This document shows positions 1 through 64,000 of a stretch of DNA of 64,000 bases, piece after piece (within the stretch, counting starts at the first letter, position 1; each line of letters starts with the position of its first letter). The notes beneath the pieces were generated by a model. The model was not told the origin of the DNA, ran no database searches, and saw nothing but the letters and a program-made list of their open reading frames with translations. The DNA comes from Patescibacteria group bacterium (GTDB taxonomy: Bacteria > Patescibacteriota > Patescibacteriia > SG8-24 > DYFX01): NCBI GenBank assembly GCA_030583805.1, contig CP129476.1, forward strand, positions 509,429 through 573,428. Direction: 5' to 3'. A program made the position numbers and the translations under genes.

Positions 1-643
1 ACGGCTTTCGCTCGGCAGGAGGAGGGGGTCGATCGCGCCCAAGGTTACCGCCTGCAGCATGCCGAGCAGGCTCTCGAACAGCACGAGGCCGAGCATCAGC
101 ACGACGAGTTGCCGCAAATACGCGCGCGGCGGCGCAAGCATCGCGACCGCGAAGAAGAGCAGCATGAAGCGGATGATCTGGCGGGTGCCGAGAACCGCGA
201 TGCCGGGATCAACGAAGTTTGAAACGGCGGACGCGATCGCCACGAGCACGAGCAGCGCGAACGGCAGGTCGAGCGGCGTCGGCGCGCGGCGTTCCCCCGC
301 CAGCACGCGGCGAAGGAGCGCCGAGCCGAGCAGGAGGTAGATCAGGATTTCCGAAAAATACTTGGCGTAGATGAACAGCTCGTCCGGCACGAACTTGAGC
401 GCGAAGGGTTCGAGCGGAATGAACACGGCGAGGACGGCCAGCATCCAAAGCGGGCGGGCATACACCGCGACCAGAAGCCCGATGCCGAGGAAAAAAGCCA
501 GCACCTTCCACGGCGAAACGAAGACCACGGCAAGGCCGAAGAACGCCGCGGCGGCGACAAAAAACTTCATCAGACGCTGCCAAGGCACGTCGGGGATTTC
601 GTAGAGCTTCCGTATCTCGCTTTTCAGCGCGTCGACGAGCGAC
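1..643 (-). CDS. Polytopic membrane protein, O-antigen ligase (Wzy_C)-like; 5' part only, the gene continues past the left window edge. It is not in the ORF track because the ORF is open at the edge.
   Basis: My translation of the minus strand from an ATG at about 643 gives MSLVDALKSEIRKLYEIPDVPWQRLMKFFVAAAAFFGLAVVFVSPWKVLAFFLGIGLLVAVYARPLWMLAVLAVFIPLEPF...YLLLGSALLRRVLAGERRAPTPLDLPFALLVLVAIASAVSNFVDPGIAVLGTRQIIRFMLLFFAVAMLAP... with no stop down to position 1. Multiple TM helices and the loop pattern resemble O-antigen ligase/Wzy-type proteins. Confidence 0.45.
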
Positions 644-724
644 ATATCCCTTAAAGAATAGCAGAAAAAAGAAGAAGGGGCGACTCGCACATGCGTGCGA
701 ATCGCCCCTCTGAGGCCGACCGGT

Positions 725-2713
725 CTAGTTCACGACGATGCCGCCGCCGGAGACGTGGCAGTTGCTCGTTCCTAGGCCGTTGTTCTCGTTGGTGAAGGTC
801 CAGGCAGCGAGGTTGAACCAATCGCCGCCTGCGACCGTGTCGCTTCCGCTCGCCACATCGTCGTTGTCGACGATGAAGAAGTTGAAGCCGTTCAACGAGA
901 CGTCTGCGTAGAAGACGTATGACTGGCCGTTGCCGATCCACGTCTGCTGCGGACCATTGGTATTGATCCGGATGTTCTCAGGCGTCGTAACCGGCGATCC
1001 CTCCGAGAACGTTCCGGCGATGATGCCGTTGCCGTTGGGAGTGATCGTCACCTCGCGCTTCGTGACGCCGCCCACGTCCCAGAGCCGGCAATGGATGTTG
1101 CCGACGATGGTGGTCGTGCTCAGCGTGTGCGTGAACGCGTTCGACGTTTTCGAGCAGGTGCCCGAGACGTTGAACTCGCTCACGTCGAAGGGAAAGGCAT
1201 TCCCGTTTACGTCCCGCAACCGGAGGTTGAAGGCCGTAACCGTGTTCCCCATCGTGAACGTGTAGGTCGCGCCGTCGCCATTCCAAGACAGGGTTTGGGA
1301 ACCGCCGTACTCGAATTGCAGCAAGGACGGCGAGTAGCTGGGCGTGCCTACGAGGTGCGCGAGGATCCCGTTCGAGACCGTCACGGTCGTGTTCGAGCCC
1401 GATTCCGCACAGTGCAGACTGCCGTTGCCGACAGATTGCGCCGTGTGGGTGAACGCGCCCGTCGTCTTCGAACAAGTGCCCGAGACGTTGAACTGGTTCA
1501 CATCGAACCAGTGATCGACGCCCGCGGTATCCCGCACGAAGAGGTTGAACTCGGTCGTCGTGTTCGGCATCGTCAGCACATACGTGGTGCTGTCCGACAC
1601 CCACGACTCCCAGTCGCTCAACCCGTAGCCGAAGCGCAGGGACGAAGGCGTGAAGCCGTTCTGGTTGAAGACGTGGGCCAGGATCCCGTTCGAGATCGTC
1701 ACGTTCGTGTCCGAGCCCGACTCCGCACAGCTGATGCTGCCGTTGCCGACGCTCGTCACGGCGTGTGTGAACGCTCCGGTGATCTTCGAGCAGGTGCCCG
1801 AGACGTTGAACTGGTTCACATCGAACCAGTGATCGACGCCCGCGGTATCCCGCACGAAGAGGTTGAACTCGGTCGTCGTGTTCGGCATCGTCAGCACATA
1901 CGTGGTGCTGTCCGACACCCACGACTCCCAGTCGCTCAACCCGTAGCCGAAGCGCAGGGACGAAGGCGTGAAGCCGTTCTGGTTGAAGACGTGGGCCAGG
2001 ATCCCGTTCGAGATCGTGACATACGTCTGCGAACCCTGCTCCGTACACGAGACCGTCCCGTTGCCGGGGTCGGTCGTCGTACCGCCGGGCACCGTGTGGG
2101 TGACGGCGGTCGCGTTCGGAGCATGCGAGCACGTCCCGCTCACGTCGAACTCGTTGAGATCGAACCAGTACTGCTGGCCGTTGCCGTCCTGGAGGACGAA
2201 GTTGAAGAGCGCGACGGTGTTCGGCATCACGAGCACGTAGCTCGCGCCGTCCCCCGCCCACGCCTTCGCGTCCGTGCCCCCGCTCCCGACGCCGAACCGG
2301 ACGCTCCAGTTCGAGTTGGGATTCAAGCCGTCGCCTCCGATGAGGTGCGCCAGGATCCCGTTCGAGACCGTGACCGTCGTCTGCGTCGATCCCGAAGGAT
2401 CGCTACAGACGATCGTGCCGTTGCCGCTCGGAGGCGGCGGGGGCGGCGGCGTGGTCTGCTCTTCGCAGAGGTTCTGCGCGTTGCACACCTCGCCGCTGTC
2501 GCAGCTCGAGACGTAGGAGCACGCGTCGCGCACGCACGTGCCGACGTGGCACGCGGTCGGACCGTCGTCGCAGTCGGCGTCGGACTGGCAGCCGTTCGGC
2601 TGCGGATCGTTCTGATCATCGTCACCCTGGTCGTCGGCCGTCCCATCGGGACGGACGGCGCAGGACGCGATGGCCAACACGGCAAGACACAGGAGAGAAT
2701 GAATGACCTTCAC
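725..2713 (-). CDS. Secreted Cys-rich repeat (lipo)protein. It has an N-terminal signal peptide with a lipobox-like IASC, an EGF-like Cys-rich module, a poly-Pro linker, then about five tandem ~106-aa repeats each carrying a GTCS Cys pair.
   Basis: Track ORF 725..2803. I place the start at an in-frame GTG (residue 31 of the track ORF) preceded by AGGAG, giving MKVIHSLLCLAVLAIASCAV... The repeat unit begins GTCSKxTGAFTH and ends FNxFVRDTAGVDHWFDVNQFNVS. It ends in VVN. Confidence 0.6.
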   Translation of the reverse strand: MKVIHSLLCLAVLAIASCAVRPDGTADDQGDDDQNDPQPNGCQSDADCDDGPTACHVGTCVRDACSYVSSCDSGEVCNAQNLCEEQTTPPPPPPPSGNGTIVCSDPSGSTQTTVTVSNGILAHLIGGDGLNPNSNWSVRFGVGSGGTDAKAWAGDGASYVLVMPNTVALFNFVLQDGNGQQYWFDLNEFDVSGTCSHAPNATAVTHTVPGGTTTDPGNGTVSCTEQGSQTYVTISNGILAHVFNQNGFTPSSLRFGYGLSDWESWVSDSTTYVLTMPNTTTEFNLFVRDTAGVDHWFDVNQFNVSGTCSKITGAFTHAVTSVGNGSISCAESGSDTNVTISNGILAHVFNQNGFTPSSLRFGYGLSDWESWVSDSTTYVLTMPNTTTEFNLFVRDTAGVDHWFDVNQFNVSGTCSKTTGAFTHTAQSVGNGSLHCAESGSNTTVTVSNGILAHLVGTPSYSPSLLQFEYGGSQTLSWNGDGATYTFTMGNTVTAFNLRLRDVNGNAFPFDVSEFNVSGTCSKTSNAFTHTLSTTTIVGNIHCRLWDVGGVTKREVTITPNGNGIIAGTFSEGSPVTTPENIRINTNGPQQTWIGNGQSYVFYADVSLNGFNFFIVDNDDVASGSDTVAGGDWFNLAAWTFTNENNGLGTSNCHVSGGGIVVN
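1440..2110. repeat. Two adjacent near-identical 318-bp units (period 318 nt, e.g. cccgagacgttgaactggttcacatcgaaccagtgatcgacgcccgcggtatcccgcacgaagaggttgaactcggtcgtcgtgttcggcatcgtcagcacatacgtggtgctgtccgacacccacgactcccagtcgctcaacccgtagccgaagcgcagggacgaaggcgtgaagccgttctggttgaagacgtgggccaggatcccgttcgagatcgt at ~1479 and again at ~1797). They lie within the larger array of diverged 318-bp repeats of the 725..2713 gene.
   Basis: Direct comparison of the sequence lines at 1441-1760 versus 1761-2080 shows more than 200 identical consecutive bases. The duplicated small plus-strand ORFs 1650..1832 and 1968..2240 have identical N-termini (MKPFWLKTWARIPFEIVT). Confidence 0.8.
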
Positions 2714-2924
2714 GGGAAGCTCCTTTGGCCTAGGGCCGGTAGGACGGGAATCGGTTGTTTGCGCTGAAAAGAGGCAAGCACGCCTCTGGCAGCGTGACGA
2801 CACTCTAGCATAAAATGGCTAATTTGTCAAGTATTTCAGGCAAAATAATAGCCTTATTTTGGCAAAAAGAAGAGGCGGAAGACAGCCAGTATTGGCAATC
2901 TTCCGCCCTGAGAAACCGCACGCA

Positions 2925-3602
2925 CTAAAGCGCGATACGGATGATCCCTCCGCCTTCGGGCGGGTGGACGACATGGCAGCTCGAGATACCGATCCCGTCG
3001 ACCGTGAAGCCGTCGGAGTCGCCATCGTCCACCTTGATGTCAGCCCAGCGCACCGCGCCGTTCGTGTAGACCACGGCGATGTTGAAGTTCTCCACGTTCT
3101 CGGAGAACCGCAGCCGGTTCGCGGTACCAGGCTCCCCCATCCAGGCGGCCTGCGGCTTGGCCGTGCAACCGCTCGGATACGGGATGAGCCAACGGTTCGC
3201 TCCGTTGCAGCTCGACTGGATCGCCGACGAGTCGAAGTCGCTGCCGTACGCGATGTACGACGGCGTTGCCCCGGAAGGAGCGTCGCCGAGCAGGCCGTAG
3301 GTGATCCAGCCCGTGAAGTCCAGCACGCGCCAGCGTACGCCGTTCGAATCGGTGTCGAGCGAGCAGTGGATGTGCGGGCGGGGCTGGCAGCCGTCGGGCG
3401 TGAGCACCTGATCGGACGGGCACGTCATCGCGTCGGGAGACGCGTCGGGCGCGGAACCGGCGTCGGTTCCAGCGTCGTCATCGACGGCGCCGTCGACATC
3501 ATCGCCGACGGATCCATCCACATCCAGCCCAAGCGGGGCACCGGAGGGATCGAACGCGCAGGCAACGAGAAACAGCGAGCAGACCAAGATGAGCTTGTGC
3601 AT
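2925..3602 (-). CDS. Lipoprotein with an Asp-rich linker, function unknown
   Basis: Track ORF 2925..4217 has an Arg-rich, implausible N-terminal extension. The internal start MHKLILVCSLFLVACAFDPSG has a classic lipobox (LVAC). It is followed by DVDGSVGDDVDGAVDDDAGTDAG and a Cys-containing globular part. Confidence 0.55.
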   Translation of the reverse strand: MHKLILVCSLFLVACAFDPSGAPLGLDVDGSVGDDVDGAVDDDAGTDAGSAPDASPDAMTCPSDQVLTPDGCQPRPHIHCSLDTDSNGVRWRVLDFTGWITYGLLGDAPSGATPSYIAYGSDFDSSAIQSSCNGANRWLIPYPSGCTAKPQAAWMGEPGTANRLRFSENVENFNIAVVYTNGAVRWADIKVDDGDSDGFTVDGIGISSCHVVHPPEGGGIIRIAL

Positions 3603-3802
3603 GAGCGAACCTCCGTGGCGAAGAGCCACAAACAGCGGGTGGTCGGGACGAAACGAACGGTTGCCGTTACCCATATCCAGAATGGACATGGCGGCAGCCG
3701 ACCAAGCAGGATAGCAGAAAAAAGCGGTTTTGTCAATATTCGCACAAAAGAAAACGACCCCAGTCAGATGACTGGGGTCGAGGGGGTCGGACGGATGGAC
3801 GT

Positions 3803-4474
3803 TCAGTTGGGGTACATGTTGTACGGCCGCGGCATGTGTCCCGTCACGGGGACGAAGAACATGCCGCAGGCACGAACACCGCCGCGCGTACCGCACTCGC
3901 GGTAGTCGCCGGCGATCGCATCCGAGACCGTAGCCTCGCCGTACTGCGCCCACAACACGTTGCCGTTGGCGTCCTTGAACGCGAACGTCATCTCGCAGTG
4001 CTGGCTGGTGCTGGCCGAGGCGGGAACCTCGACCTCGTACCAACCCTCGTCGTTCTGCGTGACCGAGATCTTGCGGCCGTTGGCGCCGTAGTAGCCGGTC
4101 AGACCGAGCGCCGGGCACTCGCCGACGAAGTCGGCGGTGTCGGGCGCGGTCGCCAGGAAGTCGGGGTTGCAGGCCCAGTAGGCCTTGCCGCCGCGGAACG
4201 AGCCGCGGCAGACCCACTTCTCGCTCCCGCTGGGCGGGAGCTCGTCGGCGTCGCAGTCGTTCGGGCAGGACGCGTGGTCCTCGCCCGCCTCGCAGACGTC
4301 GTCGTTGTCGCAGACGGTGCTGGTGCAGTCGTCCGGGCAGGACTGAGCGGACTCGCCGTTCTCGCAGGTGTCGTTCCCGCAGACGGGACCGCCACCGTTC
4401 TCACCGCTGCGCGAGGCGCAGCCGACGAGGACGAACGTGAGCACGAGCAGGAACGGGAACAGGATGCGCTTCAT
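3803..4474 (-). CDS. Cys-rich secreted lipoprotein, function unknown
   Basis: The internal start MKRILFPFLLVLTFVLVGCASRSG (lipobox LVGC) is preceded by AAGGAG. It carries CxxxC-type Cys-rich modules (CGNDTCENGESAQSCPDDCTSTVCDNDDVCEAGEDHASCPNDC). The upstream 69 aa of the track ORF are Arg-rich junk. Confidence 0.55.
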   Translation of the reverse strand: MKRILFPFLLVLTFVLVGCASRSGENGGGPVCGNDTCENGESAQSCPDDCTSTVCDNDDVCEAGEDHASCPNDCDADELPPSGSEKWVCRGSFRGGKAYWACNPDFLATAPDTADFVGECPALGLTGYYGANGRKISVTQNDEGWYEVEVPASASTSQHCEMTFAFKDANGNVLWAQYGEATVSDAIAGDYRECGTRGGVRACGMFFVPVTGHMPRPYNMYPN

Positions 4475-4566
4475 GAGAATCTCCTTGGAATCGTGAACTG
4501 CGGAAAGGAGAGGGCGACCGTGACCGCACTCTCCCGAGAGGAAGAAGGGATCACGGTCCCGCGTGT

Positions 4567-5793
4567 TCAGAACTTCAGAGAGCCGTTGAACCCGCCCGTG
4601 AAGCCGGCAGCGAACTGGGCTTCGTCGTCGTAGCCGTCGAGACCGACCAAGAGGCCGGCATCGACGCTGACGTCGATCCACTTGCTGTCGACCAGCACGA
4701 GCTGGGCGGAACCCATGCCCAGGACGCTCTGCCAGAGGGCCTTGTTGCCCTCCAGATTCCAGCCCTGGTATTGGATTCCGAATCCGAGACCGAGACGCTT
4801 GTTCAGCGCTCGATGCCGGAGCTGTCCCGTGACGACCATGTTGCGGTCGCCGCCAGGCGCCCAGGCGATGCCGAGCACGAACTCGACCGTTGGCGCGAGC
4901 CAGAGTTCGAGTTGCGCTTCCGGAGCGGCGCTTGCGCCGACCGGACGATTCTCCGACCAGATCGCGCTTGCGCGCAGACCGAGGCCGAATTGGACGCGGG
5001 TATCACCATTGAGACCGGGCCGCCCGGCGCTGCCGGGCTTGCCGTCGCACACGACGACGTCGCCGATCACCTCGTCCTTGTCCAGGTCGAGGATGCCGTT
5101 GCCGTTGAGGTCCGTCCAGTTCGTGGAGCGGCTCCCCCCGGCGGGGCAGTCGGCGTGCGACGAGAAGCGCACGGATTGCGTGGTGTAGGAGTTCGCGCCG
5201 TTCTTGCCGGGCTTCCCCGGCTTTCCGGGCGCGCCATCCTTGCCGTTGCAACCGGACTGGAGCTTCTCGATCACCTCGTCGGCGTCGAGCTTCCCATTGG
5301 CGTTCTTGTCGAAGCCGACGGGGAGCTTGAAGCTTCCGTTCGGACACGCCGCGTTGGGCGCGACCGGTTCGGACTCCCCGTAGAGGGGAACCTTCACCTC
5401 GACCGTGACCTTGGTGGCCTTCGGAGCCTTGGGCTTTCCAGCCCTCGGCTTCCGCGGACGCCGCGGCTTCTTGGGCGCATCCTTGCCGGTACGAGCCGAC
5501 TCGAGGATCTCGTTGTCAGGCATGCCCGCGATCAGCGGGCACTGCTTCTTGGCCCAGTCGATCAACATCTCCTGGTCCTTCTTGCACTGGTCGAATCCCT
5601 TGTTGCACTCCTGCTCCTTCAGGGAGCACGACTGCGACGCGGGGTCGGTGGCAGGAGCGGACGTGGCTGCCGGCGGCGCCGGCGGACTGACGCCCGCATC
5701 CCCGGGGGGATTGGTCATCTGAGCCGAGGCCGAGGTCGAACCGAGAATGCTGGCGAGCACGAAGCAAGCGAGAGCGATGATGCGAGTCTTCAT
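4567..5793 (-). CDS. Secreted envelope protein with a signal peptide, Cys-rich region, Lys/Pro-rich linker, short collagen-like G-x-x triplet runs, and a C-terminal ~140-aa outer-membrane beta-barrel-like region ending in Phe
   Basis: MKTRIIALACFVLASILGSTSASA is the signal peptide. GKDGAPGKPGKPGKNG and GKPGSAGRPGLNG are collagen-like runs. The C-terminus ...VDVSVDAGLLVGLDGYDDEAQFAAGFTGGFNGSLKF has alternating hydrophobic residues and a terminal F, as in OMP beta-barrels. GGAGGTG precedes the ATG. Confidence 0.5.
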   Translation of the reverse strand: MKTRIIALACFVLASILGSTSASAQMTNPPGDAGVSPPAPPAATSAPATDPASQSCSLKEQECNKGFDQCKKDQEMLIDWAKKQCPLIAGMPDNEILESARTGKDAPKKPRRPRKPRAGKPKAPKATKVTVEVKVPLYGESEPVAPNAACPNGSFKLPVGFDKNANGKLDADEVIEKLQSGCNGKDGAPGKPGKPGKNGANSYTTQSVRFSSHADCPAGGSRSTNWTDLNGNGILDLDKDEVIGDVVVCDGKPGSAGRPGLNGDTRVQFGLGLRASAIWSENRPVGASAAPEAQLELWLAPTVEFVLGIAWAPGGDRNMVVTGQLRHRALNKRLGLGFGIQYQGWNLEGNKALWQSVLGMGSAQLVLVDSKWIDVSVDAGLLVGLDGYDDEAQFAAGFTGGFNGSLKF

Positions 5794-6059
5794 GACTCAC
5801 CTCCGTGGTTGTGGATGTGTCCATCCGTTGACTTGTCAGAGAGCCATGTGCACCGCAGCACCCTTCCCTCTCCCGCACGATGCGGGGACGAAGAAGCACT
5901 GGAATCGCCCGACGGACTCCGGAAGACAAGGAGGAGGTGTCTCCCGGCTCCAATCGGGCGATTTCAACGCTTCTTAGGCATGATCGTCCATTCCAATGGA
6001 CTGCAGAGTACACCATGATTCTGACGATTTGTCAAGGCCTTTAGGCTGGGGTTTCTTTT

Positions 6060-6100
6060 CCGCCTTAAAAACCGAAAACCGGCCCATTAAGGCCGGTTTC
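6060..6100 (-). terminator. Rho-independent terminator hairpin (aaaccggcc-cattaa-ggccggttt) flanked by T/A runs, just downstream of the stop of the 6112..6756 gene; possibly bidirectional
   Basis: Perfect 9-bp stem at ~6076-6099 seen in the sequence, with a T-run on the minus strand (ttttcggttttt). Confidence 0.5.
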
Positions 6101-6111
6101 ATCTTCTTTTC

Positions 6112-6756
6112 TCAAAGGGGCGGGGCGCCTGAGAAGCGCACGCGGCGATGGCGCCTGGCCTCCCCCACCACCAGGTAGAGGGCGCTCAGGACGACGCCGA
6201 TCACGGCTCCCAGGAAGGCGTTCAAGGGCACGTTCGGCCGTACCGGGAAGCGCGACTGGAGCGGGGTGTCGACCAGCTGGATCGCGAGGTCGTGGCCGCC
6301 GATGTACTGGTTGCCTTCGGTTGTGAGGACGTAGGCAATGGCACGCGCGATTTCAGAGGCCTGGTCTTTGCTCTTGTGGTAGACGGAAATTTGGAGGAAG
6401 CCGGTCTCATGCGTGACTTGCGTCGAGACCATGCGCGACCACTGGCGGCGCTTTTTCGTTTCGTTGGCGTTGAAATAGCTTTTGTCGATGCGGAAGCCCG
6501 CGCCCGTAACCTTGTCGAAGAACACCGACGTGTAGATGACTTGACTCAAGTTGTCGGCGATGCTTTCGGCCGAACGGATGGCGGTGTACGGGTCGAGGCT
6601 CTGGCTGGCGCGCTGGATGATGAGCAAGCGCATCGTTGAAGAGTACTCGAGAGGACGCACGAAACTGAGCGCTGCAGTGAGCACCATCATCGCGGCGGCG
6701 GAAACGGCGACCGTCTTCCAATGCCGCTCGAGCAGTTGCGTGATGTCCAAGGTCAT
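6112..6756 (-). CDS. Wzz/chain-length-determinant-like membrane protein (N-terminal TM, periplasmic domain, C-terminal TM)
   Basis: MTLDITQLLERHWKTVAVSAAAMMVLTAALSFV then a soluble segment, then C-terminal PLNAFLGAVIGVVLSALYLVVGEARR. This is the Wzz/GumC-like topology. The call rests on topology only. Confidence 0.4.
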   Translation of the reverse strand: MTLDITQLLERHWKTVAVSAAAMMVLTAALSFVRPLEYSSTMRLLIIQRASQSLDPYTAIRSAESIADNLSQVIYTSVFFDKVTGAGFRIDKSYFNANETKKRRQWSRMVSTQVTHETGFLQISVYHKSKDQASEIARAIAYVLTTEGNQYIGGHDLAIQLVDTPLQSRFPVRPNVPLNAFLGAVIGVVLSALYLVVGEARRHRRVRFSGAPPL

Positions 6757-6771
6757 ACCTCCTTCTTCAGT

Positions 6772-7890
6772 CTACCTCTTTTCCCCGTCGAGCGTCACGT
6801 CGACCGGCCGTTCGGCGCCGTCTTTCAGGACGTCGAAGCGGATTTTGGCTCCGGGCTCAAGCGTCGCGATCAGCTCGCTCAAATTGCGGCCATCGGTAAG
6901 ATCGGTGCCGTCGACCCGCAGAATGATATCCCCTTCCTGCAACCCGGCTTTGGCGGCGGATGATCCCGGACGCACGGCGGGCAGGCCCAGCGCGCGCGAA
7001 CCCGTGATGCGGGCGCCGTTCACGCCGCCGAATCCCCCGTCGGCGTAGGCCGTCACGTCGAGCGGCAACGTTTGGACGCCGAGCGTCGCCCGCACCGGAA
7101 CGTCGCCGCGGAAGATCTGCGTCAGCGCGGCGCTCACGAGATGCATCGGCACGAACGTGTCGGATCCGGCTTTCTCCGGAACGACGAAGCCTGCGAGATC
7201 GCCGTCGGCGGAAAGCACGGCGCTGCCGGCGGAGCGCGATCCCCAAGCGCCGTCCAGATGGAAGGCGCGCACGAAAAGGTCGGAGTTTTCCAAATGCAGC
7301 GCTTGCGACCGGCGGTTCACAGGCGTCGTCCCGGCAAACGCGGTCGCGACGAACATGCCGCCTTCGTCGAAGGCGTAGAGCGGCGTGCCCGGACGCAAGC
7401 CTTCCGTCTCCTCGAATCCACTGACCGGCAGCGCCGTTGCATCGACTTTCAAAAAGACGAGGCCGGTGCGCGGATCGGCAATGCGCGTTTTCGGTTCAAG
7501 CAACCGGCCGCCGACGGCAACGCTGACCTGTCCGGCGGCGACGGACGGAGCGGTCACGAGCCAGCCGTCCGACGTGAGCACCGTCGCGAATCCGACCGCC
7601 TCCGAAACGCCGCGGGCGCGCTGAGGCAATTCGGAACCTGCCGCGAGCCGCGGATAGACCGGCGCATTCAAGCGGTGAAGGCGTTCGGCGATTTCCGTCT
7701 GCGACAAGGCGCCGTTAACGGCGGTCGGCAGGCGGCCGATCTGCAGAGGCTCGACGGCGGTTGCCGAAAGGCCGGCGAAATACGATTCGACGATCAAGGC
7801 ACCAGCCAGGCCGGCAACGAGGCCGAGCAGGGCCGGAACGAACATCGAGCGCACAATTTCTCCCGTGGTGGTTTTTTTGGTGAAAAACAT
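6772..7890 (-). CDS. Membrane-anchored DegP/HtrA-like trypsin-fold protein with a C-terminal PDZ domain; the catalytic His/Ser motifs appear degenerate, so it may be a pseudoprotease
   Basis: N-terminal TM (FVPALLGLVAGLAGALIV), trypsin-like core, PDZ (GARITGSRALGLPAVRPGSSAAKAGLQEGDIILRVDGTDLTDGRNLSELIATLEPGAKIRF). There is no GNSGGP motif (GSRSAGSAV is found instead) and no TNxHV His motif. Confidence 0.55.
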   Translation of the reverse strand: MFFTKKTTTGEIVRSMFVPALLGLVAGLAGALIVESYFAGLSATAVEPLQIGRLPTAVNGALSQTEIAERLHRLNAPVYPRLAAGSELPQRARGVSEAVGFATVLTSDGWLVTAPSVAAGQVSVAVGGRLLEPKTRIADPRTGLVFLKVDATALPVSGFEETEGLRPGTPLYAFDEGGMFVATAFAGTTPVNRRSQALHLENSDLFVRAFHLDGAWGSRSAGSAVLSADGDLAGFVVPEKAGSDTFVPMHLVSAALTQIFRGDVPVRATLGVQTLPLDVTAYADGGFGGVNGARITGSRALGLPAVRPGSSAAKAGLQEGDIILRVDGTDLTDGRNLSELIATLEPGAKIRFDVLKDGAERPVDVTLDGEKR

Positions 7891-7891
7891 A

Positions 7892-8677
7892 TCAGACCCA
7901 TCGAGCGGTTAAGAGGACGAGCGCAAGCGCGCCGCCGGCATACAAGACGTATTTGCGAACCAAGCGTTCCGGCACCGTATCCGTCGCGCCGATCGGAAGC
8001 AAGTTGGCTGCCAAATAGTACACGATGCCGACGACGGCGCCGCCGACGAACATCGAGGTCGGCAGGTTGAGCGCGACGAGGTACGTCTGGACGACGACCA
8101 GGGCCGTGAGCAAGGTGCGTGAGCGCGGACGGACGCAGTGCGAAGTGCAGGCGAGAAACAAGTGCCAGCTCCACAGCAGCGCGACGACGATCATCGGCGG
8201 AATCGTCCACCACGTCTTCACGGGCAAGAAGGCCGGCACGCCGACAGCGACCGAAGCGACGAGAAACATGGAGCCGATATTGACCATGCGCGCGAACTCG
8301 GAAATCGTCAGGCGCTCTTCCGTCGCATGCGCGGCATCTTCGCGGCGCACATGCTCCAGGAACAGGAACAGCACGAAGCCGAAGACGGCGATAAACACGT
8401 GCCGGTTGGCCACCAGGTCGAGGAAGAGCAGCGAAGCGATCGTTGAAACGGCGATCATGAGCACCGCCGGCACGGCCACGGGCGTCAGACGGCTCTTCAG
8501 CTTGCCGTGAACGAGCGCGAAGAAGATGGTCAGGATCCACGCCGACGTCAGCAGGCTCCACCACAAGAAATCGTGCGGGCGATTAATCGAAACTTCGCTG
8601 AGCGCGATGAACCCGCCGCCGCCGAGATACGGCAGGATCGGAGAAATTTTGACGAGGCGGTCGTAGAACGACGACAT
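7892..8677 (-). CDS. Polytopic integral membrane protein, unknown function
   Basis: At least 7 predicted hydrophobic helices. It packs tightly (about 1 nt spacing) between neighbouring genes on the same strand. Confidence 0.45.
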   Translation of the reverse strand: MSSFYDRLVKISPILPYLGGGGFIALSEVSINRPHDFLWWSLLTSAWILTIFFALVHGKLKSRLTPVAVPAVLMIAVSTIASLLFLDLVANRHVFIAVFGFVLFLFLEHVRREDAAHATEERLTISEFARMVNIGSMFLVASVAVGVPAFLPVKTWWTIPPMIVVALLWSWHLFLACTSHCVRPRSRTLLTALVVVQTYLVALNLPTSMFVGGAVVGIVYYLAANLLPIGATDTVPERLVRKYVLYAGGALALVLLTARWV

Positions 8678-8678
8678 A

Positions 8679-9728
8679 TCAGCGGTTTGATTTCAAGAAA
8701 CGGAAGCCGTCCGCGACGACGATGCCGAGCATCATCGCGACCGGAATCGCGAGCAGCGCGCCGAGGAGGCCGGCGACTTTCACGCCGATCAAGAGCGAGA
8801 AAATGCTGACGATCGGGTGCAGCCCCGTGACCTTCTGCATGACTTTCGGCACGAGGATATGGTTTTCGGCCTGCTGGATCACGATGCACATGATGCCGAC
8901 CAGGAGCGCCTTGAGCGGCGAGTCGGTCAGGGCGATCAGGATGGCGGGAATCGCGGAGAAGATCGGCCCGATGTACGGGATCGATTCGGCAATGCCGGCC
9001 GTGAGCGCCAACACAAGGGCGTACTTCACGCCGAGAATCTTGAGCATGAAGTAGAAGGCGACGCCGATCACGAGCGAGAGGAGCATCTGCCCGCGCACCC
9101 AGCTGCCGATGCTTTTCTCGATGCGCTGGAAGAGGTCGACGAGATACGGCTGGTAGGCTTCGGGCGCGAGATTGCGGAACAAGCGCTTCAGCGCGTCTTC
9201 AGAAACGACCAGATAAAACGCGACGACGAGCACGATGACGAGCGACGCGAAGCCGGTGACGATACCTGTCAGCGTGGCGAAGACGCCGGCCGCGGCCGCG
9301 CCGACGGAATCGGAAGCGCTGGCGGTCGCTTGCTGCAAGTCGGCGCTCAAGCCGTGCGTGGCGGCGAATTCCTTGAGCGGACCGAACGTCGAAAGCATCT
9401 GCGCCCAGAGCGATCCCGAGTTGGAAAGAAGATCGCGCGATTCGAGAAGCACCGCCGGGACGAGCATCGTGAGCACGGCGGCGATCAGCGCGATGATGCC
9501 GGCGTAGAGCAAGAGCACGGCGAGGCCGCGGCTCATCTTCTTGGATTGGAACCACGAGGCGAGCGGATTGATGATCGAGGCGAGCACCAGCGAAACGAAA
9601 AACAGGGCGATAATGTCGCGGATCATGTACAGGAAGCCGCACACCAGCAAAAAGACGGCCACCTTCACGATCGTGGCGGTCGAAATGGTGATCACCTGCG
9701 GCTGGCGCTCCGGTCCGTTTTCCTGCAT
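8679..9728 (-). CDS. AI-2E family transporter (PerM/YhhT-like, UPF0118)
   Basis: Internal start MQENGPERQ..., then 8 TM helices with the typical AI-2E pattern (...LVLALTAGIAESIPYIGPIFSAIPAILIAL...). Confidence 0.75.
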   Translation of the reverse strand: MQENGPERQPQVITISTATIVKVAVFLLVCGFLYMIRDIIALFFVSLVLASIINPLASWFQSKKMSRGLAVLLLYAGIIALIAAVLTMLVPAVLLESRDLLSNSGSLWAQMLSTFGPLKEFAATHGLSADLQQATASASDSVGAAAAGVFATLTGIVTGFASLVIVLVVAFYLVVSEDALKRLFRNLAPEAYQPYLVDLFQRIEKSIGSWVRGQMLLSLVIGVAFYFMLKILGVKYALVLALTAGIAESIPYIGPIFSAIPAILIALTDSPLKALLVGIMCIVIQQAENHILVPKVMQKVTGLHPIVSIFSLLIGVKVAGLLGALLAIPVAMMLGIVVADGFRFLKSNR

Positions 9729-9780
9729 ACTTCGTTGGAAATATAGCAGGAAAACGGTACACTGACCAGCGTCCAACCGT

Positions 9781-10233
9781 ATGAACGCCATTCTCGCCAC
9801 GAACGACAAAGCGCGGTACGACTACGAGTTCCTCGAGAAGATCGAGGCGGGCTTAGTGCTCTCCGGCCAGGAAGTGAAGTCCGCCAAGACCGGCCACCTC
9901 AAACTCAAGGGCGCGCACGTCACGTTCCATCGCGGCGAAGCGATGCTGACCGGCGCGCACATCGCCCGGTACCCGAAAGCCGGCCCCCTCCCCGACTACG
10001 ACCCCGAACGCTCGCGCAAGCTCTTGCTCCACAAGAAGGAAGTGAACCGTTTGCGCGGAAAACGCGAGGAAGACGGATTGACAATCGTGCCGATTCGTGC
10101 TTATATAAAGGGCGGCCGCATCAAAGTGGAGCTCGCCGTCGCGCGCGGCAAGAAGCAATTCGAAAAGCGCGAGGCGATCAAAAAGCGCGACCTCGAACGC
10201 GAGGCGCGAGGCCGGATGAAGATCCGGCGGTAA
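9781..10233 (+). CDS. smpB: SsrA-binding protein SmpB
   Basis: 150 aa: ...YDYEFLEKIEAGLVLSGQEVKS...GAHIARY...LLLHKKEVNRL...KGGRIKVELAVARGKKQFEKRE.... This is the canonical SmpB length and motifs, and it lies directly upstream of the tmRNA. Confidence 0.9.
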   Translation: MNAILATNDKARYDYEFLEKIEAGLVLSGQEVKSAKTGHLKLKGAHVTFHRGEAMLTGAHIARYPKAGPLPDYDPERSRKLLLHKKEVNRLRGKREEDGLTIVPIRAYIKGGRIKVELAVARGKKQFEKREAIKKRDLEREARGRMKIRR

Positions 10234-10268
10234 TTCTCGCCGCGGCTCACCTGATGGTGGGCCGCGAC

Positions 10269-10671
10269 GGGGATGACTAGATTCGATGGAGTTCGTTCTC
10301 AATTCGCGCAGGTTGACGGAGCCTTCCCGTCATGAATAAAAAGGCAAACGACTACGTGCCAACGTTCTCGCAAAAGTGAAGACGGCGTTCGCTAACGCGT
10401 TCGCTCCGTCCTTCGCTCCGGTCCTCGCCTAAGCGCGACTGACCCATCGCCCGTCGACATCTTCTAGACGGATCACGGTGTTATAAGAAGGTCCGCCGCA
10501 TGTTCCGCCGAGAGGCATGCGATACGGTTGGATCCAGGCACGGACGCATACGACTCGTCGCCTCTATGTATGTGCTCCGGTCCCTCACGGGAAAACTCGA
10601 GACGACTACGCCTGTAGTGCGCATTGTCCTACTTCCTCCAGACCCGGGTGCGAATCCCGGCATCTCCACCA
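10269..10671 (+). ncRNA. ssrA: tmRNA (ssrA)
   Basis: The 5' end GGGGAUGACUAGAUUCGAUGG resembles the canonical GGGGCUGAUUCUGGAUUCGACGG. The 3' end has a tRNA-like T-arm GGUGCGAAUCCCGG, then CAUCUCC pairing with the 5' GGGGAUG acceptor stem, then ACCA. It lies immediately after smpB. The internal tag ORF is ambiguous (a GCA resume codon follows AAAAAG; candidate frames end ...APVLA-stop or ANDYVPTFSQK-stop). Confidence 0.8.
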
Positions 10672-10679
10672 AAGAAAAG
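10647..10679 (+). repeat. 33-bp direct repeat copy 1 (ggtgcgaatcccggcatctccaccaaagaaaag), the 3' end of ssrA; putative attL of the integrated island
   Basis: Exact 33-bp identity with 17000..17032, seen directly in the sequence. Confidence 0.85.
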
Positions 10680-10723
10680 TGTCTCTCTACGAGGGGTATT
10701 TTTCTTTTGAATTAACAGTGAAT

Positions 10724-10756
10724 AAAAACCATCCTGAGACTACCAGGATGGTTTTT
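10724..10756. terminator. Hairpin aaaaaccatcctg-agacta-ccaggatggttttt, a bidirectional terminator candidate between ssrA and the 3' end of the HTH-HNH gene
   Basis: Perfect 13-bp inverted repeat with flanking A/T runs, seen in the sequence. Confidence 0.5.
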
Positions 10757-11771
10757 GTCTCCTCCTTGCGCCCCCCATGCACTTATTGCAGTAGACGCCC
10801 AGGTTTTTAAGGGAGTGGTCCTTGGTACTCCTCAGGTGAATAACATTCAGATCCTTGCCGAACCGTTTCTTATGTTCAGTTCTTTTCAGACCACACTTTT
10901 CACACTTCTCCCCCGCCGCCATCATGGCTTTTTCCCTATTGCCACCAAAGTCACGGTAGTCGTAGAAGCATCGTAAACAATATCCATGTTGGAAGTGTTC
11001 ATCAGTGGTCGTCCCACATCCGCGGCATTTCTCGTATTTACGTGACCACCTATCCCCCAAGCTATTAGACTTGGACATGTTCCTTTTGAACATGCATGAA
11101 CTACAAAGCACGATAAGATTTTCGAGGTCGCTGCCATCTCCAACCTTTTTTACGACGTTGAGGTCGTTGCCCGATTTCTTGTTGTACTCGTCTCTTGAGA
11201 TTCCGCAGTCCTCACAACTCTGCCGAGCCCGCTCAAGCGCCTTTTCTCGATTACCTCCAAAAGCGATTGCATCGTACCAACAGTTCGTGCAATACCCCTC
11301 TCTGAGATGCTTATACTTTGTCTTTCCGCAAAGTCTGCAACGTAGGTAGTTTCTCGCCCATCGAGACTTCACCTCTCGCTTTAACTTTTGATACTTTTCA
11401 AATACCGCTGGTACATACTTCTCCAGCTCTTCTTCCGTAACGTCGTATTGAAGCAGGAACCGTCCGTGGTGCGTGAAGGAGTCGATTGCCCTGAACATCT
11501 CGTCTTCTTTTTCCAACAGACGCGCACCCTTCACACGAGTCCTTGCGTCTTCGTGCGTCTTTTTTTTCGCCTCCACGAATGCCTTGAGATCAATCGCGAA
11601 GCCCCTTTCAACCATCGCGTTCACCTCGTCGTGCCAAAGTCTGTTCAGCAGCTGTCGAATGCGCTCCCGAGAAAGCCCAAGCTTGTCCCCGATTTCCTGG
11701 AACGTGTGGCCTTGCGCATAGAGGACCCCGACTGTGGCGTCCCGCTGGCTGTCTTTCTCAGGGGGGTTCAC
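10740..11771 (-). CDS. Sigma-70 region-4-like HTH protein with two tandem HNH-like nuclease repeats (each CxxC ... NL..LC..C)
   Basis: N-terminal GHTFQEIGDKLGLSRERIRQLLNRL is a sigma r4/LuxR-like HTH. Repeat 1: CRLCGKT...CTNC...CEDCGISRDEYNKKSGNDLNVVKKVGDGSDLENLIVLCSSC. Repeat 2: CRGCGTT...CLRC...CEKCGLKRTEHKKRFGKDLNVIHLRSTKDHSLKNLGVYCNKC. Low-GC codon usage. Confidence 0.55.
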   Translation of the reverse strand: MNPPEKDSQRDATVGVLYAQGHTFQEIGDKLGLSRERIRQLLNRLWHDEVNAMVERGFAIDLKAFVEAKKKTHEDARTRVKGARLLEKEDEMFRAIDSFTHHGRFLLQYDVTEEELEKYVPAVFEKYQKLKREVKSRWARNYLRCRLCGKTKYKHLREGYCTNCWYDAIAFGGNREKALERARQSCEDCGISRDEYNKKSGNDLNVVKKVGDGSDLENLIVLCSSCMFKRNMSKSNSLGDRWSRKYEKCRGCGTTTDEHFQHGYCLRCFYDYRDFGGNREKAMMAAGEKCEKCGLKRTEHKKRFGKDLNVIHLRSTKDHSLKNLGVYCNKCMGGARRRQKPSW

Positions 11772-11780
11772 ACGGCGCGC

Positions 11781-13874
11781 TTAGCTCTCAAGACTGAAGG
11801 CGTCATCCGTCAGGAATGCCGACAAATCCTTCGACGCGGCCGAAAGGACACCGATCAGCATGTTGTTGACCGCTTCATCTACTCGAGCCGCGTTAAAGTT
11901 CTCCGGCTCCTTCCTCTCAAGCTCGAAGATGAGGTCCTTTTGGAAGATTTCCAAATACCGATTGAAGAGGAAGGTGCGGAACTGCAACGATTTCGCTCCG
12001 TATTTGTCGAGAATGTACCTCGCCATCGGATTTGCCGTGTTGATCCAGTAGATGCCGTGGGCAAGATCTTCCCTTCTTTGGAAGACGACCGTGTGACGCG
12101 GGGTAAGCTCCACTGGACCATTCACGATGCCAAGTGGATCCACATCATGATTCGAAAGAAGCACTTGTTGCGGCTTGGGGCCCTTGGACTTGCCCGAAGA
12201 ATCATCTTTCACCACGCGAACGACGATACGCGCCTCGTGTCCACCGACTTCCGCCGTGATTTCCGAAGTCGCATCCAGCTTCTCGCCAGTCACAAAAGCC
12301 TTCAGTACGCCGACTTGCGCACCGCTTGCTGCAATCTTCAGGTCGTCGCTCGAGACCACGATGGTGTCGGAGTCCATCGTGACATCAGCACCACTGCTCT
12401 TGAGGGCGATAACCGCACCGACAGGGATCTCCTCAGGACTACGAGTCTTCAAGATGAGCGGGTATTTAACCTTCAGCGGGATGTCGATTTCGGACACCAA
12501 GAACTCCAGTGCGCTTTCGGGCTCTTCGAGCGTTTTCTTTTTCGTGCCCTTGTTTCCTGATTTGTCGCCGCCCTCGGAACCCCCGATGGTCTCCTCAATC
12601 AGCTTCCTCATGACCTTGTCCTTCCAGTCGTTCAGGAACTTGTTGAACTCCGAAGAGATTTTGCGGTCGTTTTCCGCATTATCCTTTCTATCCTTCTCAG
12701 CGATTTCTTTCGCGAGTTTGTCTACCTCTTGGGCAATCCAGCTCAGGAGCGCCCTGGTACGTTCGTTGTTGACGAGTTCCACGCGATCGTTCTGCACGCT
12801 GTCGTGTTCCGCGCTCTCAAGAATCTCGCAGTTTTCAAGTTCACCCCAGATGTGGTTGGCTTGCGGGAAGTTCTTGATTTCAAGCCTGCCGAAGGGATAG
12901 GAGGCGATGCCGCCGACCTCACCAATGACGTCCAAACGATTCAGTTCGCCGTACTTGCTGCCGTCCAACGCGATCTCAGACGTGTGCAGCACGAGGCGCC
13001 CCGCGGAATACTTCGCAGACCCAATCACCACTTCGCCCTCCCCGTCCGTATTCGCCAACGGCAACTTATCAGGAACGGTGACGATTTTGGGTGTTTCGAA
13101 TCCTGAGTAGGGTTGCAGCTTCTCCGGAACGAGCTTTCCGTAAAGAGACTCACCGTTCTTGAATACAGATAATGTGATGCGGTTCAGCACCCGCATAAGC
13201 TGCGGGTGGTGCCTGAGTTTTTCGATAATCTGTTCGGGAGCCTGTGACTTCTTCCTTTTCGCAGAATCTTCACGCTTTGGGGAGTACCCCCAAACGATCG
13301 TAAAACCTGTCTTACCTTTCTCAAGGAGTTGCCTGGCAGTTTTGGGAATATTTTGCTTCTGGATGTTCCCAAGCTTCAAGGCCGCATCGAGTGAAAGCTT
13401 TCGGCCCTGATATCCTTCGTCGTATCCGTACCTTCGGTCTTCATTGAACCCGAATACACTGATTTTGCCGTCCTTATAGGTAACGAAATGCGCGTGCTCG
13501 AACATCTGCCTCATGTAGAACTTCCCCCCGTTTCCATGGCCACCAAAGGTTTTCACATCCTTGCCACGCGTTGCGGCAAGGGCGCTAAACCATTTCTTGA
13601 AAGCCGATTCGATGTCCGTATCATCCATGCCAACAAAATCGAGACAGCCCACGGCTTCTTCGCCATCCAAATCGTCCTCAAAGAGGAGGATTACCGAGGT
13701 GTCATCGTCAGAAAAATCCGAACGCTTATAAGCGTCGATGGAGTTCTTGATCCATTCGGCGATTCCTTTGGGGTGATTGAAGCTGAACGCCTGACCCATG
13801 AAATCGAGCGCGCGCTCTTCGTCCAGAATCGCTCTCTCTGCCTTGATGACAAAACCCTTTTTACTTTTCGGCAT
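11781..13874 (-). CDS. GHKL-superfamily (Bergerat-fold, HATPase_c_3/MORC-like) ATPase, 697 aa, with a long C-terminal extension of unknown function
   Basis: N-box EWIKNSIDAY (ExxxNSxDA). G1-like VGCLDFVGMDDTD. G2-like FGGHGNGGKFYMRQMF. The 4-nt spacing to the downstream HTH-HNH gene suggests an operon. No nuclease motif is recognisable in the remaining ~500 aa. Confidence 0.55.
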   Translation of the reverse strand: MPKSKKGFVIKAERAILDEERALDFMGQAFSFNHPKGIAEWIKNSIDAYKRSDFSDDDTSVILLFEDDLDGEEAVGCLDFVGMDDTDIESAFKKWFSALAATRGKDVKTFGGHGNGGKFYMRQMFEHAHFVTYKDGKISVFGFNEDRRYGYDEGYQGRKLSLDAALKLGNIQKQNIPKTARQLLEKGKTGFTIVWGYSPKREDSAKRKKSQAPEQIIEKLRHHPQLMRVLNRITLSVFKNGESLYGKLVPEKLQPYSGFETPKIVTVPDKLPLANTDGEGEVVIGSAKYSAGRLVLHTSEIALDGSKYGELNRLDVIGEVGGIASYPFGRLEIKNFPQANHIWGELENCEILESAEHDSVQNDRVELVNNERTRALLSWIAQEVDKLAKEIAEKDRKDNAENDRKISSEFNKFLNDWKDKVMRKLIEETIGGSEGGDKSGNKGTKKKTLEEPESALEFLVSEIDIPLKVKYPLILKTRSPEEIPVGAVIALKSSGADVTMDSDTIVVSSDDLKIAASGAQVGVLKAFVTGEKLDATSEITAEVGGHEARIVVRVVKDDSSGKSKGPKPQQVLLSNHDVDPLGIVNGPVELTPRHTVVFQRREDLAHGIYWINTANPMARYILDKYGAKSLQFRTFLFNRYLEIFQKDLIFELERKEPENFNAARVDEAVNNMLIGVLSAASKDLSAFLTDDAFSLES

Positions 13875-13882
13875 AACTTCAG

Positions 13883-14491
13883 CTATCTCACTACGTCAAA
13901 TACGGCCTTGCCGAGTTTTTTCTGCAAAAACCCGTAATACTCTGTGAGGCTTTTTACGAGCTTCGGCTCGAAACCACTCTTCCTGGCCTCATCGAGTGCT
14001 GTTCCTACCACGGCAATCCGTCCAGTCAGTTCCTCTGGTTTGGTTCTCACGCTTACTCCCAGGAACGAGTAGAGATCGGCCTCGATGATGTCGTCCGTCT
14101 TTCCGGTAAGATAGAGCGCAAATCCTTCAAGTCCTTTCATACGCAGAATCTCGGTCGCCGTAGAACGAGAAAGCCGGCTCGTGTCGTTTTTGACGGGCTT
14201 ACTCTTCCCGGAAAGCCTTCGCGCCTCGTCCAAGCCCCTAACAGTAAGGGAGAACATCTTGTTGGACGAACGGAGAAAGCCCGCCTTCTTGAGATTCGTA
14301 TAGAGCGGCTTGTGAACCAGGTCACCCGAATCGGGGTACTGCCGGTAGCCTTTCAGGTGGAAGTTGTCTGGGAAGAGCTCGTATACCTTGACTACTATGT
14401 CCTCATACCTGAGCGATTTGGTGCTGTCCTTGGACAACTCAAACATCGCCAGGAGGATTTTTTCCGATCTCGAGAGCGTGTCGTTGCTCAT
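13883..14491 (-). CDS. Hypothetical protein (202 aa) of the island
   Basis: Clean low-GC ORF MSNDTLSRSEKILLAMFELSKDSTKSLRYEDIVVKVYELFPDNFHLKGY.... The 8-nt gap to the GHKL gene suggests an operon. No recognisable motif. Confidence 0.4.
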   Translation of the reverse strand: MSNDTLSRSEKILLAMFELSKDSTKSLRYEDIVVKVYELFPDNFHLKGYRQYPDSGDLVHKPLYTNLKKAGFLRSSNKMFSLTVRGLDEARRLSGKSKPVKNDTSRLSRSTATEILRMKGLEGFALYLTGKTDDIIEADLYSFLGVSVRTKPEELTGRIAVVGTALDEARKSGFEPKLVKSLTEYYGFLQKKLGKAVFDVVR

Positions 14492-14492
14492 A

Positions 14493-14783
14493 TCACAGGC
14501 TGAAACCGTCGCCGTTTTTTGAACTCGTAAACCTGTCTTTTACCATTCGGAGCTCCCTATCTACTGCAGAAAACATCTTCCTGACTTCAGCCTCAGTATA
14601 GTCATACTGGCTCTTATTCGACAGATTACCGAGGCTTTTGATGCGCCTTAGGATGTTGTTTACCCGCAGGGTTGCGATACGCTTAAACTTGTCCGATTTT
14701 GTCTCTTTATTTTGCGACATATTTGGAGAATATTTGTCGAATATTGTTGCGCTATCTTTACCAAATATACACAAATCCGTCAA
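14493..14783 (-). CDS. Hypothetical small protein (up to 96 aa; an alternative start at MSQNKETK gives 75 aa)
   Basis: ORF sits between the dcm and the 202-aa gene with a 1-nt gap to the latter. Lys-rich. No motif. Confidence 0.3.
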   Translation of the reverse strand: MTDLCIFGKDSATIFDKYSPNMSQNKETKSDKFKRIATLRVNNILRRIKSLGNLSNKSQYDYTEAEVRKMFSAVDRELRMVKDRFTSSKNGDGFSL

Positions 14784-14799
14784 ATATGCCCGAGCCCCC

Positions 14800-15783
14800 T
14801 TAACGAGAGGCAGTGTCCATTGCCCTTTTCATCTCCTTCGCGATTTCCCTGATAACCGGAACGGCGACCGAGTTTCCAAGGAGCTTATATGCCTGCCTGA
14901 CCGTCACAGGCATCTTGAACCCCTTATTAAAACCTTGTAGCGCCTTGCATTCATTAACCGTTAGACGTCTGATGCCCAAGGTATTAATCGGGCTTTTCAA
15001 GTCCGCTCCTTCGCCGCCATCCGAAGGAAGAATGCGGTCTTTCACAAGGTTCCTTTCCCTACCCATATTGCCAGCCACGAACGTATTGGCGATACCTTCG
15101 GGATCCAACACGCAATATCCGAAGTTGCTACCCGCATCGGAGTGCCTCTGCTTGTGCTTAATCAAACCGTCCATGTACTGCTTACTCAAGTAGTGGGACG
15201 GATGTGCGCCTTTCTCCAAAATCTCCTTCAATGGTTTTGGTGCTTTTCTTTTAAGATTATTGAAGCTGAAGTCTATTTTTGGGTTTTTAAATCCAACAAT
15301 AAAAACTCTTTCACGTTTTTGTGGTACTCCGAAGTCCTTGGCATTAAGTACCGCGACGTGGACCTGGTAGCCCAACTTCACTCGTAGAGACCGGAGTATC
15401 GTTTTGAGTGTCTCTCCACCTTCGTGTGAGACCAAGGCTTTCACGTTTTCAAACATGAAGGCCTTCGGTCGAGTCCTGTCGATTAAGTGCTCTAACACGA
15501 AAAAGGCGTTCCCACGAACGTCTTCGAAACCATGTCCCTTTCCTGCCCTCGAGAAGGGCTGACATGGGAAGCCTCCGAGCAATACGTCGTATTTAGGAAT
15601 CTCGAGTAAGTCAACCTCTTCGAGCGGCTTACATACGATCGGACCGTGGTTTGCGGCATAGACAGTTGCAGCATGCGCATCCATGTCGTTGGCAAAGACC
15701 GTCTGGAAGCCAGCCTTCTCAAAACCTAAACGAATACCGCCGATTCCGGCGAATAGGTCGATGCATCTATAGGCCTTCTTCAT
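14800..15783 (-). CDS. dcm: DNA (cytosine-5)-methyltransferase (Dcm-type C5-MTase)
   Basis: Motif I CIDLFAGIGGIRLGF. Motif IV GGFPCQPFSRAG. Motif VI ENVKAL. Motif VIII QKRERVFIVGF. Motif X KLLGNSVAVPVIREI. 327 aa. Confidence 0.9.
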   Translation of the reverse strand: MKKAYRCIDLFAGIGGIRLGFEKAGFQTVFANDMDAHAATVYAANHGPIVCKPLEEVDLLEIPKYDVLLGGFPCQPFSRAGKGHGFEDVRGNAFFVLEHLIDRTRPKAFMFENVKALVSHEGGETLKTILRSLRVKLGYQVHVAVLNAKDFGVPQKRERVFIVGFKNPKIDFSFNNLKRKAPKPLKEILEKGAHPSHYLSKQYMDGLIKHKQRHSDAGSNFGYCVLDPEGIANTFVAGNMGRERNLVKDRILPSDGGEGADLKSPINTLGIRRLTVNECKALQGFNKGFKMPVTVRQAYKLLGNSVAVPVIREIAKEMKRAMDTASR

Positions 15784-15924
15784 ACCGCTACAGTATAGTT
15801 CGAGCTTGATTTAGTGTCACTTTTCGGCGTTCAGAGCCCGGGATTGTTGGGGCGATCATGACGGACGGGTCCAAAATCAAAGACAGGATCAGAGATGATC
15901 CTGTCCGATGACTTTTTGGTACGG

Positions 15925-16364
15925 TTAGAAGGCGAAGGAACCGCTCTTGGAGCTACAGACAACGATGGTCACCTCTTTAGCCAAGTCGTCGATGTAGTGC
16001 CCCACCTCGTCTTCTTTCTTGTTTCTAACCTTAAGGGCCACATGCCCATCTTTCTTTCTACTTGTAAGTAACTTTGTGAACTTCTTAAACTTTTTATTGT
16101 GCTCAACAAAGTTGTTTCGATAGTACTCAATAAAAACTCCCTTAACCAAACCTTTCGGCGTTAGATACAAGGAGATTTCTTTGTTGACGTTGTAGAGGCG
16201 TGCATTCCTCGGCATTTTTGGCAGACCCCACTCCAAAGAGTCCATTTCTGAGTCATACTCAAAAACCCAACCATCTTTTTTGGCCAGTGAATCGAGATGG
16301 AGAATCTCGCTTTTAACAGTTTTGGTTACGTCGTGGGTCATATGATTTGCGGCTATGGCCATTT
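15925..16364 (-). CDS. Hypothetical protein of the island (about 146 aa starting MAIAANHMTHDV); the track ORF extends further 5' into an implausible Arg-rich overlap
   Basis: The low-GC Lys-rich body (...WVFEYDSEMDSLEWGLPKMPRNARLYNVNKEISLYLTPKGLVKGVFIEYYRNNFVEHNKKFKKF...) only begins after about residue 70 of the track ORF. Confidence 0.35.
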
Positions 16365-16724
16365 CCCGTGTACGCACGTCGTCTGGCCGTGTTCCCTGGG
16401 CTCGATTGCGTCGTCGTAATAGGTAGTTCGAACTGCGGCGGGGCTCGCGCCACTGATCTGGACAACGACCTTCACGAAGTTGTGACGAACCTGCCCGGAA
16501 GGCGTTACTTTGGTGCCAAGGGACCGATAGTAGCAGAGGGCGCCGGCGACCGACAGACTTTCGTAAACCCACTGCGGTGATACCAAGACGAGCTTCACCT
16601 TCTTGAGGTAGCTCTTATGTGCGAGGTATGGGCGCTTTGCAAGGTGATTCACGCGATTCACCTCATGGAAAACGACCCGTCGCCCTGCATAATCAGTGCA
16701 GTCTAAGCAGTTGCTCGGGGGCAT
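16353..16724 (-). CDS. Hypothetical protein at the attR-proximal end of the island (123 aa, CxxC ... H-rich N-terminus); possible decayed nuclease or recombinase remnant
   Basis: MPPSNCLDCTDYAGRRVVFHEVNRVNHLAKRPYLAHKSYLKK.... It overlaps the upstream part of the 15925..16572 track ORF, so only one of the two frames is real there. No confident motif. Confidence 0.25.
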   Translation of the reverse strand: MPPSNCLDCTDYAGRRVVFHEVNRVNHLAKRPYLAHKSYLKKVKLVLVSPQWVYESLSVAGALCYYRSLGTKVTPSGQVRHNFVKVVVQISGASPAAVRTTYYDDAIEPREHGQTTCVHGKWP

Positions 16725-16999
16725 ACGGAGACGCTATGGGACCACGACCTCGGGCTGTTGTCAAATGGCTGTGGCGGACACTACTGCGCTCATAATAGCA
16801 TAATCGCAGACCAAAAGCAGGACCGTTCCCGATCCTGCTGTGGCCTGCTTGGTGCCCATCTGGTGCCCAAAATCCGTCGTTGGGTGGCGAACCCTGTCGA
16901 CATCTGGCGAAGGGTGAAACGGGTCATTTCCGCCAACCTTCGGTCAGAATCGGTAGTTATCGGCTAACCATAGGCCTTGTCAGGTTTAGGCGAAGGGCA

Positions 17000-17032
17000 G
17001 GTGCGAATCCCGGCATCTCCACCAAAGAAAAG
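17000..17032 (+). repeat. 33-bp direct repeat copy 2 (ggtgcgaatcccggcatctccaccaaagaaaag), a displaced copy of the ssrA 3' end; putative attR
   Basis: Exact identity with 10647..10679. It is followed by its own hairpin plus T-run (cctct-ccg-agagg cgtttttctttt). Confidence 0.85.
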
Positions 17033-17089
17033 CGCCCCTCTCCGAGAGGCGTTTTTCTTTTGTCATGCTACACTTACCCCAAGACACCT

Positions 17090-17326
17090 ATGAAAGACTC
17101 TCAAATCGAACTCATCGGCTGGTACGGAGCATTCGCCATTCTCTTGGCCTATGCGCTCGCGAGTTTCGGCATTCTCGAAACGCGAGGCGTCCCCTATCAG
17201 CTCCTGAACCTCTTCGGAGCGTTCGGCATCATTCTCGTTTCCATCAAAAAGAAGGCCTATCAGCCCGCCGCGCTGAACGTCGTGTGGCTGTGCATCGCCG
17301 CCATCGCGCTCATCCTCGCCCTATGA
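17090..17326 (+). CDS. Small two-helix membrane protein (78 aa)
   Basis: MKDSQIELIGWYGAFAILLAYALASFGILETRG...VVWLCIAAIALILAL. The 4-nt ATGA overlap with the next gene indicates translational coupling. Confidence 0.5.
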   Translation: MKDSQIELIGWYGAFAILLAYALASFGILETRGVPYQLLNLFGAFGIILVSIKKKAYQPAALNVVWLCIAAIALILAL

Positions 17327-17556
17327 ACCCCATCCGCCTTTCGCGCGAAGAGATAAAAAAGCTCGTCTACGGCATCGAGAGCTTGAACCAGGATCAACGC
17401 GCCCTGATCCGCGAAACGCTTGAAGCGTTGTCGCGCAGCTCGGACGCGCGCATCTCCCCGGAAGAACTCCGCAAGGCGTTGTCGCGCCTGCGCGCCGAGT
17501 ACAAGATTTCCGAAATCGACGCGAAGGCGGTCACGCGCGCCGTGTTTCCGTCCTGA
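17323..17556 (+). CDS. Hypothetical small protein (77 aa)
   Basis: MNPIRLSREEIKKLVYGIESLNQDQRALIRETLEALSRSSDARISPEELRKALSRLRAEYKISEIDAKAV.... The start overlaps the upstream stop (ATGA). Confidence 0.45.
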   Translation: MNPIRLSREEIKKLVYGIESLNQDQRALIRETLEALSRSSDARISPEELRKALSRLRAEYKISEIDAKAVTRAVFPS

Positions 17557-17618
17557 GACCGTTGACGTCCGTCCGAATTCCCGTATGATGCCGGGCACGG
17601 TCTGCCCAGGAGGATTTC

Positions 17619-18161
17619 ATGACCGCACCGATCCTTTTCGAACACCCGAACCGCTTCAACGCGGCGACCGACGCGCGCGGCATTGCCTGGCTCGCCGAAA
17701 CCGAGCTCGAACGGCTGGGCTTCCTGATGCGAAGCGTCGACCCGCGAAAGCCGTGGGGCGCCGAGATCAAGCTGCGCGGCAGTCCCGAACGGGCCATGAA
17801 GTTTCTCCTGTACTTCTTCGGCGACATCGACATCGCTCGCGAGCTGACGGATCCCGTCACGCCCAAGATCCTGCTCATCAAGCAGGCGGAGCGCTTGTCG
17901 TGGCACGTGCACGAACGCAAGCACGCGCATCTTCGCGTCCTGCACGGCCATGTCGGCGTCAGCTTGAGCGATACGGACGCGGAAACCGTTCCGAATGTCC
18001 ATCTGCCTGGCGCATACGTGAGCGTCCCGCCGCAGAAGCGCCATCGCCTTTTCAGCCTGAGCGGCTGGGCGGTCGTGGCCGAGATCGGGCGCGACATCGT
18101 GCCGGGACAACCGTCGGACGACGAGGATACGCGCCGGATCCGAGACGATTACGGACGGTAG
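17619..18161 (+). CDS. Cupin-domain protein (mannose-6-phosphate-isomerase-like cupin_2 motif)
   Basis: AGGAGG precedes the ATG. LSWHVHERKHAHLRVLHGHVGVSL fits the cupin G(x)5HxH(x)3-4E(x)6G pattern. Confidence 0.5.
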   Translation: MTAPILFEHPNRFNAATDARGIAWLAETELERLGFLMRSVDPRKPWGAEIKLRGSPERAMKFLLYFFGDIDIARELTDPVTPKILLIKQAERLSWHVHERKHAHLRVLHGHVGVSLSDTDAETVPNVHLPGAYVSVPPQKRHRLFSLSGWAVVAEIGRDIVPGQPSDDEDTRRIRDDYGR

Positions 18162-18236
18162 ACCGAGAACTCTCGGTCTTTTTCTTTTGAACGAAAAGAC
18201 CCGCCGTGAGGCGAGTCTCTTTCGGATCGGCGCGTC

Positions 18237-18446
18237 TTAGACGCGGCGGACACCGGCGGCGCGAGGGCCCTTTTCGGACGGCTCGACCTCGAAGGTGACC
18301 TTGTCGTCAACGCGGAGCTCGTCGAAGGTGACGTCGACGAGAGCTTCCGAGTGGAAGAAGACATCCTTGGAGTTGTCTTCCGGAGCGATGAAACCGAATC
18401 CCTTATCCGTAAGGCGCTTGATGATACCGTTCATGTGCGTGTACAA
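18237..18446 (-). CDS. Cold-shock protein (CspA family); the likely start is the internal MNGIIKRL (about 18434)
   Basis: ...KGFGFIAPEDNSKDVFFHSEALVDVTFDELRVDDKVTFEVEPSEKGPRAAGVRRV carries the cold-shock domain RNP1 motif GFGFI. Confidence 0.85.
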   Translation of the reverse strand: MYTHMNGIIKRLTDKGFGFIAPEDNSKDVFFHSEALVDVTFDELRVDDKVTFEVEPSEKGPRAAGVRRV

Positions 18447-18581
18447 ATGATTAAACGCAACGCCGCTTGGACGGAAATTGGCAACATTCCCGCGCAGAAG
18501 TCTTTGCTAAGCGAAATGATACCACAGTTCGCGGTTTTTTACAAGCCCCCGACCCCCGTCGGGTGCTACAATGGCTCCGCT

Positions 18582-19202
18582 ATGCCTTTCTCCGGATTCA
18601 GCCCGTCCGATCTCCGATTGTTCCGCCGACTCGACACGCCGGCCAAGGTGCAGGATTTTGTGAACGCGATTCCGATCAACCGCGAGCCCGAAGGCGACAC
18701 CGTCCTCTCTCCGCTCCGCGTGCTTCGCGAGAACCGGGCGCACTGCATCGAAGGCGCCATGCTGGCCGCCGCGATTTTCCGTTATCACGGCGAGAAGCCG
18801 CTCATCGTCGACATGGAAGCCGCGTCGTGGGACCAGGATCACGTCATCGCCGTCTTCAAACGCGACGGTCTCTGGGGCGCGATCTCGAAAACGAATCATC
18901 CCGTCCTCCGATACCGCGAACCAGTCTATCGCACGATCCGGGAATTGATCATGTCGTATTTCCACGAATACACGCCCGTGGGCGGCGAGAAAAAATCGCT
19001 GCGCGCCTATTCGCTGCCCGTGGATCTCACGCGTTTCGACAAGATCGGCTGGATGACGAGCCCGGAAGACGTCTGGGACGTCCCCTACTATCTGTGCGAA
19101 GCGAAACACTTTCCGATTTTGACGCGCTCGCAGATCGCAGCGCTCCGCAAGCTCGACCCGATTGAAAAAGAAACGAGCTCGCGGGAAGAATGGCCCAAAT
19201 GA
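18582..19202 (+). CDS. Hypothetical protein with a possible transglutaminase-like Cys-His-Asp core (AHCIEGAMLAAAIF ... H ... D); possibly leaderless
   Basis: Start MPFSGFSPSDLRLF. TACAAT lies 9 nt upstream of the ATG, with no SD sequence between them. Confidence 0.45.
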   Translation: MPFSGFSPSDLRLFRRLDTPAKVQDFVNAIPINREPEGDTVLSPLRVLRENRAHCIEGAMLAAAIFRYHGEKPLIVDMEAASWDQDHVIAVFKRDGLWGAISKTNHPVLRYREPVYRTIRELIMSYFHEYTPVGGEKKSLRAYSLPVDLTRFDKIGWMTSPEDVWDVPYYLCEAKHFPILTRSQIAALRKLDPIEKETSSREEWPK

Positions 19203-19230
19203 AAAAGCCGCGCTGAGCGGCTGGTCGCGC

Positions 19231-20301
19231 TTACCAGAGATAGCGGTAGACGGCACGAAACTCTTTCACGTATTGGAGATTGGCCTTGCTGAAGCCGTTT
19301 CCCGGCTTGTCCCAGGCGTCGGGGTGCTTGGCGATGATTTTTGCAGCGCCGTAGAGGCCGTGGTTGTACGCCGCGGCGAGATAGGCGCCTTGCTCGTTCG
19401 CGTCGGACTGCAGCCGCTTCAGGATCGTCGCGTCCAGCCGCGCGAGCGTGAAGTCGACGTAGCAGTACTGCGCCATGACGCCGTTGATGTGATCGCGCAC
19501 GCCCGCATAGAACTCCGCCTTGAGCTTGGCGTCGGGATAGTCGTCGCGTATTTCCGCGTACGTCTTGGGGCGGAATTGCGCGAGCCCGCCCGCGTCCGCG
19601 TCGGAGAAGGCGTGATCGTACGCGTCGCCCTGATTCGCGCCGATCAGCGAGAGGACACGGTTGGCCGTCGCTTCGGCGCCGCGCGCATCGAAGTCGGGCG
19701 GATCGATATGCTCGATAACGAGGAGCGTGAGAAGCACGCGTTCATCCACCATCGCCGTCACCAGCGTGTCGGGATCGGTTCGCGAACGCACGTCTCGCGC
19801 TTGCAGCTTGGCGATCGCGCGCGTGGCGATATCGTGAAGATACGCGCGTCCGCGCCGCCGCATCTCAGCGGTGTCGAGGTGCGCGCCGTACGGCGCGTAG
19901 ATCACGGCGACGGAACGACGTTTGCGGCCGAGCGGCCGCTTTTTCACGTTCGTCTTTATCGCCAACACGACAAAATCGCTCGGCGCGTCGACGCGGTACT
20001 CCGAATTCACGCCGTTCCGCTTCAAGAGCGTCACGCGGTACCCCTTCGTGACGGAGCGGCCTTTCCGCACCTTGACCACGGCGAGCTTCGCGGTGCCGGG
20101 CTTCCAGACGGCGAGCACGGCGTTATCGCCGCCGACCTTCGAAGTGCCGACGCTTTGGCCGGCGAGCTTCTTCTTGGCGCGCGCGATCATCTCGACTAAC
20201 GTCGGCGGCGAGACGGTCTTCGGCGGCTTCTTTTTGCGTCCGGCTTCGGCCGTCGCGGCGGTCAGGCAGCACAACAGAAAAAAGAACGCGATCGTCCGCA
20301 T
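19231..20301 (-). CDS. Secreted protein with signal peptide and a C-terminal lytic-transglycosylase (SLT)-like segment
   Basis: MRTIAFFFLLCCLTAATAEA is the signal peptide. ...AFSDADAGGLAQFRPKTYAE...AAAYNHGLYGAAK resembles the SLT-domain GLMQ...AYNAG signature, though the catalytic Glu is not obvious. Confidence 0.45.
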   Translation of the reverse strand: MRTIAFFFLLCCLTAATAEAGRKKKPPKTVSPPTLVEMIARAKKKLAGQSVGTSKVGGDNAVLAVWKPGTAKLAVVKVRKGRSVTKGYRVTLLKRNGVNSEYRVDAPSDFVVLAIKTNVKKRPLGRKRRSVAVIYAPYGAHLDTAEMRRRGRAYLHDIATRAIAKLQARDVRSRTDPDTLVTAMVDERVLLTLLVIEHIDPPDFDARGAEATANRVLSLIGANQGDAYDHAFSDADAGGLAQFRPKTYAEIRDDYPDAKLKAEFYAGVRDHINGVMAQYCYVDFTLARLDATILKRLQSDANEQGAYLAAAYNHGLYGAAKIIAKHPDAWDKPGNGFSKANLQYVKEFRAVYRYLW

Positions 20302-20381
20302 GCGGTTCCTCCTGGCGGGACCACGCGAGTATGCCAGCCGACGACGGATGATTCAACCGAGCCGGCGGCGGTCCGCAGCGC

Positions 20382-20948
20382 TTACGGACGCGCGCAGGCC
20401 TCCGGCTCGACGAGCTTTCGCGCGAGGCTGAATGTCGAAAGAAGAACGAGCGCGATGCCGAGCCAGGTGAATTCCTGCCCGCGGAGCGGGAGCGCGGCCA
20501 AAGCACTGCCCGTGCCAAGCAGGCTCGCGAACAACGCCGAGCCGCAGGCGGCGCAGCCGACGCCCAGAAGACCGACGAGCACGCCGAGCGCGCTGGCGCC
20601 CGCGGCCCGATGCATGCGCACTTGGCGGCGCATGTAGCGCACGATGAACGCGACGTTTATGCCGAAAAGCACCGCGAGGGCGAGCGTCAACGGGCCGCCC
20701 TTGTGAAGAAACGTGACGCGCCCGCCCCACAAAGTCTGAAGCGCCGCTTTCAGCTTCAAGCCGAGGCTGAAATAGTCTTCTTGCGCGATGAAGCCGAGCA
20801 ATTTCAAGTTTGAAAGCACGGCTGCGAACAGCAGGATAAAGGCAAAACCACCGAAGGCGACGAGCCATCCTTCGGTGGTGGAAAACGTTTCTTTCAAAGC
20901 GGAGAGGAGATGCCGAAACCTGGCGGAAATGCGGTTGACGATGGTCAT
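20382..20948 (-). CDS. Integral membrane protein, unknown function (start taken at MTIVNRISARF)
   Basis: 4-5 TM helices. C-terminal GVGCAACGS Cys cluster. Confidence 0.4.
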   Translation of the reverse strand: MTIVNRISARFRHLLSALKETFSTTEGWLVAFGGFAFILLFAAVLSNLKLLGFIAQEDYFSLGLKLKAALQTLWGGRVTFLHKGGPLTLALAVLFGINVAFIVRYMRRQVRMHRAAGASALGVLVGLLGVGCAACGSALFASLLGTGSALAALPLRGQEFTWLGIALVLLSTFSLARKLVEPEACARP

Positions 20949-20954
20949 ACGCGC

Positions 20955-21482
20955 ATGATAGCTTCGCACGCAGAAGGAGGCAACGTGTCCGATCCCGCCC
21001 GTATCGAAGCGTGTCGTCGCATCGTCACGCGTCTCTATCCGCTGATCCTTGCCCAAGTCTGGAGGCCGACGACCGCGAATCCGCTCGAAGGACACGACAG
21101 CTGGAACGCTGAGCGTCCATGGTGCGGCCAAAGCGGTTCCACCTCATGGCTCGTCCGGAAGCGCCTCGGTGGCGCGATCGTCTTCACCGACCATTGGCCC
21201 CACCGGCATTTCTACAACCGGTTTCCCGACGGAACGTACGTCGATTTCGTCCGAACGCTCGCGACCGGGATCGCGTATCCGAATACGCGGGCGGCGGATG
21301 AAGCTGCGTACCTGGCGTCGGAAATCGGCATCGAGGAACGAGGAGAGCTTCTCGACTTCTCGTTCAGCGCCATCTTGCGCTCCGCGCACTTCGGCGACGA
21401 TCCTTCCGGACTGCGTTTGGAAGAGGCCGAACTGATCCTCCGCGTTCACAATCAGGCTCCCCCGCACGTCGATCCAGGCTGA
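20955..21482 (+). CDS. Hypothetical protein (start taken at MIASHAEGGN)
   Basis: ORF with balanced composition, divergent from 20382..20948. No motif recognised. Confidence 0.3.
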   Translation: MIASHAEGGNVSDPARIEACRRIVTRLYPLILAQVWRPTTANPLEGHDSWNAERPWCGQSGSTSWLVRKRLGGAIVFTDHWPHRHFYNRFPDGTYVDFVRTLATGIAYPNTRAADEAAYLASEIGIEERGELLDFSFSAILRSAHFGDDPSGLRLEEAELILRVHNQAPPHVDPG

Positions 21483-21503
21483 TGCCGCGCATCACCTGGT
21501 TTT

Positions 21504-23435
21504 TTATTTTTCCTTGGCAATGAAGCGTCCGTCCCAATCCGGGGCCGGCGGTTCGGCGCGGAAGACGCGGCAGCGTTCGACGTACAGACGCGACGCGTGG
21601 TCGTCAAAACGCTCCGAGAGATCCTGGAACGCGGCTTCCGCTTCATCCCAGCGACGGGCGACGTACGAAACAAGCGCGGCATCGAAGCGCGCGGCGAGCT
21701 CGCGCGTCTTGTCGTCGACGCGGGCCGTTTCCCCCATCAGCTCGTAAACGGCGACCGGCTTCTCTTTTCCTTTCACCGTCACGAGGTCGAGACGGCGGCA
21801 GAAAAAATCTTCGCCGAGTTTCCGGCGCACGGCTTCGGAAATGAGAATCGTGACGCCGTAATATTTCGTAAGGCTTTCGAGGCGGGAGGAAAGGTTCACC
21901 TCGTCGCCGATCGCGGTGTAATCGAAACGCTGCTCGGAGCCCATGTTGCCGATGACGACGTCCCCGCAGTTGAGGCCGATGCCGACGCGGACGTCCGGCA
22001 ACGCGCGCTCTTTCCACGAAGCGCGGAGCGTTTCAAGGCGATCGCGCATGCCGAGCGCCGTGCGTGCCGCGCGGACGGCGTGATCCTCTTGCGCAGCGGG
22101 CGCGTTCCAAAACGCCATGATCGCGTCGCCGATGTATTTGTCGACGACGCCTTCGTGGTCGAGAATCACCGTCGTCATCGCCGTCAGGTATTCATTCAAG
22201 AGCGCGACCAGCTCTTCCGGCGACAAGCGCTCGGAAAGCGTCGTGAAGCCGCGGATATCGGAAAACAAGATCGTCGCTTCGCGGCGTTCGCCGCCGAGCG
22301 CGAGCGGCACCTCGCCGGTTTCGATGCGGCGGATCACTTGCGGCGCGAGATAGCGGCCGAAGGCGTCGCGCATGCGGCGGCGTTCGCCGCGCTCGCTCAC
22401 GTAGCGCACGCACAACTCGACCACGGCCGTGCCGATGATCACGAGCAGCGCGTACCACACCGGCAAAAGCCAGCCGCGGCTCGACAGGAGGAGCGCGACG
22501 AGCATGTAGGCGAGCACGCAGCCGAACGCGATCAAAACGCCGTAGCGCAAGCGCACGGGCGCCAAGAGCGCGGTCATAAACAACGCCACACCGACGTACA
22601 ACGCGGCGGCGAGCGGAAGCGGCAGATGGAATAGGATGCGGTGCGGATCGCCCGAGCGGATGATGCCGACGTAGTTCGCCTGGATCTCGACGCCATGCAT
22701 CAGCCGGCCGTTACCGAACGGCGTCAGCGCGGCGTCGTGGAGATCGGGCGCGGTGGCGCCCACGAGAACGATCTTTCCTTGGAACGTTTCGGGAGGGACG
22801 CGCCCTTCACGTACGTCGATAAAGGAAGCGCTCGGAAACGTGCCGGGTCCGCCATAATACGCGACGCGGAACGCTTCATCGTAAAGAGCGGGCCGGCCGG
22901 CCACGAGCTCGGCAAACGATTCAAAGAAATACGGCGAGCGGACGACGCCGTCCGAGTCGGGATGCAGCGTCGTTTGTCCGACGCGCCCGTCGACCGCGTC
23001 CGCAAAGCGCGGCAACGGCTTCACGTACGTCTCCGTCACGCGCTCGTCGGGCAACACGACGTTGCCCGCGCGCCGAAGCGCGGCTTCAAGCGCGGCATCA
23101 TCCGCTTCGTTCGACGGTTCGGAAAACGTCACGTCATAACCGATCGTCGACGCTCCCGCCTCCTTCAACGTATCGATCATCTCGGCGTGCACGGAGCGCG
23201 GCCACGGCCAACGTCCGATCGCCGCGATGGAAGCGTCGTCGATTCCGACGATCACGATGTCGCTTGGCGGATCGCGTTTCTCCACGAGCTGGTCTTGAAG
23301 CCGCGCTTCAAACGCGCGCCAATAGCCCAACTGCTGCAGCAACAGCACGCACGCGACCCACGCCAAAGCGCCCGCAAGCGCCAAAAGGCGGCTGCGGCGG
23401 CGAGAGCGTTGCGTGAGATTCGGCGCGAGCGGCAT
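21504..23435 (-). CDS. CHASE2-sensor class III adenylate/guanylate cyclase
   Basis: N-terminal TM, extracytoplasmic CHASE2-like domain (IVIVGIDDASIAAIGRWPWPRSVHAEMID), a TM block, then a cyclase domain (ATILFSDIRGFTTLSERLSPEELVALLNEYLTAMTTVILDHEGVVDKYIGDAIMAFWNAP...GIGLNCGDVVIGNMGSEQRFDYTAIGDEVNLSSRLE). Confidence 0.8.
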   Translation of the reverse strand: MPLAPNLTQRSRRRSRLLALAGALAWVACVLLLQQLGYWRAFEARLQDQLVEKRDPPSDIVIVGIDDASIAAIGRWPWPRSVHAEMIDTLKEAGASTIGYDVTFSEPSNEADDAALEAALRRAGNVVLPDERVTETYVKPLPRFADAVDGRVGQTTLHPDSDGVVRSPYFFESFAELVAGRPALYDEAFRVAYYGGPGTFPSASFIDVREGRVPPETFQGKIVLVGATAPDLHDAALTPFGNGRLMHGVEIQANYVGIIRSGDPHRILFHLPLPLAAALYVGVALFMTALLAPVRLRYGVLIAFGCVLAYMLVALLLSSRGWLLPVWYALLVIIGTAVVELCVRYVSERGERRRMRDAFGRYLAPQVIRRIETGEVPLALGGERREATILFSDIRGFTTLSERLSPEELVALLNEYLTAMTTVILDHEGVVDKYIGDAIMAFWNAPAAQEDHAVRAARTALGMRDRLETLRASWKERALPDVRVGIGLNCGDVVIGNMGSEQRFDYTAIGDEVNLSSRLESLTKYYGVTILISEAVRRKLGEDFFCRRLDLVTVKGKEKPVAVYELMGETARVDDKTRELAARFDAALVSYVARRWDEAEAAFQDLSERFDDHASRLYVERCRVFRAEPPAPDWDGRFIAKEK

Positions 23436-23439
23436 GGCG

Positions 23440-24975
23440 TCAGTTGATAATGGGGAGATCGGGCTGGACGACGCGGAGCGTGTCGGTGCCGGTAAAAATG
23501 CCGAGCGCGTGCGTATAAGACGCGATCAGCTTGGTCTCGCCCGCGCGTTCCATCGCGGTGAAAAGATTGCCGCGCATCTGGCCAATGGGCGTCGCCGACG
23601 CGCCGAGCGACCAGACGACGTCTTTGGTCACGTCTTCCGTACGCCCGTCGCTCCAGCGCAAAAAGGCGCTGAAGGAGCCGGACTCTCCGAATCCGAACGT
23701 GAAGCGCTCGCCGGACACCTCAAGGCGCTGCGGAAGCGGCGTCGACGGAACGGAGACCGGCGTCGGCGTCGGCAGGCCGTCGACGCGAATCTCGAACGCC
23801 GCATCCGAAGCGGCGTCGGTCGCGGCTTCGAGTACGGCGGGCGGCGCCGCTTCGAACGTCGCACGGCGGTCAAGAACGCGGTGCAAGGTCTCGGCCAGGT
23901 CCGGCGAGACGCGAAGCGCGACATCGCGCAAGAGCGGCGTCAGCTCCCGGTGATGCGAGACGTATTCAATGACGCGCGGATGGATCCTGCACTCGAGACC
24001 GCTCCTCCGCACGTACGCGCAGAACTGCTCGGCGCGATCGAGCGTCGCTACGGCCCCGCGCTCTCCGCCGGAAAACGAAGCCACAAGAAGCGTCTCCGCG
24101 GCGAGGCGCGTCATCTCGCGCGTGGCGATGCGCTGCGCGTTCGGCGGATGCTTCGCGATGGCGGAGCGCTCCTTCGCTTCGACACGCACGCTCATGTCCG
24201 GCCGCGGCACGAAACGTTCGAGGTCGCCCTGCAAGCGTTCCTCGACGCGCTTCCTGAACGAGACGTCCATTTCGAGGTTTCCGCGTACCCAAGCGTCCTC
24301 CGACAGTTCTTTCGCGTCCTCAATTTTCCAAGCGCTGGCGTTCAAGCGCGCGGTCGCGCCGGCTTGCGGCACGATGAGCCGGAGTTTCTTGCCCGCAGCG
24401 ACGTCCGCGGCGTCGCCGCCGCTCGCGGGAGCGACGCGCACGAGATGCTCGGCCACGTAGACGTCGTTCGCAGCCGCCGAAGCATCCACGAAGAACGCCG
24501 TGCCGCGCACAGTCGCCACGAGATGCGGCGTACGGACTTCATATGCCGACTCCGGCGCCATGAAATCGAGCAGGCGCGACCACAGGCGGCCGCTCTCAAG
24601 CAGGATTTTTCCGACAAAAGAATTTTTTTCTTGGTCCCAGGCCAAATCCTCCAGCGTGATCGTCGCGTTTTCGTCGAGGCGGGCGACGCCTTGTTCAAAC
24701 AAGTTCAGGCTGGCCGAAGCACCCGCGCCGGTACGCACGGCGTCGCCTTTTTCAACTTGCGTTTCGGCCGTGATCGCGATCCACGCTTCACTTCCGGCTT
24801 TGCGGATCTCGACGGTCCCGCGGTGCGGCATGACGAGAGCGCGGTGCGGAACCAGTTCCGGCGTCGATTCGGCCAACGAAGCGGCGGCCGAGTTGAGCAG
24901 CGCGCGTTCGGCAAAGAAGCCCAGCACGAGAAGCGCCAGGATGCCGAGCAGGATTTTTTTCGCGTGTTTCAACAT
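23440..24975 (-). CDS. FecR-domain protein (N-terminal TM plus periplasmic FecR-like domain), the partner commonly found next to CHASE2 cyclases
   Basis: MLKHAKKILLGILALLVLGFFA is the TM. ...TVRGTAFFVDAS is the FecR signature. A long C-terminal domain follows. Confidence 0.65.
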   Translation of the reverse strand: MLKHAKKILLGILALLVLGFFAERALLNSAAASLAESTPELVPHRALVMPHRGTVEIRKAGSEAWIAITAETQVEKGDAVRTGAGASASLNLFEQGVARLDENATITLEDLAWDQEKNSFVGKILLESGRLWSRLLDFMAPESAYEVRTPHLVATVRGTAFFVDASAAANDVYVAEHLVRVAPASGGDAADVAAGKKLRLIVPQAGATARLNASAWKIEDAKELSEDAWVRGNLEMDVSFRKRVEERLQGDLERFVPRPDMSVRVEAKERSAIAKHPPNAQRIATREMTRLAAETLLVASFSGGERGAVATLDRAEQFCAYVRRSGLECRIHPRVIEYVSHHRELTPLLRDVALRVSPDLAETLHRVLDRRATFEAAPPAVLEAATDAASDAAFEIRVDGLPTPTPVSVPSTPLPQRLEVSGERFTFGFGESGSFSAFLRWSDGRTEDVTKDVVWSLGASATPIGQMRGNLFTAMERAGETKLIASYTHALGIFTGTDTLRVVQPDLPIIN

Positions 24976-24979
24976 AGGT

Positions 24980-25282
24980 TCAAACGCCAAGGATCGCACG
25001 GAGCTCTTCGGACGGTTCCCACGGCGGATCGAACGTCACTTCGATGTCGACGACGCGGAGCCCGAGCATGAGCAGGCTTTGCTTCAATTCCCCCAGGAGC
25101 TGCGGGCCGTACGGGCAAAGCGGCGTCGTGAACGTCATCTTGACCTTGAGCTGCTCTTCGTCCTCCGAAAGCTCGAAGCCGTAAATCAGCCCGAGCGTCC
25201 AGATGTCGATGTGGAGCTCCGGATCCTGCGTATGCTTGAAGACTTCCGTGATTTTTTCTTTCATCGTCATATCAGTTTGCAA
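24980..25282 (-). CDS. DUF59/MIP18-family Fe-S assembly protein (SufT-like)
   Basis: ...DPELHIDIWTLGLIYGFELSEDEEQLKVKMTFTTPLCPYGPQLLGELKQSLLMLGLRVVDIEVTFDPPW.... Start ambiguous (M1/M5/M7). Confidence 0.7.
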   Translation of the reverse strand: MQTDMTMKEKITEVFKHTQDPELHIDIWTLGLIYGFELSEDEEQLKVKMTFTTPLCPYGPQLLGELKQSLLMLGLRVVDIEVTFDPPWEPSEELRAILGV

Positions 25283-26006
25283 TCGCTTCGTATCCCTCTT
25301 TGCCGATCCGTTCCGCGAGCTCGTTGCCGCCCTCCGCCACGATCTTGCCGTCCTTCATGACGTGCACGCGATCGGGCCGCAACGCCTCGAGCAGTTTCGG
25401 GTTGTGGCTGATGACCAGGATGCCGATGTTCGGCCCTCGGAGCCGCGCCAGGCCGTCGGTCACGATCTTGAGCGCATCGACGTCGAGGCCGGAATCGGTT
25501 TCATCGAGCACGGCGTAAGCCGGATCGAGCACCGAGAGCTGCAGCACTTCGGCGCGCTTCTTCTCGCCGCCGGAGAAGCCGGCGTTCAAGTGACGGCGCG
25601 CGAAGGCCGGGTCGATTTTCAAATCTTCCATCCGCGCCTGAAGCAGCGCGTGGAACTCGAGCACCGAAAGCGGCTGCTCTTTCACGGCGTTGAAAGCCGT
25701 GCGCAAGAAACTTGAAAGCGTCACGCCCGGGATTTCCGGCGTGGATTGCATCGAGAGGAAGAGTCCGGCCTTGGCGCGCTCGTGCGGCGCGGCGGCCGTC
25801 AGGTCGCGTCCGTCGAGCGCGATCGTACCGCTTGTCGCGACGTACGAAGGATGCCCCGCGAGCGCGTTGGCGAACGTCGACTTGCCGGAACCGTTCGGTC
25901 CCATGAGCGCGTGCACTTCGCCTTTCTTCACTTCCAAAGAAACGCCTTTGACGATTTCCTTGGCGTCGCGCGCCACGTGCAGATTGTCGATCTTGAGAGA
26001 TGCCAT
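25272..26006 (-). CDS. sufC: Fe-S cluster assembly ATPase SufC
   Basis: Walker A GPNGSGKST. Signature FSGGEKKRAEVLQL. Walker B AVLDETDSGLD. Start taken at MASLKIDNLHV (4-nt overlap with the sufU stop). Confidence 0.9.
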   Translation of the reverse strand: MASLKIDNLHVARDAKEIVKGVSLEVKKGEVHALMGPNGSGKSTFANALAGHPSYVATSGTIALDGRDLTAAAPHERAKAGLFLSMQSTPEIPGVTLSSFLRTAFNAVKEQPLSVLEFHALLQARMEDLKIDPAFARRHLNAGFSGGEKKRAEVLQLSVLDPAYAVLDETDSGLDVDALKIVTDGLARLRGPNIGILVISHNPKLLEALRPDRVHVMKDGKIVAEGGNELAERIGKEGYEAIAN

Positions 26007-26007
26007 A

Positions 26008-26382
26008 TCAGTGTTTTTCATTCAGCGCGGACTTGAGCGTCCGGAGCGAGAGCATCGCGCATTTCATGCGCATCGGGCCGACGTCGATGCCGAGCATCTC
26101 CAGGATATCGCGTTCCGAGAGCGCGAGCACCTCCGCGAGCGGCCGTCCCTTGATGCGGTCAGTCAACATCGAGACGCTGGCCTGACTCACGGCGCAGCCC
26201 TTTCCGTCGAACTTCACGTCCCGCACGCGGTCGCACGCGTCGAGCGACAGGAAGAGCTCGATCACGTCGCCGCAGCTGGGATTGAGTTCACGCGCGCGCA
26301 GCGAGGCGTCTTCAAGCCGTCCCGCGTTATGGGGATGCTTGTAGTGGTCGAGGATATTTTCCATGTAGAGATTCTCTTCCAT
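26008..26382 (-). CDS. sufU: SUF system Zn-dependent sulfurtransferase SufU (IscU/NifU-like)
   Basis: ...ILDHYKHPHNAGRLEDASLRARELNPSCGDVIELFLSLDA...GKGCAVSQASVSMLTDRIKG.... Conserved Cys-Asp-Cys ligands. Confidence 0.85.
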   Translation of the reverse strand: MEENLYMENILDHYKHPHNAGRLEDASLRARELNPSCGDVIELFLSLDACDRVRDVKFDGKGCAVSQASVSMLTDRIKGRPLAEVLALSERDILEMLGIDVGPMRMKCAMLSLRTLKSALNEKH

Positions 26383-26383
26383 A

Positions 26384-27595
26384 TCAGAGTTTCAGCGTCG
26401 CCCTGGCAGCTTGAATCGCTTCCACGAGCGCGTCGACATCTTCCTTGCCATTATAAATCCCGAAGCTGGCGCGACAGGTGCCCGTCACGCCGAGCTTGCC
26501 CATGAGCGGCATCGCGCAATGATGTCCGCCGCGCACGGCCACGCCTTCGCGGTCGAAGATCGTCGCGAGATCGTGCGGATGCGCGCCGGCGACTTCGAAA
26601 GAGATCGCGCCGATGCGCTCCCCCGCTTCCGGCCCGATGATCTTCACCCCCGGAACCGCGGGAAGCTTTTCAAGCGCGTACGCCGTGAGATCGCGATCAT
26701 GCGCTTCGACGGCATCCATGCCGATCGTTTCCAAATACGAAATCGCCGCGCCCAGTCCGATCACGCCCGCGATGTTCGGCGTGCCCGCTTCGAATTTCAT
26801 CGGCGCGTCGTTCCAGGTCGAGGCTTCATACTTCACCTCGCGGATCATGTCGCCGCCGTACTGCGCGGGCTCCATCTTTTCCAAAAGCGCTTTCTTGCCG
26901 TAGAGCACGCCGACGCCCGTCGGGCCGTAGGTCTTGTGGCCGGAGAACGCCAGGAAATCGCAATCGAGATCACGGACATCGACCTTCATGTGCGGCACGG
27001 ACTGCGCGGCATCGAGAATGAAGAGGGCGCCGATCGCATGCGCGAGCGCCGCAAGCTCTTTCGCGGGGTTCACCGTGCCGAGCGCGTTCGAGGCGTGCGC
27101 GATCGACACCGCTTTCGTCTTCGGCGTGATCAGCGCGCGCGCCGCGTCCATGTCGAGACGGTACGCCTTCGTGATCGGGATATATTTCAAAACGAACCCG
27201 TGGCGCTTGGCGGCTTCCTGCCACGGCACCAGGTTGGCGTGATGTTCCATCTCGGTCAGCACGACTTCGTCGCCGGGACCGAACGTGCGGCCGAGCGAGG
27301 TTGCGAGAAGATTCAACGCTTCCGTCGTGCCTTTGGTGAACACGATTTCTTCCGGCGCCGAAGCATTCAAAAACTTCGCAACGATGCCGCGCACGGCCTC
27401 GTAGCGCTCCGTCGCCTCCCCCGCCGTCTTGTACATGCCGCGATGCACGTTGGATCGGAAGTTCTGGTAATAGTCGTTCATCGCTTCGAGAACGGAAACC
27501 GGCGTGAGCGACGATGCGGCCGAATCCAAGTACGCCCGCATGCCCATGGCGTGGAGCGAAGGAAAATCTTTTTGGATGTCGTGTGGCAGCTTCAT
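26384..27595 (-). CDS. sufS: Cysteine desulfurase SufS (class V aminotransferase)
   Basis: ...YLDSAASSLTP...FTKGTTEALNL...SGHKTYGPTGVGVLYGK...RGGHHCAMPLM.... The PLP-Lys and active-site Cys motifs are present. Start taken at MKLPHDIQKDFP to avoid a 41-nt overlap. Confidence 0.9.
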   Translation of the reverse strand: MKLPHDIQKDFPSLHAMGMRAYLDSAASSLTPVSVLEAMNDYYQNFRSNVHRGMYKTAGEATERYEAVRGIVAKFLNASAPEEIVFTKGTTEALNLLATSLGRTFGPGDEVVLTEMEHHANLVPWQEAAKRHGFVLKYIPITKAYRLDMDAARALITPKTKAVSIAHASNALGTVNPAKELAALAHAIGALFILDAAQSVPHMKVDVRDLDCDFLAFSGHKTYGPTGVGVLYGKKALLEKMEPAQYGGDMIREVKYEASTWNDAPMKFEAGTPNIAGVIGLGAAISYLETIGMDAVEAHDRDLTAYALEKLPAVPGVKIIGPEAGERIGAISFEVAGAHPHDLATIFDREGVAVRGGHHCAMPLMGKLGVTGTCRASFGIYNGKEDVDALVEAIQAARATLKL

Positions 27596-27596
27596 A

Positions 27597-28352
27597 TCAG
27601 GAAAGTTTGGCGAGGTACGGCTCGACGAACGCTTCAATCAGCATCGCTTCGGCGGAAGCTTCATCGAGACCGCGCGACATGAGATAAAACTTTTTTTCCG
27701 CATCGATCCGGCCGACCGTCGCCGCGTGCGAGCAACGCACGTCCTGGTTCTCGATCTCAAGCATCGGCACGGCGTCGATCTCGGCGGTGTCGGCAAGCAA
27801 CAGCGTTTCTTCTTTCTGGCGGCTGACGCAACCCGAAGCGTCCTTCTCGACGCGCACGAGGCCGCGGACGATCGCTTTGGCGTCGCCCGAAAGCACGCTG
27901 CCGACGCGCAGGTTGGAAACGGTGCGGGACGCCGCGTGAATGATCTCATGTTTCACGTCGAACCGCTGTTGCTGCGCGCCGCGCAAGAGACTCGTCGCTT
28001 CAACTTCGGCTCCTTCGCCTTCGAGGCGCGTCACGAACGACGCGCGCGAAAATGCGGGCGCGGAGCACTCGTCGATCCATTCGAGTTTCGCGTTCTTCGC
28101 GAGACGCGCTTCGCGGCGCACGAATTCGACCGAAGATACCGACTTCGCCACATAAACGACGCGGGCGCCCTCGCCGATTTCAAGCCGGATCTCGGCATCG
28201 CGGTCCCCTTCCGCATCCTCAACGATCCGCATGACCGCGCCGGCCGGCACGTCGATCGTCTTCGTTTGGGCAACCAAAGCCGCCCGATCGAACCCTTCCG
28301 GGGACTCAGGCATGAAAATGCCGATGCCGTATTTGAGAAGCTTGGTCGCCAT
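27597..28352 (-). CDS. sufD: SufD-like Fe-S assembly protein (short, 251-aa form)
   Basis: C-terminal SufB/SufD core ...VKHEIIHAASRTVSNLRVGSVLSGDAKAIVRGLVRV...EIDAVPMLEIENQDVRCSHAATVGRIDAEKKFYLMSRGLDEASAEAMLIEAF.... Position between sufB and sufS. Confidence 0.75.
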   Translation of the reverse strand: MATKLLKYGIGIFMPESPEGFDRAALVAQTKTIDVPAGAVMRIVEDAEGDRDAEIRLEIGEGARVVYVAKSVSSVEFVRREARLAKNAKLEWIDECSAPAFSRASFVTRLEGEGAEVEATSLLRGAQQQRFDVKHEIIHAASRTVSNLRVGSVLSGDAKAIVRGLVRVEKDASGCVSRQKEETLLLADTAEIDAVPMLEIENQDVRCSHAATVGRIDAEKKFYLMSRGLDEASAEAMLIEAFVEPYLAKLS

Positions 28353-28353
28353 A

Positions 28354-29745
28354 TCAGCCGATAGAGCCTTCCATTTCGAGTTCGATCAGCTTGTTGAGTT
28401 CCACCGCGTATTCGAGCGGCAGCGACCTCACGATCGGCTCGACGAAACCGCTCACGATCATGCGCATGGCCGCGTCCTGCGAAAGGCCGCGCGACATGAG
28501 ATAGAACAATTCTTCTTCGCCGATCTTGCCGACCGTCGCTTCGTGCGCGACGTCGACTTTATCGGTCGTCACTTTCATGAACGGATAGGTGTTGGAAACG
28601 GAACCTTCATCAATCAAGAGCGCGTCGCAGGAAACGCTCGACTTCGAACCTTCCGCCGCGTGCGTCGCGCTGACGTAGCCGCGATACGACGAAATGCCGC
28701 CGCCTTTCGAGATGCTCTTGGCGCGGATCGTGCTCGTCGTGTTCGGCGCGGCGTGAATGACTTTCGAGCCGGTGTCCTGGTTTTGGCCAGGACCGGCAAA
28801 GGCGACGCCGAGCGAATGCGACTGCGAGCCTTCGCCGCGCAAAATCGAGCACGGGTACAGCATCGTGACGCCCGAACCCATGTTGCCGTTCACCCATTCG
28901 ACGACGCCGTTCTTATCGACGACCGCGCGCTTGGTGTTCAGGTTGTAGGTGTTCTTGCTCCAGTTCTCGACGCTCGAATAGCGAATGCGCGCGCCTTCAT
29001 GCACGTGCAGTTCCACGCAACCGGCGTGGATCGAGCTCGCGTTGTACCGCGGCGCCGAGCAGCCTTCGATGTACTGCACTTCCGAACCTTCGTCGGCGAT
29101 GATCAGCGTGTGCTCGAACTGGCCGCCGCGTTCGGCGTTCATGCGGAAGTACGCTTGAAGAGGCACGTTCACCTTCACGCCCTTCGGCACGTAGATGAAG
29201 GTGCCGCCGCTCCAAACCGCGGCGTGCAGCATGATGAACTTGTGGTCGTGCGGCGGAATGCAATCCGTCATGAAGTATTTCTTCACGAGCTCCGGATACT
29301 TGCGCACGGCTTCATCCATGTTCTCGAAGATGACGCCCTTCTCTTCCCATTCCTTTTTCAAATTGTGATAGACGACTTCGGAGTCGTACTGAGCACCCAC
29401 GCCCGAAAGCGCGTGGCGTTCCGCTTCCGGAATGCCGAGCTTCTCGAACGTCTCGCGGATCTTGTCCGGCACCGTCGCCCACGACTGCGATTCTTCCGCG
29501 TCGGGACGCACGAAATACGTGATCTGATCGAGATTGAGTTTCGAAAGATCCGGTCCCCACGAAGGCATCGGCGTGCGCTTGAACATCTCGAACGCCTTGA
29601 GGCGCAGCTGCAGCATCCAGTCCGGCTCGTTCTTCGACGCCGAAATTTCCCGGACCACCTCTTCGGTGAGCCCGAGCTCGGCCGCGTGGCGCGTCACGCC
29701 TTCGGCCGCCTTGTCGTAGACGTCGCGAAAATCTTTATCAGCCAT
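28354..29745 (-). CDS. sufB: Fe-S cluster assembly scaffold SufB
   Basis: ...EPDWMLQLRLKAFEMFKRTPMPSWGPDLSKLNLDQITYFV......HEATVGKIGEEELFYLMSRGLSQDAAMRMIVSGF.... Canonical SufB length and motifs. Start taken at the MADKDF methionine. Confidence 0.9.
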   Translation of the reverse strand: MADKDFRDVYDKAAEGVTRHAAELGLTEEVVREISASKNEPDWMLQLRLKAFEMFKRTPMPSWGPDLSKLNLDQITYFVRPDAEESQSWATVPDKIRETFEKLGIPEAERHALSGVGAQYDSEVVYHNLKKEWEEKGVIFENMDEAVRKYPELVKKYFMTDCIPPHDHKFIMLHAAVWSGGTFIYVPKGVKVNVPLQAYFRMNAERGGQFEHTLIIADEGSEVQYIEGCSAPRYNASSIHAGCVELHVHEGARIRYSSVENWSKNTYNLNTKRAVVDKNGVVEWVNGNMGSGVTMLYPCSILRGEGSQSHSLGVAFAGPGQNQDTGSKVIHAAPNTTSTIRAKSISKGGGISSYRGYVSATHAAEGSKSSVSCDALLIDEGSVSNTYPFMKVTTDKVDVAHEATVGKIGEEELFYLMSRGLSQDAAMRMIVSGFVEPIVRSLPLEYAVELNKLIELEMEGSIG

Positions 29746-29746
29746 A

Positions 29747-30172
29747 TTATTTCGCCACGTCGGCAATCGTCGTATTCATGAGCGTCGCCATCACTTGGCC
29801 CTGGACCTTCGTGAGAATACCTGCGTCGTGATGATGTCCGACGGCCGTGCACGCTTCGCGCTCCATCGGACCCTCGACAGCATTCATCACGTCGGCGACG
29901 GTCAGCGTCTTCGGGTCGTGCGCCAAACGATAGCCGCCGGCCGCGCCGCGCACGCCTTCGACGATCTTCGCGCGCCGCAAATCACCGGCGACTTCCTCCA
30001 GGAACTTGCGCGACTCCCCGCTCTTCTTCGCCACCTCCTCAATCGAAAGCGGCCCGGCATCCTGAGGACGCTGGGCGAGTTCCGAAACGAGGAGCAAGCC
30101 CAACTGGGCTTTGCGCGTGACTTTAAGAAGGGATTTCACAATTCCTAGTGTCTTACTGGGAATTGATACCAT
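29747..30172 (-). CDS. Rrf2-family transcriptional regulator (IscR/SufR-like), upstream of the suf genes
   Basis: ...TRKAQLGLLLVSELAQRP...SIEEVAKKSGESRKFLEEVAGDLRRAKIVEGVRGAAGGYRLAHDP.... Winged-HTH of the Rrf2 family. Cys/His residues lie downstream. Confidence 0.8.
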   Translation of the reverse strand: MVSIPSKTLGIVKSLLKVTRKAQLGLLLVSELAQRPQDAGPLSIEEVAKKSGESRKFLEEVAGDLRRAKIVEGVRGAAGGYRLAHDPKTLTVADVMNAVEGPMEREACTAVGHHHDAGILTKVQGQVMATLMNTTIADVAK

Positions 30173-30241
30173 GACGGAAAAATAAGGTCAAGCCATTGAC
30201 CGAGCACGGTGAACACCCGTAGGCTGGCCGAGGAGGATTCA

Positions 30242-30586
30242 ATGCGCGCACCGACTCGTTTCGCCCTTGCGACGTTCGCCATCATCGTATTGCTTTCCGG
30301 CTGCGACTACTTGCTCAAGACGAGTCCATCCGATCTTGAAATCGGGACTACAGCCGCTGCACGGTCTGGGTATCGCGTCGAGCATGCTGTGTGCATGAAC
30401 GCCGTTCACCTGTCGGAACCTTCCCTCGTCCACTGTGGCGAAGCCGACTATTTCATCCTTGGTTTCGAAACGCTGAATCGCGCGAACGAGCGCGTGTATC
30501 TCAGGGTGCACTGCAAGAGAGAAACACGGGACTGCGAAGTCATCGTCGAAGACTGGCGCGCCACATACCTCAGGAACGGAAACTGA
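30242..30586 (+). CDS. Small lipoprotein, unknown function
   Basis: MRAPTRFALATFAIIVLLSGCDY has the lipobox LLSGC. Four further Cys residues. Confidence 0.45.
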   Translation: MRAPTRFALATFAIIVLLSGCDYLLKTSPSDLEIGTTAAARSGYRVEHAVCMNAVHLSEPSLVHCGEADYFILGFETLNRANERVYLRVHCKRETRDCEVIVEDWRATYLRNGN

Positions 30587-30685
30587 TTCTCACGGCACCC
30601 GCGACGCAAAGAGCACCCTCGCTCTCGCGTCCGGGTGCTCTTTGTTTTCAGAACGGCTGGCGTATACTCATGTGCGGAGGTACGC

Positions 30686-31033
30686 ATGGAACCCTGGCAC
30701 CTGGATCTGTTGGCCCGAGCCCGACTGCCGGGCGATCTCAATCGGCTGATCGGACAGCGGATCGAGTACGCGTGCCGAACGGACGGCAGCGATAGGAATG
30801 TCCGCACCATCCGCGGCGTCGCTTTCGGCGGCATTCCCGACGACGATCCGGTCGATCCCGATGACCGCGTCGAGGCGGTGCTCTTCCTCATCCTCTCGGA
30901 TGACGGTCCGTCCCGGGAATCGCGCGAGCTCTTTCCCGCGCTCAGGTTCGATGGCGCGCGCTGGACGGTCCGGTCAAAGGATCCGCTCAACATCGAAACG
31001 ACCGTCGTCGTCCTCTCCGTCCGCTTCCCGTGA
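30686..31033 (+). CDS. Hypothetical protein (115 aa)
   Basis: MEPWHLDLLARARLPGDLNRLIGQRIEYACRTDGSDRNVRTIRGVAFGGIPDDD... is followed by a hairpin ggcgcggac-aga-gtccgcgcc at ~31062-31086. Confidence 0.35.
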   Translation: MEPWHLDLLARARLPGDLNRLIGQRIEYACRTDGSDRNVRTIRGVAFGGIPDDDPVDPDDRVEAVLFLILSDDGPSRESRELFPALRFDGARWTVRSKDPLNIETTVVVLSVRFP

Positions 31034-31491
31034 CTCCGTCGCGGGTTTTTTCTTTTAAAAGGCAACGGCGCGGACAGAGTCCGCGCCGGAGGCTGAGGGT
31101 TGAGGGCGAACGCTCCGCTCATCGAAGCGTTCGCGTCGACGTCGCCGCCGCGCTACACGAGCGCGGTCGCGTCGCCGATGTCGTTGATGCTGCCGTCCCG
31201 GATGACGCCTGTCTTGGTGACGCCAGTCTGGGTTGAGGAATCGTGGGCGTCGTCGTTGACCCCGATGTTCCACGTGATGTGGGTGCCGTTCTTGGGAACG
31301 GCGGACGGATGGATCTTCATCGTCTCTTTGCCTCCACTTGGAGTTTCTTCACGACCCGGCATGGGTCATGTCAAAACCCAAGCTATCAAAACTTTTTGGA
31401 ACCGTCAATGCGCATACCCGCCAACCTTGCTTGTTTTAGGCCTTTTCGCTATAGTGGCTCCCGTAATCAACTTTCCGAGATCGGCCTCCCA

Positions 31492-32043
31492 ATGCGTATC
31501 CATCCGAAAAAATTCCGCCGCCCCGTCGAAGTCGCGCCGCTCTATCGGGCCAACTTGCAAATCCAGGCACCCGAAGTCCGCGTCATCGATGAAAACGGCG
31601 TAAACCTGGGAGTGCTGCCGACGGCTCAAGCCGCCGCGATGGCCCAAGAACGGGGGTACGACCTCGTCGAGGTCGATCCGCGCCCGCAGCCACCGATCTG
31701 CAAGATCCTGAACCTCGGCCAATTCAAGTACGAACGCGAGCGCGAAATGCGCAAGCAGAAGGCCAAGGCCAAGCAGGTGGAAGTCAAAGGCATCCGCCTC
31801 TCCCCCCGCATCGGCGCCCACGACCGCGAAACCCGTTTCCGCCTCGCCGAACGGTTCCTGGAAGAGGGCGATAAGCTCAGGATCGAAATCATCCTGCGCG
31901 GTCGCGAGAAGGCCCACGCCGAACTGGCCAAAGGGGTCATCCAGAACTTCGTGAAGTCGCTGCAGGAGAAATACCCCCTAAATATCGAGCAACAGATCGC
32001 TGTCCAGGGGGGCCAGTTGACAATGATCGTCGGAAAGAAGTAA
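31492..32043 (+). CDS. infC: Translation initiation factor IF-3
   Basis: ...EVRVIDENGVNLGVLPTAQAAAMAQERGYDLVEVDPRPQPPICKILNLGQFKYERERE...VKGIRLSPRIGAHDRETRFRLAERFLEEGDKLRIEIILRGRE.... The canonical infC-rpmI-rplT order follows. Confidence 0.9.
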   Translation: MRIHPKKFRRPVEVAPLYRANLQIQAPEVRVIDENGVNLGVLPTAQAAAMAQERGYDLVEVDPRPQPPICKILNLGQFKYEREREMRKQKAKAKQVEVKGIRLSPRIGAHDRETRFRLAERFLEEGDKLRIEIILRGREKAHAELAKGVIQNFVKSLQEKYPLNIEQQIAVQGGQLTMIVGKK

Positions 32044-32055
32044 GCTACGCCCGCT

Positions 32056-32256
32056 ATGAAAGCCAAAACGAAGAAAGCCTTCGCCAAGCGCATCAAAGTC
32101 ACCAAAAATGGCAAACTTTTGAAGCGCGCAGCCGGCCAAGACCATTTTAACTCCCGTGATACGGGAGTGCAGACCAAGCGCAAGCGCCGGGATACCAATA
32201 TGTCGGAATCCTACCGCCACTCGCTCAAGAGCCTGCTCCCTAACCACAACGTCTAA
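32056..32256 (+). CDS. rpmI: 50S ribosomal protein L35
   Basis: MKAKTKKAFAKRIKVTKNGKLLKRAAGQDHFNSRDTGVQTKRKRR... Confidence 0.9.
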   Translation: MKAKTKKAFAKRIKVTKNGKLLKRAAGQDHFNSRDTGVQTKRKRRDTNMSESYRHSLKSLLPNHNV

Positions 32257-32258
32257 GT

Positions 32259-32618
32259 ATGCCGCGCGTCAAACGAGGTCTCGTCCGCGCCCGCAAGCGC
32301 GCCCGTATCTTGAAAAAGACGAAGGGCATGATGTGGGGGCGCAAGAGCAAGATCAAGCTCGCCAAAACCGCCGCCACCAAGGCTGGCGCCTATGCCTACC
32401 GCGATCGCCGCACCAAGAAGCGCGACATGCGCTCCCTCTGGCTCCTGCGCTTGAACGCCGGTCTCCGCGAACTCGGCCTGTCCTACAGCAAGTTCGCCGG
32501 CATGCTCAAAAAGGCCCAAATCAGCCTCGACCGCAAGGTCCTCGCCGACTTGGCCGCCAACCATCCCGCAATCTTCAAGGCCTTGGTCGAAACGACCACC
32601 AAACTGGCCGCGAAATAA
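32259..32618 (+). CDS. rplT: 50S ribosomal protein L20
   Basis: MPRVKRGLVRARKRARILKKTKGMMWGRKSKIKLAKTAATKAGAYAYRDRRTKKRDMRSLWLLRLNAGLRELGLSYSKFAGMLKKAQISLDRKVLADLA... Confidence 0.95.
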   Translation: MPRVKRGLVRARKRARILKKTKGMMWGRKSKIKLAKTAATKAGAYAYRDRRTKKRDMRSLWLLRLNAGLRELGLSYSKFAGMLKKAQISLDRKVLADLAANHPAIFKALVETTTKLAAK

Positions 32619-32791
32619 GCTCGAATCCAGAAAGTCAGGGCGACCCCAAAAGCCTTGACTTTTTTGGTATTTTGTGATATCTTGGCATGTCCCTACAAAG
32701 TAGGGTCCTTCCGTCAAAATGGCGGTTGCCAGCCTATTCTCGAAGAGAACCACGTTCATTCCATCAACCACACCCTGAAGGAGGTGGCCAC

Positions 32792-34255
32792 ATGAGCCAC
32801 GAAAAGGATCACTGTCCCAAGTGCAGTCTGCACCTGAACACGCACACTCTGGAGTGTGGTGAAGGCGGTTTCCGCTTCGAGTGCAACCGGGATCCCGCGC
32901 TCGGCATCGACGCCTGCGCGGTGAAGATCTGGAAGCTCCTCACACTGGAGGAGACGCACGACGCGGACATGGCGAAGCTGAAGAGCAACCATGCCATCGA
33001 GCTCAGCGCCAAGCAGAAGCTGCTCGACGATCAGATGATCGAGCTGCAGAGCGCCCGCGCCAAGGCCGACGACGTCGAGCGCATCCTGCAGGTCCAACTC
33101 GGACACGCCCGCACGGCCATGGAGGCGACCCACAAGGCCGCCATCAAGACCGTCGAGGAGGCGAAGGACGAGGCAATGCGCATCTTGCGCGAAGGACAGC
33201 AGGCTGCGTACAACGAGCTGGAGAACCGGTACAACGCGAGCCAAGCGATGCTTCGGGGAACCGAAGAGAAGGTTGCAGCTCGCGTCGCCGACATCGCCCA
33301 GCTCGAAGCGCAGCTCAGCGCGCAGCGAACGACTCACGCAGAGGAGCTCGCCGCCGCCGATCGTCGCTACCGCGAACTGGACGATCGCCTCGCGGAGACG
33401 CTCAAGGCTCTCGCCAAGGCCGAAACGGAGCGTGACGCCGCACTGGCTGCCAAGGCCAAGGCGGAGAGCCACGCGCGTGCGGCCGAAGGCGAGGAGGGCA
33501 TCGCGAAGGACGAGGTTCGAACCATGAAGGTGGAGCTCAACCAGCTCCGCGCCATGGCTCGACGCCCCGGACAAGCGGAGCTCTATCGCCTGCAGGAGGG
33601 GTTCAAGTGGTTCGTCGAGAACTACGGATCGCTCCCGGCTGACGTCGAGAAGCAGATTCTCGTCGGCATCCCGGTCGTTTCGGAGAACGAGACTGCTCCG
33701 CCGCCGGTCGTCGAGGCGCCCGAGGACGATTCCATCGTCCCTCACGGCTCCGAAGCTTCCGACAGCGTGGTGACCGCAACTCCCGCGGAGTCCGCGATCG
33801 AACCGCCGTCGACGAGCATCGTCGATGACGCGCAGATCGTGGCCGAAGCGGCTGCGAGCGGCCACCAGCCCGTCGAGGCTACCGCCTCGGCGATCGAGCT
33901 CAGCATGCACGGTTCGCACATCATCCGCGGGATCGACGAGATCCTCGCGGAGCTCGGAGCCCCGACGGACGACGCCGGAGCGGACGAGCTGCCGACGTGC
34001 GAGTCGCCCGATGGGTGCACGAACGCCGTGACGAAGGTCGCGACGCTCATGTCCCCCGACGGCGGCGAGCTCAAGGTGCACGCCTGCGACGACTGCGCCG
34101 CGCATCCGACCTCGTTCGTGTCCGGGCTCGTCGAGCACGGATTCGACATCGACGAGGACGCGCTGCGCGAGCTGTTCGTCCAGACCGAGAACGACCTGTT
34201 CCTTCCCCCCGATCCTTCAACCTTCGACGCTCCCCAGGAGACCCCCAATGCCTAG
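32792..34255 (+). CDS. Zn-ribbon plus long coiled-coil protein with an acidic, Cys-containing C-terminal domain (487 aa), unknown function
   Basis: GAAGGAGGTG precedes the ATG. MSHEKDHCPKCSLHLNTHTLECGEGGFRFEC is the Zn ribbon. About 250 aa are heptad/Ala-Glu-Leu-rich. The C-terminus ...CESPDGCTNAVTKVATLMSPDGGELKVHACDDCAAHP is a second Cys cluster. Confidence 0.5.
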   Translation: MSHEKDHCPKCSLHLNTHTLECGEGGFRFECNRDPALGIDACAVKIWKLLTLEETHDADMAKLKSNHAIELSAKQKLLDDQMIELQSARAKADDVERILQVQLGHARTAMEATHKAAIKTVEEAKDEAMRILREGQQAAYNELENRYNASQAMLRGTEEKVAARVADIAQLEAQLSAQRTTHAEELAAADRRYRELDDRLAETLKALAKAETERDAALAAKAKAESHARAAEGEEGIAKDEVRTMKVELNQLRAMARRPGQAELYRLQEGFKWFVENYGSLPADVEKQILVGIPVVSENETAPPPVVEAPEDDSIVPHGSEASDSVVTATPAESAIEPPSTSIVDDAQIVAEAAASGHQPVEATASAIELSMHGSHIIRGIDEILAELGAPTDDAGADELPTCESPDGCTNAVTKVATLMSPDGGELKVHACDDCAAHPTSFVSGLVEHGFDIDEDALRELFVQTENDLFLPPDPSTFDAPQETPNA

Positions 34256-34715
34256 CATGGACGATCCGATCTTCCAGGCTCCGCCGAGGACTTCGCCAGA
34301 CGAAGCGCATGCCGGTTCCGGACGCCGCAAGGTGATCTGGGTCATCGTGCTCGCAACGCTGGCGATCGTCGGCTACGTCGTGATCCGCAGCGCCCTGAGC
34401 TCGGATCCGTCGGTCGCAGCGACCAAGGCCGCCGCGGCCAAGAGCGACGCAGTCGAAGCACCCGGTCCGCAGGACCAGGTGCTGCTCGCCAACGGCATCT
34501 ACTGCGCCGATCACGCCAACGATCCAGAGATCTTCCCCCGCTGGTACTGCACGGAGTTCCGTGTACAGGCCGAGCGGACGGAGGAACGCCTCGGGAAGCT
34601 CGAAGCGCGAGAAGCGCCGAGCAACACCGCGCTCTGGACCGTCATCGTGATCCTGGGAATCCTCCAGATCTTCACCTGGGCGACCATCGCCAAGAAGAAG
34701 ACCTCGGACTCCTAG
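34248..34715 (+). CDS. Two-TM membrane protein, translationally coupled to the coiled-coil gene (start overlaps the upstream stop)
   Basis: MPSMDDPIF...VIWVIVLATLAIVGYVVI...TALWTVIVILGILQIFTWATIAKKK. Confidence 0.45.
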   Translation: MPSMDDPIFQAPPRTSPDEAHAGSGRRKVIWVIVLATLAIVGYVVIRSALSSDPSVAATKAAAAKSDAVEAPGPQDQVLLANGIYCADHANDPEIFPRWYCTEFRVQAERTEERLGKLEAREAPSNTALWTVIVILGILQIFTWATIAKKKTSDS

Positions 34716-34730
34716 GAGCTCAGCTCGAAC

Positions 34731-34772
34731 GGGCCTGGTACGTCATCTGACGTGCCGGGCCCTTTTACTTTT
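34731..34772. terminator. Strong bidirectional rho-independent terminator between convergent genes
   Basis: GGGCCTGGT-ACGTCA-TC-TGACGT-GCCGGGCCC hairpin, then TTTTACTTTT. Confidence 0.65.
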
Positions 34773-34774
34773 CT

Positions 34775-36166
34775 TCAAAAATCAAGGGATGCCGGAGCGC
34801 TGGCGAAACCTTGCTCGGGAGCGCCGAAACACGCGACGGCTTGTCGGTCGGCCCAAGCATAGCCGACCCGCCTGCCCTCCAAATCATAGAGCGCGTAAAG
34901 CGGCTTTTTTCCCAGCTCGCGGCTTAGCGGATCAAAAGCGCGATAGCCTACGAGCGCGCCTTCCGTATTCGCTACGGCGCGGCATCGAAGCGCGCGTCCT
35001 CGCTTGCCGGAACACACGATGAACATCGGATGCCGCGCGCGCGTCACCGCGCGGAACAACGGCTCGCCGGCACGGAGATCGTCGGTACGCAACGGAGCCG
35101 CTTCAATCCCCAGCGCTTCAGCGAAGGATACGGTTTCAGCGTGCGGATGCGCGGCCAGCGTTTCCGCAAGCGCCTCGGCCATGAGGCGTTCCGCTTCTGA
35201 TGCGCGGGGGTCATGCGACCGCCGTTCCAGCGCCTCGGCCGCATCCGAAGCCGCGACGTGCGAGAACCGCTCGTGCCACTGTTCCGGCAGGCGAAAAGCG
35301 ATCGTCGGCTGCCCAACGCGTCCTGGAACGGGCGCCGTCACGCCGCCACGGCCCAATGCCGCTGCCGTCGCGGCCGCGCCAAGCAGGCGCACGTCATCGG
35401 CATCGTAGCCATCCCAAAAACGAAGCCGGACGTCATTCTGTTCCGCAAGCGCGGCGGTGAGCGCCGAGAGGGCGGTTGTCCGTTCCGCGGCCCGCTCGCG
35501 TCGCAGCAAGCACGAAGCTCCCGCACCGAGCGTGAGCGCGAGCGCGCGGTGCGCATCGTTGGCGCACAAAGCCTCCCCTTCCAGAATCGCGGCGGCAGCC
35601 ATCGCGCTGAGGGCGGCGCCTTCGCGCGTCGCGCCCTGAGCCCGCGCATTCCCCGCGACGTGGCCGAGCAGTTCATGCCATTTTTTTTGCCAAAAAGAAA
35701 CGCCGCCTTCGCGCCGAAGCGTTTCCTGCCGCGCGGCAAAATCCGGCGTGACGGCTTCACGAAGCGCAATCACCATCGCGCTCGCAACGGCTACGTCGGC
35801 GCCTTCATGGCTGCGCGGCGGCGTACGCGGATGACGGGGAGCCAGCGAGCCGAGCAAGCGCGCGGACGTCCAGTTTCCGCTCCTGAGCAGCGCCTCGGCG
35901 GCTCGCGCACGCTCGCGCCATTCCCCTCTCGCGTGCCGCAACCGCATGACCGCATCATCAGCCGCCGAACGATCATCAAGAAAGACGGCCGCGCGTTGCG
36001 CGATCCGTTCACGGTCGGCGGATCCGGCTTCGAAAAAACGCTCGCGGTCGGCGAGGCGGTCGACGACGGCGCGCATCGCTGAAACCAGCGCCGCTTCGTC
36101 TTGGGCAGCGATGACGCGGTCGAGATCGTCGTTCGCAAGCACGCGGCGCACCGCCTCGGCGTTCAT
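34775..36166 (-). CDS. Hypothetical Ala/Arg-rich protein (463 aa), unknown function
   Basis: Start taken at MNAEAVRRV, giving an ATGA overlap with the upstream 118-aa gene. No recognisable motif. Confidence 0.45.
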   Translation of the reverse strand: MNAEAVRRVLANDDLDRVIAAQDEAALVSAMRAVVDRLADRERFFEAGSADRERIAQRAAVFLDDRSAADDAVMRLRHARGEWRERARAAEALLRSGNWTSARLLGSLAPRHPRTPPRSHEGADVAVASAMVIALREAVTPDFAARQETLRREGGVSFWQKKWHELLGHVAGNARAQGATREGAALSAMAAAAILEGEALCANDAHRALALTLGAGASCLLRRERAAERTTALSALTAALAEQNDVRLRFWDGYDADDVRLLGAAATAAALGRGGVTAPVPGRVGQPTIAFRLPEQWHERFSHVAASDAAEALERRSHDPRASEAERLMAEALAETLAAHPHAETVSFAEALGIEAAPLRTDDLRAGEPLFRAVTRARHPMFIVCSGKRGRALRCRAVANTEGALVGYRAFDPLSRELGKKPLYALYDLEGRRVGYAWADRQAVACFGAPEQGFASAPASLDF

Positions 36167-36519
36167 AGGTGCAGTTCGTCGCGCAGGCGCGCGGCGCGCT
36201 CCAAGCATTCCCGTCCGAAGCGATCAAGCGCCGTCCGCACGCGCTCTTGGGCGTCTGGCACCCGAACATCGAAGAACACGATGAGTTCGTCTTCGGTGGC
36301 GCCGTCCGCAGCCATCTCCCGGAACGTCGCAAGCGAATGCGGATCGATAGCGTGCATGAGCTCAAAGCCGACCCGGCGCTGCGCCTCGGCCGTCAGGGCC
36401 GTGACCGTTTCCAGGCGCTCTTCCGCAGGCGCATGCGCGAACCCGGCCTTGGCGACCAAGGCTTCAACGTAGGCGCGGATCGGGTCGTGGGCGAAGACGG
36501 AAACGAGCGGGGGGTGCAT
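36163..36519 (-). CDS. Hypothetical protein (118 aa), translationally coupled to 34775..36166
   Basis: MHPPLVSVFAHDPIRAYVEALVAKAGFAH.... Stop/start overlap (ATGA). Confidence 0.4.
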   Translation of the reverse strand: MHPPLVSVFAHDPIRAYVEALVAKAGFAHAPAEERLETVTALTAEAQRRVGFELMHAIDPHSLATFREMAADGATEDELIVFFDVRVPDAQERVRTALDRFGRECLERAARLRDELHL

Positions 36520-36615
36520 ACCTGAACAGTATAAGGCAAAAACGGCTCCAGGCGAAGATGATAAAGGATCTTGCCTGCTGAAAAGGCCTGTGCTACACTT
36601 GGGCAGTCAAAAAAG

Positions 36616-36693
36616 GGGCCAGTAGCGCAGCCCGGTTAGCGCGTCTCCCTGTCACGGAGAAGGTCGCGGGTTCGAATCCCGTCTGGCCCGCCA
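36616..36693 (+). tRNA. tRNA-Asp (anticodon GTC), CCA encoded
   Basis: Manual fold: acceptor GGGCCAG/CTGGCCC. D-arm GCGC-AGCCCGGTTA-GCGC. Anticodon arm TCTCC-CTGTCAC-GGAGA (anticodon GUC). T-arm GCGGG-TTCGAAT-CCCGT. Discriminator G plus CCA. Confidence 0.9.
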
Positions 36694-36698
36694 TGAAA

Positions 36699-36726
36699 GA
36701 ACCGCCCAACAAGGCGGTTTTTTCAT
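36699..36726 (+). terminator. Terminator hairpin after the tRNA (aaccgcc-caacaa-ggcggtt plus TTTTTTCATTT)
   Basis: Seen in the sequence immediately 3' of the tRNA CCA. Confidence 0.6.
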
Positions 36727-36776
36727 TTGCGCGGCTAACCTTGGCAATTCTGCCACCAGGGGTACACTGGTGGCAT

Positions 36777-37859
36777 ATGCGTGTCCCCATTTCTCCACAG
36801 GCCCTGCTCGAGCGATTGGCCGCCGTCGCGCACCTGACCCAAGGCATCGAGGCGTTGGGCATCATGGCGTTTATCACCGATCCCGACGGCCACATCCTCT
36901 TCGCCAACGAGGCGACGGAGCGGATCACCGGCTTTACGCGCAAGGAAATGATCGGTCGCAACCCGGGAGACCTATGGGGCGGGCAGATGCCCGAAGCGTT
37001 TTACGTCGATTTTTGGAAGACGATCAAGACGGACAAAAAACCGTTCGTTGCGGAAATGCACAACCGCCGAAAAGACGGCGTGATGCACTGGCAAGAGATG
37101 TTCGTGACGCCGATTATGGCGGAGAACGGTGACGTGGAATTTTTCATCGCGGTCGAACCCGATATCACCGAACGCAAAGAACGCGAAAAGTTCCGAGAGG
37201 AATTTACGAGCATCTTGAGTCATCAGCTCAAGAATCCGCTCACGGCCGTGAACTGGACGATCGAACTTCTTCTGGAGCGCAACGGTTTGCGCCCGGACCA
37301 GAAGGCGGCTTTGCATGACGCCTATGAGGGCAGCAAAAGCATGGTCGGCCTGATCGAAGACCTCGTCACGATTTCCCGCCTCGGACAAACACCGGCCCAC
37401 AACGACAGCGTGAACATCGTGCAGGAGCTGGACGAGGTCGTTGCGCTCGCGAAGCGGCATCATCCGAAGGTCGTCGTCGACTATCAGCCGCCGGCCGCAA
37501 CCAACTTCGTAACGAGTCGCGTCTTGATGCTCCAAGTACTGTCGAACATCGTCTCCAACGCGTTCGAATATGCGGATGCGGAGGCGCCGAAGGTGCGCAT
37601 CGCGATGCATATTTCGGATCGCATGATTCGCCTCGAGGTTGAAAACAACGGCCTGACGATCCCGGCTGACGCGAAAGAAAAAATCTTCGACAAGTTTTAC
37701 CGCACCGAAGCCGCGGCGGCATACAAGGCCAGCGGCACCGGCCTCGGCCTGTTCATCGTCAAAATGATCTGCGACACGTTCGGGTGGAAGATCGGCTTTG
37801 AAAGCCCGCGCAGCGAAAAGGGAGGAACGATGTTTTACGTAGAGATGCCTCGCACATAA
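36777..37859 (+). CDS. PAS-domain sensor histidine kinase (PAS + HisKA + HATPase_c); no response regulator is adjacent
   Basis: PAS: ...ITDPDGHILFANEATERITGFTRKEMIGRNPGDLW.... H-box FTSILSHQLKNPLTAV. N/G boxes ...LSNIVSNAFEYA...GTGLGLFIVKMICD.... Start taken at MRVPISP because the track's ATG at 36693 overlaps the tRNA. Confidence 0.8.
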   Translation: MRVPISPQALLERLAAVAHLTQGIEALGIMAFITDPDGHILFANEATERITGFTRKEMIGRNPGDLWGGQMPEAFYVDFWKTIKTDKKPFVAEMHNRRKDGVMHWQEMFVTPIMAENGDVEFFIAVEPDITERKEREKFREEFTSILSHQLKNPLTAVNWTIELLLERNGLRPDQKAALHDAYEGSKSMVGLIEDLVTISRLGQTPAHNDSVNIVQELDEVVALAKRHHPKVVVDYQPPAATNFVTSRVLMLQVLSNIVSNAFEYADAEAPKVRIAMHISDRMIRLEVENNGLTIPADAKEKIFDKFYRTEAAAAYKASGTGLGLFIVKMICDTFGWKIGFESPRSEKGGTMFYVEMPRT

Positions 37860-37933
37860 AAAAACCGCCCGGCAAAGGGGCGGCGAGTGCGCCCCTTGGC
37901 AATTTCGGCGGAATCGGCAACACTGGCCGCATC

Positions 37934-38626
37934 ATGCCCTTTCTTCATCTGCATTGCATGAAGGATACTTCGGTTTCCGACATGGAGGCTTCCGCGATCG
38001 CCGAGACGGCCGGAATCCCGCTCGGAGCGCTCCGTTCCGCGAGGCCTTTCGAAGCGCCTGTCCCCTCCGCGGCGCTCGATGGCGTTTCCGGACTGCTCAT
38101 CGGCGGCTCGGCCTGGTCCGTCTTCGAAGAGATTCCTTGCTACGACGCCTTCGTCGCGCTGCTTCACGAAGCCCGTCGACGTCGGCTGCCGATGTTCGGC
38201 ATCTGCTTCGGCGCGCAGGCGATCGCCCACGTGTTCGGCGGCCGCGTCGTGCGCGATCACGACCGCGCGGAATACGGAACGATCGACGTGCATCGGGAGG
38301 ACGACGTCGACGACCTCTTTGCGGAGCTGCCGCTTCGTTTCCGCGCCCAGGCGTGGCATCAAGACCGCATCGTCCAGCTCCCGGCAGGAGCGGCAGCGGC
38401 CGCTTGGAGCCAGGACGCGGTTCTGCAAGCCTTCGCGTTTCGCGACGCGCCGATCTGGGGCGTGCAGTTCCACCCGGAACGCACGCGCGAGACGTTCGAG
38501 AAGCTGCTCGAAACGCGCCCAGCGCCTTGCGAAGCGCATCCGATCGAGCGTATCCGCGCTTCGCTGGTCCCGACGCCGCGGGCCGCCTCCCTCCTTGCCC
38601 GATTCGTGCGCTATGCGCAACGCTAA
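37934..38626 (+). CDS. Class I glutamine amidotransferase-like protein (GATase1)
   Basis: Cys nucleophile elbow MFGICFGAQAIAH. GVQFHPERT. C-terminal His/Glu. Confidence 0.75.
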   Translation: MPFLHLHCMKDTSVSDMEASAIAETAGIPLGALRSARPFEAPVPSAALDGVSGLLIGGSAWSVFEEIPCYDAFVALLHEARRRRLPMFGICFGAQAIAHVFGGRVVRDHDRAEYGTIDVHREDDVDDLFAELPLRFRAQAWHQDRIVQLPAGAAAAAWSQDAVLQAFAFRDAPIWGVQFHPERTRETFEKLLETRPAPCEAHPIERIRASLVPTPRAASLLARFVRYAQR

Positions 38627-38629
38627 ACC

Positions 38630-38662
38630 AAAACGAGGCTCTCGCCTCGTTTTTTTCTTTTA
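38630..38662. terminator. Bidirectional terminator between the convergent GATase and thioredoxin-like genes
   Basis: aaaacgaggc-tctc-gcctcgttttttt hairpin plus T-run. Confidence 0.65.
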
Positions 38663-38926
38663 CTTGCCGCCGGTGGCCCATATCTTGAGCGTGTCGTAGT
38701 CGACCGCGCCGCAGAGGCGCGCACCCGTTTCTTCGTTGACGAAGAACGGCACGCCGCCGCACATGTTGTCGACATCCTTCTCGGCGCGCAGCTTGTTGTT
38801 CGCCTCGTCGTGCCAGGTCTCGAGTTTCTTGACCTCGACGCCGAGTTCTTTTTCAAGCTGCTCGACGAGCGGCGCCATGCGGACGCAGTGCGGACATTCC
38901 TTTCCGTAGAATTCGAGGAGGGCCAT
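38660..38926 (-). CDS. Thioredoxin-fold protein (CPHC active site)
   Basis: MALLEFYGKECPHCVRMAPLVEQLEKELGVEVKKLETWHDE...GGVPFFVNEETGARLCGAVDYDTLKIWA. Confidence 0.75.
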   Translation of the reverse strand: MALLEFYGKECPHCVRMAPLVEQLEKELGVEVKKLETWHDEANNKLRAEKDVDNMCGGVPFFVNEETGARLCGAVDYDTLKIWATGGK

Positions 38927-39023
38927 GGAAATGCATGAGGAATCTTATCCACACGGTATCGCAGACGCGGCTGGACGGCAAACCCGCGCGCCGATACGGT
39001 AGAGACGGCAAGGAGGTACCGCG

Positions 39024-39434
39024 ATGCCGCAGCCGAACAGTCGTCTCTTGTTCCTTGTTTGCTCGATCTACTCGGTCATTCATCTCGGACTCATGCTCGA
39101 CGCCTTCCTGAGCGAGCGCGACCAGGTCGCCTACGCCATGATCGTCTTGCACGGCATGCTGCTTGCGCTCTACGTCGGCCCCAAGGAGGCCGGACGCTGG
39201 TTCAAGAATCATGGGTCCTCAAGCCGCCCCGGTGAAGCGCTGGTCTTCCTCTGGATCGGAGCGCTCGTCTTCATGGGCATCGTGAACCACTTCGCGCCCC
39301 GCTACCGCGTTCCGGAGGGCATGCTCGACACCGTCTTGACCCTGGGCGTCATCCTCTTCGGCTCCGAGATGTCAAAGCTGATTCACGGCTGGCGGAAGCC
39401 CCCATGTCCGGAAAACGAAAAAACGACGCCGTAA
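39024..39434 (+). CDS. Small polytopic membrane protein, unknown function
   Basis: Four hydrophobic helices (LLFLVCSIYSVIHLGLML, MIVLHGMLLALYVG, LVFLWIGALVFMGIV, VLTLGVILFGSEM). Confidence 0.4.
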   Translation: MPQPNSRLLFLVCSIYSVIHLGLMLDAFLSERDQVAYAMIVLHGMLLALYVGPKEAGRWFKNHGSSSRPGEALVFLWIGALVFMGIVNHFAPRYRVPEGMLDTVLTLGVILFGSEMSKLIHGWRKPPCPENEKTTP

Positions 39435-39447
39435 GCGTCGAATTTTT

Positions 39448-40596
39448 TTACGATTTCGCCGCAGGGAGCTTCACCGTAAATACGGTCTCCTTATTCGGCA
39501 CGCTTTTGAACGAAATCGTTCCGTTCATACCTTCAACGAGGCGCTTGACGATGAACAGACCGAGACCGCTGCCCTCGACGCCGCTCGAAGCCTTGGCGCG
39601 CCAGAACTTTTCAAACAAGTGCTTTTGCTCGGCCGGCTCAATGCCGGGCCCGTCATCAATGACGTCGTAGCGCAGATACGGGTCTTCGCGCGTAATGCGA
39701 ATGCGGACGTGCCCGCCGTCCCTGTTGTACTTCACGGCGTTCGAAACGAGGTTCGTGAGCACTTCATCGACGCGCCGATCGTCGGCCAGCGCCATGGCCA
39801 CAAGCCCGTTTTCCTCCTCGATCTCGATCGAGATCTTTTTCTTGGCGGCGATCGGTTCCATCTCCTTAACGATGCCTTTGGCGGCATCGAGCAGGTTCAC
39901 GAACTCCTTCTTGAATGGAATGCGCTTGGCGTCGAGTCGCGCCATGTTGAGCAGGTCCTCGACAAGCGTCGCGAGATTCTTGCTCGCGCTGACAGCGTCC
40001 TCAAACGCCTGTCGGATTTCGGCGTTCATGCGGCGGTCGGCGATCGATTCAAGGCTCCAGCGAATCGACGTGACCGGCGTGCGCAATTCATGGGCCGCGA
40101 CGAACAAGAACTCGTCTTTCAGCTTCAAGACTTCCGTCTGGCGCTCAATTTCTTTTTTCTGCGCGTCCTCAAGCGCGTGCGTGCGCTCTCTGACCTTGTT
40201 TTCCAGCGACACGCGTTCGGTTCGGAGGGCGGCGGCCATCGCGTTGAACCGCTCGGCCAAAACCTGCAGTTCATCCCCCGTCTTCACGGTCATGTGCACG
40301 TCGAAATTCCCCTTCATGATCTCTTCGGTTCCATGCGTCAAAAGCGCGACGGGACCGAAGATCCGCGTGATAACCATGTAGGTGAAATAGCCGGCCAAGA
40401 CCAGCGTCGAAACCAAGATGATGGCGATCAAATTTTGCCGATCGAGGTTCAGGATGTGCGAATAGGTCTGCTCGTCGAAAATGATCTGCGTGACGATCAT
40501 GTACGTCACGATCAGCAGCACTTCAAAAAAGATGACCGTGCCAGCCACTTTCAAACCGATATTCGGCCGTAAGCCCAAACGTTCGCGCAAGGTCAT
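39448..40596 (-). CDS. Membrane sensor histidine kinase (TM-HAMP-HisKA-HATPase_c); start uncertain and either candidate overlaps the pyk 3' end by more than 20 nt
   Basis: H-box FVAAHELRTPVTSIRWSLE. ...LTNLVSNAVKYNRDGGHVRI...DDGPGIEPAEQKHLFEKFWRA...GSGLGLFIVKRLVEGMNGTI. Confidence 0.8.
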   Translation of the reverse strand: MTLRERLGLRPNIGLKVAGTVIFFEVLLIVTYMIVTQIIFDEQTYSHILNLDRQNLIAIILVSTLVLAGYFTYMVITRIFGPVALLTHGTEEIMKGNFDVHMTVKTGDELQVLAERFNAMAAALRTERVSLENKVRERTHALEDAQKKEIERQTEVLKLKDEFLFVAAHELRTPVTSIRWSLESIADRRMNAEIRQAFEDAVSASKNLATLVEDLLNMARLDAKRIPFKKEFVNLLDAAKGIVKEMEPIAAKKKISIEIEEENGLVAMALADDRRVDEVLTNLVSNAVKYNRDGGHVRIRITREDPYLRYDVIDDGPGIEPAEQKHLFEKFWRAKASSGVEGSGLGLFIVKRLVEGMNGTISFKSVPNKETVFTVKLPAAKS

Positions 40597-40618
40597 ACCG
40601 TTCCAGTATAGCACCGAT

Positions 40619-42055
40619 TCATGGAAGCTCGCGGATTTCAACGCGATCCGACAGGGCGCCGATCGGATCTCCTCCGATGACGACCATCTTTTCGCCCGAA
40701 TCCGCCAAGCCGCGCGACTTCACGACTTCCGTTACAGCCTTGAAAAAAGCCTCCGCATCCTTGCTGCGCTCCATGCAGACCGGCAAGACGCCCCAAGAAA
40801 CGTTCAGCTGGCGCTGGATGCGTTCGTCGTCCGTTACGACCAGGATCGGCATTTCCGGGCGGAAGCGACTCACGATTCTTCCGAGATCGCCTTGCGGCGA
40901 CGCCACGGCAACCAGCCGCACGTCGACGTCGCGCACCAGGACGTTGGCGATTTCCGAAACCGCCTCGTCGACCGACCGCGCATCGCCGCGTCGATGTTCG
41001 ACATCGATGTCATCAAACGTCGAGTCTTCCGTTTCCCGGACGATCTTCGCCATCATTTCCACGGCTTCAAGCGGGTGCGCTCCGCCCGCCGTCTCGCCGG
41101 AAAGCATGACGGCGTCGGCATGATCGATAACCGCATTTGCGACATCGGACACCTCGGCGCGCGTCGGGCGCGGATTGCGGATCATCGAATCGAGCATCTG
41201 CGTCGCCACGATCACGGGTTTAGCGGCCGCGCGGCATTTTGCGACAAGCTGTTTCTGCACGATCGGCACGCGCTCCGGCGCCATCTCGATCCCCAAATCT
41301 CCTCGAGCCACCATAATCACGTCGGACGCTTCGATGATTTCGTCCATCGCTTCCACCGCTTCGCGCTTTTCGACTTTGGCGATAATCCGGATCGCGGATC
41401 GCTGCGGGTGCTGGGAAATCTTCTCAGCATGGGCAATGATCCCGCGCAGCTCTTCGATCTCGCGGGCCGAGCGTACGAACGACAAGGCGACAAAATCGAC
41501 GCCCTGCGCGACGCCGAACACCACGTCCGCCTTATCCTTTTCGGTAATCGGAGAGATCGACAATTTCGAATCCGGAAAATTAACCCCTTTGTGTGACGTG
41601 AGCGTGCCGCCGTCGATCACCTCGCACACCACGTCGCGGCCTTGTACCTCCACCACCTTGGCTGACAACAACCCGTCATCCAGCAAGATGCGCTCTCCTA
41701 CTTTCACGTCTTTATGCAAAAACTCGTACGTCACGGGCAGCCGCATCGCGTCCACTGCCGACTCCCCCGTCGTGAACGTCACGCGCGCGCCCGCCTTGAG
41801 TTCAACGCCTTCTTTCGGCAAGACGCCGGCGCGGATTTTCGGGCCCTGCAAATCCTGAAGGATCGCGACAGGCTCGCCGACGGCATGCGCGGCGGAGCGG
41901 ATCGTTCGAATCAGTTCCGCATGCTCTTCATGCGTGCCATGGGAGAAATTAAGCCGTGCGACGTTCATGCCGGCGCGCACCATGCGCTCCAACACGTCGG
42001 GCGACGAAGACGCCGGACCGATCGTGCAAACGATTTTCGTGCGCTTAAAAGCCAT
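40619..42055 (-). CDS. pyk: Pyruvate kinase
   Basis: MAFKRTKIVCTIGPASSSPDVLERMVRAGMNVARLNFSHGTHEEHAE...ILQDLQGPKIR...MVARGDLGIEMAPERVPIVQK.... 478 aa. Confidence 0.95.
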   Translation of the reverse strand: MAFKRTKIVCTIGPASSSPDVLERMVRAGMNVARLNFSHGTHEEHAELIRTIRSAAHAVGEPVAILQDLQGPKIRAGVLPKEGVELKAGARVTFTTGESAVDAMRLPVTYEFLHKDVKVGERILLDDGLLSAKVVEVQGRDVVCEVIDGGTLTSHKGVNFPDSKLSISPITEKDKADVVFGVAQGVDFVALSFVRSAREIEELRGIIAHAEKISQHPQRSAIRIIAKVEKREAVEAMDEIIEASDVIMVARGDLGIEMAPERVPIVQKQLVAKCRAAAKPVIVATQMLDSMIRNPRPTRAEVSDVANAVIDHADAVMLSGETAGGAHPLEAVEMMAKIVRETEDSTFDDIDVEHRRGDARSVDEAVSEIANVLVRDVDVRLVAVASPQGDLGRIVSRFRPEMPILVVTDDERIQRQLNVSWGVLPVCMERSKDAEAFFKAVTEVVKSRGLADSGEKMVVIGGDPIGALSDRVEIRELP

Positions 42056-42058
42056 AGG

Positions 42059-43288
42059 TCAAAGAGGTTCGTCAGGCAGGACGCCCAGTGTCACCGGAAG
42101 GACGCGTTCGGCGCCGTCGCGCAAAATGCGGACGTGCACCGTTTCTCCCGCGCGACGCTTCGCAACCATGCTGGAAAGCGGGTGTTCGAGATCCAGCCTC
42201 GCGCCGTCGATATCAAGCAGCACGTCGCCGGACGCTAGACCGGCTTTCTCGGCGGGAGAACCGGGGACGATCGCCGCCCCCTCCGCCTGCGTCGTGCCTC
42301 CGACGAGCAACGCGCCGTAGTCCACGTCGAACCCGTTGCGCTTGGCCGTCTCGGGGGTCAGCATCGCGTACCGCACGCCGAGCCACGGACGAACGATCTT
42401 GCCGTGCGTTTTAACGCTTTCAATGACGACTTTGGCGGCATTGATAGGAATGGCGAATCCGATCGATTGTCCGGAACGGTTGACCGCCGTATTCACGCCG
42501 ATCACCTTGCCCTCAAGGTCGACCAGCGGTCCGCCGGAGTTGCCCGGGTTGATGGCTGCGTCCGTCTGGAGAGCCTCCTCGATCACTTCGGATTCTCCGG
42601 AACCGTTGCCTGCGACCACGCGGCGGTTGACGGCGGAAATGACGCCCTTCGTCACGGAATTGCGGTACTCGGACAAGGAATTTCCGATGGCGATGACGGT
42701 CTCGCCCGGCGACAGAAGATCCGAGTCGCCAAGCGGCGCGACCGTGAGTCCGGTCGCTTCGATTTTCAAAACGGCGATGTCGAGAATCGTATCCCGGGCG
42801 AGCACCTTGGCGGGAAAGACCTTGCCGTCGGCCAGGACGATTTCATAATCCGCTTCCGTATCGGAGGCGACGTGCCGGTTCGTGAGAATCAGCCCGTCTT
42901 CGGAAATGACGAATCCCGTTCCGCCGCCGATTTCCTGTTTCTGGCCGGGGGCGGAGGGCGCGAGCGGAATTTCAAACCCGAAATACCCGAACGGACCAGT
43001 GCTTTCGTACAGCTTCGCGAGATCTTTCTTGACGACGACGCTGACCACCGCGGGCGAGACTTCACGCACCGCATCGATCACGCGCCGATCCTCGGCCGAA
43101 ACCGGCTGTCGATCGGTGAAAGCGGCCGGATCGGCCGGTTCGCGCCACGGATAATATTTTTGATTCAAAGAAACGGCGAAAAGGACGCCGAATGCTGCTC
43201 CTGAAAAGCTTCCCAAAAGAAAAGCCGCCACGATGACGTAGGTCAGCGGGTTGCGGCGAAGGCTCTTCTGTGCGGACATGTCCTCCAT
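42059..43288 (-). CDS. htrA: HtrA/DegP-family serine protease with PDZ domain (catalytic triad intact)
   Basis: ILTNRHVA (His), DIAVLKI (Asp), GNSGGPLVDLEGKVIGVNTA (Ser), PDZ ...GSPAEKAGLASGDVLLDIDGARLD.... Confidence 0.9.
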   Translation of the reverse strand: MEDMSAQKSLRRNPLTYVIVAAFLLGSFSGAAFGVLFAVSLNQKYYPWREPADPAAFTDRQPVSAEDRRVIDAVREVSPAVVSVVVKKDLAKLYESTGPFGYFGFEIPLAPSAPGQKQEIGGGTGFVISEDGLILTNRHVASDTEADYEIVLADGKVFPAKVLARDTILDIAVLKIEATGLTVAPLGDSDLLSPGETVIAIGNSLSEYRNSVTKGVISAVNRRVVAGNGSGESEVIEEALQTDAAINPGNSGGPLVDLEGKVIGVNTAVNRSGQSIGFAIPINAAKVVIESVKTHGKIVRPWLGVRYAMLTPETAKRNGFDVDYGALLVGGTTQAEGAAIVPGSPAEKAGLASGDVLLDIDGARLDLEHPLSSMVAKRRAGETVHVRILRDGAERVLPVTLGVLPDEPL

Positions 43289-43297
43289 ACGTCCGTA

Positions 43298-43762
43298 TCA
43301 GCGTTTTTTCTTCGACTTGGCCAAATGCTCGAGGGCTTCTTGAAAGGTCTTCACGTCTTCGAACGCGCGGTACACGGACGCGAAGCGGATATAGGCAACG
43401 GTATCGACGTGCTTCAGGCGATTCATGACGATCTCGCCAACCTCACGGCTCGTCACTTCGTTTTTCTTCCGACGCTGCAAATCGCGCTCGACCTGATTGA
43501 CCAGGTCCTTGAACACTTCCGCAGTGATCGGTCTCTTTTGAATGGCTTTGCGCAATCCGGACTCGAGCTTCTCGCGCATGTACGCCTCGCGGCGGCCATC
43601 GCGTTTCACGACGGTGAGGTCGAGAATCTCGCTCTCTTCGACTGTTGAAAACCGAAAATGGCACTTGAGGCACTGGCGGCGACGGCGAATGCTCATTCCG
43701 CCCTGCGAGAGCCGGGAATCGACGACTTTGGTGTCCTTATGATTGCATGCGACGCACCTCAC
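43298..43762 (-). CDS. nrdR: Transcriptional repressor NrdR
   Basis: [42 protein letters not shown] (Zn ribbon), then an ATP-cone. 154 aa. Confidence 0.95.
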
Positions 43763-45030
43763 AGCATCTTCTTCCGAATGAAGGCGGGGATATCCAGTTC
43801 TTCCTCTTCGGCCGTGCCGGCCGGCTGCGGCGCGGGCGCGGACGAGCGGAAGCGCTGCGGTTCCGGTTCGAGAGACTTGATACGCTTCGGCACGGACGCG
43901 ACAGGCTTGGCCGGTTCAAAGACCGGTTGCGCTTGCGGCTTCGCCTCGATCGGGCGCGCCGCCACGGCCGGCTTTTCTTCCACAGGCTTGCTCGCGAAGA
44001 CGGACGGCTTTGCGGCAGGTGCCAGGGTCCCGGCCGACAGAATACTCTTCATCGAGGAGGTCATTTGCGTGCGCTCCTGGCCGTCAAAGCCCGTCGCCAC
44101 GACCGTGACCTTAACTTCGTCCTTCATCGTTTCGTCGATCACGGCGCCGAAAATAACCTTGGCGCCTTCGTCGGTTTTTTCGGTAATGACGGCTGCCGCA
44201 TCGGCGACTTCCTTCATGCCGAGGCTCTGGCCGCCCGTGACGGTAAAGAGGATGCCGCGCGCGCCGTCGATGGAAACCTCGAGGAGCGGGCTGGCGATCG
44301 CTTGCTTGGCGGCTTCAACCGCGCGGCCTTCGCCGGAACCGCGGCCGATACCCATGAGGGCGGAACCCTGGCCGAGCATGATCGCTTTGACGTCGGCGAA
44401 GTCGACGTTGATGAGGCCCGGAACGGTGATGAGTTCGCTGATGCCCTGAACGCCCTGGCGCAGCACGTCGTCGACGATCTTGAAGGCGTCGAGCAGCGAG
44501 GTGGTTTTATCGATGAGGCCCAGCACGCGGTCGTTCGGGATCGTGATGATGGTGTCGAGCCGGTCTTTGAGTTCTTTGTACCCGACTTCGGCCACTTCGC
44601 GGCGCTTCGCGCCTTCGAAAGCGAAGGGACGCGTCACGACGGCGACCGTCAGCGCACCGAGGTCGCGAGCGATTTCCGCGACGACCGGGCCGGCACCGGT
44701 ACCGGTACCTCCGCCGAGACCGCAGGTCACAAAAACCATGTCGGCATCTTTCAATGCTTCGCGGATTTCGTTCGCGCTCTCTTCCGCGGCGCGCTTGCCC
44801 ATTTCCGGATCCATGCCGGCACCAAGGCCGCGCGTGACGGTTTTGCCGATATGCAGCTTCACCGGCGCATGCGAGTGATGCAACGCCTGCACGTCCGTAT
44901 TGACAGCGATGAATTCAACGCCGCGGATTTTCGACAAAATCATGCGGTTAACGGCGGAGTTACCAGATCCGCCGACGCCGACGACTTTGATCTTCGCGAA
45001 TGTTTCGACCGCGGGTTTAACTTCACCCAT
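43759..45030 (-). CDS. ftsZ: Cell division GTPase FtsZ
   Basis: [17 protein letters not shown]...[18 protein letters not shown]...[23 protein letters not shown].... The stop overlaps the nrdR start by 4 nt. Confidence 0.97.
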
Positions 45031-45136
45031 AGTGGCAGTTGCGCGAGTGGTTATATTTCTTCCCTTACAGCGTACATAAAAAAAGCAGCCTTCTCAAGGC
45101 TCCTTGAACATGATTATTGTTCACTTTATGCCCATC

Positions 45137-46393
45137 TCAGGGCAGAAGCGAGCGTAACAGCTTTTTGAAGCGGCTTCCGACCTGTAAGTCGCCGAATTTG
45201 CCCGCCAAACCGCTCTGGCTGCGGGCATTGTCCGAAAGATGGTGCCCCCACAGGACAAGGCCGACTGCGGTCGAAAAGGCGATGTCGTTCGTGCGGTCGG
45301 TGATGCTTGAAACGTTCACCGGGTAACCGAGCGCCGCGGGGAGACGGAGTTCCGTCTTGGCCATGTCGACCAGGCCGTTCAGTTTCGCTCCCCCGCCGGT
45401 CAGGATAATGCCTGCCGGAAGACGTCCGCTGCGGTCGATTTTTTTCAGTTCCTTGTCGATTTTGCCAAAAATTTCCTCGACGCGGGCTTCGATGATTTCC
45501 GCGACGAATTTCTTGCTGACCACTTCGTCCTCCTCCGCGCCAAGGTCGGCCAAACGGATATCCTCGCGCTTGGCTTCGCGCGACGAGGCGAGGCCGTGCT
45601 CGACCTTCACGCGTTCTGCGACTTCAATCGACGTGCGCAGGCCGATCGCCACGTCGGACGTGATGTGATCGCTGCCGATCGGGAGGACCACGGTGCGCAA
45701 CACGTCACCGTCTTCATAGACCGCAAGCGAGGTGGTGGAGCTGCCGATGTTGGCGACGGCGACGCCGAGCTCCTTTTGGCGAGGGCTGGCGACCGCTTCC
45801 GAAGCGGCCAAGACGCCGAGCACGACGTCATCGATCTCGATGCCGGTGCGGTAGACGCACTTGGAAAGATTTTTCAGCTGCGACGAAAGGCTTTGGATGA
45901 TTTGCGCGTCGACTTCCAAACGAATGCCGGTCATGCCGACCGGATCCTTGATGCCGGACTGGCCGTCGACGATGAAGCTTTTCGGAAGGACGTGGAGAAT
46001 TTCGTAGTTCAACGGGGTGGCGACGGTGCGGGCGGCTTCGAGCGCGCGTTCAACGTCTTCTTCTCGGATTTCGCCATCGGAACGCGAAACCGCCACGACA
46101 CCCTTCGATTCCTGGGAAACGATGTGGCTGCCGGAGATGCCGACGAATGCTCGCTCGATCTGCACGCCGGTCATGCGCTCGACTTTTTCCAAACAGGTCG
46201 AGACCGAAGAGATGGCGTCTTCGATCGAGGTAATGACGCCCTTGTTGACGCCGACAGACGGCGCTTCCGCCGCGCCGATGATCTGGATCGATTCGCGCCC
46301 GCCCGAAGAGCCGCGCTGCCCTACGGCAACGCGCACCGACGATGAGCCGATGTCGAGACCTGCGACGATTTCGTTGGAGGAAGATTTCGCCAT
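45137..46393 (-). CDS. ftsA: Cell division protein FtsA
   Basis: IVAGLDIGSSSVRVAVGQ...VQIERAFVGISGSHIVSQ...GLRTSIEVAERVK...GIILTGGGAKLNGLVDMAKT... is the actin-like ATPase. It sits upstream of ftsZ. Confidence 0.95.
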   Translation of the reverse strand: MAKSSSNEIVAGLDIGSSSVRVAVGQRGSSGGRESIQIIGAAEAPSVGVNKGVITSIEDAISSVSTCLEKVERMTGVQIERAFVGISGSHIVSQESKGVVAVSRSDGEIREEDVERALEAARTVATPLNYEILHVLPKSFIVDGQSGIKDPVGMTGIRLEVDAQIIQSLSSQLKNLSKCVYRTGIEIDDVVLGVLAASEAVASPRQKELGVAVANIGSSTTSLAVYEDGDVLRTVVLPIGSDHITSDVAIGLRTSIEVAERVKVEHGLASSREAKREDIRLADLGAEEDEVVSKKFVAEIIEARVEEIFGKIDKELKKIDRSGRLPAGIILTGGGAKLNGLVDMAKTELRLPAALGYPVNVSSITDRTNDIAFSTAVGLVLWGHHLSDNARSQSGLAGKFGDLQVGSRFKKLLRSLLP

Positions 46394-46401
46394 GTCGATC
46401 G

Positions 46402-46758
46402 TTAGAAGACGTGCGACCAGAACACCAAAACGCCCACGAGGAGCGCGCCGACGGAACTCACGAGCACCGCGCCGGCCATCATATCCTTGATTTGCTCGGC
46501 ATAGGCGTGGATGCGCGGCTTGAACAGATCGACAAGCCGCTCGACGGCGCCGTTCAGTAATTCTAGCACGAGCGTCATGACAGCGACAACGACGAGAAGA
46601 GCCGTTTCGGCGCGCGAGAGGTTAAAGACGAAGATCAGCACGGTAAGCACGAGCGCGGCCAAGAGCTGGATCCGAAAACTCTGCTCTTCGCGCGCCAGCG
46701 TGACGATCCCCTTCACGGCAAAGCGCAGGCTGCGGAGAAAACGGCGCACGTCAAGCAT
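46402..46758 (-). CDS. dgkA: Diacylglycerol/undecaprenol kinase DgkA family
   Basis: ...RAETALLVVVAVMTLVLELLNGAVERLVD....AYAEQIKDMMAGAVLVSSVGALLVGVLVF. Three TM helices, 118 aa. It follows ybeY as in the Firmicute ybeY-dgkA arrangement. Confidence 0.8.
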   Translation of the reverse strand: MLDVRRFLRSLRFAVKGIVTLAREEQSFRIQLLAALVLTVLIFVFNLSRAETALLVVVAVMTLVLELLNGAVERLVDLFKPRIHAYAEQIKDMMAGAVLVSSVGALLVGVLVFWSHVF

Positions 46759-47173
46759 ATGTTTGCGATTTCAGGATCCTGCGTTGCAGCGCGAACATAA
46801 CCTTCTCATCCTTCAAAGTCTCGTGATCGTAGCCGAGAAGGTGCAGGACGCCGTGCACGAGCAAAAGCGCAAGTTCGGAACGAAGCGTTTTCTTGGCTTC
46901 TTTGGCCTGTTTTTCGGCCTGGGCGACCGAAATGACGATGTCCCCAAGCAAGCCGTGGGCTCCGTCCGCGAACGACAGGACGTCGGTCGTTTTTTTCTTG
47001 TTGCGGTGCACCGTGTTCAATTTCGTCATCTCGCGATCCGACACGAAAACGACGCCGACCTCCGTCGAAGCTGTTTTCTTGGCACCGCGCAAGGCGGCCG
47101 TCACCATTTTTTTGATCCACGCGTCGCTGACCGGCGCCTTGACGCGCCGCGCGACGGGAACGGAAACGGTCAT
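46751..47173 (-). CDS. ybeY: Endoribonuclease YbeY (rRNA maturation factor)
   Basis: HGVLHLLGYDHE is the His-triad motif. 140 aa. Confidence 0.95.
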   Translation of the reverse strand: MTVSVPVARRVKAPVSDAWIKKMVTAALRGAKKTASTEVGVVFVSDREMTKLNTVHRNKKKTTDVLSFADGAHGLLGDIVISVAQAEKQAKEAKKTLRSELALLLVHGVLHLLGYDHETLKDEKVMFALQRRILKSQTYA

Positions 47174-48168
47174 GGCTTCTTGCTGAAGCTGTTCATGAAC
47201 ATCACGAAGGTCGTGCGGAAGGCGTCTGGCCGAGACACGCTCTCCGTCCCGCCCTCCACCACACCCTGCGCATGCGCGAGCCGATATATCATTCCGTCAA
47301 GGCTCACGTACGCGCTCATGGCGTCTGAGGATCGAATGCCTTCAAGTCCGGATTTCGTCACGAACTGTTCAACTTGCGTCGGCGAGACCCCGGGGTTTCT
47401 CGTCAAATACCAGTCGAGAACCGATTGATTTCCAGGATTGTCTTCCCTTGCGATCTCGAAATAATCGTTCGCCGCAATCACGAAAACGTACGCATTTGAA
47501 AATTCTTGGAAGCTTCCGGCTTCCGGCGCCAAAACCGTGAAGGCGTCATCGGCAGCGACAAACTCGACAACCAGGTTCGCTTCTACAAGTTTCGTAGGCT
47601 TGAATCCCGTCGGATTGTAGAGATTCATCACCTCCAGACCGTCCGAATAGCCATCACCATCCGTGTCGCTGTTGAGCGGGCCGGTGCCATACAGCGTTTC
47701 CTCCGCATTGGTCAACCCGTCATTGTCCGGATCCAGCGCTTCATCGTTCTGCGGAGTAACCGCGGGGGGCTCAACCTCGGGTTCTGGCTGCGGTTCGGGT
47801 TGCGGCTCAGGCTGCGGCTCGGGCTGCGGTTCGGGTTGCGGCGTCGGCAGCGTCACGGACGGCGCAACAGGCTGCGGCGTCGCCGCCGGCCGCAAGAACC
47901 ACCAGATCGCAAAACCCATGCCCGCCAAAAGCACGACGGCAAAGATCGGTATCAGGAGCCACTTCTTACTCCCCTTCCCGTCGGCATGTTTCGTCGGCGG
48001 CGCAGACCCCGTCGCTGCAGGCGTCGGCGCGTTCGGCTGCGACGATGTAGGCGCTGGCGCCCCCTTCGGCAGCTGCGCCTTTGCCGCGACGCCGTAAAAC
48101 TGCTCCGGGATCGTATAGATGACCGGATCCTTCGGCGCGGCGGATTGCGGAACTGGCTGCTCGGGCAT
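47170..48168 (-). CDS. Single-pass membrane protein with a (PQPE)n low-complexity linker, thrombospondin type-3-like DxDxDG calcium-binding repeats and a C-terminal globular domain
   Basis: TM WLLIPIFAVVLLAGMGFAIWWFL. PQPEPQPEPQPEPQPEPQPEPEVEPP. DPDNDGLTNAEE / DTDGDGYSDGLE. 4-nt overlap with ybeY. Confidence 0.55.
   Translation of the reverse strand: MPEQPVPQSAAPKDPVIYTIPEQFYGVAAKAQLPKGAPAPTSSQPNAPTPAATGSAPPTKHADGKGSKKWLLIPIFAVVLLAGMGFAIWWFLRPAATPQPVAPSVTLPTPQPEPQPEPQPEPQPEPQPEPEVEPPAVTPQNDEALDPDNDGLTNAEETLYGTGPLNSDTDGDGYSDGLEVMNLYNPTGFKPTKLVEANLVVEFVAADDAFTVLAPEAGSFQEFSNAYVFVIAANDYFEIAREDNPGNQSVLDWYLTRNPGVSPTQVEQFVTKSGLEGIRSSDAMSAYVSLDGMIYRLAHAQGVVEGGTESVSRPDAFRTTFVMFMNSFSKKP
47784..47840. 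repeat. Tandem 12-nt repeat (ggctgcggttcg/ggttgcggctca variants) encoding (PQPE)n
   Basis: Seen in the sequence. A similar array occurs at ~48421..48510 in the paralogous downstream gene. Confidence 0.7.
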
Positions 48169-48180
48169 AACGGTCGGATG

Positions 48181-48789
48181 TTACGGCGCGGGCGGGATTT
48201 GCAGGAGCTTGCCCGGGCCCTTTGGATCGTAGCCGTTTCTTACTTCATCTCCGTCCGAGTACGTGTCGCCGTCCGTATCCGCGTTGACCGGGTCGGTGAC
48301 GTAGACCTCGACCTCTTCGCGATCCGACAGACCGTCGCCGTCGGTATCGACCATTCCGGCATTCGTTCCGATCTGGGCTTCGCGCGCATCATTCAACCCG
48401 TCGCCATCCGTATCGACTTCAGGTTCGGGCTGAGGTTGCGGTTCAGGCTGGGGCGGTTCCGGTTGCGGCTCTGGCTGCGGCGGTTCCGGTTGAGGTTGCG
48501 GCGCCGGTTCAGGCATCGGCACTCCGCTTTCCGGCACGGAAGGAGGCGTACCGCCACGCAAAGCGAAGTAGGCTGTTGCACTGCCGCCGATCAAGACAAC
48601 CGCAAGCACGGCGATCAGGATCCATTTGTGCCCGAGACTTGATTGTTCCAACGTCACGCCTGGCGCGGCCGTTACGGAAGGCGGCGCGGTCGGCAGTCCT
48701 TGCGGCGGCGAAGCCGGAGCTTTCTCCGAGGGAATTTCCGCGAAGATGTCGGCTGGTTCAGTTTTGTCGTCAAAGAGGAAGAAAATCAT
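48181..48789 (-). CDS. Paralogous single-pass membrane protein with (PQPE)n plus TSP3-like DTDGDGLSD repeats (202 aa)
   Basis: TM WILIAVLAVVLIGGSATAYFAL. PEPAPQPQPEPPQPEPQPEPPQPEPQPQPEPE. VDTDGDGLNDARE, VDTDGDGLSDREE, NADTDGDTYSDGDE. Confidence 0.55.
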   Translation of the reverse strand: MIFFLFDDKTEPADIFAEIPSEKAPASPPQGLPTAPPSVTAAPGVTLEQSSLGHKWILIAVLAVVLIGGSATAYFALRGGTPPSVPESGVPMPEPAPQPQPEPPQPEPQPEPPQPEPQPQPEPEVDTDGDGLNDAREAQIGTNAGMVDTDGDGLSDREEVEVYVTDPVNADTDGDTYSDGDEVRNGYDPKGPGKLLQIPPAP

Positions 48790-48795
48790 ACGCGT

Positions 48796-49272
48796 TTATT
48801 CTACACAAAAACTTGGTCGCTGTCCTGCGGCAGCCGCTTCCTGTTCACGTGCCGCGACCCAAGCTTTGTCCTGTGTTTTCCCGTCCGTCATCGTCTTGAG
48901 CGGATCCGTGCAGTACGTACGCACCTCTTCGAGATCGCTCAGGCCGTCCGCGTCCGTATCCTTGCGCGAAGGGTCGGTGCGCAAGGCGGCCTCCTCGCCA
49001 TCAGACAATCCGTCGGCGTCCGTATCGCGCAAGGCCGCGTCAGCAGTCACTGGCGGCGCGTCTTTTTCAGGCGGCACGATGCCTTGCGGCTTCGACGTCG
49101 AAGATGGCGAGCCTGGCGTGACGGGCCGTGTGCCCGCACCGCCAATCGGCGTCGTTCCATCCGACGCGGGCGGCGCGATACTGGCCGTGCGGGCGCGGCT
49201 GATGATCACGACGGTCGCGATGCCGGCAAGCAGCACCGCGACCACGCTCAGGATAATGACGAGTCGCTTCAT
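48796..49272 (-). CDS. Third paralog: single-pass membrane protein with TSP3-like DTDADGLSD repeats (158 aa)
   Basis: MKRLVIILSVVAVLLAGIATVVIIS. RDTDADGLSDGEEAALRTDPSRKDTDADGLSDLEE. Confidence 0.55.
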   Translation of the reverse strand: MKRLVIILSVVAVLLAGIATVVIISRARTASIAPPASDGTTPIGGAGTRPVTPGSPSSTSKPQGIVPPEKDAPPVTADAALRDTDADGLSDGEEAALRTDPSRKDTDADGLSDLEEVRTYCTDPLKTMTDGKTQDKAWVAAREQEAAAAGQRPSFCVE

Positions 49273-49273
49273 A

Positions 49274-52200
49274 TTAGTCGCTCGCGTTCGGACCGTCGGC
49301 CCTGTTTACGTACTTGTTTTTCATGGTGAAGCGTCCTTCCGGCGAAGCGGCCGTCTTGTCGATGCGTCCGATGTACCACATGCACGGATTGCCGGAGATA
49401 TCCGAGACGGACGAGAGCAGGCGCGTCGTGCCGCTCGTGACGCCGGAGACGCTCGCGTCCGATCCCGATTCGATCGTGAAGATGGAATTGCTCTTGATGG
49501 TCGCGCTGGCCGCCTTCCACCAACCGCTGTTGCGATTGAATTCAGGCATGTTGGCGTAGTTGCCGTCCACGAAACAGCTGCCGCCGTTCGCAAAGACGTG
49601 ATAGGTGCCTTGGGGCAACGACTGGGTTGAAAGCACCATGATCTCAGGATCCGTGGCGTGCGTGCCTCCCGTCACGTCCCAGAAGAGACGGATGTGGTCG
49701 GCCGCGAAGTTGCCGTTGCCGACGTAGCGCGTATCTGCAGCGCTCGCTTTCCAGCCGAAGTACTTGGTCTGCCCTGCGAGAGGCCCTGAACTGTAGACAG
49801 CCTTCACATAGAGGTCTACTTCGTTGGCGGCATTGTGAGGCGTCGGCCACGAGATCTTGAAGCGGAAGTCGCCGGGCAGGAGCGTACCGTTGTCGCAACC
49901 GCCGGTATAAAGGCCGCAACCCCTGGAGCACAGGACCTGACCGGCTGTGCCGGCACCCTGTGAAGCGCAGCTCGGTGCCGATCCACCAGCGAACGTGTTG
50001 TTATCGCAGACTTCACCGTAGGCCGAATGGATGATGCCGTCACCGCAATAGCCTCCGTTCGGATCGTAGACGCAGTCGTTGCGGCAGACGTAGGTCGTGC
50101 CTTGACCGCGTGCTTGCGGATCGCCCTGGCCATCGCACTGTTCGCCGAATTGCGTCTGTCTCACGCTGTCTCCGCAGAATGCGGGACTCTTGGCGTTCGT
50201 GCCGAAGCAGGCGTTCGAGCAGTAGTTGCAGGAGCCGTCCATGCGGTAGGCCACGCACGGGCCGTTCGCGCCGCATTCAGCGTCGTTCGTGCACAAGCGA
50301 CCGTTCACCTTGCACTTCCTGGCCGTCGCCGCCGCCTGCGTATTCGTGTAGGGCTCGGGCTGGCACTGCGTATTGAACGCGATGCATTGACCCTCGCCGC
50401 CTTGGCAATACTGGCCGGAGACGCAGTCGGAAGCGCTGCGGCACGGCGCACCTTCAGGCGCGCTCGTTCCCGTCCCCGTATACGGAGTGTATCCGGGGTC
50501 GAACGACGTGCCCGTATCGCCGATATCCACGCGCGGCGGACCACCGCCGGACGCCGTTGTAACGGTCAGGTTTTGATCGCGCGTCGACATGTTGCCGTTG
50601 CCGTCGAAGGCGTCGATCGAGATGACGTGAATGCCGGCCGAAAGCGCGCCGACGTTGACCGAGCAGGCTGCCGAAGCGAGACGCGGATTATAGCGGCAGG
50701 TCTGGCGCAGCACTTTGACGCCGGCTGTCGTGAGGTAGATATCGATGTTATCGACAAGTGCGGCGGCATCCGTCACGTCCGAGACCGTAATAACAACGCT
50801 GTCAGCCGTGTTCGGGCTCGTAGGCGCCGTGGTGATCGGACCGATGACGGGAGGCGTCGTGTCGCCGGGGACTCCGGCGTTGCATTCGCCGGGACCGCAG
50901 GTCGCGAACGTCGCGATCGTGCCAGCGAAACGAAGCGCGGCTTCGCCAAGAGGTCCGTACATCGGGATCGCGACGTCGGAGCGCGCAAACCTCTGCTTTG
51001 ACGGAGCAGCGGCCGAAGGCGTAGAAGCGCCCGGATAGTTGCGGCAAACGCCCGGCAAGCAGTCGTTGTTCGTCGTGCAGCCTTTGACTCCGCTCGTGTC
51101 CGCCGGGTTCTGGTAGGTGCGGCTGCACCAGGCCGTGACGGGACCAGGGTCGCACGTTTCCGGCGGCGCCGTAATCGTCCGGTCGCCGCAGAAGGCGCCG
51201 GAGATCGTTTCGATCGAGCAGTCGTTCTTGCAGTAGTTGCAGACGGAACCGTATTGCGGCGTGCAGAGGACGCCGTTGGCCGCGCCGTTGTCGCACTGTT
51301 CGACGCCGGAGCGCACGAAGCCGTCGTTGCAGACGTTCAGGCGGCAGGACGTGAGACATGCTCCGTTCGGCGAATTCGCCGCGCCGTCGTCGCACTGCTC
51401 CGCGCCTTCGATCACGCCGTTGCCGCACGCGCCTGACGGACGGCAGACGGACCAGTCGTTGAACGTGCAGGCTTCGCCGACCGGTTCGGTCGCGGGTTTG
51501 CAGCTCTTGGCGCGCGTTTGCGGGAGGCCGCCCGGCGTCACGGCGCACAACGCGCACGTTTCTCCGCTGGCGCAGTCCGAATTGCTTGAGCAAGAAGCGT
51601 AGTTGCTCGACGCGCCGTTCGTGTCAGCCAAGGAAGAGCCGCTCGGAATGCAGACGCCGGGTGCCGTCGCCTGATTGCCGTCGCATTCTTCATCGCCATT
51701 CGTCTCGCCGTCGCCGCACCGCGGGCCGGCGCCGCGGCAGTCCCAGGCGCAGAAGCCGTACTCGCCGTTGTTCGCGCCGTCATCGCAGGTTTCGCTGCCA
51801 TTCCTCACGCCATCGCCGCAGAAGTTCATGCGGTCGGTGCAGACCGAAGGGAACGGCAAGCCGGAGCAGTCAGAATTCGTGGCGCATGCCTGCGCGAGAT
51901 CGCAGCTGCCGTCGGCGCAGTTGCCGTCGAAAGCCGCGCGCTTCGTAATATTGACGCAGCGTTTCACGCAACCCAGGCTGCCGCTGCGGCAGCGTCCGTA
52001 CTGGCCGTTTTGCGCGCCGTCGTCGCAGCTTTCACCCGCGAAGGTTTCGAGCGATCCGTTACCACAAGCGGCCGGTCCTGGGCAGGCGGTTTGCACCTGC
52101 CATTCGCACGCGGCGTTGCAGCTTTCGAGCGATTGGCCTCCGCTGGCGCAAGCGACGTTGCGCGTCTGACCGATCTCGCAAGCTTCCGTGCCTTCAAGCA

Positions 52201-55200
52201 AGCCGTTGCCGCACGCGCCGCCGGCCGCCGGGCCGACGAGCGGTACGCCGATCGGCATGCAGACGTCCTGTACGGAGCACTCGGCGGACGCGGTGCAAGC
52301 GGCGCCGGTGGTGAGACACGCCTTCGGAGCCGTTGGCGAGGGCAGGCCGGCGCAGACCGGCGTGATCGAAATGCGCGTCGTGCAGTTTCCGGTCGTCGGA
52401 CCGGTCGGAATCCACGAGCAGCCGAGCGCGGCTTCGCAGCTGAAGAGCGAAGTTTTCGCGGCGCACGACGTGCCGAGCCATTGGTAGGTGACGTACTCGA
52501 AGTCGACCGACATGCGGTAATCAATGCCGCCGATCGAGCGGTACTGGTAGACGTGCGAATGCGCCGGGCAAGCGAATACACCGAGCGTATCGTTGTAGCA
52601 GGTTTCCGCTTCGAACGTCGGGCGGCAGACGTCGCCCGCGCCGCCCGCGCAGTCGCCATCGGCGGCGCATGCAGTGCGGCTGATGGAGCACTCCGAACCG
52701 AAGGCTTCACAGCGGTTGAACGCGTTGACCGGATCGACGACGGCTCCGGCCGCGCCGAGTTGCTGGCTCCAGGACGGCCACTTGGACGTGGTGAATCCGC
52801 GCACGAAGCTTCCGGACTCGACTTTCGGATAGAAGCCCGTCTGTTCGCGCGTCGTTTCCAGCGCGTTTTCGATGACGCGCATATCCTGCCAGCGGCGCAT
52901 GTCGCGGCGGATCTTGTCCTTGTCGGAATCGCAGCGCATGTCAGCCGGTCCTGCCGGAAGCGCGCGCACGCAATCGAGGTCGGTCGAGCACATGATCGGC
53001 GCCGTCGATTCCGCCGTCAGGTGGAGAATCTCCCCCGCCGCGTTCTTACAGACGTTGGTCACGCGATCCGAAGGCACGAGGTTGGTATTGAAATTGACGT
53101 TGCCGACCAGGCGGTTGAAGATTTCCGCCGTGCGAGGATCCGCATTGTCGTTGTACGCGAAGACGTAGATGTACGAGCGGATGTCCGGATCGCCGTATTT
53201 GTCGGCCGCGCCGACGTACACGGTGCGCTCGTCCTTGATCGCTTGGTAGCCGTCGACCGTCGCCGCTTCCGTCTTGCCGGAGAACCGCTGGGCGACGTAC
53301 CACTCTTGCGGCGTCAAACGATCGTAGTTCTCATACACGCGCATACCGATCGCGTCCGAAACCCGCCATTCCGGCTGGAAGCGGAAAAGCAGATCTTTCG
53401 AGCGGCAGGTGTCACCCGCGTTGCAATCGGCATTCGAAACGCACGCGCGCGGCTGCGAGAAGTCCGTCGTCGCGGCGCAGAAGCGCAGGAGACCCGAACC
53501 TCCGACCGACTGGCCCTGCACGGGTTGCGGCATGAGTTCCGGAAGCGACGTGCCGGCGTTGTCTCGGCAATAGTAGAACTCGAAGTGGGTCTGCGGATCG
53601 ACATACGGAGCCCAGGCGCCCGTCAAAATGTTGCGGCGCGGCCACGGCATCTGGCAGAGCATGATCGTGATCGAGGATTTGCCGATCTTGTCGCTGCCGG
53701 CGGTCGAAGGCGTGAGGGCGGTATCCGTTTGGATGCGCGCCGTCGCCGCGACTTGCTCCTGGCCGTTAATCCCCTTGGTGGCTTGCACGGTCGCGGAAGA
53801 AGCGCCCGCAGCCGCCGTCAAATCGAGGAGCGCGCCAACTGTCGCGTTTTCGGGAATCGTCGCCCAGCTCCACGTCCAGTCGTACACGCCGGGCACCGGC
53901 GCGATCGCCTCGAGGCGGCCGCCGCGGTCCGTCATGGCCGTCGCCGTGATCGTGAGCGGGATTGCGGAGTCTTGAATGAGCTCCGTGGCCGGCGTGGTTT
54001 GCACGACGTCGAAACGGCAGACGTCCGTGCCCGTCGTGAAGTCCTGGATCGTATCCACTGTTTCCGGATATCCGACGCCCTTCACCGTTTTCACGCCCGT
54101 CTGGCCGCCGCGCACCGTGACGCGGTACAGGCGCGACGAGCTCAGCATCTGCCTGGGCGCGAACGTCGAAAGCGTGCGAACCGTGCCATCGGGCGCGGTG
54201 ACGTTCGTGTGCGTGAAGGTGCCTTCAACCGGCGCGCAGATGTGCGATGCGGAAACTTCCAAGCCCACCAGCGAGCGGAAGAAGCGTCCGATCGATGAAG
54301 CCGCGCGCGCGAACCAGGAGCGCGGACCGTTTTCGTTATACGCATGGCTCGGGCAGGATTCGACGATGAGGCCGCCCTGGAGCGAGCCGGTATTCATCTC
54401 TTCGCCGAACTGCACGCTGATCTGCACGTTGCGGCATTCGTTGCCGCCCTTGGGATTGATGTCGGGAGCGTCGGGACGCGGGTAGCAGCAGGCGCCGGCG
54501 CCGCAAGAAAGGTTCGAACCGAAGGCCGAACAGTCGCTGTCGGCGCGGCAGGAACATTCGACGTTCACGCTGCCTTGTCCGGAGACGGTGCCGATTGCCG
54601 CCGTCACCGAGGCGTTGCAGTTGTTCCTGGCGTCGCACTGGTTGCGAGCCTCGACGACCTGCGTCGGATCGATGTTCGCATCGAGCGCCGGCGCTTCGCA
54701 TTCCTCACCGCCGCCGTTCTGAATGCCGGTCAACACGTCGGCGGGCTTCACGGTGACGACCGTGTCGCCGCAGAAGGCGCGGAGCTCCGGATCGGAACCC
54801 GTTTTGGTGCAGCGCGAGCTGCAGCCGGAAGACGGATCGCCGTTTTCAGCGGCGGCGTCGCAGTTCTCGCCCTTGGCCGGTTCGATCACACCGTTGCCGC
54901 AGCAGTTCGTACCCGCCGTGCAGGTTACCGGGTTTCCGCGCAAGAGACAGCTTTGGCCGCAAGCGAAATTCGGACGCGTCGGATTGCGCTCATCGGACGC
55001 GCCGAGCGCGACGGACGGACGTCCGGCGACCAGAATCTGCGTCGCGAGACCGCCCGCGCCGAGGATGTAATCGCATTGTTCTCCGGGTTCAAGCGCGCCG
55101 TTGCCGCAGACATAGACGTTCTGGCGGGAACCTTCAAGCAAGCAGCGCGAGCTGCAGCCGTCTCCACCTTCGCTGTTACCGTCATCGCACGCTTCGCCGA

Positions 55201-58200
55201 CGCCGGTTGAGGCGTTGCCGCAAGCCGAGAGGCCCGGCGTCGAACCGACGAGCAAGCAGGCGGTCGTGCAGCCTGCGGCCGCCGTGCCGTTGGCAGGACC
55301 CGCATCGCACTCTTCGCCGCGATCCGCCTGGATCGCGCCGTCGCCGCAGCCATTGGCAAGCGTATTGCCGGTCAACAAGCAATTGGCGTTGCAACCGTTC
55401 AAACCGGGCGTGTCGCAGGCTTCGCCGCGCTCGAGGGTGCCGTTGCCGCACGCGGGCGTACCCGGCGGCTGGCTTCCCGTCATGAGGCAGTTCGTCGAAC
55501 AGCCGGCCGGAAGGACGGGGTTGGTATTGATCAATGTTCCCGGCGGCACGTCGGGCAAGAACGAGAAGGCAACCGGCGCGGCCGGGTTCTGCGCCTTGCT
55601 CCAAGCCCAGTTATAGGAAGCCGCGCTCAGGATCTGGCCGCCCGCCGCGCACGCATCAGGAGAGCTGAGCGGGAGCGCGTTCACCGCCGAAACCTGGCCG
55701 ATGTAACGCAGCGTCGTCTGCGAGGGTTCCACAATGACGCGCTGCGGGCCGCACGGATCGCCGGTAAGGCGCGTGCGGAAAATCCAGCTGAAGGCGTTGC
55801 CTTCGTAGTTCAATCCCGTAAGCGGCGCCTGGCTCGTGCTCATAGCCGTGCCGAGAATGACCGCGCGGTACCAGGTATTGGCCGCCAGAACCGGATTGCC
55901 GAACGTCAGGAGGCGCGACGCCGCGGTGTAGCTCGGAGCAAGCGGCACTTCGCCCTCGAAGGCGAGGCACGATTCGTTGCGGCAGCGGTACAAGCGGACA
56001 TTCGAAAGGATGCTGCCCGGTCCGCTCTCGATCATCGGCGTGTTGAAGTACGCGAAGCTCACGGAGTTCACGCAGGCCTGATCGCAATCATGCGGCCCGT
56101 AGTCCACCACGCGCGGGTTGGCGTAGTCGATCGTCAGCGTGCCCGCATCGCTAAAACCGTCGACGGTCGAGCGGATCTGGATCGGCGGACCAGGGTCTGT
56201 TTCGGAAACCGGCGTCGCGACGGCTTCGCATTGGCGCGAGCCGCCGAGCGAGACGATCGTCGCTTTTCCGGGATCGGTCGAAACCCAGTTCACCGTGCGT
56301 CCGTCGCACGAAAGAATCACGCAGCGGCTTGAAAGCGGGAAGGCTTGGTAGTCTTTGGTTTCGTCGGCGGCGGAAATCAAGGCGTTGCCCGGCTGTACGT
56401 CGACGCCCGAGAGCGTGCAGGGGCCCGCGCCCGTCTTAAAGGACGTAACGTAGGCGCCGCCCGCACGGCTGTCGTAGTTGCCGTCGAGCGGTTGCGCGCC
56501 GCGCTCCGGCGTTCCCAAGCTTTGCACCTGGTCGCGGATCGTCAGGCGGTACCACGTGTCCGGCTGGAGGCCGTTCACGGGCAGTACGAGCTGCGAGCGG
56601 CCATCCGTGTCGTAATCGACGATCGAAGGCGCGCCGGCCGAAGCGACGGGCGTGCAGGTGTTGGAAATGGTGGCGCCAGTGCCGCAAGCTTCGAAAATGA
56701 CGTTGGAAGCGTTGATCGTGGCCGGATCCATCGGCAAGCTGAAGCGCGCCGTCATGGCGCCCATGTCGGTGCAGACGTCGGTCATGCCTTTGAACGGATT
56801 CGGGCTCGGCATCGCCGACGGCGGCGAGACTTGGCACGTCGCGTTCTCCATTACGATCGGGAAGATCGGAATCGGGCCGGTTGAAAATTGCCACGCGAAA
56901 CCGCCGGCAGCCGCGGGAGCGCCGCACGACGCGCGGCACGCGCCGTCATCGCAGCAGCTGCGTCCGCTGCCGCAAGAGGCGTCGCCACCGCTTTCACGGC
57001 AGTCGCGTACCTGGAAATTGACGCCGTTCGATTCAGCCGGCGTGGCGCCGACAAACGTGCGCACGCGCACGGGGCCGGTCGTCGCGCCATCCGGAACGGA
57101 AGCGGCGATCGACGAAGACTGCCACTGGCCGATCGAAGCGGCGTTCTGGTTCTCATTGAAACGGACGGCATCAGGATGCAGCGCCGTGAAGGCCGGGAGA
57201 TCGGCGGCGGAAATCGTGCCGAAGCCGTCGCCGTACAACGTAACCGACGTGCCGACCGGACCGTTGTCGGGGTCGACGCGGCAGAGGCCGGGCGTGAGCG
57301 GGTCGGTGTTGATCGTGAACGGCACGGCGTTCGAAGCGCGGCCGTCGGAACGCACGACCGTGACGTTGTAGGCGCCGAGCGCCACGGCAGTGTCAGCCGG
57401 TGTCGTGAAACGCGCCGGCACTTTGACGGTCACGCTGGCGTTCGTCCAATAGCCCGCCGCGCATTGCGCCGGGAAGCTGATGTCGCCAACCGCCTCGCCG
57501 GCGGCGTTCCGGAAACGCACCGTGCCTCCGGATCCGAAGTTGGAACCAAAGACCGAAAGATACGTGCCCACGGAACCGTCTTCAGGCGTGAGGTATTCGA
57601 TGCGCGGTTCCGTTCCGGCCTCGGGAGGCTCGACGCGGATGCATGCGGGGTTCGAAGGCTGGCCGCCGACCGTCACGCGCAACAAGAAATTCGAGCCGTC
57701 AAAGTCGGTTTCGACGTTCGGAATGGTCGGCGAGAACGAGGTTTCGCTCCACGGCGACACCTGCGAGGCCTCGGCAGCCGTCGCCCAGTCCTGGATTTGC
57801 GAGCAGTCCGAACCGGCGCGCGTGAGCTGCACGCGCGAATCGCCCTGTCCGCCGCCGAAGGCGACGCCCGTCACCGTGACGGTATTGCCGGTTTTGACCG
57901 AGGTCGGAGCGACCGAGCAAATACCCGGGCGCGCAACGTCGTTCACTTGGAAATCGGTGATGATCGGTCCGTAGGCGTCGTTGGTCGCGTCTTGGCGGCC
58001 GCCGGAAGCCGTGACGCGGATCGGTCCCGTGACCGCGCCTTGCGGCACGAGCACGACGATACGCGTATCGCTCCAAGCGTTGGCACATTGCGCAACGGTC
58101 GCATCCTGTTCATCCCCCGCCGCGGCCGTTCCCAAGAACGTGACGGTTCCCGCCGTCGAGCCGAAGCGGTCGCCCGTGATCGTCACGAGGTTGCCGGGAC

Positions 58201-59530
58201 GGCCGTCGCGCAACTGCACGTCGGTGATTTGAGGATTCTCGACGCACTGGCCGTTCTGGCAGAGGCCGGAAGCGCATTGGCCGTTCTGCGTGCAAGCGCC
58301 GCCGGTGCACGCGCCGCAGGAGCCTCCGCAATCGACGCCGACCTCGTCTCCGTCGCGCACGTTGTTGAAGCAGAACTGCGGACGCACCGTGACGCGCACC
58401 GCGCTTGAGCTCGCGTTGTCGCCGTCGATATTGAAAGCGCGCGCCGAAAGCGAAACGGTGCGAACCGGCACGAGTCCGGCCGTGTCCCACACCGCCTCGC
58501 TCGAGTAGGTTGAGGGCGCGATGTTTTGCGCATTGCCGTCCGCCGTGAAGAAGGCGCCGTCAGCCAAGTATTCGACGGAAGCGATGCCGGCCTCGTCGGT
58601 CGCGATCGCCTGGATCGGCACGAGATCGCCGGCCGGCACGGACTGTCCGTCGGTCGGGCTCGAAATCGTGATCGTCGGCGGTTCCGTCAGCACCGTGTCG
58701 CCCGTGCGGAAGCTCTGCGAGCAGGTCGCCCCGAGACCGCAGCTGATCGTGCGCGGATCCGATGTCGAGGCGTTGCGAAGGCCGGCGCTCACCGTGATTT
58801 GATAGTCGGAGTTCTGTTCGAGGCAGCGCCGGTCGGCGTTCGGAGCCGGGCACGGCGTAACTGGACGCAAGCGGATCGTGAAATTCTCGACGATCGGCTC
58901 GTAGTCGACGTTCGTGCGCGTCGTGCCTTCGACTTTTTCAAGACGAATGTTGGCGCGGATGTTCGTCGCGTCGTCGGTCGGCGCGGCGCTGAACGTGACC
59001 GCCGCCGTGACGTCGTATTTGGCGAGCGAACCTGCCGGCTGGATGGCCGTCGGGCGGAAAGCGCCTCCCGTACCGCCGCCGAATCCGCCGCCTCCCCCGC
59101 CTCCGCCACCGCCGCCTCCCCCGCCGGGGCCTCCGGTCGTCGCGGTGATGAGGGCGCTCAGGACGTAGGAAACGATAGCGAAAGCCGACATGATGATCAC
59201 GAGACCGATCACCGCGCCGGAGAGCGTCTTTTTCGCCCGTTCGATCTTGCTTTCATCCCCCGCCGCGGTCATCCAGGTGAAGCCCGCGTACAGGATGAGC
59301 ATGAGCGCAATCGTGCCGAGTAGGCCGAGGCCGACGCGGATGATGCGCGCGATCGTGATGCGGATGTCGGCCGTGCCGGTGCCGATTTCGGCGCCGATCT
59401 GTCCGGGCAGGAGTTCGTTCGACGTCACGCTTTGCGCAAGCGCCGCGTCATGAGACGCGAACCACAAGCACGGCGCGAGCAGCGCCAGCGCAATGATCCA
59501 TGATCGATGACGTCGGAAGAACGCGCACAT
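49274..59530 (-). CDS. Giant (3418-aa) cell-surface protein. It has an N-terminal signal plus VirB2/TrbC-pilin-like double-TM anchor, a poly-Gly linker, multiple IPT/TIG-like Ig-fold domains, many myxococcus-type Cys-rich repeats (CGDG...EECDDGN), an EGF-like Cys module and a C-terminal beta-rich domain.
   Basis: N-terminus ...AALAQSVTSNELLPGQIGAEIGTGTADIRITIARIIRVGLGLLGTIALMLILYAGFTWMTAAGDESKIERAKKTLSGAVIGLVIIMSAFAIVSYVL then GGPGGGGGGGGGGGGGGFGGGTGG. IPT-like PQITDVQLRDGRPGNLVTITGDRFGSTAGTVTF.... Cys repeats CGDGVRNGSETCDDGANNGEYGFC, CGDGETNGDEECDGN, CGNGVIEGAEQCDDGAANSPNGAC, etc. Uninterrupted 10.26-kb ORF. Confidence 0.85.
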   Translation of the reverse strand: MCAFFRRHRSWIIALALLAPCLWFASHDAALAQSVTSNELLPGQIGAEIGTGTADIRITIARIIRVGLGLLGTIALMLILYAGFTWMTAAGDESKIERAKKTLSGAVIGLVIIMSAFAIVSYVLSALITATTGGPGGGGGGGGGGGGGGFGGGTGGAFRPTAIQPAGSLAKYDVTAAVTFSAAPTDDATNIRANIRLEKVEGTTRTNVDYEPIVENFTIRLRPVTPCPAPNADRRCLEQNSDYQITVSAGLRNASTSDPRTISCGLGATCSQSFRTGDTVLTEPPTITISSPTDGQSVPAGDLVPIQAIATDEAGIASVEYLADGAFFTADGNAQNIAPSTYSSEAVWDTAGLVPVRTVSLSARAFNIDGDNASSSAVRVTVRPQFCFNNVRDGDEVGVDCGGSCGACTGGACTQNGQCASGLCQNGQCVENPQITDVQLRDGRPGNLVTITGDRFGSTAGTVTFLGTAAAGDEQDATVAQCANAWSDTRIVVLVPQGAVTGPIRVTASGGRQDATNDAYGPIITDFQVNDVARPGICSVAPTSVKTGNTVTVTGVAFGGGQGDSRVQLTRAGSDCSQIQDWATAAEASQVSPWSETSFSPTIPNVETDFDGSNFLLRVTVGGQPSNPACIRVEPPEAGTEPRIEYLTPEDGSVGTYLSVFGSNFGSGGTVRFRNAAGEAVGDISFPAQCAAGYWTNASVTVKVPARFTTPADTAVALGAYNVTVVRSDGRASNAVPFTINTDPLTPGLCRVDPDNGPVGTSVTLYGDGFGTISAADLPAFTALHPDAVRFNENQNAASIGQWQSSSIAASVPDGATTGPVRVRTFVGATPAESNGVNFQVRDCRESGGDASCGSGRSCCDDGACRASCGAPAAAGGFAWQFSTGPIPIFPIVMENATCQVSPPSAMPSPNPFKGMTDVCTDMGAMTARFSLPMDPATINASNVIFEACGTGATISNTCTPVASAGAPSIVDYDTDGRSQLVLPVNGLQPDTWYRLTIRDQVQSLGTPERGAQPLDGNYDSRAGGAYVTSFKTGAGPCTLSGVDVQPGNALISAADETKDYQAFPLSSRCVILSCDGRTVNWVSTDPGKATIVSLGGSRQCEAVATPVSETDPGPPIQIRSTVDGFSDAGTLTIDYANPRVVDYGPHDCDQACVNSVSFAYFNTPMIESGPGSILSNVRLYRCRNESCLAFEGEVPLAPSYTAASRLLTFGNPVLAANTWYRAVILGTAMSTSQAPLTGLNYEGNAFSWIFRTRLTGDPCGPQRVIVEPSQTTLRYIGQVSAVNALPLSSPDACAAGGQILSAASYNWAWSKAQNPAAPVAFSFLPDVPPGTLINTNPVLPAGCSTNCLMTGSQPPGTPACGNGTLERGEACDTPGLNGCNANCLLTGNTLANGCGDGAIQADRGEECDAGPANGTAAAGCTTACLLVGSTPGLSACGNASTGVGEACDDGNSEGGDGCSSRCLLEGSRQNVYVCGNGALEPGEQCDYILGAGGLATQILVAGRPSVALGASDERNPTRPNFACGQSCLLRGNPVTCTAGTNCCGNGVIEPAKGENCDAAAENGDPSSGCSSRCTKTGSDPELRAFCGDTVVTVKPADVLTGIQNGGGEECEAPALDANIDPTQVVEARNQCDARNNCNASVTAAIGTVSGQGSVNVECSCRADSDCSAFGSNLSCGAGACCYPRPDAPDINPKGGNECRNVQISVQFGEEMNTGSLQGGLIVESCPSHAYNENGPRSWFARAASSIGRFFRSLVGLEVSASHICAPVEGTFTHTNVTAPDGTVRTLSTFAPRQMLSSSRLYRVTVRGGQTGVKTVKGVGYPETVDTIQDFTTGTDVCRFDVVQTTPATELIQDSAIPLTITATAMTDRGGRLEAIAPVPGVYDWTWSWATIPENATVGALLDLTAAAGASSATVQATKGINGQEQVAATARIQTDTALTPSTAGSDKIGKSSITIMLCQMPWPRRNILTGAWAPYVDPQTHFEFYYCRDNAGTSLPELMPQPVQGQSVGGSGLLRFCAATTDFSQPRACVSNADCNAGDTCRSKDLLFRFQPEWRVSDAIGMRVYENYDRLTPQEWYVAQRFSGKTEAATVDGYQAIKDERTVYVGAADKYGDPDIRSYIYVFAYNDNADPRTAEIFNRLVGNVNFNTNLVPSDRVTNVCKNAAGEILHLTAESTAPIMCSTDLDCVRALPAGPADMRCDSDKDKIRRDMRRWQDMRVIENALETTREQTGFYPKVESGSFVRGFTTSKWPSWSQQLGAAGAVVDPVNAFNRCEAFGSECSISRTACAADGDCAGGAGDVCRPTFEAETCYNDTLGVFACPAHSHVYQYRSIGGIDYRMSVDFEYVTYQWLGTSCAAKTSLFSCEAALGCSWIPTGPTTGNCTTRISITPVCAGLPSPTAPKACLTTGAACTASAECSVQDVCMPIGVPLVGPAAGGACGNGLLEGTEACEIGQTRNVACASGGQSLESCNAACEWQVQTACPGPAACGNGSLETFAGESCDDGAQNGQYGRCRSGSLGCVKRCVNITKRAAFDGNCADGSCDLAQACATNSDCSGLPFPSVCTDRMNFCGDGVRNGSETCDDGANNGEYGFCAWDCRGAGPRCGDGETNGDEECDGNQATAPGVCIPSGSSLADTNGASSNYASCSSNSDCASGETCALCAVTPGGLPQTRAKSCKPATEPVGEACTFNDWSVCRPSGACGNGVIEGAEQCDDGAANSPNGACLTSCRLNVCNDGFVRSGVEQCDNGAANGVLCTPQYGSVCNYCKNDCSIETISGAFCGDRTITAPPETCDPGPVTAWCSRTYQNPADTSGVKGCTTNNDCLPGVCRNYPGASTPSAAAPSKQRFARSDVAIPMYGPLGEAALRFAGTIATFATCGPGECNAGVPGDTTPPVIGPITTAPTSPNTADSVVITVSDVTDAAALVDNIDIYLTTAGVKVLRQTCRYNPRLASAACSVNVGALSAGIHVISIDAFDGNGNMSTRDQNLTVTTASGGGPPRVDIGDTGTSFDPGYTPYTGTGTSAPEGAPCRSASDCVSGQYCQGGEGQCIAFNTQCQPEPYTNTQAAATARKCKVNGRLCTNDAECGANGPCVAYRMDGSCNYCSNACFGTNAKSPAFCGDSVRQTQFGEQCDGQGDPQARGQGTTYVCRNDCVYDPNGGYCGDGIIHSAYGEVCDNNTFAGGSAPSCASQGAGTAGQVLCSRGCGLYTGGCDNGTLLPGDFRFKISWPTPHNAANEVDLYVKAVYSSGPLAGQTKYFGWKASAADTRYVGNGNFAADHIRLFWDVTGGTHATDPEIMVLSTQSLPQGTYHVFANGGSCFVDGNYANMPEFNRNSGWWKAASATIKSNSIFTIESGSDASVSGVTSGTTRLLSSVSDISGNPCMWYIGRIDKTAASPEGRFTMKNKYVNRADGPNASD
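59068..59135. repeat. GC-only simple repeat (ggc/ggg/gga codon run on the coding strand) encoding the poly-Gly linker of the giant protein
   Basis: Plus-strand ccgccgccgaatccgccgcctcccccgcctccgccaccgccgcctcccccgccggggcctcc. It is a homopolymeric-codon tract prone to slippage. Confidence 0.7.
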
Positions 59531-59533
59531 AGG

Positions 59534-61321
59534 TTATGGGAGGAAACCGCAGGCGACCTGCGAGGGTACGCCGTTGCAGCAGAACGCTTCGTTTCCGGTG
59601 CAGACCGTTTGGCCCGCGCCCGGATAGAAGCAGTTCTGACGCAAGTCGCGCAGGCCCGAAGTCAGGCTGAGCGCGTACGGCTGGTTGATCGACAAGAGAT
59701 CGTGGTCGATGATGCCTTTCGTCTGGTCCGGATCGCCGCCGGCGACCGAAGAAACCGACTCGGTCGCGAGCGAGAAGTTGGTCGGAGCGCCGTTCGCGCC
59801 GGGCACGAGCTTCGCGTTATCGCTCGTGAAGCTCGCCGAGCTCATGAGCTTCGAGAACGTCACGGACATCGGCAGATCGCGGGCGATCGAGCCCTGCAGC
59901 ACCGCCGGTTCGTGCGAAACCACGACAGGCGGCACGAGATCGATTTCGTTGGAGGTGCGGAAGTCGTAGTCGTAGTCGTCGTCCGGAGAACCTTGCGCCG
60001 CGCCGTTGCCGTTGCCGTCGAGCGAATTGCCCGCCATGTCGGTGATGCCGTTCGGAGGATAGATGCCGAGCGGCGGCGCGGCCGTGAGCGCGTCGGCGCG
60101 GACGCTGACGTTGATCTGCTGGTTGGCCGGGAGACAGAAGACCTGCTCGCCGCACGAGTTCGTGCCGCACGATTCGTCCGTGCGGAATTCGACGGTGCGG
60201 TAGGCGTTGCCGATTTGCTCCCGGCCCGCGACGACGTTGCCGCCCGACCGCGTGATGGAGAAGCCGGAGCCGACGCTGACCGGATCGATCGCTTCATTGA
60301 ACGTGACGTGGACGAGCGAGTTGCGCGGAACGCCGCTCGCGCCGTCGGCCGGCACGACGTACGAAACCTGGGGCGGCGTAAGATCGAGTACGGTCGACAC
60401 TTGGAACTCCCAGAGATAGCCGGAGTTGAACGTGCCGGTGAAGGCCGGAGCACCCCCGTCGCGCCGCACGCCGTCGGTGCCGCCGCGAAGCGCGATCGTA
60501 TAGAAGACGTTTTCCGTCGGGCTGCCGAAGCAGTTTGCCGGACAGTTGCGCTGCAGGAACGTGAAGCTGCGGCCGTCGGCCGAAACGGCGACGTCGATGT
60601 CCGCGGCCGTCAGGCTCTGGGCGAATTTCTGAGGGAATTGATTCGAAGCCGCGCCCACGTCGACCGATTTCAAGATGGCGACCGTGGCATTGGCTCCGCC
60701 CACGACGATCGAGGCGGGATCGATGCGCTGCTTGAAAGTCACGACAACGCGCGTGTTGCGCGCGACGCCGGTGGCGTTGCGATTCGGGTAGTGGCTTTCG
60801 ATGATGCCGTTGCCCAAGGCGCCCGCCGGACACGTCGCGGAAAGGCCGATGCAGGCGATATCGTTCGGCGCGCTGGAACCGCCGCCCGTGCCTCCCCCGC
60901 CGAGCGCGCCGCCCTCGCCGAGCAGCCTGCTGATGACGAACGAGGTGATGGCGAACGCCGACAGCATAATCACGAGGCCGATCACGGCGGACGTCAGGAT
61001 TTTCTTGGCGCGATCGACCTTCTCGGGATCGCCGGCAGCCGTCATCCAAATGAAGCCGGCGTACAAGACGAGGAGAAGCGCGATCGTGCCGAGGAAACCG
61101 AAGAATGCGCGAATGATGCGCGCGATCGTGATGCGGATGTCGCCCGTGCCGGTGCCGATGACTTCGCCGATCTCGGTCGGCAGCACTTCATTCGACGTGA
61201 CGCCTTGCGCCTGCGCGACATGCGCGAATGCGTAAGACGCAAAAACCACCAACACGAAACTGGCGACCGTGAAGGTGGCTTTGACGAGCGTTTGGGAGAG
61301 TGACTTCCTTCCTGAGAGCAT
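59534..61321 (-). CDS. 595-aa surface protein sharing the VirB2/TrbC-pilin-like N-terminal anchor and Gly linker with the giant gene, then Ig-like/BIG-like beta domains and a Cys-rich C-terminus
   Basis: ...AQAQGVTSNEVLPTEIGEVIGTGTGDIRITIARIIRAFFGFLGTIALLLVLYAGFIWMTAAGDPEKVDRAKKILTSAVIGLVIMLSAFAITSFVISRLLGEGGALGGGGTGGG.... A stretch of ~60 nt is nearly identical to the giant gene (gatgcgcgcgatcgtgatgcggatgtcg.ccgtgccggtgccgat). Confidence 0.8.
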   Translation of the reverse strand: MLSGRKSLSQTLVKATFTVASFVLVVFASYAFAHVAQAQGVTSNEVLPTEIGEVIGTGTGDIRITIARIIRAFFGFLGTIALLLVLYAGFIWMTAAGDPEKVDRAKKILTSAVIGLVIMLSAFAITSFVISRLLGEGGALGGGGTGGGSSAPNDIACIGLSATCPAGALGNGIIESHYPNRNATGVARNTRVVVTFKQRIDPASIVVGGANATVAILKSVDVGAASNQFPQKFAQSLTAADIDVAVSADGRSFTFLQRNCPANCFGSPTENVFYTIALRGGTDGVRRDGGAPAFTGTFNSGYLWEFQVSTVLDLTPPQVSYVVPADGASGVPRNSLVHVTFNEAIDPVSVGSGFSITRSGGNVVAGREQIGNAYRTVEFRTDESCGTNSCGEQVFCLPANQQINVSVRADALTAAPPLGIYPPNGITDMAGNSLDGNGNGAAQGSPDDDYDYDFRTSNEIDLVPPVVVSHEPAVLQGSIARDLPMSVTFSKLMSSASFTSDNAKLVPGANGAPTNFSLATESVSSVAGGDPDQTKGIIDHDLLSINQPYALSLTSGLRDLRQNCFYPGAGQTVCTGNEAFCCNGVPSQVACGFLP

Positions 61322-61348
61322 GGGACAGGAGGGTAGGGTTTCCCGGAA

Positions 61349-61804
61349 CTACGCTTTGTTTTGCAAGAACTCTTTGACCTTTTTGCCGACCAGGCCGCCG
61401 TCGGCCTTTCCCTTCAATTCTTTCATCATTTCGCCCATAAGGCGACCGAACGCGGCTTCGCCGGAGAGTCCGAGCTCGGTGGCTTTTTTGACCACGGCGG
61501 CTTGAACGTCTTCTTCGGAAAGCTGCGCAGGGAGAAACGTTTCGAGGAGCGCGAGTTCGGACTGCGTCGATTCGGCCAAGTCCTTGCGATCGGCCTTCTC
61601 GAAATCCGAGAGGGCATCGCGCAATTTTTTGACTTCGCGTCCGATGACTTCGATCGCCTCGTCATCGCTCAGCTCTTTCACTTGCTTGTCGATCTCGGCA
61701 TTTTTCATGGCCGAGCGGAGCATGCGAAACGCGGATACGGCCGGGGCGTCCTTGGCCTTCATCGCTTCGACGAACCGCTTTTCGATGTCGCTTCTGAGAG
61801 ACAT
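61349..61804 (-). CDS. GatB/YqeY-domain protein
   Basis: MSLRSDIEKRFVEAMKAKDAPAVSAFRMLRSAMKNAEIDK...LSDDEAIEVIGREVKKLRDALSDFEKADRKDLAES...LLETFLPAQLSEEDVQAAV.... Canonical YqeY. It directly follows rpsU as in Bacillus rpsU-yqeY. Confidence 0.9.
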   Translation of the reverse strand: MSLRSDIEKRFVEAMKAKDAPAVSAFRMLRSAMKNAEIDKQVKELSDDEAIEVIGREVKKLRDALSDFEKADRKDLAESTQSELALLETFLPAQLSEEDVQAAVVKKATELGLSGEAAFGRLMGEMMKELKGKADGGLVGKKVKEFLQNKA

Positions 61805-61807
61805 AGC

Positions 61808-62059
61808 TTAACGATGAGTACGTTTCTTGGCGCGGAGGTCTTCTTCTTTCAGCTTGCCGCTTTTGAGCAGATACTCGCGGCGGGCGGCCAGGAACTGGCG
61901 GCGGAGCGCGGCGTCGCGCTGGCCGTTCTTGTTCTTTTCAGCCGTGTGAAAACGGGTTTTCTTGGCTTGCAGAACGCGGCCGGACTGCTGAATGCGGCGG
62001 CTGAAACGACGAAGCAGAGCTTCAAAGCTCTCTCCCTTTTTGCGTTTGACTTCAACCAC
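61808..62059 (-). CDS. rpsU: 30S ribosomal protein S21 (GTG start)
   Basis: MVEVKRKKGESFEALLRRFSRRIQQSGRVLQAKKTRFHTAEKNKNGQRDAALRR.... AAGGAAGG SD is 8 nt upstream of the GTG. Confidence 0.85.
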   Translation of the reverse strand: MVEVKRKKGESFEALLRRFSRRIQQSGRVLQAKKTRFHTAEKNKNGQRDAALRRQFLAARREYLLKSGKLKEEDLRAKKRTHR

Positions 62060-62090
62060 AACAATACACCTTCCTTTCTACTTAAAAATA

Positions 62091-62107
62091 GTGAGACCGG
62101 GTCTCAC
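62091..62107. promoter_or_regulatory. Perfect 17-bp palindrome gtgagacc-g-ggtctcac about 32 nt upstream of the rpsU start, in the 5' leader/promoter of the long rpsU...pyk operon; candidate operator or leader hairpin
   Basis: Seen in the sequence. Its function is inferred only. Confidence 0.3.
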
Positions 62108-62146
62108 AAGCACAGTACCAGAGCGGGAAACGAAGGTCAATAAGGC

Positions 62147-62175
62147 AAAAATCCGCCGGTTAAGGCGGATTTTTG
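62147..62175. terminator. Bidirectional terminator-like hairpin aaaaatccgcc-ggttaa-ggcggattttt
   Basis: Perfect 7-bp stem with A-run and T-run on either side. It lies about 290 nt beyond the stop of the 62462..62791 minus-strand gene and upstream of the rpsU promoter. Confidence 0.5.
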
Positions 62176-62461
62176 GGGAGATTCTCAAGTAATTTTGCCT
62201 ATATCAACCGCTAGTCCTGCACGAGGAATACGCGGCATATATCATGCCGCCTACAACAGACCCCTATTTTCACGCAAGTCTAAGGTGTCCCTTTGGTGTC
62301 AGGTACGGATACTTGCAACCTGATAGGACAACGCCGTCGCCCCGTCATACTCATGGCCAGCGAAAGCGCGCTGACCGACACCTACTCCGGTTTTTTCGAT
62401 GGTTTCGACCATGTCTCAAACGGGTCGCTCGGTCTTTCGCGCTTATGGAATCATGGAGCCA

Positions 62462-62791
62462 TTACACCGACATCAGTTGATGAAGTGTCAACCAGAACCC
62501 ATAAACACTTACCAGTGCAACAACTAACATTGCAGTATTCAGTATTAAGTATTTGTTTCGATGTATCACGATACTAGTAATCGGCAGGGCGAGCAGGACA
62601 AGGAAATAGATACTCACCACCATGACTCCTGCCGAAGTGGCATAAGTGGCCACGGCGAATATTGAGACAGGAATGATGGCAAGGGTTTGAAGAATCTCAC
62701 CACTCCAGAGCGAAGCAACAAGCAAGATGGCGTGCATGACAAGCAGGATAACCTCGAAATCAACTAGAAGTCTTTTATAGATGTCGCGCAT
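62462..62791 (-). CDS. Small membrane protein in the low-GC patch (start taken at MRDIYKRL)
   Basis: Three hydrophobic helices. The codon usage is AT-rich and unlike the core genes. Confidence 0.35.
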   Translation of the reverse strand: MRDIYKRLLVDFEVILLVMHAILLVASLWSGEILQTLAIIPVSIFAVATYATSAGVMVVSIYFLVLLALPITSIVIHRNKYLILNTAMLVVALVSVYGFWLTLHQLMSV

Positions 62792-62944
62792 ATGTGCTGT
62801 TAGTAGCCGAAGAGTCCCGAGAAGAGTATGCCGAGGAGACCACCGTTCAACGCACCTACACGCTGTTGTTGAGTCGTCGTATCGCGGGGAGAATTGCCCC
62901 AAGCATACCACGGTGCCATGTCCATAGCGGCATGATTTCCGTTG

Positions 62945-63599
62945 GTATCGGTACCTGGTACTTAGGGGTCAGGTGAGAACCGCGTGGTACTCACCAATCT
63001 TTGATACGCACTTTGGCGCTCTAGGTCGGTTGCACCGAGCGTTTCGTAAAAAGGATCGACGGTCACGAGCGGATCAGTCTCTCCAAAAGCGTACACTCCA
63101 TAGCTTGAATAGTGCCATTTTTCTGGCGATGCGACGAGTTTGGCGCGGACTGGGTTCATTTCAATGTAATTTCCACAGGCAAAGAGATACGGATCAGTAG
63201 CGACGATCAGGCTTTTGAAGCGCCCTTGCCAAACATGCCCCACAAACTTGTATTTCTTGCAGTACCGCTTAGCGAACGGCATCTGCACGGCGTGCATGAA
63301 GGAGGAAAGGTCCGAAGTGGGCTTCGCCAAGATGTGCACGTGGTTTGGCATGAGGACGTAGTGATAGATCGTCACTCTGTGATCCTTGGCCGCGTTCAGT
63401 AGGTATTTAAGATACGCATCGTAGTCGTCGGCGTCATGAAAAACACGCATCTTATTGTTGCCACGTACGATGACGTGATAGATGCCGTCGGGGACGACAA
63501 CATAATTCCGGAGCGCTCTTGGCATAGCGCTCCGGATCTACAACACGGTACTCAATTCATGCAAGCCTCACCTGGCACCTGGGTACCAGGTACCGATAC
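62945..63599. mobile_element. IS200/IS605-family or RAYT-like element (about 655 bp): a Y1 HUH transposase gene flanked by imperfect 33-bp terminal inverted repeats with a perfect 17-bp core
   Basis: Left end gtatcggtacctggtacttaggggtcaggtgag (62945-62977). Right end ctcacctggcacctgggtaccaggtaccgatac (63567-63599). The 17-bp core gtatcggtacctggtac / gtaccaggtaccgatac is an exact reverse complement. Low GC. Subterminal hairpin ggtgag...ctcacc at 62972-62995. Confidence 0.7.
62962..63525 (-). CDS. Y1 (HUH) transposase, IS200-like / REP-associated tyrosine transposase
   Basis: MPRALRNYVVVPDGIYHVIVRGNNKMRVFHDADDYDAYLKYLL...YHYVLMPNHVHILAKP...VGHVWQGRFKS.... The HxH (HVH) motif and the catalytic Tyr region are present. 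187 aa. Confidence 0.85.
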   Translation of the reverse strand: MPRALRNYVVVPDGIYHVIVRGNNKMRVFHDADDYDAYLKYLLNAAKDHRVTIYHYVLMPNHVHILAKPTSDLSSFMHAVQMPFAKRYCKKYKFVGHVWQGRFKSLIVATDPYLFACGNYIEMNPVRAKLVASPEKWHYSSYGVYAFGETDPLVTVDPFYETLGATDLERQSAYQRLVSTTRFSPDP

Positions 63600-63606
63600 A
63601 CGATGA

Positions 63607-63928
63607 CGCGATTGGGCGAATCAGGATACGGCGAGCAAACGCCATTAAGCGCGTTCCGACGCTTCATATGCGAAATGTCGTCGATGAGGCGGTGCGGCAA
63701 TTCAGCGCGTCGGTACGGCGAGGGTTGGTGAAGTTCAGGGACGACATTCCCGGGTGGCAGTTCATCAAGAGCCATGTCGAGAAGGTGATCTATCACCGCA
63801 GCAAGGTGACGCTGATCGGCTCGGTGCCGATTGGTGACGATGCGTCAGAGGCCAACAGGATTCCGTTTAGGATCGACGGGCAGATCCAGCGACACATGAG
63901 ACGCGATCCGAATGCGATAATCGCTTAG
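63607..63928 (+). pseudogene. Probable 3' gene remnant. The open frame runs out of the right inverted repeat with no plausible start context (an ATG appears only at 63668).
   Basis: The frame ...DDAIGRIRIRRANAIKRVPTLHMRNVVDEAVRQFSASVRRGLVKFRDDIPGWQFIKSHVEKVIYHRSKVTLIGSVPIGDDASEANRIPFRIDGQIQRHMRRDPNAIIA-stop is continuous back into the IR. This could be the C-terminus of a gene disrupted by the insertion, or element-encoded. Very uncertain. Confidence 0.25.
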
Positions 63929-64000
63929 GCTGCGATGAAAAAGAGTGCCCGCATCTGTGGGCACTCTTTTTCTCAACGACTACCGACAACGCGGCACTAT

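What the first reader, a model, noticed from the sequence alone, without database searches (positions are those of the whole stretch)
10647..17032. Integrase-less 6.3-kb island in the tmRNA 3' end carrying a candidate restriction-modification-like defence module (Dcm MTase + GHKL/MORC-like ATPase + HTH-2xHNH nuclease-like protein)
Island signature:
- A perfect 33-bp direct repeat of the ssrA 3' terminus (ggtgcgaatcccggcatctccaccaaagaaaag) occurs at 10647-10679 and 17000-17032.
- The 6.3 kb between the copies is visibly AT-richer than the flanks.
- All seven ORFs are co-oriented on the minus strand. This is the classic signature of a tmRNA-targeting integrative element.

Cargo:
- A definite C5 cytosine methyltransferase (all motifs I, IV, VI, VIII, X present).
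- A 697-aa protein with clear Bergerat-fold (GHKL) N/G1/G2 boxes.
- A protein combining a sigma-r4-type HTH with two tandem HNH-like Cys/His modules.
- Four small proteins with no recognisable motifs.

No integrase/recombinase is recognisable, so the island looks immobilised.

MORC/MutL-type GHKL ATPases linked to methylases and nucleases have been proposed as R-M-like systems from comparative genomics. This exact combination (GHKL ATPase + dual-HNH HTH protein + Dcm) is not a textbook system and could be an undescribed defence module.
Basis: partly seen in the sequence, partly recalled or inferred. Interest (0 to 1): 0.85.

Follow-up and report, generated by a model that had tools for sequence, protein, structure and literature searches.

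The report
tmRNA island carrying MORC-like methylase module
A 6.3-kb piece of foreign DNA with no integrase sits in the tmRNA gene of a Patescibacteria genome and carries a five-gene operon (cytosine methylase, two small proteins, a MORC-like ATPase, a sigma-like DNA-binding protein) that recurs in many bacterial phyla, has no name, and has never been tested; it is probably a methylation-based anti-invader system.

Summary
The window contains:
- a perfect 33-bp repeat of the tmRNA 3' end
- an island at 50.6% GC against about 62% in the flanks
- seven co-oriented ORFs and no recombinase
A related genome (L089) has the same tmRNA and downstream genes without the island.

- **Confirmed:** Dcm is certain. 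The 697-aa protein is a GHKL+S5 ATPase whose model is closest to MORC3, SMCHD1 and MORC2. The 343-aa protein has a sigma-70 region-4 HTH and two zinc-ribbon/HNH-derived modules.
- **Corrected:**
  - The conserved core is not "GHKL + dual HNH + Dcm". It is a 202-aa winged-helix protein plus the GHKL ATPase.
  - That core is usually joined by a 75-aa helical protein, a C5 methylase (often with Vsr) and a variable sigma-r4 DNA-binding protein.
  - The HNH part is confined to some Patescibacteria and has mostly lost its catalytic residues.
  - The last two island ORFs are unrelated cargo.

The module occurs in at least 80 species-level genomes across about nine phyla. It often lies beside tRNA genes, serine recombinases and known defence genes. 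It matches no PADLOC, Pfam or NCBIfam model apart from the methylase.

It is best read as an untested variant of the MORC/paraMORC restriction-modification-like systems predicted in 2008. The effector step is unresolved.

The parts
10269..10671 (+). tmRNA (ssrA) gene, the integration target
   Evidence: Rfam RF00023, 76.2 bits, E 1e-28, full model 1-374. smpB lies upstream at 9781-10233.
10647..10679 (+). Left direct repeat (attL core), which completes the tmRNA 3' end
   Evidence: Perfect 33-mer; 2 copies in the window, 0 expected by chance.
10680..10710 (+). Imperfect extension of the repeat over a terminator-like hairpin supplied by the island
   Evidence: Alignment with 17033-17063 shows most positions identical and a shared TTTTTCTTTTG tail.
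10724..10756 (-). Hairpin plus T-run overlapping the stop codon of the last operon gene; likely operon terminator
   Evidence: Read directly from the sequence: CCATCCTG/CAGGATGG stem flanked by A and T runs.
10740..11771 (-). 343-aa sigma-r4 HTH protein with two [zinc ribbon + HNH-derived] modules; the variable DNA-binding fourth component of the module
   Evidence: - PF04545 E 7e-8 at aa 18-44.
- PHROG HNH families phrog_8446 E 1e-12, phrog_333 and phrog_16726.
- Invariant C145, C148, H155, C161, C164, C186, C189, C223, C226.
- Module 1 has K208-K209 in place of His. Module 2 has H312 and N323.
- NCBI calls it 'sigma factor-like helix-turn-helix DNA-binding protein'.
11781..13874 (-). 697-aa MORC-like GHKL+S5 ATPase, followed by a long helix (371-430), an Ig-like domain (452-555) and a conserved C-terminal domain (569-697)
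   Evidence: - AlphaFold pLDDT 82.
- Foldseek: MORC2 E 6e-9, plus MutL, TRAP1, Topo VI-B and GyrB.
- E40, N44, D47, D79, G82 and G111-K118 are at least 95% conserved in 75 sequences.
- Family size: more than 635 clusters at 90% identity and 536 clusters at 50% identity.
13883..14491 (-). 202-aa winged-helix plus helical-domain protein, the near-universal partner of the ATPase
   Evidence: - Found immediately upstream of the ATPase in 72 of 80 loci.
- AlphaFold pLDDT 90.
- No nuclease fold and no Pfam match.
14493..14720 (-). 75-aa helical protein (the longest ORF runs to 14783, 96 aa); a frequent fifth component
   Evidence: Present upstream of p202 in 44 of 80 loci. The alignment has a conserved RFKRLA...LGNCSN...Y.Y...KIF pattern, and homologues start near the window's Met22.
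14800..15783 (-). C5 cytosine DNA methyltransferase (Dcm)
   Evidence: PF00145 E 1e-86 over its full length. TIGR00675 E 1.5e-86. PADLOC MTase_II E 8e-99.
15792..15820 (-). Promoter-like site upstream of dcm (GTGACA-17-TATACT)
   Evidence: Consensus scan, 10 of 12 matches. This is a pattern match only.
15925..16724 (-). Two overlapping ORFs (123 aa at 16353-16724; 145 aa at 15925-16362) with their own terminator; island cargo unrelated to the module
   Evidence: No hit in Pfam, NCBIfam, PADLOC or PHROGs. Absent from all related loci. Terminator-like hairpin at 15881-15906.
17000..17063 (+). Right direct repeat (attR: displaced original tmRNA 3' end, 17000-17032) plus the original terminator hairpin (17033-17063)
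   Evidence: terminator-like site at 17037-17049 followed by a T-run.

Best explanation
A 6.35-kb integrative island inserted into the 3' end of ssrA, replacing it with its own copy. This left the 33-bp repeat. The island has since lost its recombinase, or never carried one.

Its main cargo is one operon: dcm, p75, p202, a MORC-like GHKL ATPase, and a sigma-r4/HNH-like protein. This operon belongs to a widespread, unnamed module. I read the module as a methylation-based self/non-self system, like a restriction-modification system.

**Proposed mechanism**
1. Dcm marks host DNA.
2. The sigma-r4 protein, and probably the winged-helix p202, read DNA.
3. The GHKL+S5 ATPase, with p202 and p75 as fixed partners, dimerises on ATP binding and clamps or loops DNA that lacks the mark.
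4. The invader is then nicked or cut by the HNH module where that module is intact. Alternatively the uncharacterised, highly conserved C-terminal domain of the ATPase or Vsr cuts it, or it is simply blocked.

**Shown:** the island anatomy; the folds; the intact ATP-binding motifs; the conserved gene linkage across phyla; the mobile and defence-island context.

**Inferred:** the defence role; the dependence on methylation; the clamp step; the identity of the effector.
For: **Island**
- establish the repeat, the tmRNA and the GC drop.
- L089 is an island-less relative.

**Single operon**
- Gaps between the five genes run from -1 to 16 nt.
- One promoter-like site lies upstream of dcm and one hairpin follows the last gene.

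**Conserved linkage**
- Among 80 species-level loci from Patescibacteria, Nitrospirota, Acidobacteriota, Verrucomicrobiota, Planctomycetota, Myxococcota, Actinomycetota, Elusimicrobiota and others: p202 is present in 72, p75 in 44, a C5 methylase in 56, Vsr in 39, and a sigma-r4 protein in 62.
- Among the 46 loci with enough flanking DNA: p202 40, sigma-r4 protein 35, methylase 35.
- The methylase keeps its linkage through at least four different gene orders and several methylase subfamilies. That is how a functional partner behaves.

**ATPase**
- The model is MORC-like and its catalytic motifs are invariant.

**Fourth component**
- It is always built on sigma-r4, with added RNA polymerase alpha-CTD, DnaA domain IV, HARE-HTH or HNH-derived modules.

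**Context**
- Large serine recombinases lie near the module in 16 loci, and tRNA genes abut it in many.
- Neighbours include Shedu, PDC-S41, QatA/PifA-like and mad8/HerA-like proteins.

**Precedent**
- GHKL-S5 ATPases linked to Dcm, Vsr and nucleases were predicted to act in restriction-modification systems (PMC2292703).
Against: - No experiment exists for any member.
- No nuclease is common to all loci:
  - p202 has no nuclease fold.
  - The HNH module is absent outside one Patescibacteria subset and lacks its catalytic His in most members.
  - The ATPase C-terminal domain matched nothing in the listed results.
- 11 of 46 well-flanked loci have no adjacent C5 methylase.
- The window operon lacks Vsr.
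- PADLOC gives no support beyond the methylase.
- Only 6 hits were found in 2.9 million viral contigs, so the module is not phage-borne. That says nothing for or against a defence role.
Confidence: 0.55

Rival explanations
1. **Nuclease-free silencing or exclusion.** The MORC-like ATPase, loaded by the sigma-r4/alpha-CTD-type reader and by p202, traps and compacts DNA that lacks the Dcm mark. This blocks its transcription or replication without cutting it. BREX is the analogy for defence without cleavage, and eukaryotic MORC and SMCHD1 are the analogy for the clamp.
For: - No universal nuclease exists.
- The closest structural matches are the chromatin-compacting ATPases MORC3, SMCHD1 and MORC2.
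- The p202 winged helix resembles kleisin winged helices: MukF, Scc1 and JetA.
- The fourth component is made of promoter- and origin-reading domains: sigma-r4, alpha-CTD and DnaA domain IV.
Against: - Some members keep a complete HNH motif (L014, L071).
- Vsr is frequent.
- The conserved C-terminal domain, with invariant D579, Q599, R600, D603 and N612, could be an unrecognised nuclease.
- The structural likeness to MORC covers only the ATPase module.
Confidence: 0.2
2. **Repair accessory, not defence.** The GHKL ATPase acts as a private MutL for very-short-patch repair. It would help Vsr fix the T:G mismatches produced by deamination of Dcm-made 5-methylcytosine, which would matter in hosts that lack MutS and MutL.
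For: - Vsr lies next to the methylase in 25 of 46 well-flanked loci and is sometimes fused to it.
- The minimal loci consist of p202, ATPase, Dcm and Vsr only (L063, L064, L076, L078).
- MutL N-terminal domains are strong structural matches.
- From established knowledge rather than any test here: E. coli MutL stimulates Vsr.
Against: - The window operon and many other loci have no Vsr.
- 11 of 46 loci have no adjacent methylase.
- The large sigma-r4/HARE-HTH/HNH proteins are unexplained by this reading.
- Vsr accompanies many ordinary Dcm-type restriction-modification systems, so its presence does not discriminate.
- The mobile and defence-island context fits a conflict system better.
Confidence: 0.12
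3. **Chance neighbours or an artefact.** This would be an ordinary orphan or type II methylase lying beside unrelated hypothetical genes, or the repeat would be an assembly error.
For: - The source is a metagenome-assembled genome.
- Five of the seven ORFs have no match above a curated threshold in Pfam, NCBIfam or PADLOC.
Against: - The same gene set recurs in 80 or more genomes of many phyla.
- The closest relatives L081 (85% identity) and L082 (51%) keep all five genes in the same order in different flanks.
- The two repeat copies are followed by different though related terminator sequences.
- The GC drop coincides exactly with the repeat boundaries.
- The contig is 1.17 Mb.
Confidence: 0.03

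Closest known systems
MORC / paraMORC GHKL-S5 ATPases of predicted restriction-modification systems (Iyer, Abhiman and Aravind 2008, PMC2292703)
   Same: - GHKL plus S5 ATPase module with intact ATP-binding motifs.
- Operon linkage to Dcm and Vsr.
- Patchy, laterally mobile distribution.
- Proposed role in looping or clamping DNA between a recognition site and an effector.
   Different: - No superfamily II helicase and no RE-fold nuclease appear in the neighbourhoods. The paper names these as the recurrent partners.
- None of the family-specific marks it describes is present: no ExxxH in S5, no C-terminal RE-fold domain, no TIR, no HxH.
- The fixed partners here are a 202-aa winged-helix protein, a 75-aa helical protein and a sigma-r4 protein. 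The held text of that paper mentions none of them.
- The sequence falls below the Pfam HATPase_c_3 threshold.
Bacterial proteins combining RNA polymerase alpha-CTD, sigma region 4 and HARE-HTH (Aravind and Iyer 2012, Cell Cycle 11:119). The paper is not held in the library, so this rests on memory of its abstract.
   Same: The fourth component in 27 loci has exactly this build: PF03118 + PF04545 + PF05066. The window's 343-aa protein is the Patescibacteria counterpart and shares the sigma-r4 core.
   Different: - The window protein has no alpha-CTD and no HARE-HTH. It carries two zinc-ribbon/HNH-derived modules instead.
- I could not check whether that paper describes the linkage to this ATPase.
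HEF_HK / Response_reg_2 modules next to C5 methylases (Bellieny-Rabelo et al. 2021, PMC8011034)
   Same: A GHKL protein related to paraMORCs, a small fixed partner and an upstream C5 methylase form a recurrent unit of unknown function.
   Different: - That family has a HATPase_c_3 + HEF_HK + HATPase_c architecture and a receiver-like partner, and is found mainly in Proteobacteria.
- None of those Pfam families matches the window proteins.
BREX (mechanistic analogy only)
   Same: Methylation marks self. The system has several ATPase and DNA-binding components and no dedicated nuclease in the core. BrxL carries a sigma-like HTH (PMC12839542).
   Different: No homologous component is shared apart from the presence of a methylase. 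BREX uses an N6-adenine methylase, PglZ, BrxC and BrxL. PADLOC BREX models do not match.
Eukaryotic MORC2, MORC3 and SMCHD1
   Different: - Sequence identity is only 13-15%.
- The window protein has no CW, chromo-like or hinge domains.
- The C-terminal half differs.
- In eukaryotes MORCs act on methylated, silenced DNA. Here the expected target is DNA that lacks the mark.

Membership tests
tRNA/tmRNA-targeting integrative genomic island | Insertion in the 3' end of the RNA gene, with a direct repeat of that end at the far boundary | tested here: met
   A perfect 33-bp repeat covers the last 25 nt of the tmRNA plus 8 nt downstream.
tRNA/tmRNA-targeting integrative genomic island | Site-specific recombinase encoded at one end of the island | tested here: not met
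   No recombinase domain in any island ORF. tblastn with serine recombinases from related loci finds nothing.
tRNA/tmRNA-targeting integrative genomic island | Atypical composition, and absence from a related genome | tested here: met
   GC is 0.506 against 0.62-0.63 in the flanks. L089 has the tmRNA and the downstream genes without the island, but it is a related species (75-89% nucleotide identity), not the same strain.
Type II restriction-modification system | DNA methyltransferase | tested here: met
   PF00145 E 1e-86 and PADLOC MTase_II E 8e-99.
Type II restriction-modification system | Cognate restriction endonuclease with an intact catalytic site | tested here: inconclusive
   The only nuclease-like element is the HNH-derived pair in the 343-aa protein. 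Module 1 lacks the His. Module 2 has H312 and N323 but no terminal metal ligand. Most homologues lack the His altogether.
GHKL (Bergerat-fold) ATPase with S5 transducer, MORC/paraMORC type | Bergerat fold with N, G1 and G2 boxes | tested here: met
   E40xxxN44xxD47, D79xxG82 and G111-K118 are at least 95% conserved. Fold matches to MORC, MutL, Hsp90, Topo VI-B and GyrB.
GHKL (Bergerat-fold) ATPase with S5 transducer, MORC/paraMORC type | S5-fold domain directly after the GHKL domain | tested here: met
GHKL (Bergerat-fold) ATPase with S5 transducer, MORC/paraMORC type | Sequence membership in Pfam HATPase_c_3, or in one of the described paraMORC1-5 families | tested here: not met
   HATPase_c_3 scores E 0.0058 and 17 bits against a cut-off of 25. 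The homologues have no precomputed Pfam domain. The family marks given in PMC2292703 (ExxxH, RE-fold or TIR C-terminus, HxH) are absent from the conserved positions.
GHKL (Bergerat-fold) ATPase with S5 transducer, MORC/paraMORC type | Neighbourhood with a superfamily II helicase and/or an RE-fold nuclease | tested here: not met
   No such family appears among the recurrent neighbour clusters of 80 loci.
HNH endonuclease | Homology to HNH families | tested here: met
   phrog_8446 E 1e-12, phrog_333 and phrog_16726 match the window protein. PF01844 or PF13392 match some homologues. The window protein itself has no Pfam HNH hit.
HNH endonuclease | Complete catalytic His...Asn...His/Asn set | tested here: not met
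   Module 1 has K208-K209 in place of the His. Module 2 has H312 and N323, then CNKCM with no His or Asn. Only 2 of 35 homologues (L014, L071) show the full motif.
Named defence systems in PADLOC 2.0 (including Mza, MADS, DISARM, Druantia, BREX) | Profile matches to the non-methylase components | tested here: not met
   No hit at E up to 0.1 for six of the seven island proteins. Only generic C5-methylase models match. The library does hold MADS models: mad8 matched a neighbour gene in L012.

The most novel reading that the evidence does not exclude
The module is a prokaryotic epigenetic silencing machine that uses no nuclease.

- A reader built from promoter- and origin-recognition domains (sigma region 4, alpha-CTD, DnaA domain IV, HARE-HTH) finds DNA that lacks the Dcm mark.
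- It loads a MORC-like ATPase clamp, with the winged-helix p202 acting like a kleisin-type bridge.
- The clamp compacts or transcriptionally shuts down invading DNA.

This would be a bacterial counterpart, and possibly a forerunner, of MORC/SMCHD1 silencing.
Probability: 0.15. Interest if true: 0.9.

Novelty: new variant of a known kind. Interest (0 to 1): 0.62.

Why it matters
**A large untested family.** The module has 536 clusters at 50% identity and spans about nine phyla. It has no profile in Pfam, NCBIfam or PADLOC apart from the methylase.

**Few known defences in Patescibacteria.** It is especially common in Patescibacteria, where few defence systems are known.

**An accessible model for MORC ATPases.** If it defends, it adds a methylation-linked system whose motor is a MORC-like ATPase rather than a helicase or an SMC protein. 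That would give an easy bacterial model for how MORC-type ATPases act on DNA in relation to cytosine methylation.

**An unusual reader protein.** Its DNA-binding component is assembled from domains that normally belong to RNA polymerase and DnaA. That suggests either recognition of promoter- or origin-like DNA, or decoys for phage proteins that attack the transcription machinery.

**A question about cleavage.** The lack of a shared nuclease raises whether defence here needs DNA cleavage at all.

Tried and rejected
- **ARAGORN** did not find the tmRNA. Rfam did.
- **Profile libraries:** Pfam, NCBIfam, PADLOC and PHROGs gave nothing for p202, p75, p145 or p123. For the ATPase they gave only a sub-threshold hit.
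- **Sequence profiles against PDB chains:** profiles of the ATPase, p202 and p75 families returned only chance-level hits.
- **p75 versus p202:** profile-profile comparison showed no relation.
- **p123 versus p145:** no similarity to each other.
- **p202 as the nuclease:** rejected. The confident model shows a winged helix plus a helical domain.
- **Dual HNH as the conserved effector:** rejected on the alignment and the His/Asn tally. Retention of the His/Asn motif also does not track presence of a methylase.
- **afdb50 fold library:** not available.
- **Exact empty-site junction:** absent from JGI metagenomes. The shorter 33-mer then found L089.
- **Attachment site in L081:** the closest relative does not carry this tmRNA attachment sequence. 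Its module lies beside a tRNA gene instead.
- **'Dallas' system:** this Patescibacteria-restricted defence (PMC12366544) was considered as a possible match. Its proteins are reported as confined to that phylum and without known folds, which does not fit.
- **HARE-HTH paper of 2012:** could not be read.

Full report
**1. The observation**

The 33-mer GGTGCGAATCCCGGCATCTCCACCAAAGAAAAG occurs exactly twice, at 10647-10679 and 17000-17032, with none expected by chance.
- Rfam places a full-length tmRNA at 10269-10671 on the plus strand (76 bits, E 1e-28), directly after smpB (9781-10233). ARAGORN missed it.
- The first repeat copy is therefore the last 25 nt of ssrA plus 8 nt.
- Aligning the two sites shows that similarity continues imperfectly for about 30 nt over a terminator hairpin, ending in the same TTTTTCTTTTG. 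The island thus brought its own copy of the tmRNA end and terminator, and the original end was displaced to 17000-17063.
- GC is 0.506 inside against 0.629 and 0.620 outside. No equal-sized window elsewhere in the 64 kb falls below 0.595.
- All ORFs of the island are on the minus strand.
- No recombinase is detectable by profile search or by tblastn with recombinases from related loci.

A 3-kb metagenome contig from a related organism (L089) provides an island-less comparator.
- Its tmRNA is 89% identical to the window's and has a single 3' end.
- After an unrelated radical-SAM-like gene, it carries homologues of the genes that lie to the right of the island in the window.

**2. The genes**

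The window comes from a Patescibacteria MAG; NCBI locus tags are QY323_02725 and QY323_02730, on a 1.17-Mb contig. In the direction of transcription:
- **dcm (15783-14800):** PF00145 E 1e-86, with motifs I, IV, VI, VIII and X readable in the sequence.
- **A 75-aa helical protein (14720-14493):** the longest possible ORF is 96 aa, but homologues start at the window's Met22.
- **A 202-aa protein (14491-13883).**
- **A 697-aa protein (13874-11781).**
- **A 343-aa protein (11771-10740).**

Gaps between these five genes run from -1 to 16 nt. A promoter-like site lies just upstream of dcm, and a hairpin with a T-run overlaps the last stop codon. They form one operon.

Two further overlapping ORFs (123 aa and 145 aa, 16724-15925) have their own terminator and no match in any library.

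**3. The 697-aa protein**

By sequence it barely touches HATPase_c_3 (E 0.006, below threshold), and a family profile finds nothing among PDB sequences. The fold evidence is much stronger.
- An AlphaFold model built on 32 homologues has pLDDT 82.
- Foldseek ranks MORC2, MutL, TRAP1/Hsp90, Topo VI-B and GyrB ATPase modules first, down to E 6e-9.
- In 75 family members the ATP-site residues are at least 95% conserved: E40, N44 and D47 (N box), D79 and G82 (G1), and G111-K118 (lid). The ATPase is probably active.

After the ATPase module come three further parts:
- A 60-residue helix (371-430).
- An Ig-like domain (452-555), which is absent in the roughly 600-aa forms and is Big_2-like in relatives.
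- A C-terminal domain (569-697) with invariant polar residues S574, D579, Q599, R600, D603, N612, R633 and R639. No listed search result says anything about it.

**4. The partners**

*p202.* Its model is confident (pLDDT 90). It consists of an N-terminal winged helix and a helical C-terminal domain.
- MukF, Scc1 and JetA also appear, with longer aligned stretches.
- It shows no nuclease fold.

*The 343-aa protein.* It starts with a sigma-70 region-4 HTH (PF04545 E 7e-8). It then has two copies of a module made of a four-Cys zinc ribbon and a second four-Cys unit.
- PHROGs classes that second unit with HNH endonucleases (phrog_8446 E 1e-12).
- The alignment of 32 homologues shows the cysteines invariant, but most members lack the HNH His. 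Only L014 and L071 have a full H...N...H motif.
- Pfam HNH or HNH_3 matches a handful of homologues.
- In the window protein, module 1 has K208-K209 where the His should be. Module 2 keeps H312 and N323 but ends in CNKCM without a metal ligand.

**5. Conservation**

A pattern scan of one genome per species returned 80 loci. They come from Patescibacteria and from Nitrospirota, Acidobacteriota, Verrucomicrobiota, Planctomycetota, Myxococcota, Solirubrobacterales, Elusimicrobiota and others.

| Component next to the ATPase gene | All 80 loci | 46 loci with enough flank |
|---|---|---|
| p202 | 72 | 40 |
| p75 | 44 | 27 |
| C5 methylase | 56 | 35 |
| Vsr (sometimes fused to the methylase) | 39 | 25 |
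| 343-aa family | 35 | 18 |
| Second family, 480-1020 aa | 27 | 17 |
| Either sigma-r4 protein | 62 | 35 |

These counts come from tblastn and clustering of neighbouring ORFs.
- The second family consists of one or two RNA-polymerase alpha-CTD domains, sigma region 4 and HARE-HTH repeats.
- Longer members of the 343-aa family also carry alpha-CTD domains, and 22 of 32 carry DnaA domain IV.
- The fourth component is thus one functional slot: a sigma-r4 core with changeable DNA-binding heads.
- The methylase stays linked through at least four gene orders and several subfamilies.
- The two closest relatives keep the window's five genes in the same order but in different flanks, each beside a tRNA gene: L081 (85% identity) and L082 (51%, with Vsr).
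- The last two island ORFs occur in no related locus.
- The family comprises more than 635 clusters at 90% identity and 536 at 50% identity, 137 of them at E up to 1e-30.

**6. Context**

- Large serine recombinases lie close to the module in 16 loci, and tRNA genes abut it in many Patescibacteria loci.
- Neighbours include Shedu (SduA_C), PDC-S41 (E 1e-166), QatA/PifA-like and mad8/HerA-like proteins, Fic, and ParB-fused N6/N4 methylases.
- Only six relatives were found in 2.9 million viral contigs, several of them distant forms with other gene orders.

The module is cargo of integrative islands and sits among defence genes.

**7. Mechanism**

*Shown:* an intact MORC-like ATPase; two fixed small partners, one of them a winged helix; a strongly linked C5 methylase; and a multi-headed DNA-binding protein.

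*Inferred:* Dcm marks self DNA, the readers find unmarked DNA, and the ATPase dimer closes on it. The invader is then cut or blocked. I put 0.55 on a methylation-based defence role.

The effector is open. Candidates are:
- the HNH module, where it is intact
- the conserved C-terminal domain of the ATPase
- Vsr
- no cleavage at all

Three rivals remain:
- **Silencing without a nuclease (0.2).** This fits the lack of a shared nuclease and the MORC, SMCHD1 and kleisin-like resemblances.
- **A private MutL for Vsr repair (0.12).** This fits the minimal p202-ATPase-Dcm-Vsr loci, but not the window, which lacks Vsr, and not the sigma-r4 proteins.
- **Chance adjacency or assembly error (0.03).** The conservation data contradict it.

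**8. Comparison with what is known**

- Iyer, Abhiman and Aravind (PMC2292703) described MORC and paraMORC1-5 ATPases in operons with Dcm, Vsr, superfamily II helicases and RE-fold nucleases. They proposed DNA looping in restriction-modification systems. The present family shares the ATPase build and the Dcm/Vsr link. It lacks the helicase and the RE-fold nuclease, lacks the described family marks, and has different fixed partners.
- From memory, the abstract of Aravind and Iyer 2012 mentions bacterial proteins that combine alpha-subunit and sigma features with HARE-HTH. That is the fourth component seen here. The paper is not held, so I could not check whether it reports the link to this ATPase.
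- The HEF_HK/Response_reg_2 modules next to C5 methylases (PMC8011034) are a parallel case with a different architecture.
- PADLOC 2.0, which contains Mza, MADS, DISARM, Druantia and BREX models, matches only the methylase.

I therefore rate this as a new variant of a known kind, with no experimental work in the literature searched.

**9. Verdict**

- The island is an integrase-less insertion in ssrA.
- Its main cargo is a five-gene member of a broad, unnamed module built around a MORC-like ATPase and linked to Dcm.

Interest is moderate to high. The general idea is 18 years old, but this specific family is large, unannotated, common in Patescibacteria and untested. It also raises the question of whether a methylation-linked system can work without a nuclease.

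Noticed in passing
window 10269-10671 (tag reading frame from 10358): ARAGORN does not call this tmRNA, but Rfam does. The frame starting at GCC (10358) encodes an unusually long 24-residue tag, ANVLAKVKTAFANAFAPSFAPVLA, which matches the large insertion seen in the Rfam alignment.
   Followed up: partly
window 15925-16724 (-): Two ORFs (123 aa and 145 aa) overlap by 10 nt and have their own terminator (15881-15906). They match nothing in Pfam, NCBIfam, PADLOC or PHROGs and are absent from every related locus. The layout resembles a toxin-antitoxin pair, but nothing supports that yet.
   Followed up: partly
L003 6760-8427 (-) and tRNA-Ser 6790-6877 (+); also L001, L008, L015, L031, L038: Large serine recombinase genes (Resolvase + Recombinase + Zn_ribbon_recom) lie beside the module. 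In L003 the reading frame runs across a tRNA gene on the other strand, which suggests islands that integrate into tRNA genes in Patescibacteria.
   Followed up: partly
L047 4458-5213 and L054 13875-14630: In two Nitrospirota-type loci a Fic/DOC protein (E 1e-21) is encoded directly after the alpha-CTD/sigma-r4/HARE-HTH protein, in the place where other loci have the methylase.
   Followed up: no
L084 and L085 (ATPase, then p202 downstream); L086-L088 (p75-like, then a distant ATPase): Distant relatives of the ATPase (25-33% identity) on IMG/VR contigs keep one or the other small partner, but in different gene orders. This points to a wider superfamily of such ATPase-partner pairs.
   Followed up: no
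L006, L013, L016, L032 (cluster 7); L052 12940-15021; L002 14674-17577; L012 17718-20093: Known or candidate defence genes sit next to the module in other genomes: Shedu SduA_C, PDC-S41 (E 1e-166), a QatA/PifA-like NTPase, and a mad8/HerA-like protein.
   Followed up: partly
window 18191-18500 (-): A weak match to the cspA thermoregulator model (24 bits, well below the gathering score of 78) overlaps a cold-shock protein gene at 18237-18446. It is probably driven by the coding sequence.
   Followed up: no
L002 391-606 (-) and 4586-4708 (+): A group I intron and a LOOT RNA score above their Rfam gathering thresholds, a few kb from the module in a Yanofskybacteria contig.
   Followed up: no

Follow-up and report, generated by a model that had tools for sequence, protein, structure and literature searches.

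A patescibacterial sigma-r4-like helix-turn-helix protein with duplicated HNH-derived modules whose active sites are mostly eroded: a candidate DNA-targeting subunit of a methylation-linked, MORC-like ATPase cassette

The window analysed here, a 64,000-nt stretch of a Patescibacteria genome, carries a small island at the 3′ end of the tmRNA gene. The island is delimited by direct repeats, measures 6.35 kb and has a GC content of 45-56%, compared with 58-67% in the flanks (Table 1). It contains a five-gene operon in the order Dcm methylase, 75-aa protein, 202-aa protein (p200), 697-aa MORC/MutL-like ATPase and, last, the gene under study (hereafter the target). The tmRNA gene was detected by Rfam but not by ARAGORN. 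No integrase or recombinase was found within the island, its two leftover ORFs had no match in PADLOC, NCBIfam or PHROGs, and Vsr is absent from the window. The stop codon of the target gene sits in the loop of the terminator hairpin. Because this hairpin is palindromic and has a T-run on the plus strand too, it may also act there, downstream of the tmRNA.

Table 1. Features of the tmRNA-associated island and of the target protein, in window coordinates.
Feature	Position	Strand	Remarks
smpB	9781-10233		just upstream of tmRNA gene; SmpB Pfam match
tmRNA gene (ssrA), island integration target	10269..10671	plus	Rfam RF00023, 76.2 bits, E 1e-28
Left copy of 63-nt direct repeat (tmRNA 3′ end + terminator region)	10647..10709	plus	att-like boundary
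Intrinsic-terminator hairpin + U-run, ends operon	10724..10756	minus	RNA fold dG -21.5 kcal/mol, z -4.3
Target ORF, 343 aa, GTG start	10740..11771	minus	sigma-r4 HTH + helical linker + 2 x (Zn ribbon + HNH-derived module); cassette 'component 4'
Repeat 2, aa 240-343	10743..11054	minus	Zn ribbon C249/C252/C265/C268; HNH-derived module C290/C293...C328/C331; His312, Asn323, Met332
Repeat 1, aa 136-239	11055..11366	minus	Zn ribbon C145/C148/C161/C164; HNH-derived module C186/C189...C223/C226; Lys208, Asn218, Met227
All-helical linker domain, aa 46-135	11367..11636	minus	pLDDT ~97; family consensus in alignment A1; conserved across family
Sigma-70 region 4.2-type HTH, aa 14-45	11637..11732	minus	RERIRQ recognition-helix motif kept
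697-aa MORC/MutL-like GHKL+S5 ATPase	11781..13874	minus	conserved C-terminal extension aa ~456-697
202-aa protein 'p200'	13883..14491	minus	obligate partner, directly upstream of GHKL gene
75-aa conserved small protein, probable ATG start at 14720	14493..14720	minus	in CPR and Nitrospirae cassette versions
C-5 cytosine DNA methyltransferase (Dcm type), first operon gene	14800..15783	minus	Pfam PF00145 E 1.4e-86; PADLOC MTase_II 8e-99
Promoter match, sigma-70-like, GTGACA-17-TATACT, 10/12	15792..15820	minus	just upstream of methylase start; consensus match only
Right copy of 63-nt direct repeat, 89% identical	17000..17062	plus	displaced tmRNA 3′ end

The target gene runs on the minus strand from 11771 down to 10740, a strand that the sequence-only reading had left unstated, and its product is identical to a deposited protein (P0001) titled 'MAG: sigma factor-like helix-turn-helix DNA-binding protein [Patescibacteria group bacterium]'. 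That reading had recognised a sigma-r4-like HTH, and the peptide it quoted, GHTFQEIGDKLGLSRERIRQLLNRL, is indeed present: Pfam Sigma70_r4 (PF04545) matches aa 18-44 above its cutoff (E 7e-8, 32.3 bits vs 24.1 bits), and the closest match of the HTH is region 4.2 of primary sigma factors. The HTH is N-terminal as proposed, but it occupies only about aa 14-45 of the ~80 residues assigned to it; the helical linker (aa ~46-135) then separates it from the repeats in a confident structure model (pLDDT ~97). We rejected the identification of the target as a true sigma factor. Neither Pfam nor NCBIfam gave a match in the protein to sigma regions 2 and 3, on which core binding and promoter melting depend, and since the HTH begins at residue ~14 there is no space for these regions ahead of it, so that the likeness is one of the HTH only.

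The remainder of the protein is made of two tandem repeats. They had been noted before at ~110 aa apiece; the duplication is real, but each copy is 104 aa long (aa 136-239 and aa 240-343). When aligned, 46 of 93 residues are identical, with a score of 244 against 31 ± 6 in 1000 shuffles (z = 36). All 16 Cys of the protein fall within eight CxxC pairs (145/148, 161/164, 186/189, 223/226, 249/252, 265/268, 290/293 and 328/331), and each repeat consists of a CxxC/CxxC zinc ribbon followed by a CxxC...CxxC HNH-derived module. In these modules two CxxC pairs flank the core and form a predicted structural zinc site, with all four Cys columns invariant in the family alignment A2; the structure model exceeds a pLDDT of 90 for aa 270-335 of repeat 2. 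The gene is under strong purifying selection, and comparison with a 72%-identical ortholog revealed repeat 1 as its best-conserved portion (pN 0.10 vs 0.17 overall, with synonymous sites saturated).

The earlier assignment of the repeats to HNH nucleases was borne out at the level of homology. The motifs LNVVKK/LNVIHL and NLIVLCSSCM/NLGVYCNKCM are present as described. PHROG HNH families match the target at E 1e-12 (phrog_8446, the best), 5.5e-6 and 1e-3, the module profile matches solved HNH domains of IscB (1.3e-4), phage GVE2 HNH (2.7e-4) and ZRANB3 (5.5e-4), and 27 of the 48 family modules match Pfam HNH. The whole target protein gave no Pfam HNH match at E<1, and its isolated repeat-1 module scored 18.2 bits, below the 21.4-bit cutoff. 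By profile and fold, each repeat contains in its second half a genuine homolog of the HNH superfamily (PF01844, beta-beta-alpha-Me), and the modules descend from phage-type HNH endonucleases. A reading of the repeats as TFIIS-type zinc ribbons only was rejected on account of this HNH-derived second half.

The state of the active site is a different matter. Alignment placed a catalytic His in repeat 2, where His312 corresponds to the His of IscB 'VAHI' and GVE2 'VDHI', but not in repeat 1, where Lys208 aligns with it. The structural Asn of the H-N-H triad is kept in both repeats (Asn218 and Asn323, in a column at least 90% conserved). The last metal-ligand (CxxC-H) position is held by Met227 and Met332 instead of His/Asn, and the general base is preceded by Val207 and Ile311 instead of Asp or His. 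Zinc modules without the catalytic His/Asn, which the sequence-only reading had named as speaking against its nuclease assignment, are what we found in repeat 1 and, by half, in repeat 2. Judged from these residues, the active sites of both HNH-derived modules are mostly eroded. Because the copy without the His is the most strongly conserved one, repeat 1 appears to be functional without catalysis. A nuclease call made from CxxC/HNH spacing alone can thus mislead.

The partner proteins fall largely outside the known families. The four cassette proteins other than the methylase are not represented among the PADLOC models, and the ATPase, p200 and the 75-aa protein had no match in PADLOC, NCBIfam or PHROGs. 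In the ATPase, Pfam detected HATPase_c_3 only, weakly, and a sequence search against the PDB returned no match; its conserved C-terminal extension could be assigned to no family. The Bergerat motifs EWIKNSIDA and GGHGNGG show its ATP-binding motifs to be intact, and Foldseek aligned it over about 430 columns with MORC2 (E 2.6e-9) and the MutL N-terminal domain (5e-8). More than 635 homologs lie above threshold, and those that carry a name are 'hypothetical' or 'uncharacterized', with no functional name. The family has no Pfam or NCBIfam entry and spreads over CPR bacteria, Nitrospirae, Acidobacteria, Verrucomicrobia, Planctomycetes, Actinobacteria and Ignavibacteria. Of prokaryotic proteins, these look most like eukaryotic MORC proteins, and they have a physical link to cytosine methylation. 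The p200 gene adjoins the ATPase gene in 74 of 77 loci. Family-database searches gave no match for p200, and a profile-profile comparison revealed no significant resemblance to segments of the HARE-HTH winged helix (E 0.017, probability 2.7%).

Related loci were retrieved with an alignment of the ATPase. The cassette recurs in many phyla. Of the 50 loci with sufficient flanking sequence, 35 have Dcm and 25 have Vsr; in about 30% of the cassettes whose flanks are complete, Dcm is missing from the vicinity, which means that 'R-M-like' describes the system only in part. We also considered a MutL-like module that would assist Vsr in repairing Dcm damage but did not adopt this explanation, as the island has Dcm without Vsr and many cassettes have neither. 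Serine recombinases lie near related loci, and Shedu, SIR2 and RelA/SpoT are neighbours in the Dcm-less ones; together with the att-like repeat and the GC drop, these features would fit a mobile or defence setting.

Dozens of loci in different CPR lineages keep the target gene in its place behind the GHKL gene, as the last gene after those for the small protein, p200 and the ATPase. What occupies this place varies. In most Parcubacteria relatives at the same position the modules are shortened and devoid of both His and Asn, and among the cassette-linked proteins found independently, via the ATPase, about 30 of 39 modules are of this short type ('GRDFYITK..VLCRKCF'), with no His and the Asn loop deleted. 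Among sequence relatives, the general-base His is present in 40 of 50 long-form modules, and one double-repeat relative (P0223) has it in both repeats. The full H-N-H set occurs in a minority (for example P0030, P0039, P0045, L023 and L078), P0050 and P0051, two short relatives, have the form of canonical free-standing HNH proteins, and the more intact variants tend toward loci without Dcm. In Microgenomates, Nitrospirae, Acidobacteria and Terriglobia, the same-position subunit combines RNA_pol_A_CTD repeats, Sigma70_r4 and HARE-HTH, with no nuclease domain. The Ignavibacteria proteins also covered by this Pfam scan have Sigma70_r4 with or without alphaCTD and no HARE-HTH match. These patterns suggest that the fourth subunit of the cassette is a swappable module built around the sigma-r4 HTH and predicted to bind DNA, and that in one lineage an HNH nuclease domain has been caught at several stages of active-site loss.

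This conserved position weighs heavily against a selfish, homing-type HNH endonuclease that landed beside the cassette by chance. The sequence-only reading had entertained a homing-endonuclease-like protein; the target is instead the last gene of a conserved operon, and we rejected the homing proposal on this ground. The resemblance of the Zn-ribbon + HNH unit to phage HNH endonucleases and the stand-alone short relatives agree with such an origin, but the purifying selection, the eroded catalytic residues and the lack of any intron, intein or phage-module context do not, and we give this scenario only the slimmest of chances.

It is decidedly unlikely, in our judgement, that the target acts mainly as a transcription regulator whose sigma-r4 HTH binds -35-like DNA or the RNA polymerase flap to control the methylase/ATPase operon or host genes, the zinc modules serving oligomerisation or cofactor sensing. 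Such a protein would resemble an oversized controller of a restriction-modification (R-M) system. The primary-sigma character of the HTH with its RERIRQ motif and the 'sigma factor-like' database name are consistent with this role, and so are the equivalent subunits, which, in the portion of that material covered, combine domains of the transcription apparatus (alphaCTD, sigma r4 and delta-subunit-type HARE-HTH). However, classical C proteins are roughly 80-100 aa long, carry an Xre-type HTH and lie upstream of the restriction gene that they regulate, whereas the target has 343 aa, a sigma-r4-type HTH without sigma regions 2 or 3, and the last position in its operon. Its architecture moreover changes together with the ATPase cassette from phylum to phylum, a behaviour more in keeping with a stoichiometric subunit than with a regulator.

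The explanation that we put first, at roughly even odds, is that the target is a subunit supplying DNA binding or targeting to a methylation-linked and probably defensive cassette of the paraMORC type, with the ATPase and its ~200-aa partner at the core. The HNH-derived modules would then serve mainly as extra DNA-contacting or reading domains, much as alphaCTD, DnaA_C and HARE-HTH may do in the equivalents of other lineages. The target would tether or load a dimeric ATPase clamp onto DNA, and the cassette as a whole, with its Dcm probably co-transcribed on the small island at the tmRNA gene, would constitute a methylation-linked restriction-like or defence system of paraMORC type. Repeat 2, with His312 and Asn323, might keep a weak, ATPase-regulated nicking activity, although the comparative data do not require it; the target could be a weak nickase at most.

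Somewhat unlikely, in our view, is an active nuclease effector. The target would here do the restricting in an R-M system of paraMORC type: its HTH together with repeat 1 would position the protein on DNA, repeat 2 would cut or nick DNA lacking Dcm methylation under control of the GHKL ATPase, and the active/inactive HNH pair would form a pseudo-dimer. The HNH homology by profile, the tight operon with Dcm and the reported HNH gene neighbours of paraMORC1 (PMC2292703) argue for it. Several observations also tell directly against the explanation that we prefer. The His is retained in most long-form modules, and together with the Asn in repeat 2; such retention is not easily accounted for if the residue is purely structural, and catalysis stays conceivable; a minority of relatives keep the full H-N-H set. 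The eroded HNH pair of the target is moreover the sole nuclease-type domain recognised in the cassette of the window, so that, if the system restricts DNA, the target is the only visible nuclease candidate.

The cleaving effector proposed by the sequence-only reading nevertheless came out weak. Both usual metal ligands are missing (Met at CxxC-H, Val/Ile ahead of the general base), Lys takes the place of the general base in repeat 1, and the Pfam HNH scores are poor, as given above. Most relatives fill the same operon slot with modules lacking His and Asn or with HARE-HTH domains, which implies that the cassette can do without HNH catalysis from this subunit. The drift of the more intact variants toward Dcm-less loci is the opposite of what a nuclease in an R-M system would need.

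A nuclease-free, MORC-type silencing mechanism seems to us quite unlikely and is nonetheless worth stating. The target as reader and p200 would recognise DNA without the cassette's own 5-methylcytosine mark, or promoter-like -35 elements of incoming DNA, and the ATPase clamp would be loaded to compact or block that DNA. If this is true, the cassette would represent a bacterial equivalent, and perhaps the precursor, of eukaryotic methylation-linked MORC silencing, and an HNH nuclease fold would have been repurposed as a DNA-reading zinc module. The swappable fourth subunit offers testable hypotheses on how MORC-like clamps get targeted to DNA. To our knowledge, few defence systems are known in CPR bacteria, and the cassette, if it is a defence system, would be a new one for them.

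Compared with known systems, the target departs from the zinc-finger HNH endonucleases (PF01844; McrA, CBASS Cap5, phage GVE2 HNH, IscB/Cas9) in having Met as the last ligand in both repeats, no Asp/His before the general base and Lys at the general-base position of repeat 1. Its module is tandemly duplicated and fused to a sigma-r4 HTH, and the whole protein stays below Pfam significance. IcmJ/DotN-type proteins likewise have an HNH-like zinc scaffold with an incomplete active site, but DotN belongs to a type IV secretion coupling complex and has neither an HTH nor a DNA role, and the similarity is marginal (module profile against DotN weak, E 0.035).

MORC and paraMORC ATPases have been predicted to act in R-M operons together with Dcm, Vsr and HNH proteins, and paraMORC1 has been reported to extend C-terminally past S5 (Iyer, Abhiman and Aravind 2008, PMC2292703). 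The cassette agrees with these operons in having a GHKL+S5 ATPase whose ATP-binding motifs are intact and whose C-terminal extension is conserved, and in its linkage to a cytosine methylase, often Vsr, and an HNH-type protein. It differs in the absence of the SF2 helicase typical of MORC-type operons, both between the att-like repeats and in related cassettes, in the addition of the obligate ~200-aa partner and the 75-aa protein, in the sigma-r4 HTH and eroded active site of its HNH-type protein, and in the ~30% of cassettes without a nearby methylase. Phage protection has been shown experimentally for paraMORC3 (Shedu type I-D, VcSduA; PMC12137116), which likewise pairs a GHKL ATPase with an effector that targets DNA, in a mobile defence setting. 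It is, however, a single polypeptide with a PD-(D/E)xK (DUF4263) nuclease and has no methylase, p200 or HTH subunit. A parallel to the place of the target is found in the alphaCTD + Sigma70_r4 + HARE-HTH proteins: at 470-960 aa, and with HARE-HTH/alphaCTD replacing the Zn-ribbon/HNH-derived modules, they differ from it in build, but they take up the same operon position beside p200 and the GHKL ATPase and share with it the sigma-r4 HTH and its TLEEIG..TRERIRQ motif.

The target, a 343-aa protein with a GTG start codon, has a deposited Patescibacteria entry of identical sequence, named 'sigma factor-like helix-turn-helix DNA-binding protein'. Its residues 18-44 match Pfam Sigma70_r4 (E 7e-8, 32.3 bits versus a curated cutoff of 24.1 bits), and residues 136-239 and 240-343 form tandem repeats that are identical at 46 of 93 positions and align with a score of 244, versus 31 +/- 6 for shuffles (z 36). 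Eight CxxC pairs account for all 16 cysteines. The helix-turn-helix (HTH) followed by two Cys-rich repeats, as described in a sequence-only reading, is thus real; a ~90-residue helical domain between HTH and repeats, modelled with pLDDT ~97, was absent from that description.

The first half of each repeat is a zinc ribbon (RWxRxYxxCxxCG..H...GYCxxCY), and the second half follows the pattern FGGNREKA....CxxCG....DLNVx[K/H]....N.L.NL.V.CxxCM. Three PHROG 'HNH endonuclease' families matched the target, the best with E 1e-12 over two stretches. A profile of 48 HNH-derived modules from the target's family matched the solved HNH domains of IscB (1.3e-4), phage GVE2 HNH (2.7e-4) and ZRANB3 (5.5e-4), and further the non-catalytic DotN (0.035) and McrA (0.16); 27 of the 48 modules individually matched Pfam HNH. 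By these profile comparisons, the second half of each repeat is an HNH homolog, in line with the HNH-like identity first proposed for the repeats, and a pure TFIIS/zinc-ribbon identity was therefore rejected for that half.

HNH chemistry relies on an Asp/His-His...Asn...His/Asn arrangement, as in Cas9 (D839/H840/N863) and T4 endonuclease VII (D40/H41/N62). When the modules were aligned to the profile, IscB and GVE2, the general-base position was found to be occupied by Lys208 in repeat 1 and His312 in repeat 2, and the structural Asn position by Asn218 and Asn323. The last metal ligand, usually a His/Asn after the second CxxC, is Met227 and Met332, and the residue before the general base, usually an Asp/His metal ligand, is Val and Ile, respectively. 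Judged by known HNH chemistry, neither repeat holds a complete metal site. Since repeat 1 is the most conserved segment relative to P0002, a 72%-identical ortholog (pN 0.10 versus 0.17 overall, with pS saturated at about 0.85), it is functional without a catalytic His.

The target is encoded by the last of five co-oriented genes spaced by 0-16 nt, in the order Dcm C-5 methylase, 75-aa protein, 202-aa protein (p200), 697-aa protein and target. A promoter-like site lies upstream of the methylase gene, and a strong hairpin with a U-run (dG -21.5, z -4.3) overlaps the target stop codon. The surrounding 6.35-kb island has 45-56% GC. A 63-nt direct repeat marks its two boundaries: the tmRNA 3' end and terminator region occur in two copies, 6.35 kb apart and 89% identical. 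The tmRNA gene, missed by ARAGORN, has smpB directly upstream. The genome's 58-67% GC is seemingly high for a Patescibacteria (CPR) member, and the contrast with the host flanks makes the island conspicuous. No integrase was left in the island. In the stretch from the methylase to the right att-like repeat, two overlapping leftover ORFs had no match in Pfam, NCBIfam, PHROGs or PADLOC; a toxin-antitoxin-like pair of small genes may lie here, or what is left of the mobility genes of the element. Elsewhere in the window, a single giant ORF was observed.

Coordinates of the features in the window
Feature	Position	Strand	Detail
Host flank, left	7000-10000		58-67% GC
tmRNA gene	10269-10671	+	Rfam 76 bits
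Direct repeat, left copy	10647-10709		63 nt
Target	10740-11771	-	343 aa
697-aa protein	11781-13874	-	697 aa
p200	13883-14491	-	202 aa
Dcm C-5 methylase	14800-15783	-	Pfam E 1.4e-86
Leftover ORFs	15925-16724	-	215 aa and 123 aa, overlapping
Direct repeat, right copy	17000-17062		63 nt
Host flank, right	17250-20000		58-67% GC
Giant ORF	49274-59530	-	3418 aa

The 697-aa protein carries the Bergerat-fold motifs EWIKNSIDA, DFVGMD and GGHGNGG, and its model (pLDDT 82) matched, across some 430 columns, MORC2 (E 2.6e-9), MutL N-terminal domains (5e-8 to 3e-6), Topo VI-B and GyrB. These motifs and structural matches identify it as a MORC/MutL-type GHKL+S5 ATPase. Its conserved C-terminal extension (aa ~456-697) comprises a beta-rich and a helical domain that matched no known family, and many residues are invariant there, e.g. 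D579, Q599, R600, D603 and the motif W610-I-N-T613; it may harbour a hidden catalytic function. More than 635 ATPase homologs were above threshold; all lack a functional name, and the 120 that were listed are without a Pfam domain. The first ~90 residues of p200 can be aligned with HARE-HTH winged-helix segments in a way that makes sense topologically, but the match is not statistically supported (hhalign E 0.017, probability 2.7%).

Contigs with target relatives share the order small-p200-GHKL-target, often with convergent Dcm, Vsr and a large serine recombinase close by; DnaA_C-type relatives have a variant gene order and no methylase. We then used the ATPase, independently of the target, to fetch 80 loci from GTDB species representatives and scanned them with HMMs built here. 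In 74 of 77 loci, the gene directly preceding the ATPase gene codes for p200. Fifty loci had sufficient flanking sequence; of these, 35 contain Dcm, 25 contain Vsr and 16 contain a serine recombinase, 21 have a fourth subunit of Zn/HNH type, and 15 give a weaker match to sigma-r4. Beyond CPR, the cassette family occurs in Nitrospirae, Acidobacteria, Verrucomicrobia, Planctomycetes, Myxococcales, Solirubrobacterales, Ignavibacteria and Elusimicrobia. Dcm-less cassettes are flanked by Shedu (SduA_C), SIR2_2 and RelA/SpoT-domain genes (L022 7009-8139, L010 4499-5518 and L036 11955-14966), which suggests defence-island neighbourhoods.

The Pfam scan of the weaker sigma-r4 matches covered Microgenomates, Nitrospirae, Acidobacteria, Terriglobia and Ignavibacteria. 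In the first four lineages, the scanned proteins are 470-960 aa long, combine RNA_pol_A_CTD repeats, Sigma70_r4 and HARE-HTH, and lack a nuclease domain; in Ignavibacteria they have sigma r4 only, with or without alphaCTD, and no HARE-HTH match. In Parcubacteria, most cassette-linked fourth subunits have a shortened module, 'C..CGI.R..A...GRDFYITK...VLCRKCF', with Lys, Arg, Thr or Ser at the His position and the Asn loop deleted. The unit of Zn ribbon and shortened module occurs twice in L018, L026, L027, L029-L032, L034, L038 and L039, and some Parcubacteria proteins also carry alphaCTD and DnaA_C domains. Because nuclease-free and shortened-module versions both occur at the cassette, the fourth subunit is a sigma-r4-centred protein with interchangeable, putative DNA-binding domains, and the cassette evidently works without HNH catalysis in this subunit.

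Outside Parcubacteria, sigma-r4 proteins were observed with one to three RNA polymerase alpha-CTDs, HARE-HTH domains and an almost complete region 4 of primary-sigma type, a mosaic of transcription-apparatus DNA-binding domains within a methylase/Vsr/MORC-like operon. The mosaic genes adjoin the GHKL gene in L040-L043, L046, L047, L049, L053, L055, L061, L063, L068, L072, L073 and L086-L089 (all but L068, L072, L087 and L089 were covered by the Pfam scan). We consider it improbable that the target is a transcription regulator of its operon or host.

The target represents the 'long' form, which is still the most HNH-like. Of 562 representative clusters matching at E<=1e-3, just 3 reach E<=1e-30 and make up its close double-repeat clade; one member, P0223, keeps the His in both repeats. 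The more intact H-N-H variants (L023, L044, L078) tend to occur in loci without a nearby Dcm, and loop-deleted variants usually occur with Dcm and often Vsr (L011-L014, L017, L018, L020, L021, L024, L025, L028, L029), a trend opposite to simple R-M logic. Active cleavage or nicking through repeat 2 keeps a lesser but appreciable probability, because most long-form modules retain the His, the cassette in this window shows no further nuclease, and a minority of relatives have the full H-N-H set. The initial view of a cleaving effector or homing endonuclease is only partly supported: HNH homology and His312/Asn323 speak for it, but it is weakened by the incomplete metal sites, by Lys208 and by a cassette that evidently works without HNH catalysis; a homing endonuclease in particular is very improbable.

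Taken together, we propose, with about even confidence, that the target is a DNA-binding/targeting subunit that would bring the MORC/MutL-like ATPase-p200 machine to DNA, with its HTH and both HNH-derived zinc modules as putative DNA contacts, and that it would form a complex with the ATPase. The whole cassette would be a paraMORC-type module linked to methylation, with a restriction-like or defence role. Although unusual, the target's domain architecture is not unique: it is one variant of a sizeable uncharacterised family, and the cassette system is absent from the PADLOC catalogue. It fits the kind predicted in 2008: Iyer, Abhiman and Aravind predicted paraMORC-type systems, reported that cytosine methylase, Vsr and HNH genes lie nearby, and described a paraMORC1 family whose C-terminal extension reaches beyond S5 (PMC2292703). 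Another family, paraMORC3, corresponds to Shedu type I-D, for which phage protection has been demonstrated (PMC12137116).

Follow-up and report, generated by a model that had tools for sequence, protein, structure and literature searches.

What protein is encoded by a 697-codon open reading frame (ORF) on the minus strand of a Patescibacteria group bacterium genome, and what does it do among the genes packed around it? The window analyzed here is the whole 64,000-nucleotide stretch of contig CP129476.1 in which this ORF lies. An earlier note, made from the sequence of the window, read the product as a GHKL/MORC-like ATPase that might license a candidate nuclease encoded next to it. A 2008 study predicted that the eukaryotic MORC silencers descend from prokaryotic MORC/paraMORC ATPases (PMC2292703), and the literature searched contained no experimental study of such a prokaryotic ATPase.

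A highly divergent MORC-type ATPase

The ORF runs without interruption from 11781 to 13874 (minus strand, ATG start). The NCBI gene call starts 25 codons further downstream and yields a 672-aa protein (P0001); the conservation of residues 10-24 in homologs supports the longer, 697-codon ORF. The ORF as originally called is real, with more than 635 homologs at 90% clustering, and a family of this size with invariant motifs argues that the observation is not due to chance. Its distribution is sporadic, taking in CPR bacteria as well as ten or more further phyla; no homolog was found in the phage collection searched. One relative is encoded on an Ensifer plasmid whose host strain is in culture, which makes genetics feasible.

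Invariant columns, a weak Pfam HATPase_c_3 match and fold matches locate a Bergerat (GHKL) ATP-binding domain at residues ~30-200 (13275-13787, minus strand). The N-box (motif I, ExxxNxxD) is represented by E40, N44 and D47 in AEWIKNSIDA, and the G1 box (motif II, DxGxG) by D79-F-V-G82-M83, a DxxGM variant that is one residue shorter. The G2 box (motif III, GxxGxG; G111-G-H-G-N-G-G-K118) and motif IV (G-x-T; G190-F-T192) are both invariant. Residues of the ATP motifs are invariant or nearly so in an alignment of 43 sequences (~40% identity) and at least 90% conserved among 77 non-redundant orthologs. The earlier note had placed three of these motifs correctly (EWIKNSIDA, DFVGM and GGHGNGGK), all with residues that are invariant in the 43 sequences.

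Although it forms 542 clusters at 50% identity, the family goes undetected by Pfam, NCBIfam and PADLOC. The HATPase_c_3 match of the ATPase (residues 38-141, E-value 0.0058) scores 17.1 bits against a cut-off of 25 bits, and similarly weak matches occur in 26 of the 43 family members (best E-value 3e-4). NCBIfam has no match for the ATPase or for the other three non-methylase proteins of its cassette, and no defense-protein model of PADLOC-DB v2.0 matches any of these four proteins. PDB searches with the single protein and with full-length and N-terminal profiles retrieved no MORC or GHKL chain at E ≤ 10, all matches being at chance level.

The structure model has the Bergerat fold. Foldseek matches it to MORC2 (E-value 1.3e-8, probability 1.0), and 287-299 residues align structurally with the N-terminal modules of MORC3, MORC2 and MutL. 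These alignments, together with conservation, define an S5/transducer-like domain at residues ~210-365 (12780-13247, minus strand) with conserved residues HPQ 223-225, L311-N312-R313, D315, E345, E353, D358 and N362-D363-R364. The GHKL domain is followed by the S5 domain, the order that characterizes the MORC family according to Iyer et al. 2008. The S5 motif GhXhhpXXRhl is specific to that family (PMC2292703). Its only candidate in the ATPase is G305-S-K-Y-G-E-L-N-R313-L-D (family consensus GSxLGxLNRIDI), in which the Gly, the Arg and some hydrophobic positions appear to fit and others do not. The GHKL identity proposed in the earlier note is supported, with MORC proteins as the nearest structural neighbors, and the 697-aa product can be described as a MORC-type (GHKL plus S5/transducer) ATPase of highly divergent sequence, with four intact ATP motifs.

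A housekeeping role for the ATPase, as a cellular paralog of Hsp90, MutL, gyrase or a topoisomerase B subunit, is disfavored and extremely improbable; the earlier note had named an HSP90 or MutL paralog as contrary to its reading. MORC proteins rank structurally above the MutL, Hsp90 and topoisomerase B families, sequence profiles match no solved GHKL protein, and the protein has neither an NCBIfam equivalog nor a Pfam MutL_C, HSP90 or Toprim domain. Moreover, the gene sits on an island, in a sporadically distributed operon of patchy phyletic spread.

Beyond the transducer-like domain, the model contains a single long helix at residues 371-430 (12585-12764, minus strand; DSSP, pLDDT >90), a coiled-coil candidate common to the long and short ATPase subfamilies. 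An Ig-like beta-sandwich insert follows at residues ~455-556 (12207-12512, minus strand) and is found only in the long (~700 aa) subfamily. Weak GreA_GreB matches in 9 of the 43 family members probably reflect this beta-rich insert. The last part, residues ~568-697 (11784-12173, minus strand), is a C-terminal domain delimited by conservation, with conserved residues S574, D579, R593, Q599-R600, D603, YWIN 609-612, W632-R633 and R639. Its profile has no PDB match beyond chance level, and Pfam gave nothing consistent. In describing everything past the ATP-binding motifs as a ~500-aa extension with no motif that it could recognize, the earlier note overlooked the S5/transducer domain.

A mobile cassette inserted at the tmRNA gene

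The ATPase gene lies at the center of a mobile cassette whose insertion site is the tmRNA gene (10269-10671). The island is 6.35 kb long and low in GC, which falls to 0.49-0.53 between two 63-nt direct repeats that form its boundaries. The left repeat (10647-10709, plus strand), found by repeat search, comprises the 3' end of the tmRNA gene and the terminator; the right one (17000-17062, plus strand), 89% identical, is placed by the same search and the GC drop.

The operon begins with a C5-cytosine DNA methyltransferase (Dcm) of 327 aa (14800-15783, minus strand; Pfam DNA_methylase 1.4e-86, TIGR00675 1.5e-86, PADLOC MTase_II 8e-99). A 75-aa helical protein (s75; 14493-14720, minus strand), recognized from its translation and orthologs, is the first of a four-gene core, and its stop lies 1 nt ahead of the ATG of the next gene. 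The latter encodes a 202-aa protein (p202; 13883-14491, minus strand) with an N-terminal winged helix (residues 5-95) and an all-alpha domain; it lies directly upstream of the ATPase gene at a distance of 8 nt. The last gene encodes a 343-aa sigma-region-4 HTH protein and starts with GTG 9 nt beyond the ATPase gene, a gap that the earlier note had given as 4 nt. That note was right about the tight packing of these two genes but missed the adjacent Dcm, the 202-aa and 75-aa partners and the tmRNA island.

Partners were counted over a non-redundant set of 44 loci, each flanked by 3 kb or more of sequence, Dcm being scored within 4.5 kb. p202 is present at 39 of these loci, a sigma-region-4 partner at 35, Dcm at 32 and s75 at 26; at two loci (L092 and L093) a Vsr gene adjoins Dcm. 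For clades without s75, a fusion of this protein with the alphaCTD-sigma4 partner was considered and rejected (hhalign probability 0.3%). As the conserved core of a mobile cassette that is usually linked to a cytosine methylase, the ATPase most likely drives a DNA-surveillance system of the restriction-like kind. The lack of Dcm near 12 of the 44 loci counts against such a reading. At five Dcm-less loci the downstream genes encode no nuclease; a conserved nuclease neighbor was considered there and rejected, the downstream ORFs being unrelated (YDG/cadherin surface protein, M23 peptidase, RelA/SpoT, trypsin and EVE).

A second reading has s75, the ATPase and p202 work for the element that carries them (stability, partition-like organization of DNA, control of replication, or addiction), with Dcm no more than a neighbor that is often present. 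A conjugative Ensifer adhaerens plasmid (NZ_CP118613.1) carries just this trio at 59223-62548, with neither methylase nor HTH partner, its s75 homolog (44% identical) lying beside a distant relative of the ATPase. In addition, cassettes of relatives have serine recombinases and ParB-methylases nearby, and some HTH partners contain DnaA domain IV. However, Dcm is linked to the ATPase in unrelated phyla and in differing orientations, which argues for a functional rather than an accidental link, and the island in the window itself encodes no integrase and no replication or transfer functions. A kleisin-like nature of p202 is no more than a lead, its matches to MukF and Scc1 scoring no better than those to generic winged-helix proteins. 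On balance, service to the carrier element is quite unlikely.

The HTH neighbor and the question of a nuclease

The 343-aa protein (10740-11771, minus strand) combines a sigma-70 region-4 HTH (Pfam Sigma70_r4, 7e-8) with two HNH-derived zinc modules at residues ~137-229 and ~241-335. Pfam detects no HNH family in it at E ≤ 0.1; its homologs P0201, P0210 and P0216 do match Pfam HNH, some above threshold. Module 1 has Lys, Asn and Met at the diagnostic positions, with Lys at that of the catalytic His. Module 2 retains H312 and N323 followed by M332; of the two customary metal ligands it has neither, with Ile in front of the His and Met where the last His would be. Among 99 HNH-like modules, 11 keep H-N-H, 36 have H-N followed by another residue, and 39 are fully degenerate; neither module of the 343-aa protein belongs to the 11. 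A homolog with a canonical H-N-H, at locus L091, is paired with a different GHKL protein (HATPase_c_3, 3e-5).

Other clades replace the HTH-zinc protein by one without a nuclease domain, in which alphaCTD, sigma4 and HARE-HTH are joined. The "dual HNH" label given to the neighbor in the earlier note is correct in that the zinc modules are homologous to HNH; it does not denote a clear dual nuclease. The suggestion that the ATPase licenses this neighbor as its nuclease is not supported as stated, given two modules without H-N-H and the nuclease-free partner of other clades. Any nuclease role of the 343-aa protein is putative.

The frequent company of sigma region 4 could also point to a regulator of the GHKL protein kinase or anti-sigma type, in which the ATPase would phosphorylate or sequester the sigma-region-4 protein, much as SpoIIAB and RsbW act on sigma factors and on the antagonists of these. 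GHKL kinases exist, and a Sigma70_r4-containing protein adjoins the ATPase in the 35 loci counted above. Nevertheless, every one of the best structural matches contains a transducer domain, as is typical of GHKL ATPases that act on DNA; the matches listed include no chain of the histidine-kinase or SpoIIAB type; and the partners contain region 4 only rather than a full sigma factor. A kinase or anti-sigma role is very improbable.

A further reading dispenses with cutting: a MORC-like clamp, loaded by mimics of promoter recognition (sigma region 4, alpha-CTD, DnaA domain IV, HARE-HTH), would compact unmethylated foreign DNA or block its transcription or replication, as a bacterial counterpart of the methylation-linked silencing mediated by eukaryotic MORC proteins. 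No recognizable nuclease fold is found in the proteins of the universal core, including p202 and the ATPase's C-terminal domain, and the HNH-like modules of the partners are mostly catalytically degenerate. The alternative partners consist solely of DNA-binding modules (RNA_pol_A_CTD, Sigma70_r4 and HARE-HTH, or Bac_DnaA_C and Sigma70_r4), and in structure the ATPase is closest to MORC2, MORC3 and SMCHD1, eukaryotic ATPases that act in silencing. However, an intact HNH is kept in a minority of partners, which suggests that cleavage is the ancestral output; the C-terminal domain could hide an unrecognized nuclease; and no bacterial precedent is known. Silencing of this kind is unlikely, and slightly less probable still is its fullest form, in which the cassette would be a nuclease-independent epigenetic silencing machine and the prokaryotic antecedent of the MORC/5-methylcytosine axis of plants and animals.

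Proposed function

As the whole explanation of the locus, a MORC-type ATPase at the core of a restriction-like cassette, with Dcm providing the self mark, has about an even chance of being correct. A methyltransferase in the same locus, as expected of a restriction-modification system, is present in Dcm. On the pattern of the ATPase modules found in MORC, MutL and type II topoisomerases, the protein would be a constitutive dimer, possibly held together by its long helix or its C-terminal domain. On ATP binding its N-terminal gate would close around DNA, so that it would serve to clamp or to sense DNA. It would be brought there by p202 and the sigma-region-4 HTH protein, and methylation by Dcm would label the genome of the host as self. 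Incoming DNA that is unmodified would, once clamped, set off an effector step, the least certain of the scheme, for which the best candidate here is module 2 of the 343-aa protein (H312, N323), although its activity is doubtful.

The ATPase is nearly always accompanied by the winged-helix partner, and usually by Dcm and a sigma-like DNA reader; together they provide a compact, testable model of a MORC clamp that reads DNA methylation. The cassette is also a further candidate defense system for CPR bacteria, a group in which little is known of immunity.

Comparison with known systems

The ATPase shares 12-15% sequence identity with the eukaryotic MORC2, MORC3 and SMCHD1 modules. It differs from these proteins in lacking CW, chromo-like and SMC-hinge domains, in having another C-terminal half and in being encoded in a bacterial operon. 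Licensing by MutL (with MutH or Vsr) offers a parallel in that a GHKL plus S5 ATPase is found beside the enzyme that sets a methylation mark, together with what may be a separate nuclease; some relatives also have Vsr. In contrast to MutL, the ATPase has no MutL C-terminal dimerization/endonuclease domain and no MutS partner, and is not part of the core genome.

Proteins combining alphaCTD, sigma and HARE-HTH modules were reportedly described by Aravind and Iyer in 2012. They have the same architecture as the partner of other clades and share the sigma-region-4 HTH with the 343-aa protein, which has two HNH-derived zinc modules in place of alphaCTD and HARE-HTH. VcSduA, a Shedu protein whose N-terminal GHKL domain is proposed to control its nuclease in phage defense (PMC12137116), resembles the present system in its GHKL ATPase. 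It is, however, one protein chain that includes a DUF4263 PD-(D/E)xK nuclease, whereas the ATPase lacks such a domain and belongs to a multi-gene cassette.

MORC/paraMORC ATPases have been predicted to function in restriction-modification alongside methylases and nucleases of the HNH or other types, and paraMORC1 (Iyer, Abhiman & Aravind 2008, PMC2292703), compared by description only, is the closest to the ATPase. Like paraMORC1 as described, the ATPase has intact GHKL motifs, a conserved post-S5 extension and operons with a methylase and an HNH-type protein. More broadly, it shares with the MORC/paraMORC group a GHKL plus S5 module whose ATP motifs are intact, an extension past S5 that is distinct and conserved, operons that include cytosine methylases, Vsr and HNH-type proteins, and lateral mobility. 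It differs in a sequence that falls below the HATPase_c_3 cut-off and escapes PDB profile searches, in a cassette without an SF-II helicase or PD-(D/E)xK partner, and in its obligate partners, which are the 202-aa winged-helix, 75-aa and sigma-region-4 HTH proteins. Set against the named paraMORC families by description, the cassette ATPase is a variant of the MORC/paraMORC ATPases associated with restriction-modification.

ATPase gene and domain structure

The ORF proposed in the earlier note is genuine (11781-13874, minus strand, ATG start, 697 aa), and the overall observation made there is essentially right. The three motifs that it quoted are found as E40-W-I-K-N44-S-I-D47-A, D79-F-V-G82-M83 and G111-G-H-G-N-G-G-K118. 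Together with G190-F-T192 they are invariant in an alignment of 43 homologues (~40% identity), and in 77 non-redundant orthologues taken from genome assemblies the conservation of the ATP motifs is 90% or more; a chance resemblance is ruled out. An identical protein from a Patescibacteria metagenome-assembled genome (P0001) is annotated 'hypothetical', with a gene call that begins 25 codons downstream. Residues 10-24 are conserved among homologues, and the longer 697-aa ORF is therefore preferable.

Pfam HATPase_c_3 matches the ATPase at 17 bits against a cut-off of 25 bits, and 26 of the 43 relatives give similarly weak matches. Searches against NCBIfam and PADLOC returned zero matches, and no GHKL chain came up in the PDB, whether the query was the protein itself, the family profile at full length or the N-terminal profile. 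An AlphaFold2 model computed from the alignment of 43 sequences (mean pLDDT 82.5) shows the proposed GHKL fold, and MORC2 is its top Foldseek match (E 1.3e-8, probability 1.0). The module is of MORC type with intact ATP motifs, and we consider it very probable that the protein is a MORC-like GHKL+S5 ATPase. Pfam and NCBIfam searches ruled out MutL, Hsp90 and topoisomerase subunit identities.

The ATPase part, previously placed in the N-terminal 150 aa, is far longer: the structural alignments, by their length, show aa ~1-365 to be a GHKL plus S5/transducer module. It is followed by a single long helix of 60 residues (aa 371-430), an Ig-like domain, which is an insert because exactly residues ~450-530 are missing from a ~590-615-aa subfamily, and a conserved C-terminal domain of ~130 aa. 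The conserved polar residues of this last domain are S574, D579, R593, Q599-R600, D603, YWIN 609-612, R633 and R639; its profile matched nothing in PDB or Pfam.

Operon and partner proteins

The minus-strand gene order is Dcm (a C5-cytosine DNA methyltransferase; Pfam 1.4e-86), a 75-aa protein (s75), a 202-aa protein (p202), the ATPase and a 343-aa protein with a sigma-70 region-4 HTH (7e-8). The gaps between the last four genes are 1, 8 and 9 nt, the last of which precedes a GTG start and had been given as 4 nt. The model of p202 (pLDDT 89.8) comprises a winged helix followed by an all-alpha domain, with no nuclease fold.

The 343-aa protein contains two copies of a zinc module with the family consensus RWSxxYxxCxxCGTTxxPH...CxxC...CxxC...D...CxxCF. 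This module is homologous to HNH domains: several relatives match Pfam HNH, one of them above threshold (1.3e-5). In a census of 99 modules, 11 are H-N-H, 36 are H-N-(F/M/L/Y), 39 have lost both His and Asn along with the loop between them, and the other 13 show three mixed patterns. In module 1 of the window, Lys stands in place of the His. Module 2 retains H312 and N323; Ile precedes the His and Met occupies the last position, and thus both usual metal ligands are missing. The description of this protein as a 'dual HNH' nuclease therefore holds for its ancestry, the nuclease activity being putative.

A parallel cassette (L091:287-4048) has four products: proteins of 73 aa, 578 aa (GHKL) and 300 aa, and a sigma-r4 protein whose HNH domain is canonical. 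Its GHKL protein belongs to a different family (HATPase_c_3, 3e-5), and this pairing of a canonical sigma4-HNH protein with a different GHKL protein argues that the association is functional rather than accidental.

Island at the tmRNA gene

GC content drops from 0.62-0.65 to 0.49-0.53 between ~10 and 17 kb of the window. The smpB gene (9781-10233) lies directly upstream of the tmRNA gene ssrA (10269-10671, plus strand; Rfam, 76 bits), which an ARAGORN run missed. A 63-nt direct repeat occurs at 10647-10709 and 17000-17062, its copies 89% identical and 6.35 kb apart; it consists of the final 25 nt of this tmRNA gene and the next 38 nt, its putative terminator. Because the repeat duplicates the tmRNA 3' end, the cassette sits in a 6.35-kb low-GC island inserted at ssrA and is located on mobile DNA. 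No integrase ORF is visible inside the island, suggesting an element that has decayed or is mobilised in trans. The stretch from Dcm to the right repeat holds two overlapping ORFs (<=215 aa and 123 aa; 15925-16724, minus strand), for which Pfam gave no match.

In other genomes, large serine recombinases and ParB_N-N6_N4 methyltransferase fusions adjoin the cassettes of L002 and L007 and likewise the parallel cassette of L091, consistent with carriage on integrative elements. Elsewhere in the window, a single ORF of 3418 aa (49274-59530, minus strand) is of striking size for a Patescibacteria genome of ~1.2 Mb, and a second GC drop at the right end (61000-64000; 0.51-0.54 versus ~0.65) possibly marks another acquired segment.

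Family distribution and gene neighbourhood

The ATPase family comprises over 635 members when clustered at 90% and 542 clusters at 50%, 140 of the latter with E <= 1e-30. Candidate phyla radiation (CPR) bacteria are the commonest hosts; others belong to Nitrospirota, Acidobacteriota, Verrucomicrobiota, Planctomycetota, Myxococcota, Actinomycetota, Ignavibacteria and Elusimicrobia. ORFs of 89 loci were clustered, and neighbours were counted in 44 non-redundant loci whose flanks reach 3 kb or more on each side. The ATPase co-occurs near-universally with the winged-helix protein p202 (39/44 loci) and is frequently linked to a sigma-r4 DNA-binding protein (35/44) and to Dcm (32/44); s75 is found in 26/44.

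Four cassette architectures recur. Architecture A, that of the window (CPR, ~700-aa ATPase), has s75, p202, ATPase and the HTH-Zn protein, and Dcm is often present on the other strand. Architecture B (Microgenomates) has Dcm, s75, p202, an ATPase of ~610 aa and then a 500-650-aa protein, while architecture C (non-CPR phyla) has an 800-1000-aa protein, p202, an ATPase of ~593 aa and Dcm. Architecture D (Ignavibacteria) is like C, with a bona fide HNH protein replacing Dcm. The large protein of B-D combines RNA_pol_A_CTD, Sigma70_r4 and HARE-HTH, of which only the sigma-r4 HTH is common to the window's 343-aa protein.

The Ignavibacteria HNH protein (244 aa, Pfam 1e-6; L087:5011-5745, also L086 and L089) occupies the usual Dcm position, and on visual inspection its N-terminal half looks like an SRA-type reader of modified cytosine, which hints at a methylation-dependent variant. 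Vsr adjoins Dcm in L092 and L093. In two Nitrospirota loci (L054:4458-5213, Pfam 5e-22, and L061) the gene after that for alphaCTD-sigma4-HARE-HTH encodes a Fic-domain protein. In two CPR loci that are unrelated to each other, the cassette has an S-adenosylmethionine synthetase gene nearby, no more than a few kb away (L004:277-1329, L008:9217-10197); this may reflect coincidence or a shared insertion neighbourhood.

A distant relative of 800 aa (25.6% identity over aa 17-428) is encoded on a conjugative plasmid of Ensifer adhaerens (NZ_CP118613.1). It is flanked, in permuted order, by a 75-aa s75 homologue (44% identical) and a 229-aa winged-helix p202 homologue (hhalign probability 97.4%), all three genes (59223-62548) being annotated as hypothetical. 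No Dcm or HTH partner is adjacent; therefore the ancient core is s75, ATPase and p202.

Possible function and relation to known systems

By analogy with what is established for the ATPase modules of MORC, MutL and type II topoisomerases, ATP would drive dimerisation of the N-terminal gate around DNA, the DNA-binding partners would target the ATPase, and cytosine methylation would discriminate self. The weak point is the output, for which HNH-like module 2 is the sole nuclease candidate in the window. Because most orthologous cassettes lack a recognisable nuclease, the output may instead be nuclease-free silencing, and we put the chances of a restriction-like role at about even. The earlier interpretation is borne out in part: the MORC-like assignment stands, the HNH protein is a candidate effector, and Dcm and the core partners p202 and s75 had been missed.

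No experimental study of such a system turned up in literature searches. The family has gone unannotated despite its wide distribution, in bacteria it connects cytosine methylation with a MORC clamp, and a cultured host, Ensifer, harbours a relative. MORC/paraMORC ATPases have been predicted to function in restriction-modification operons alongside cytosine methylases, Vsr, helicases and nucleases, and paraMORC1 was noted for a C-terminal extension of its own and for sometimes occurring together with HNH genes (Iyer et al. 2008, PMC2292703). The present family suits this description; of the kinds described, this group is the closest, and the cassette is a variant of a kind already predicted computationally. 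The match to the MORC-specific S5 motif is partial, and the ATPase is therefore not filed as MORC proper; the family differs from the paraMORC description in its winged-helix, 75-aa and sigma-r4 partners and in having no helicase.
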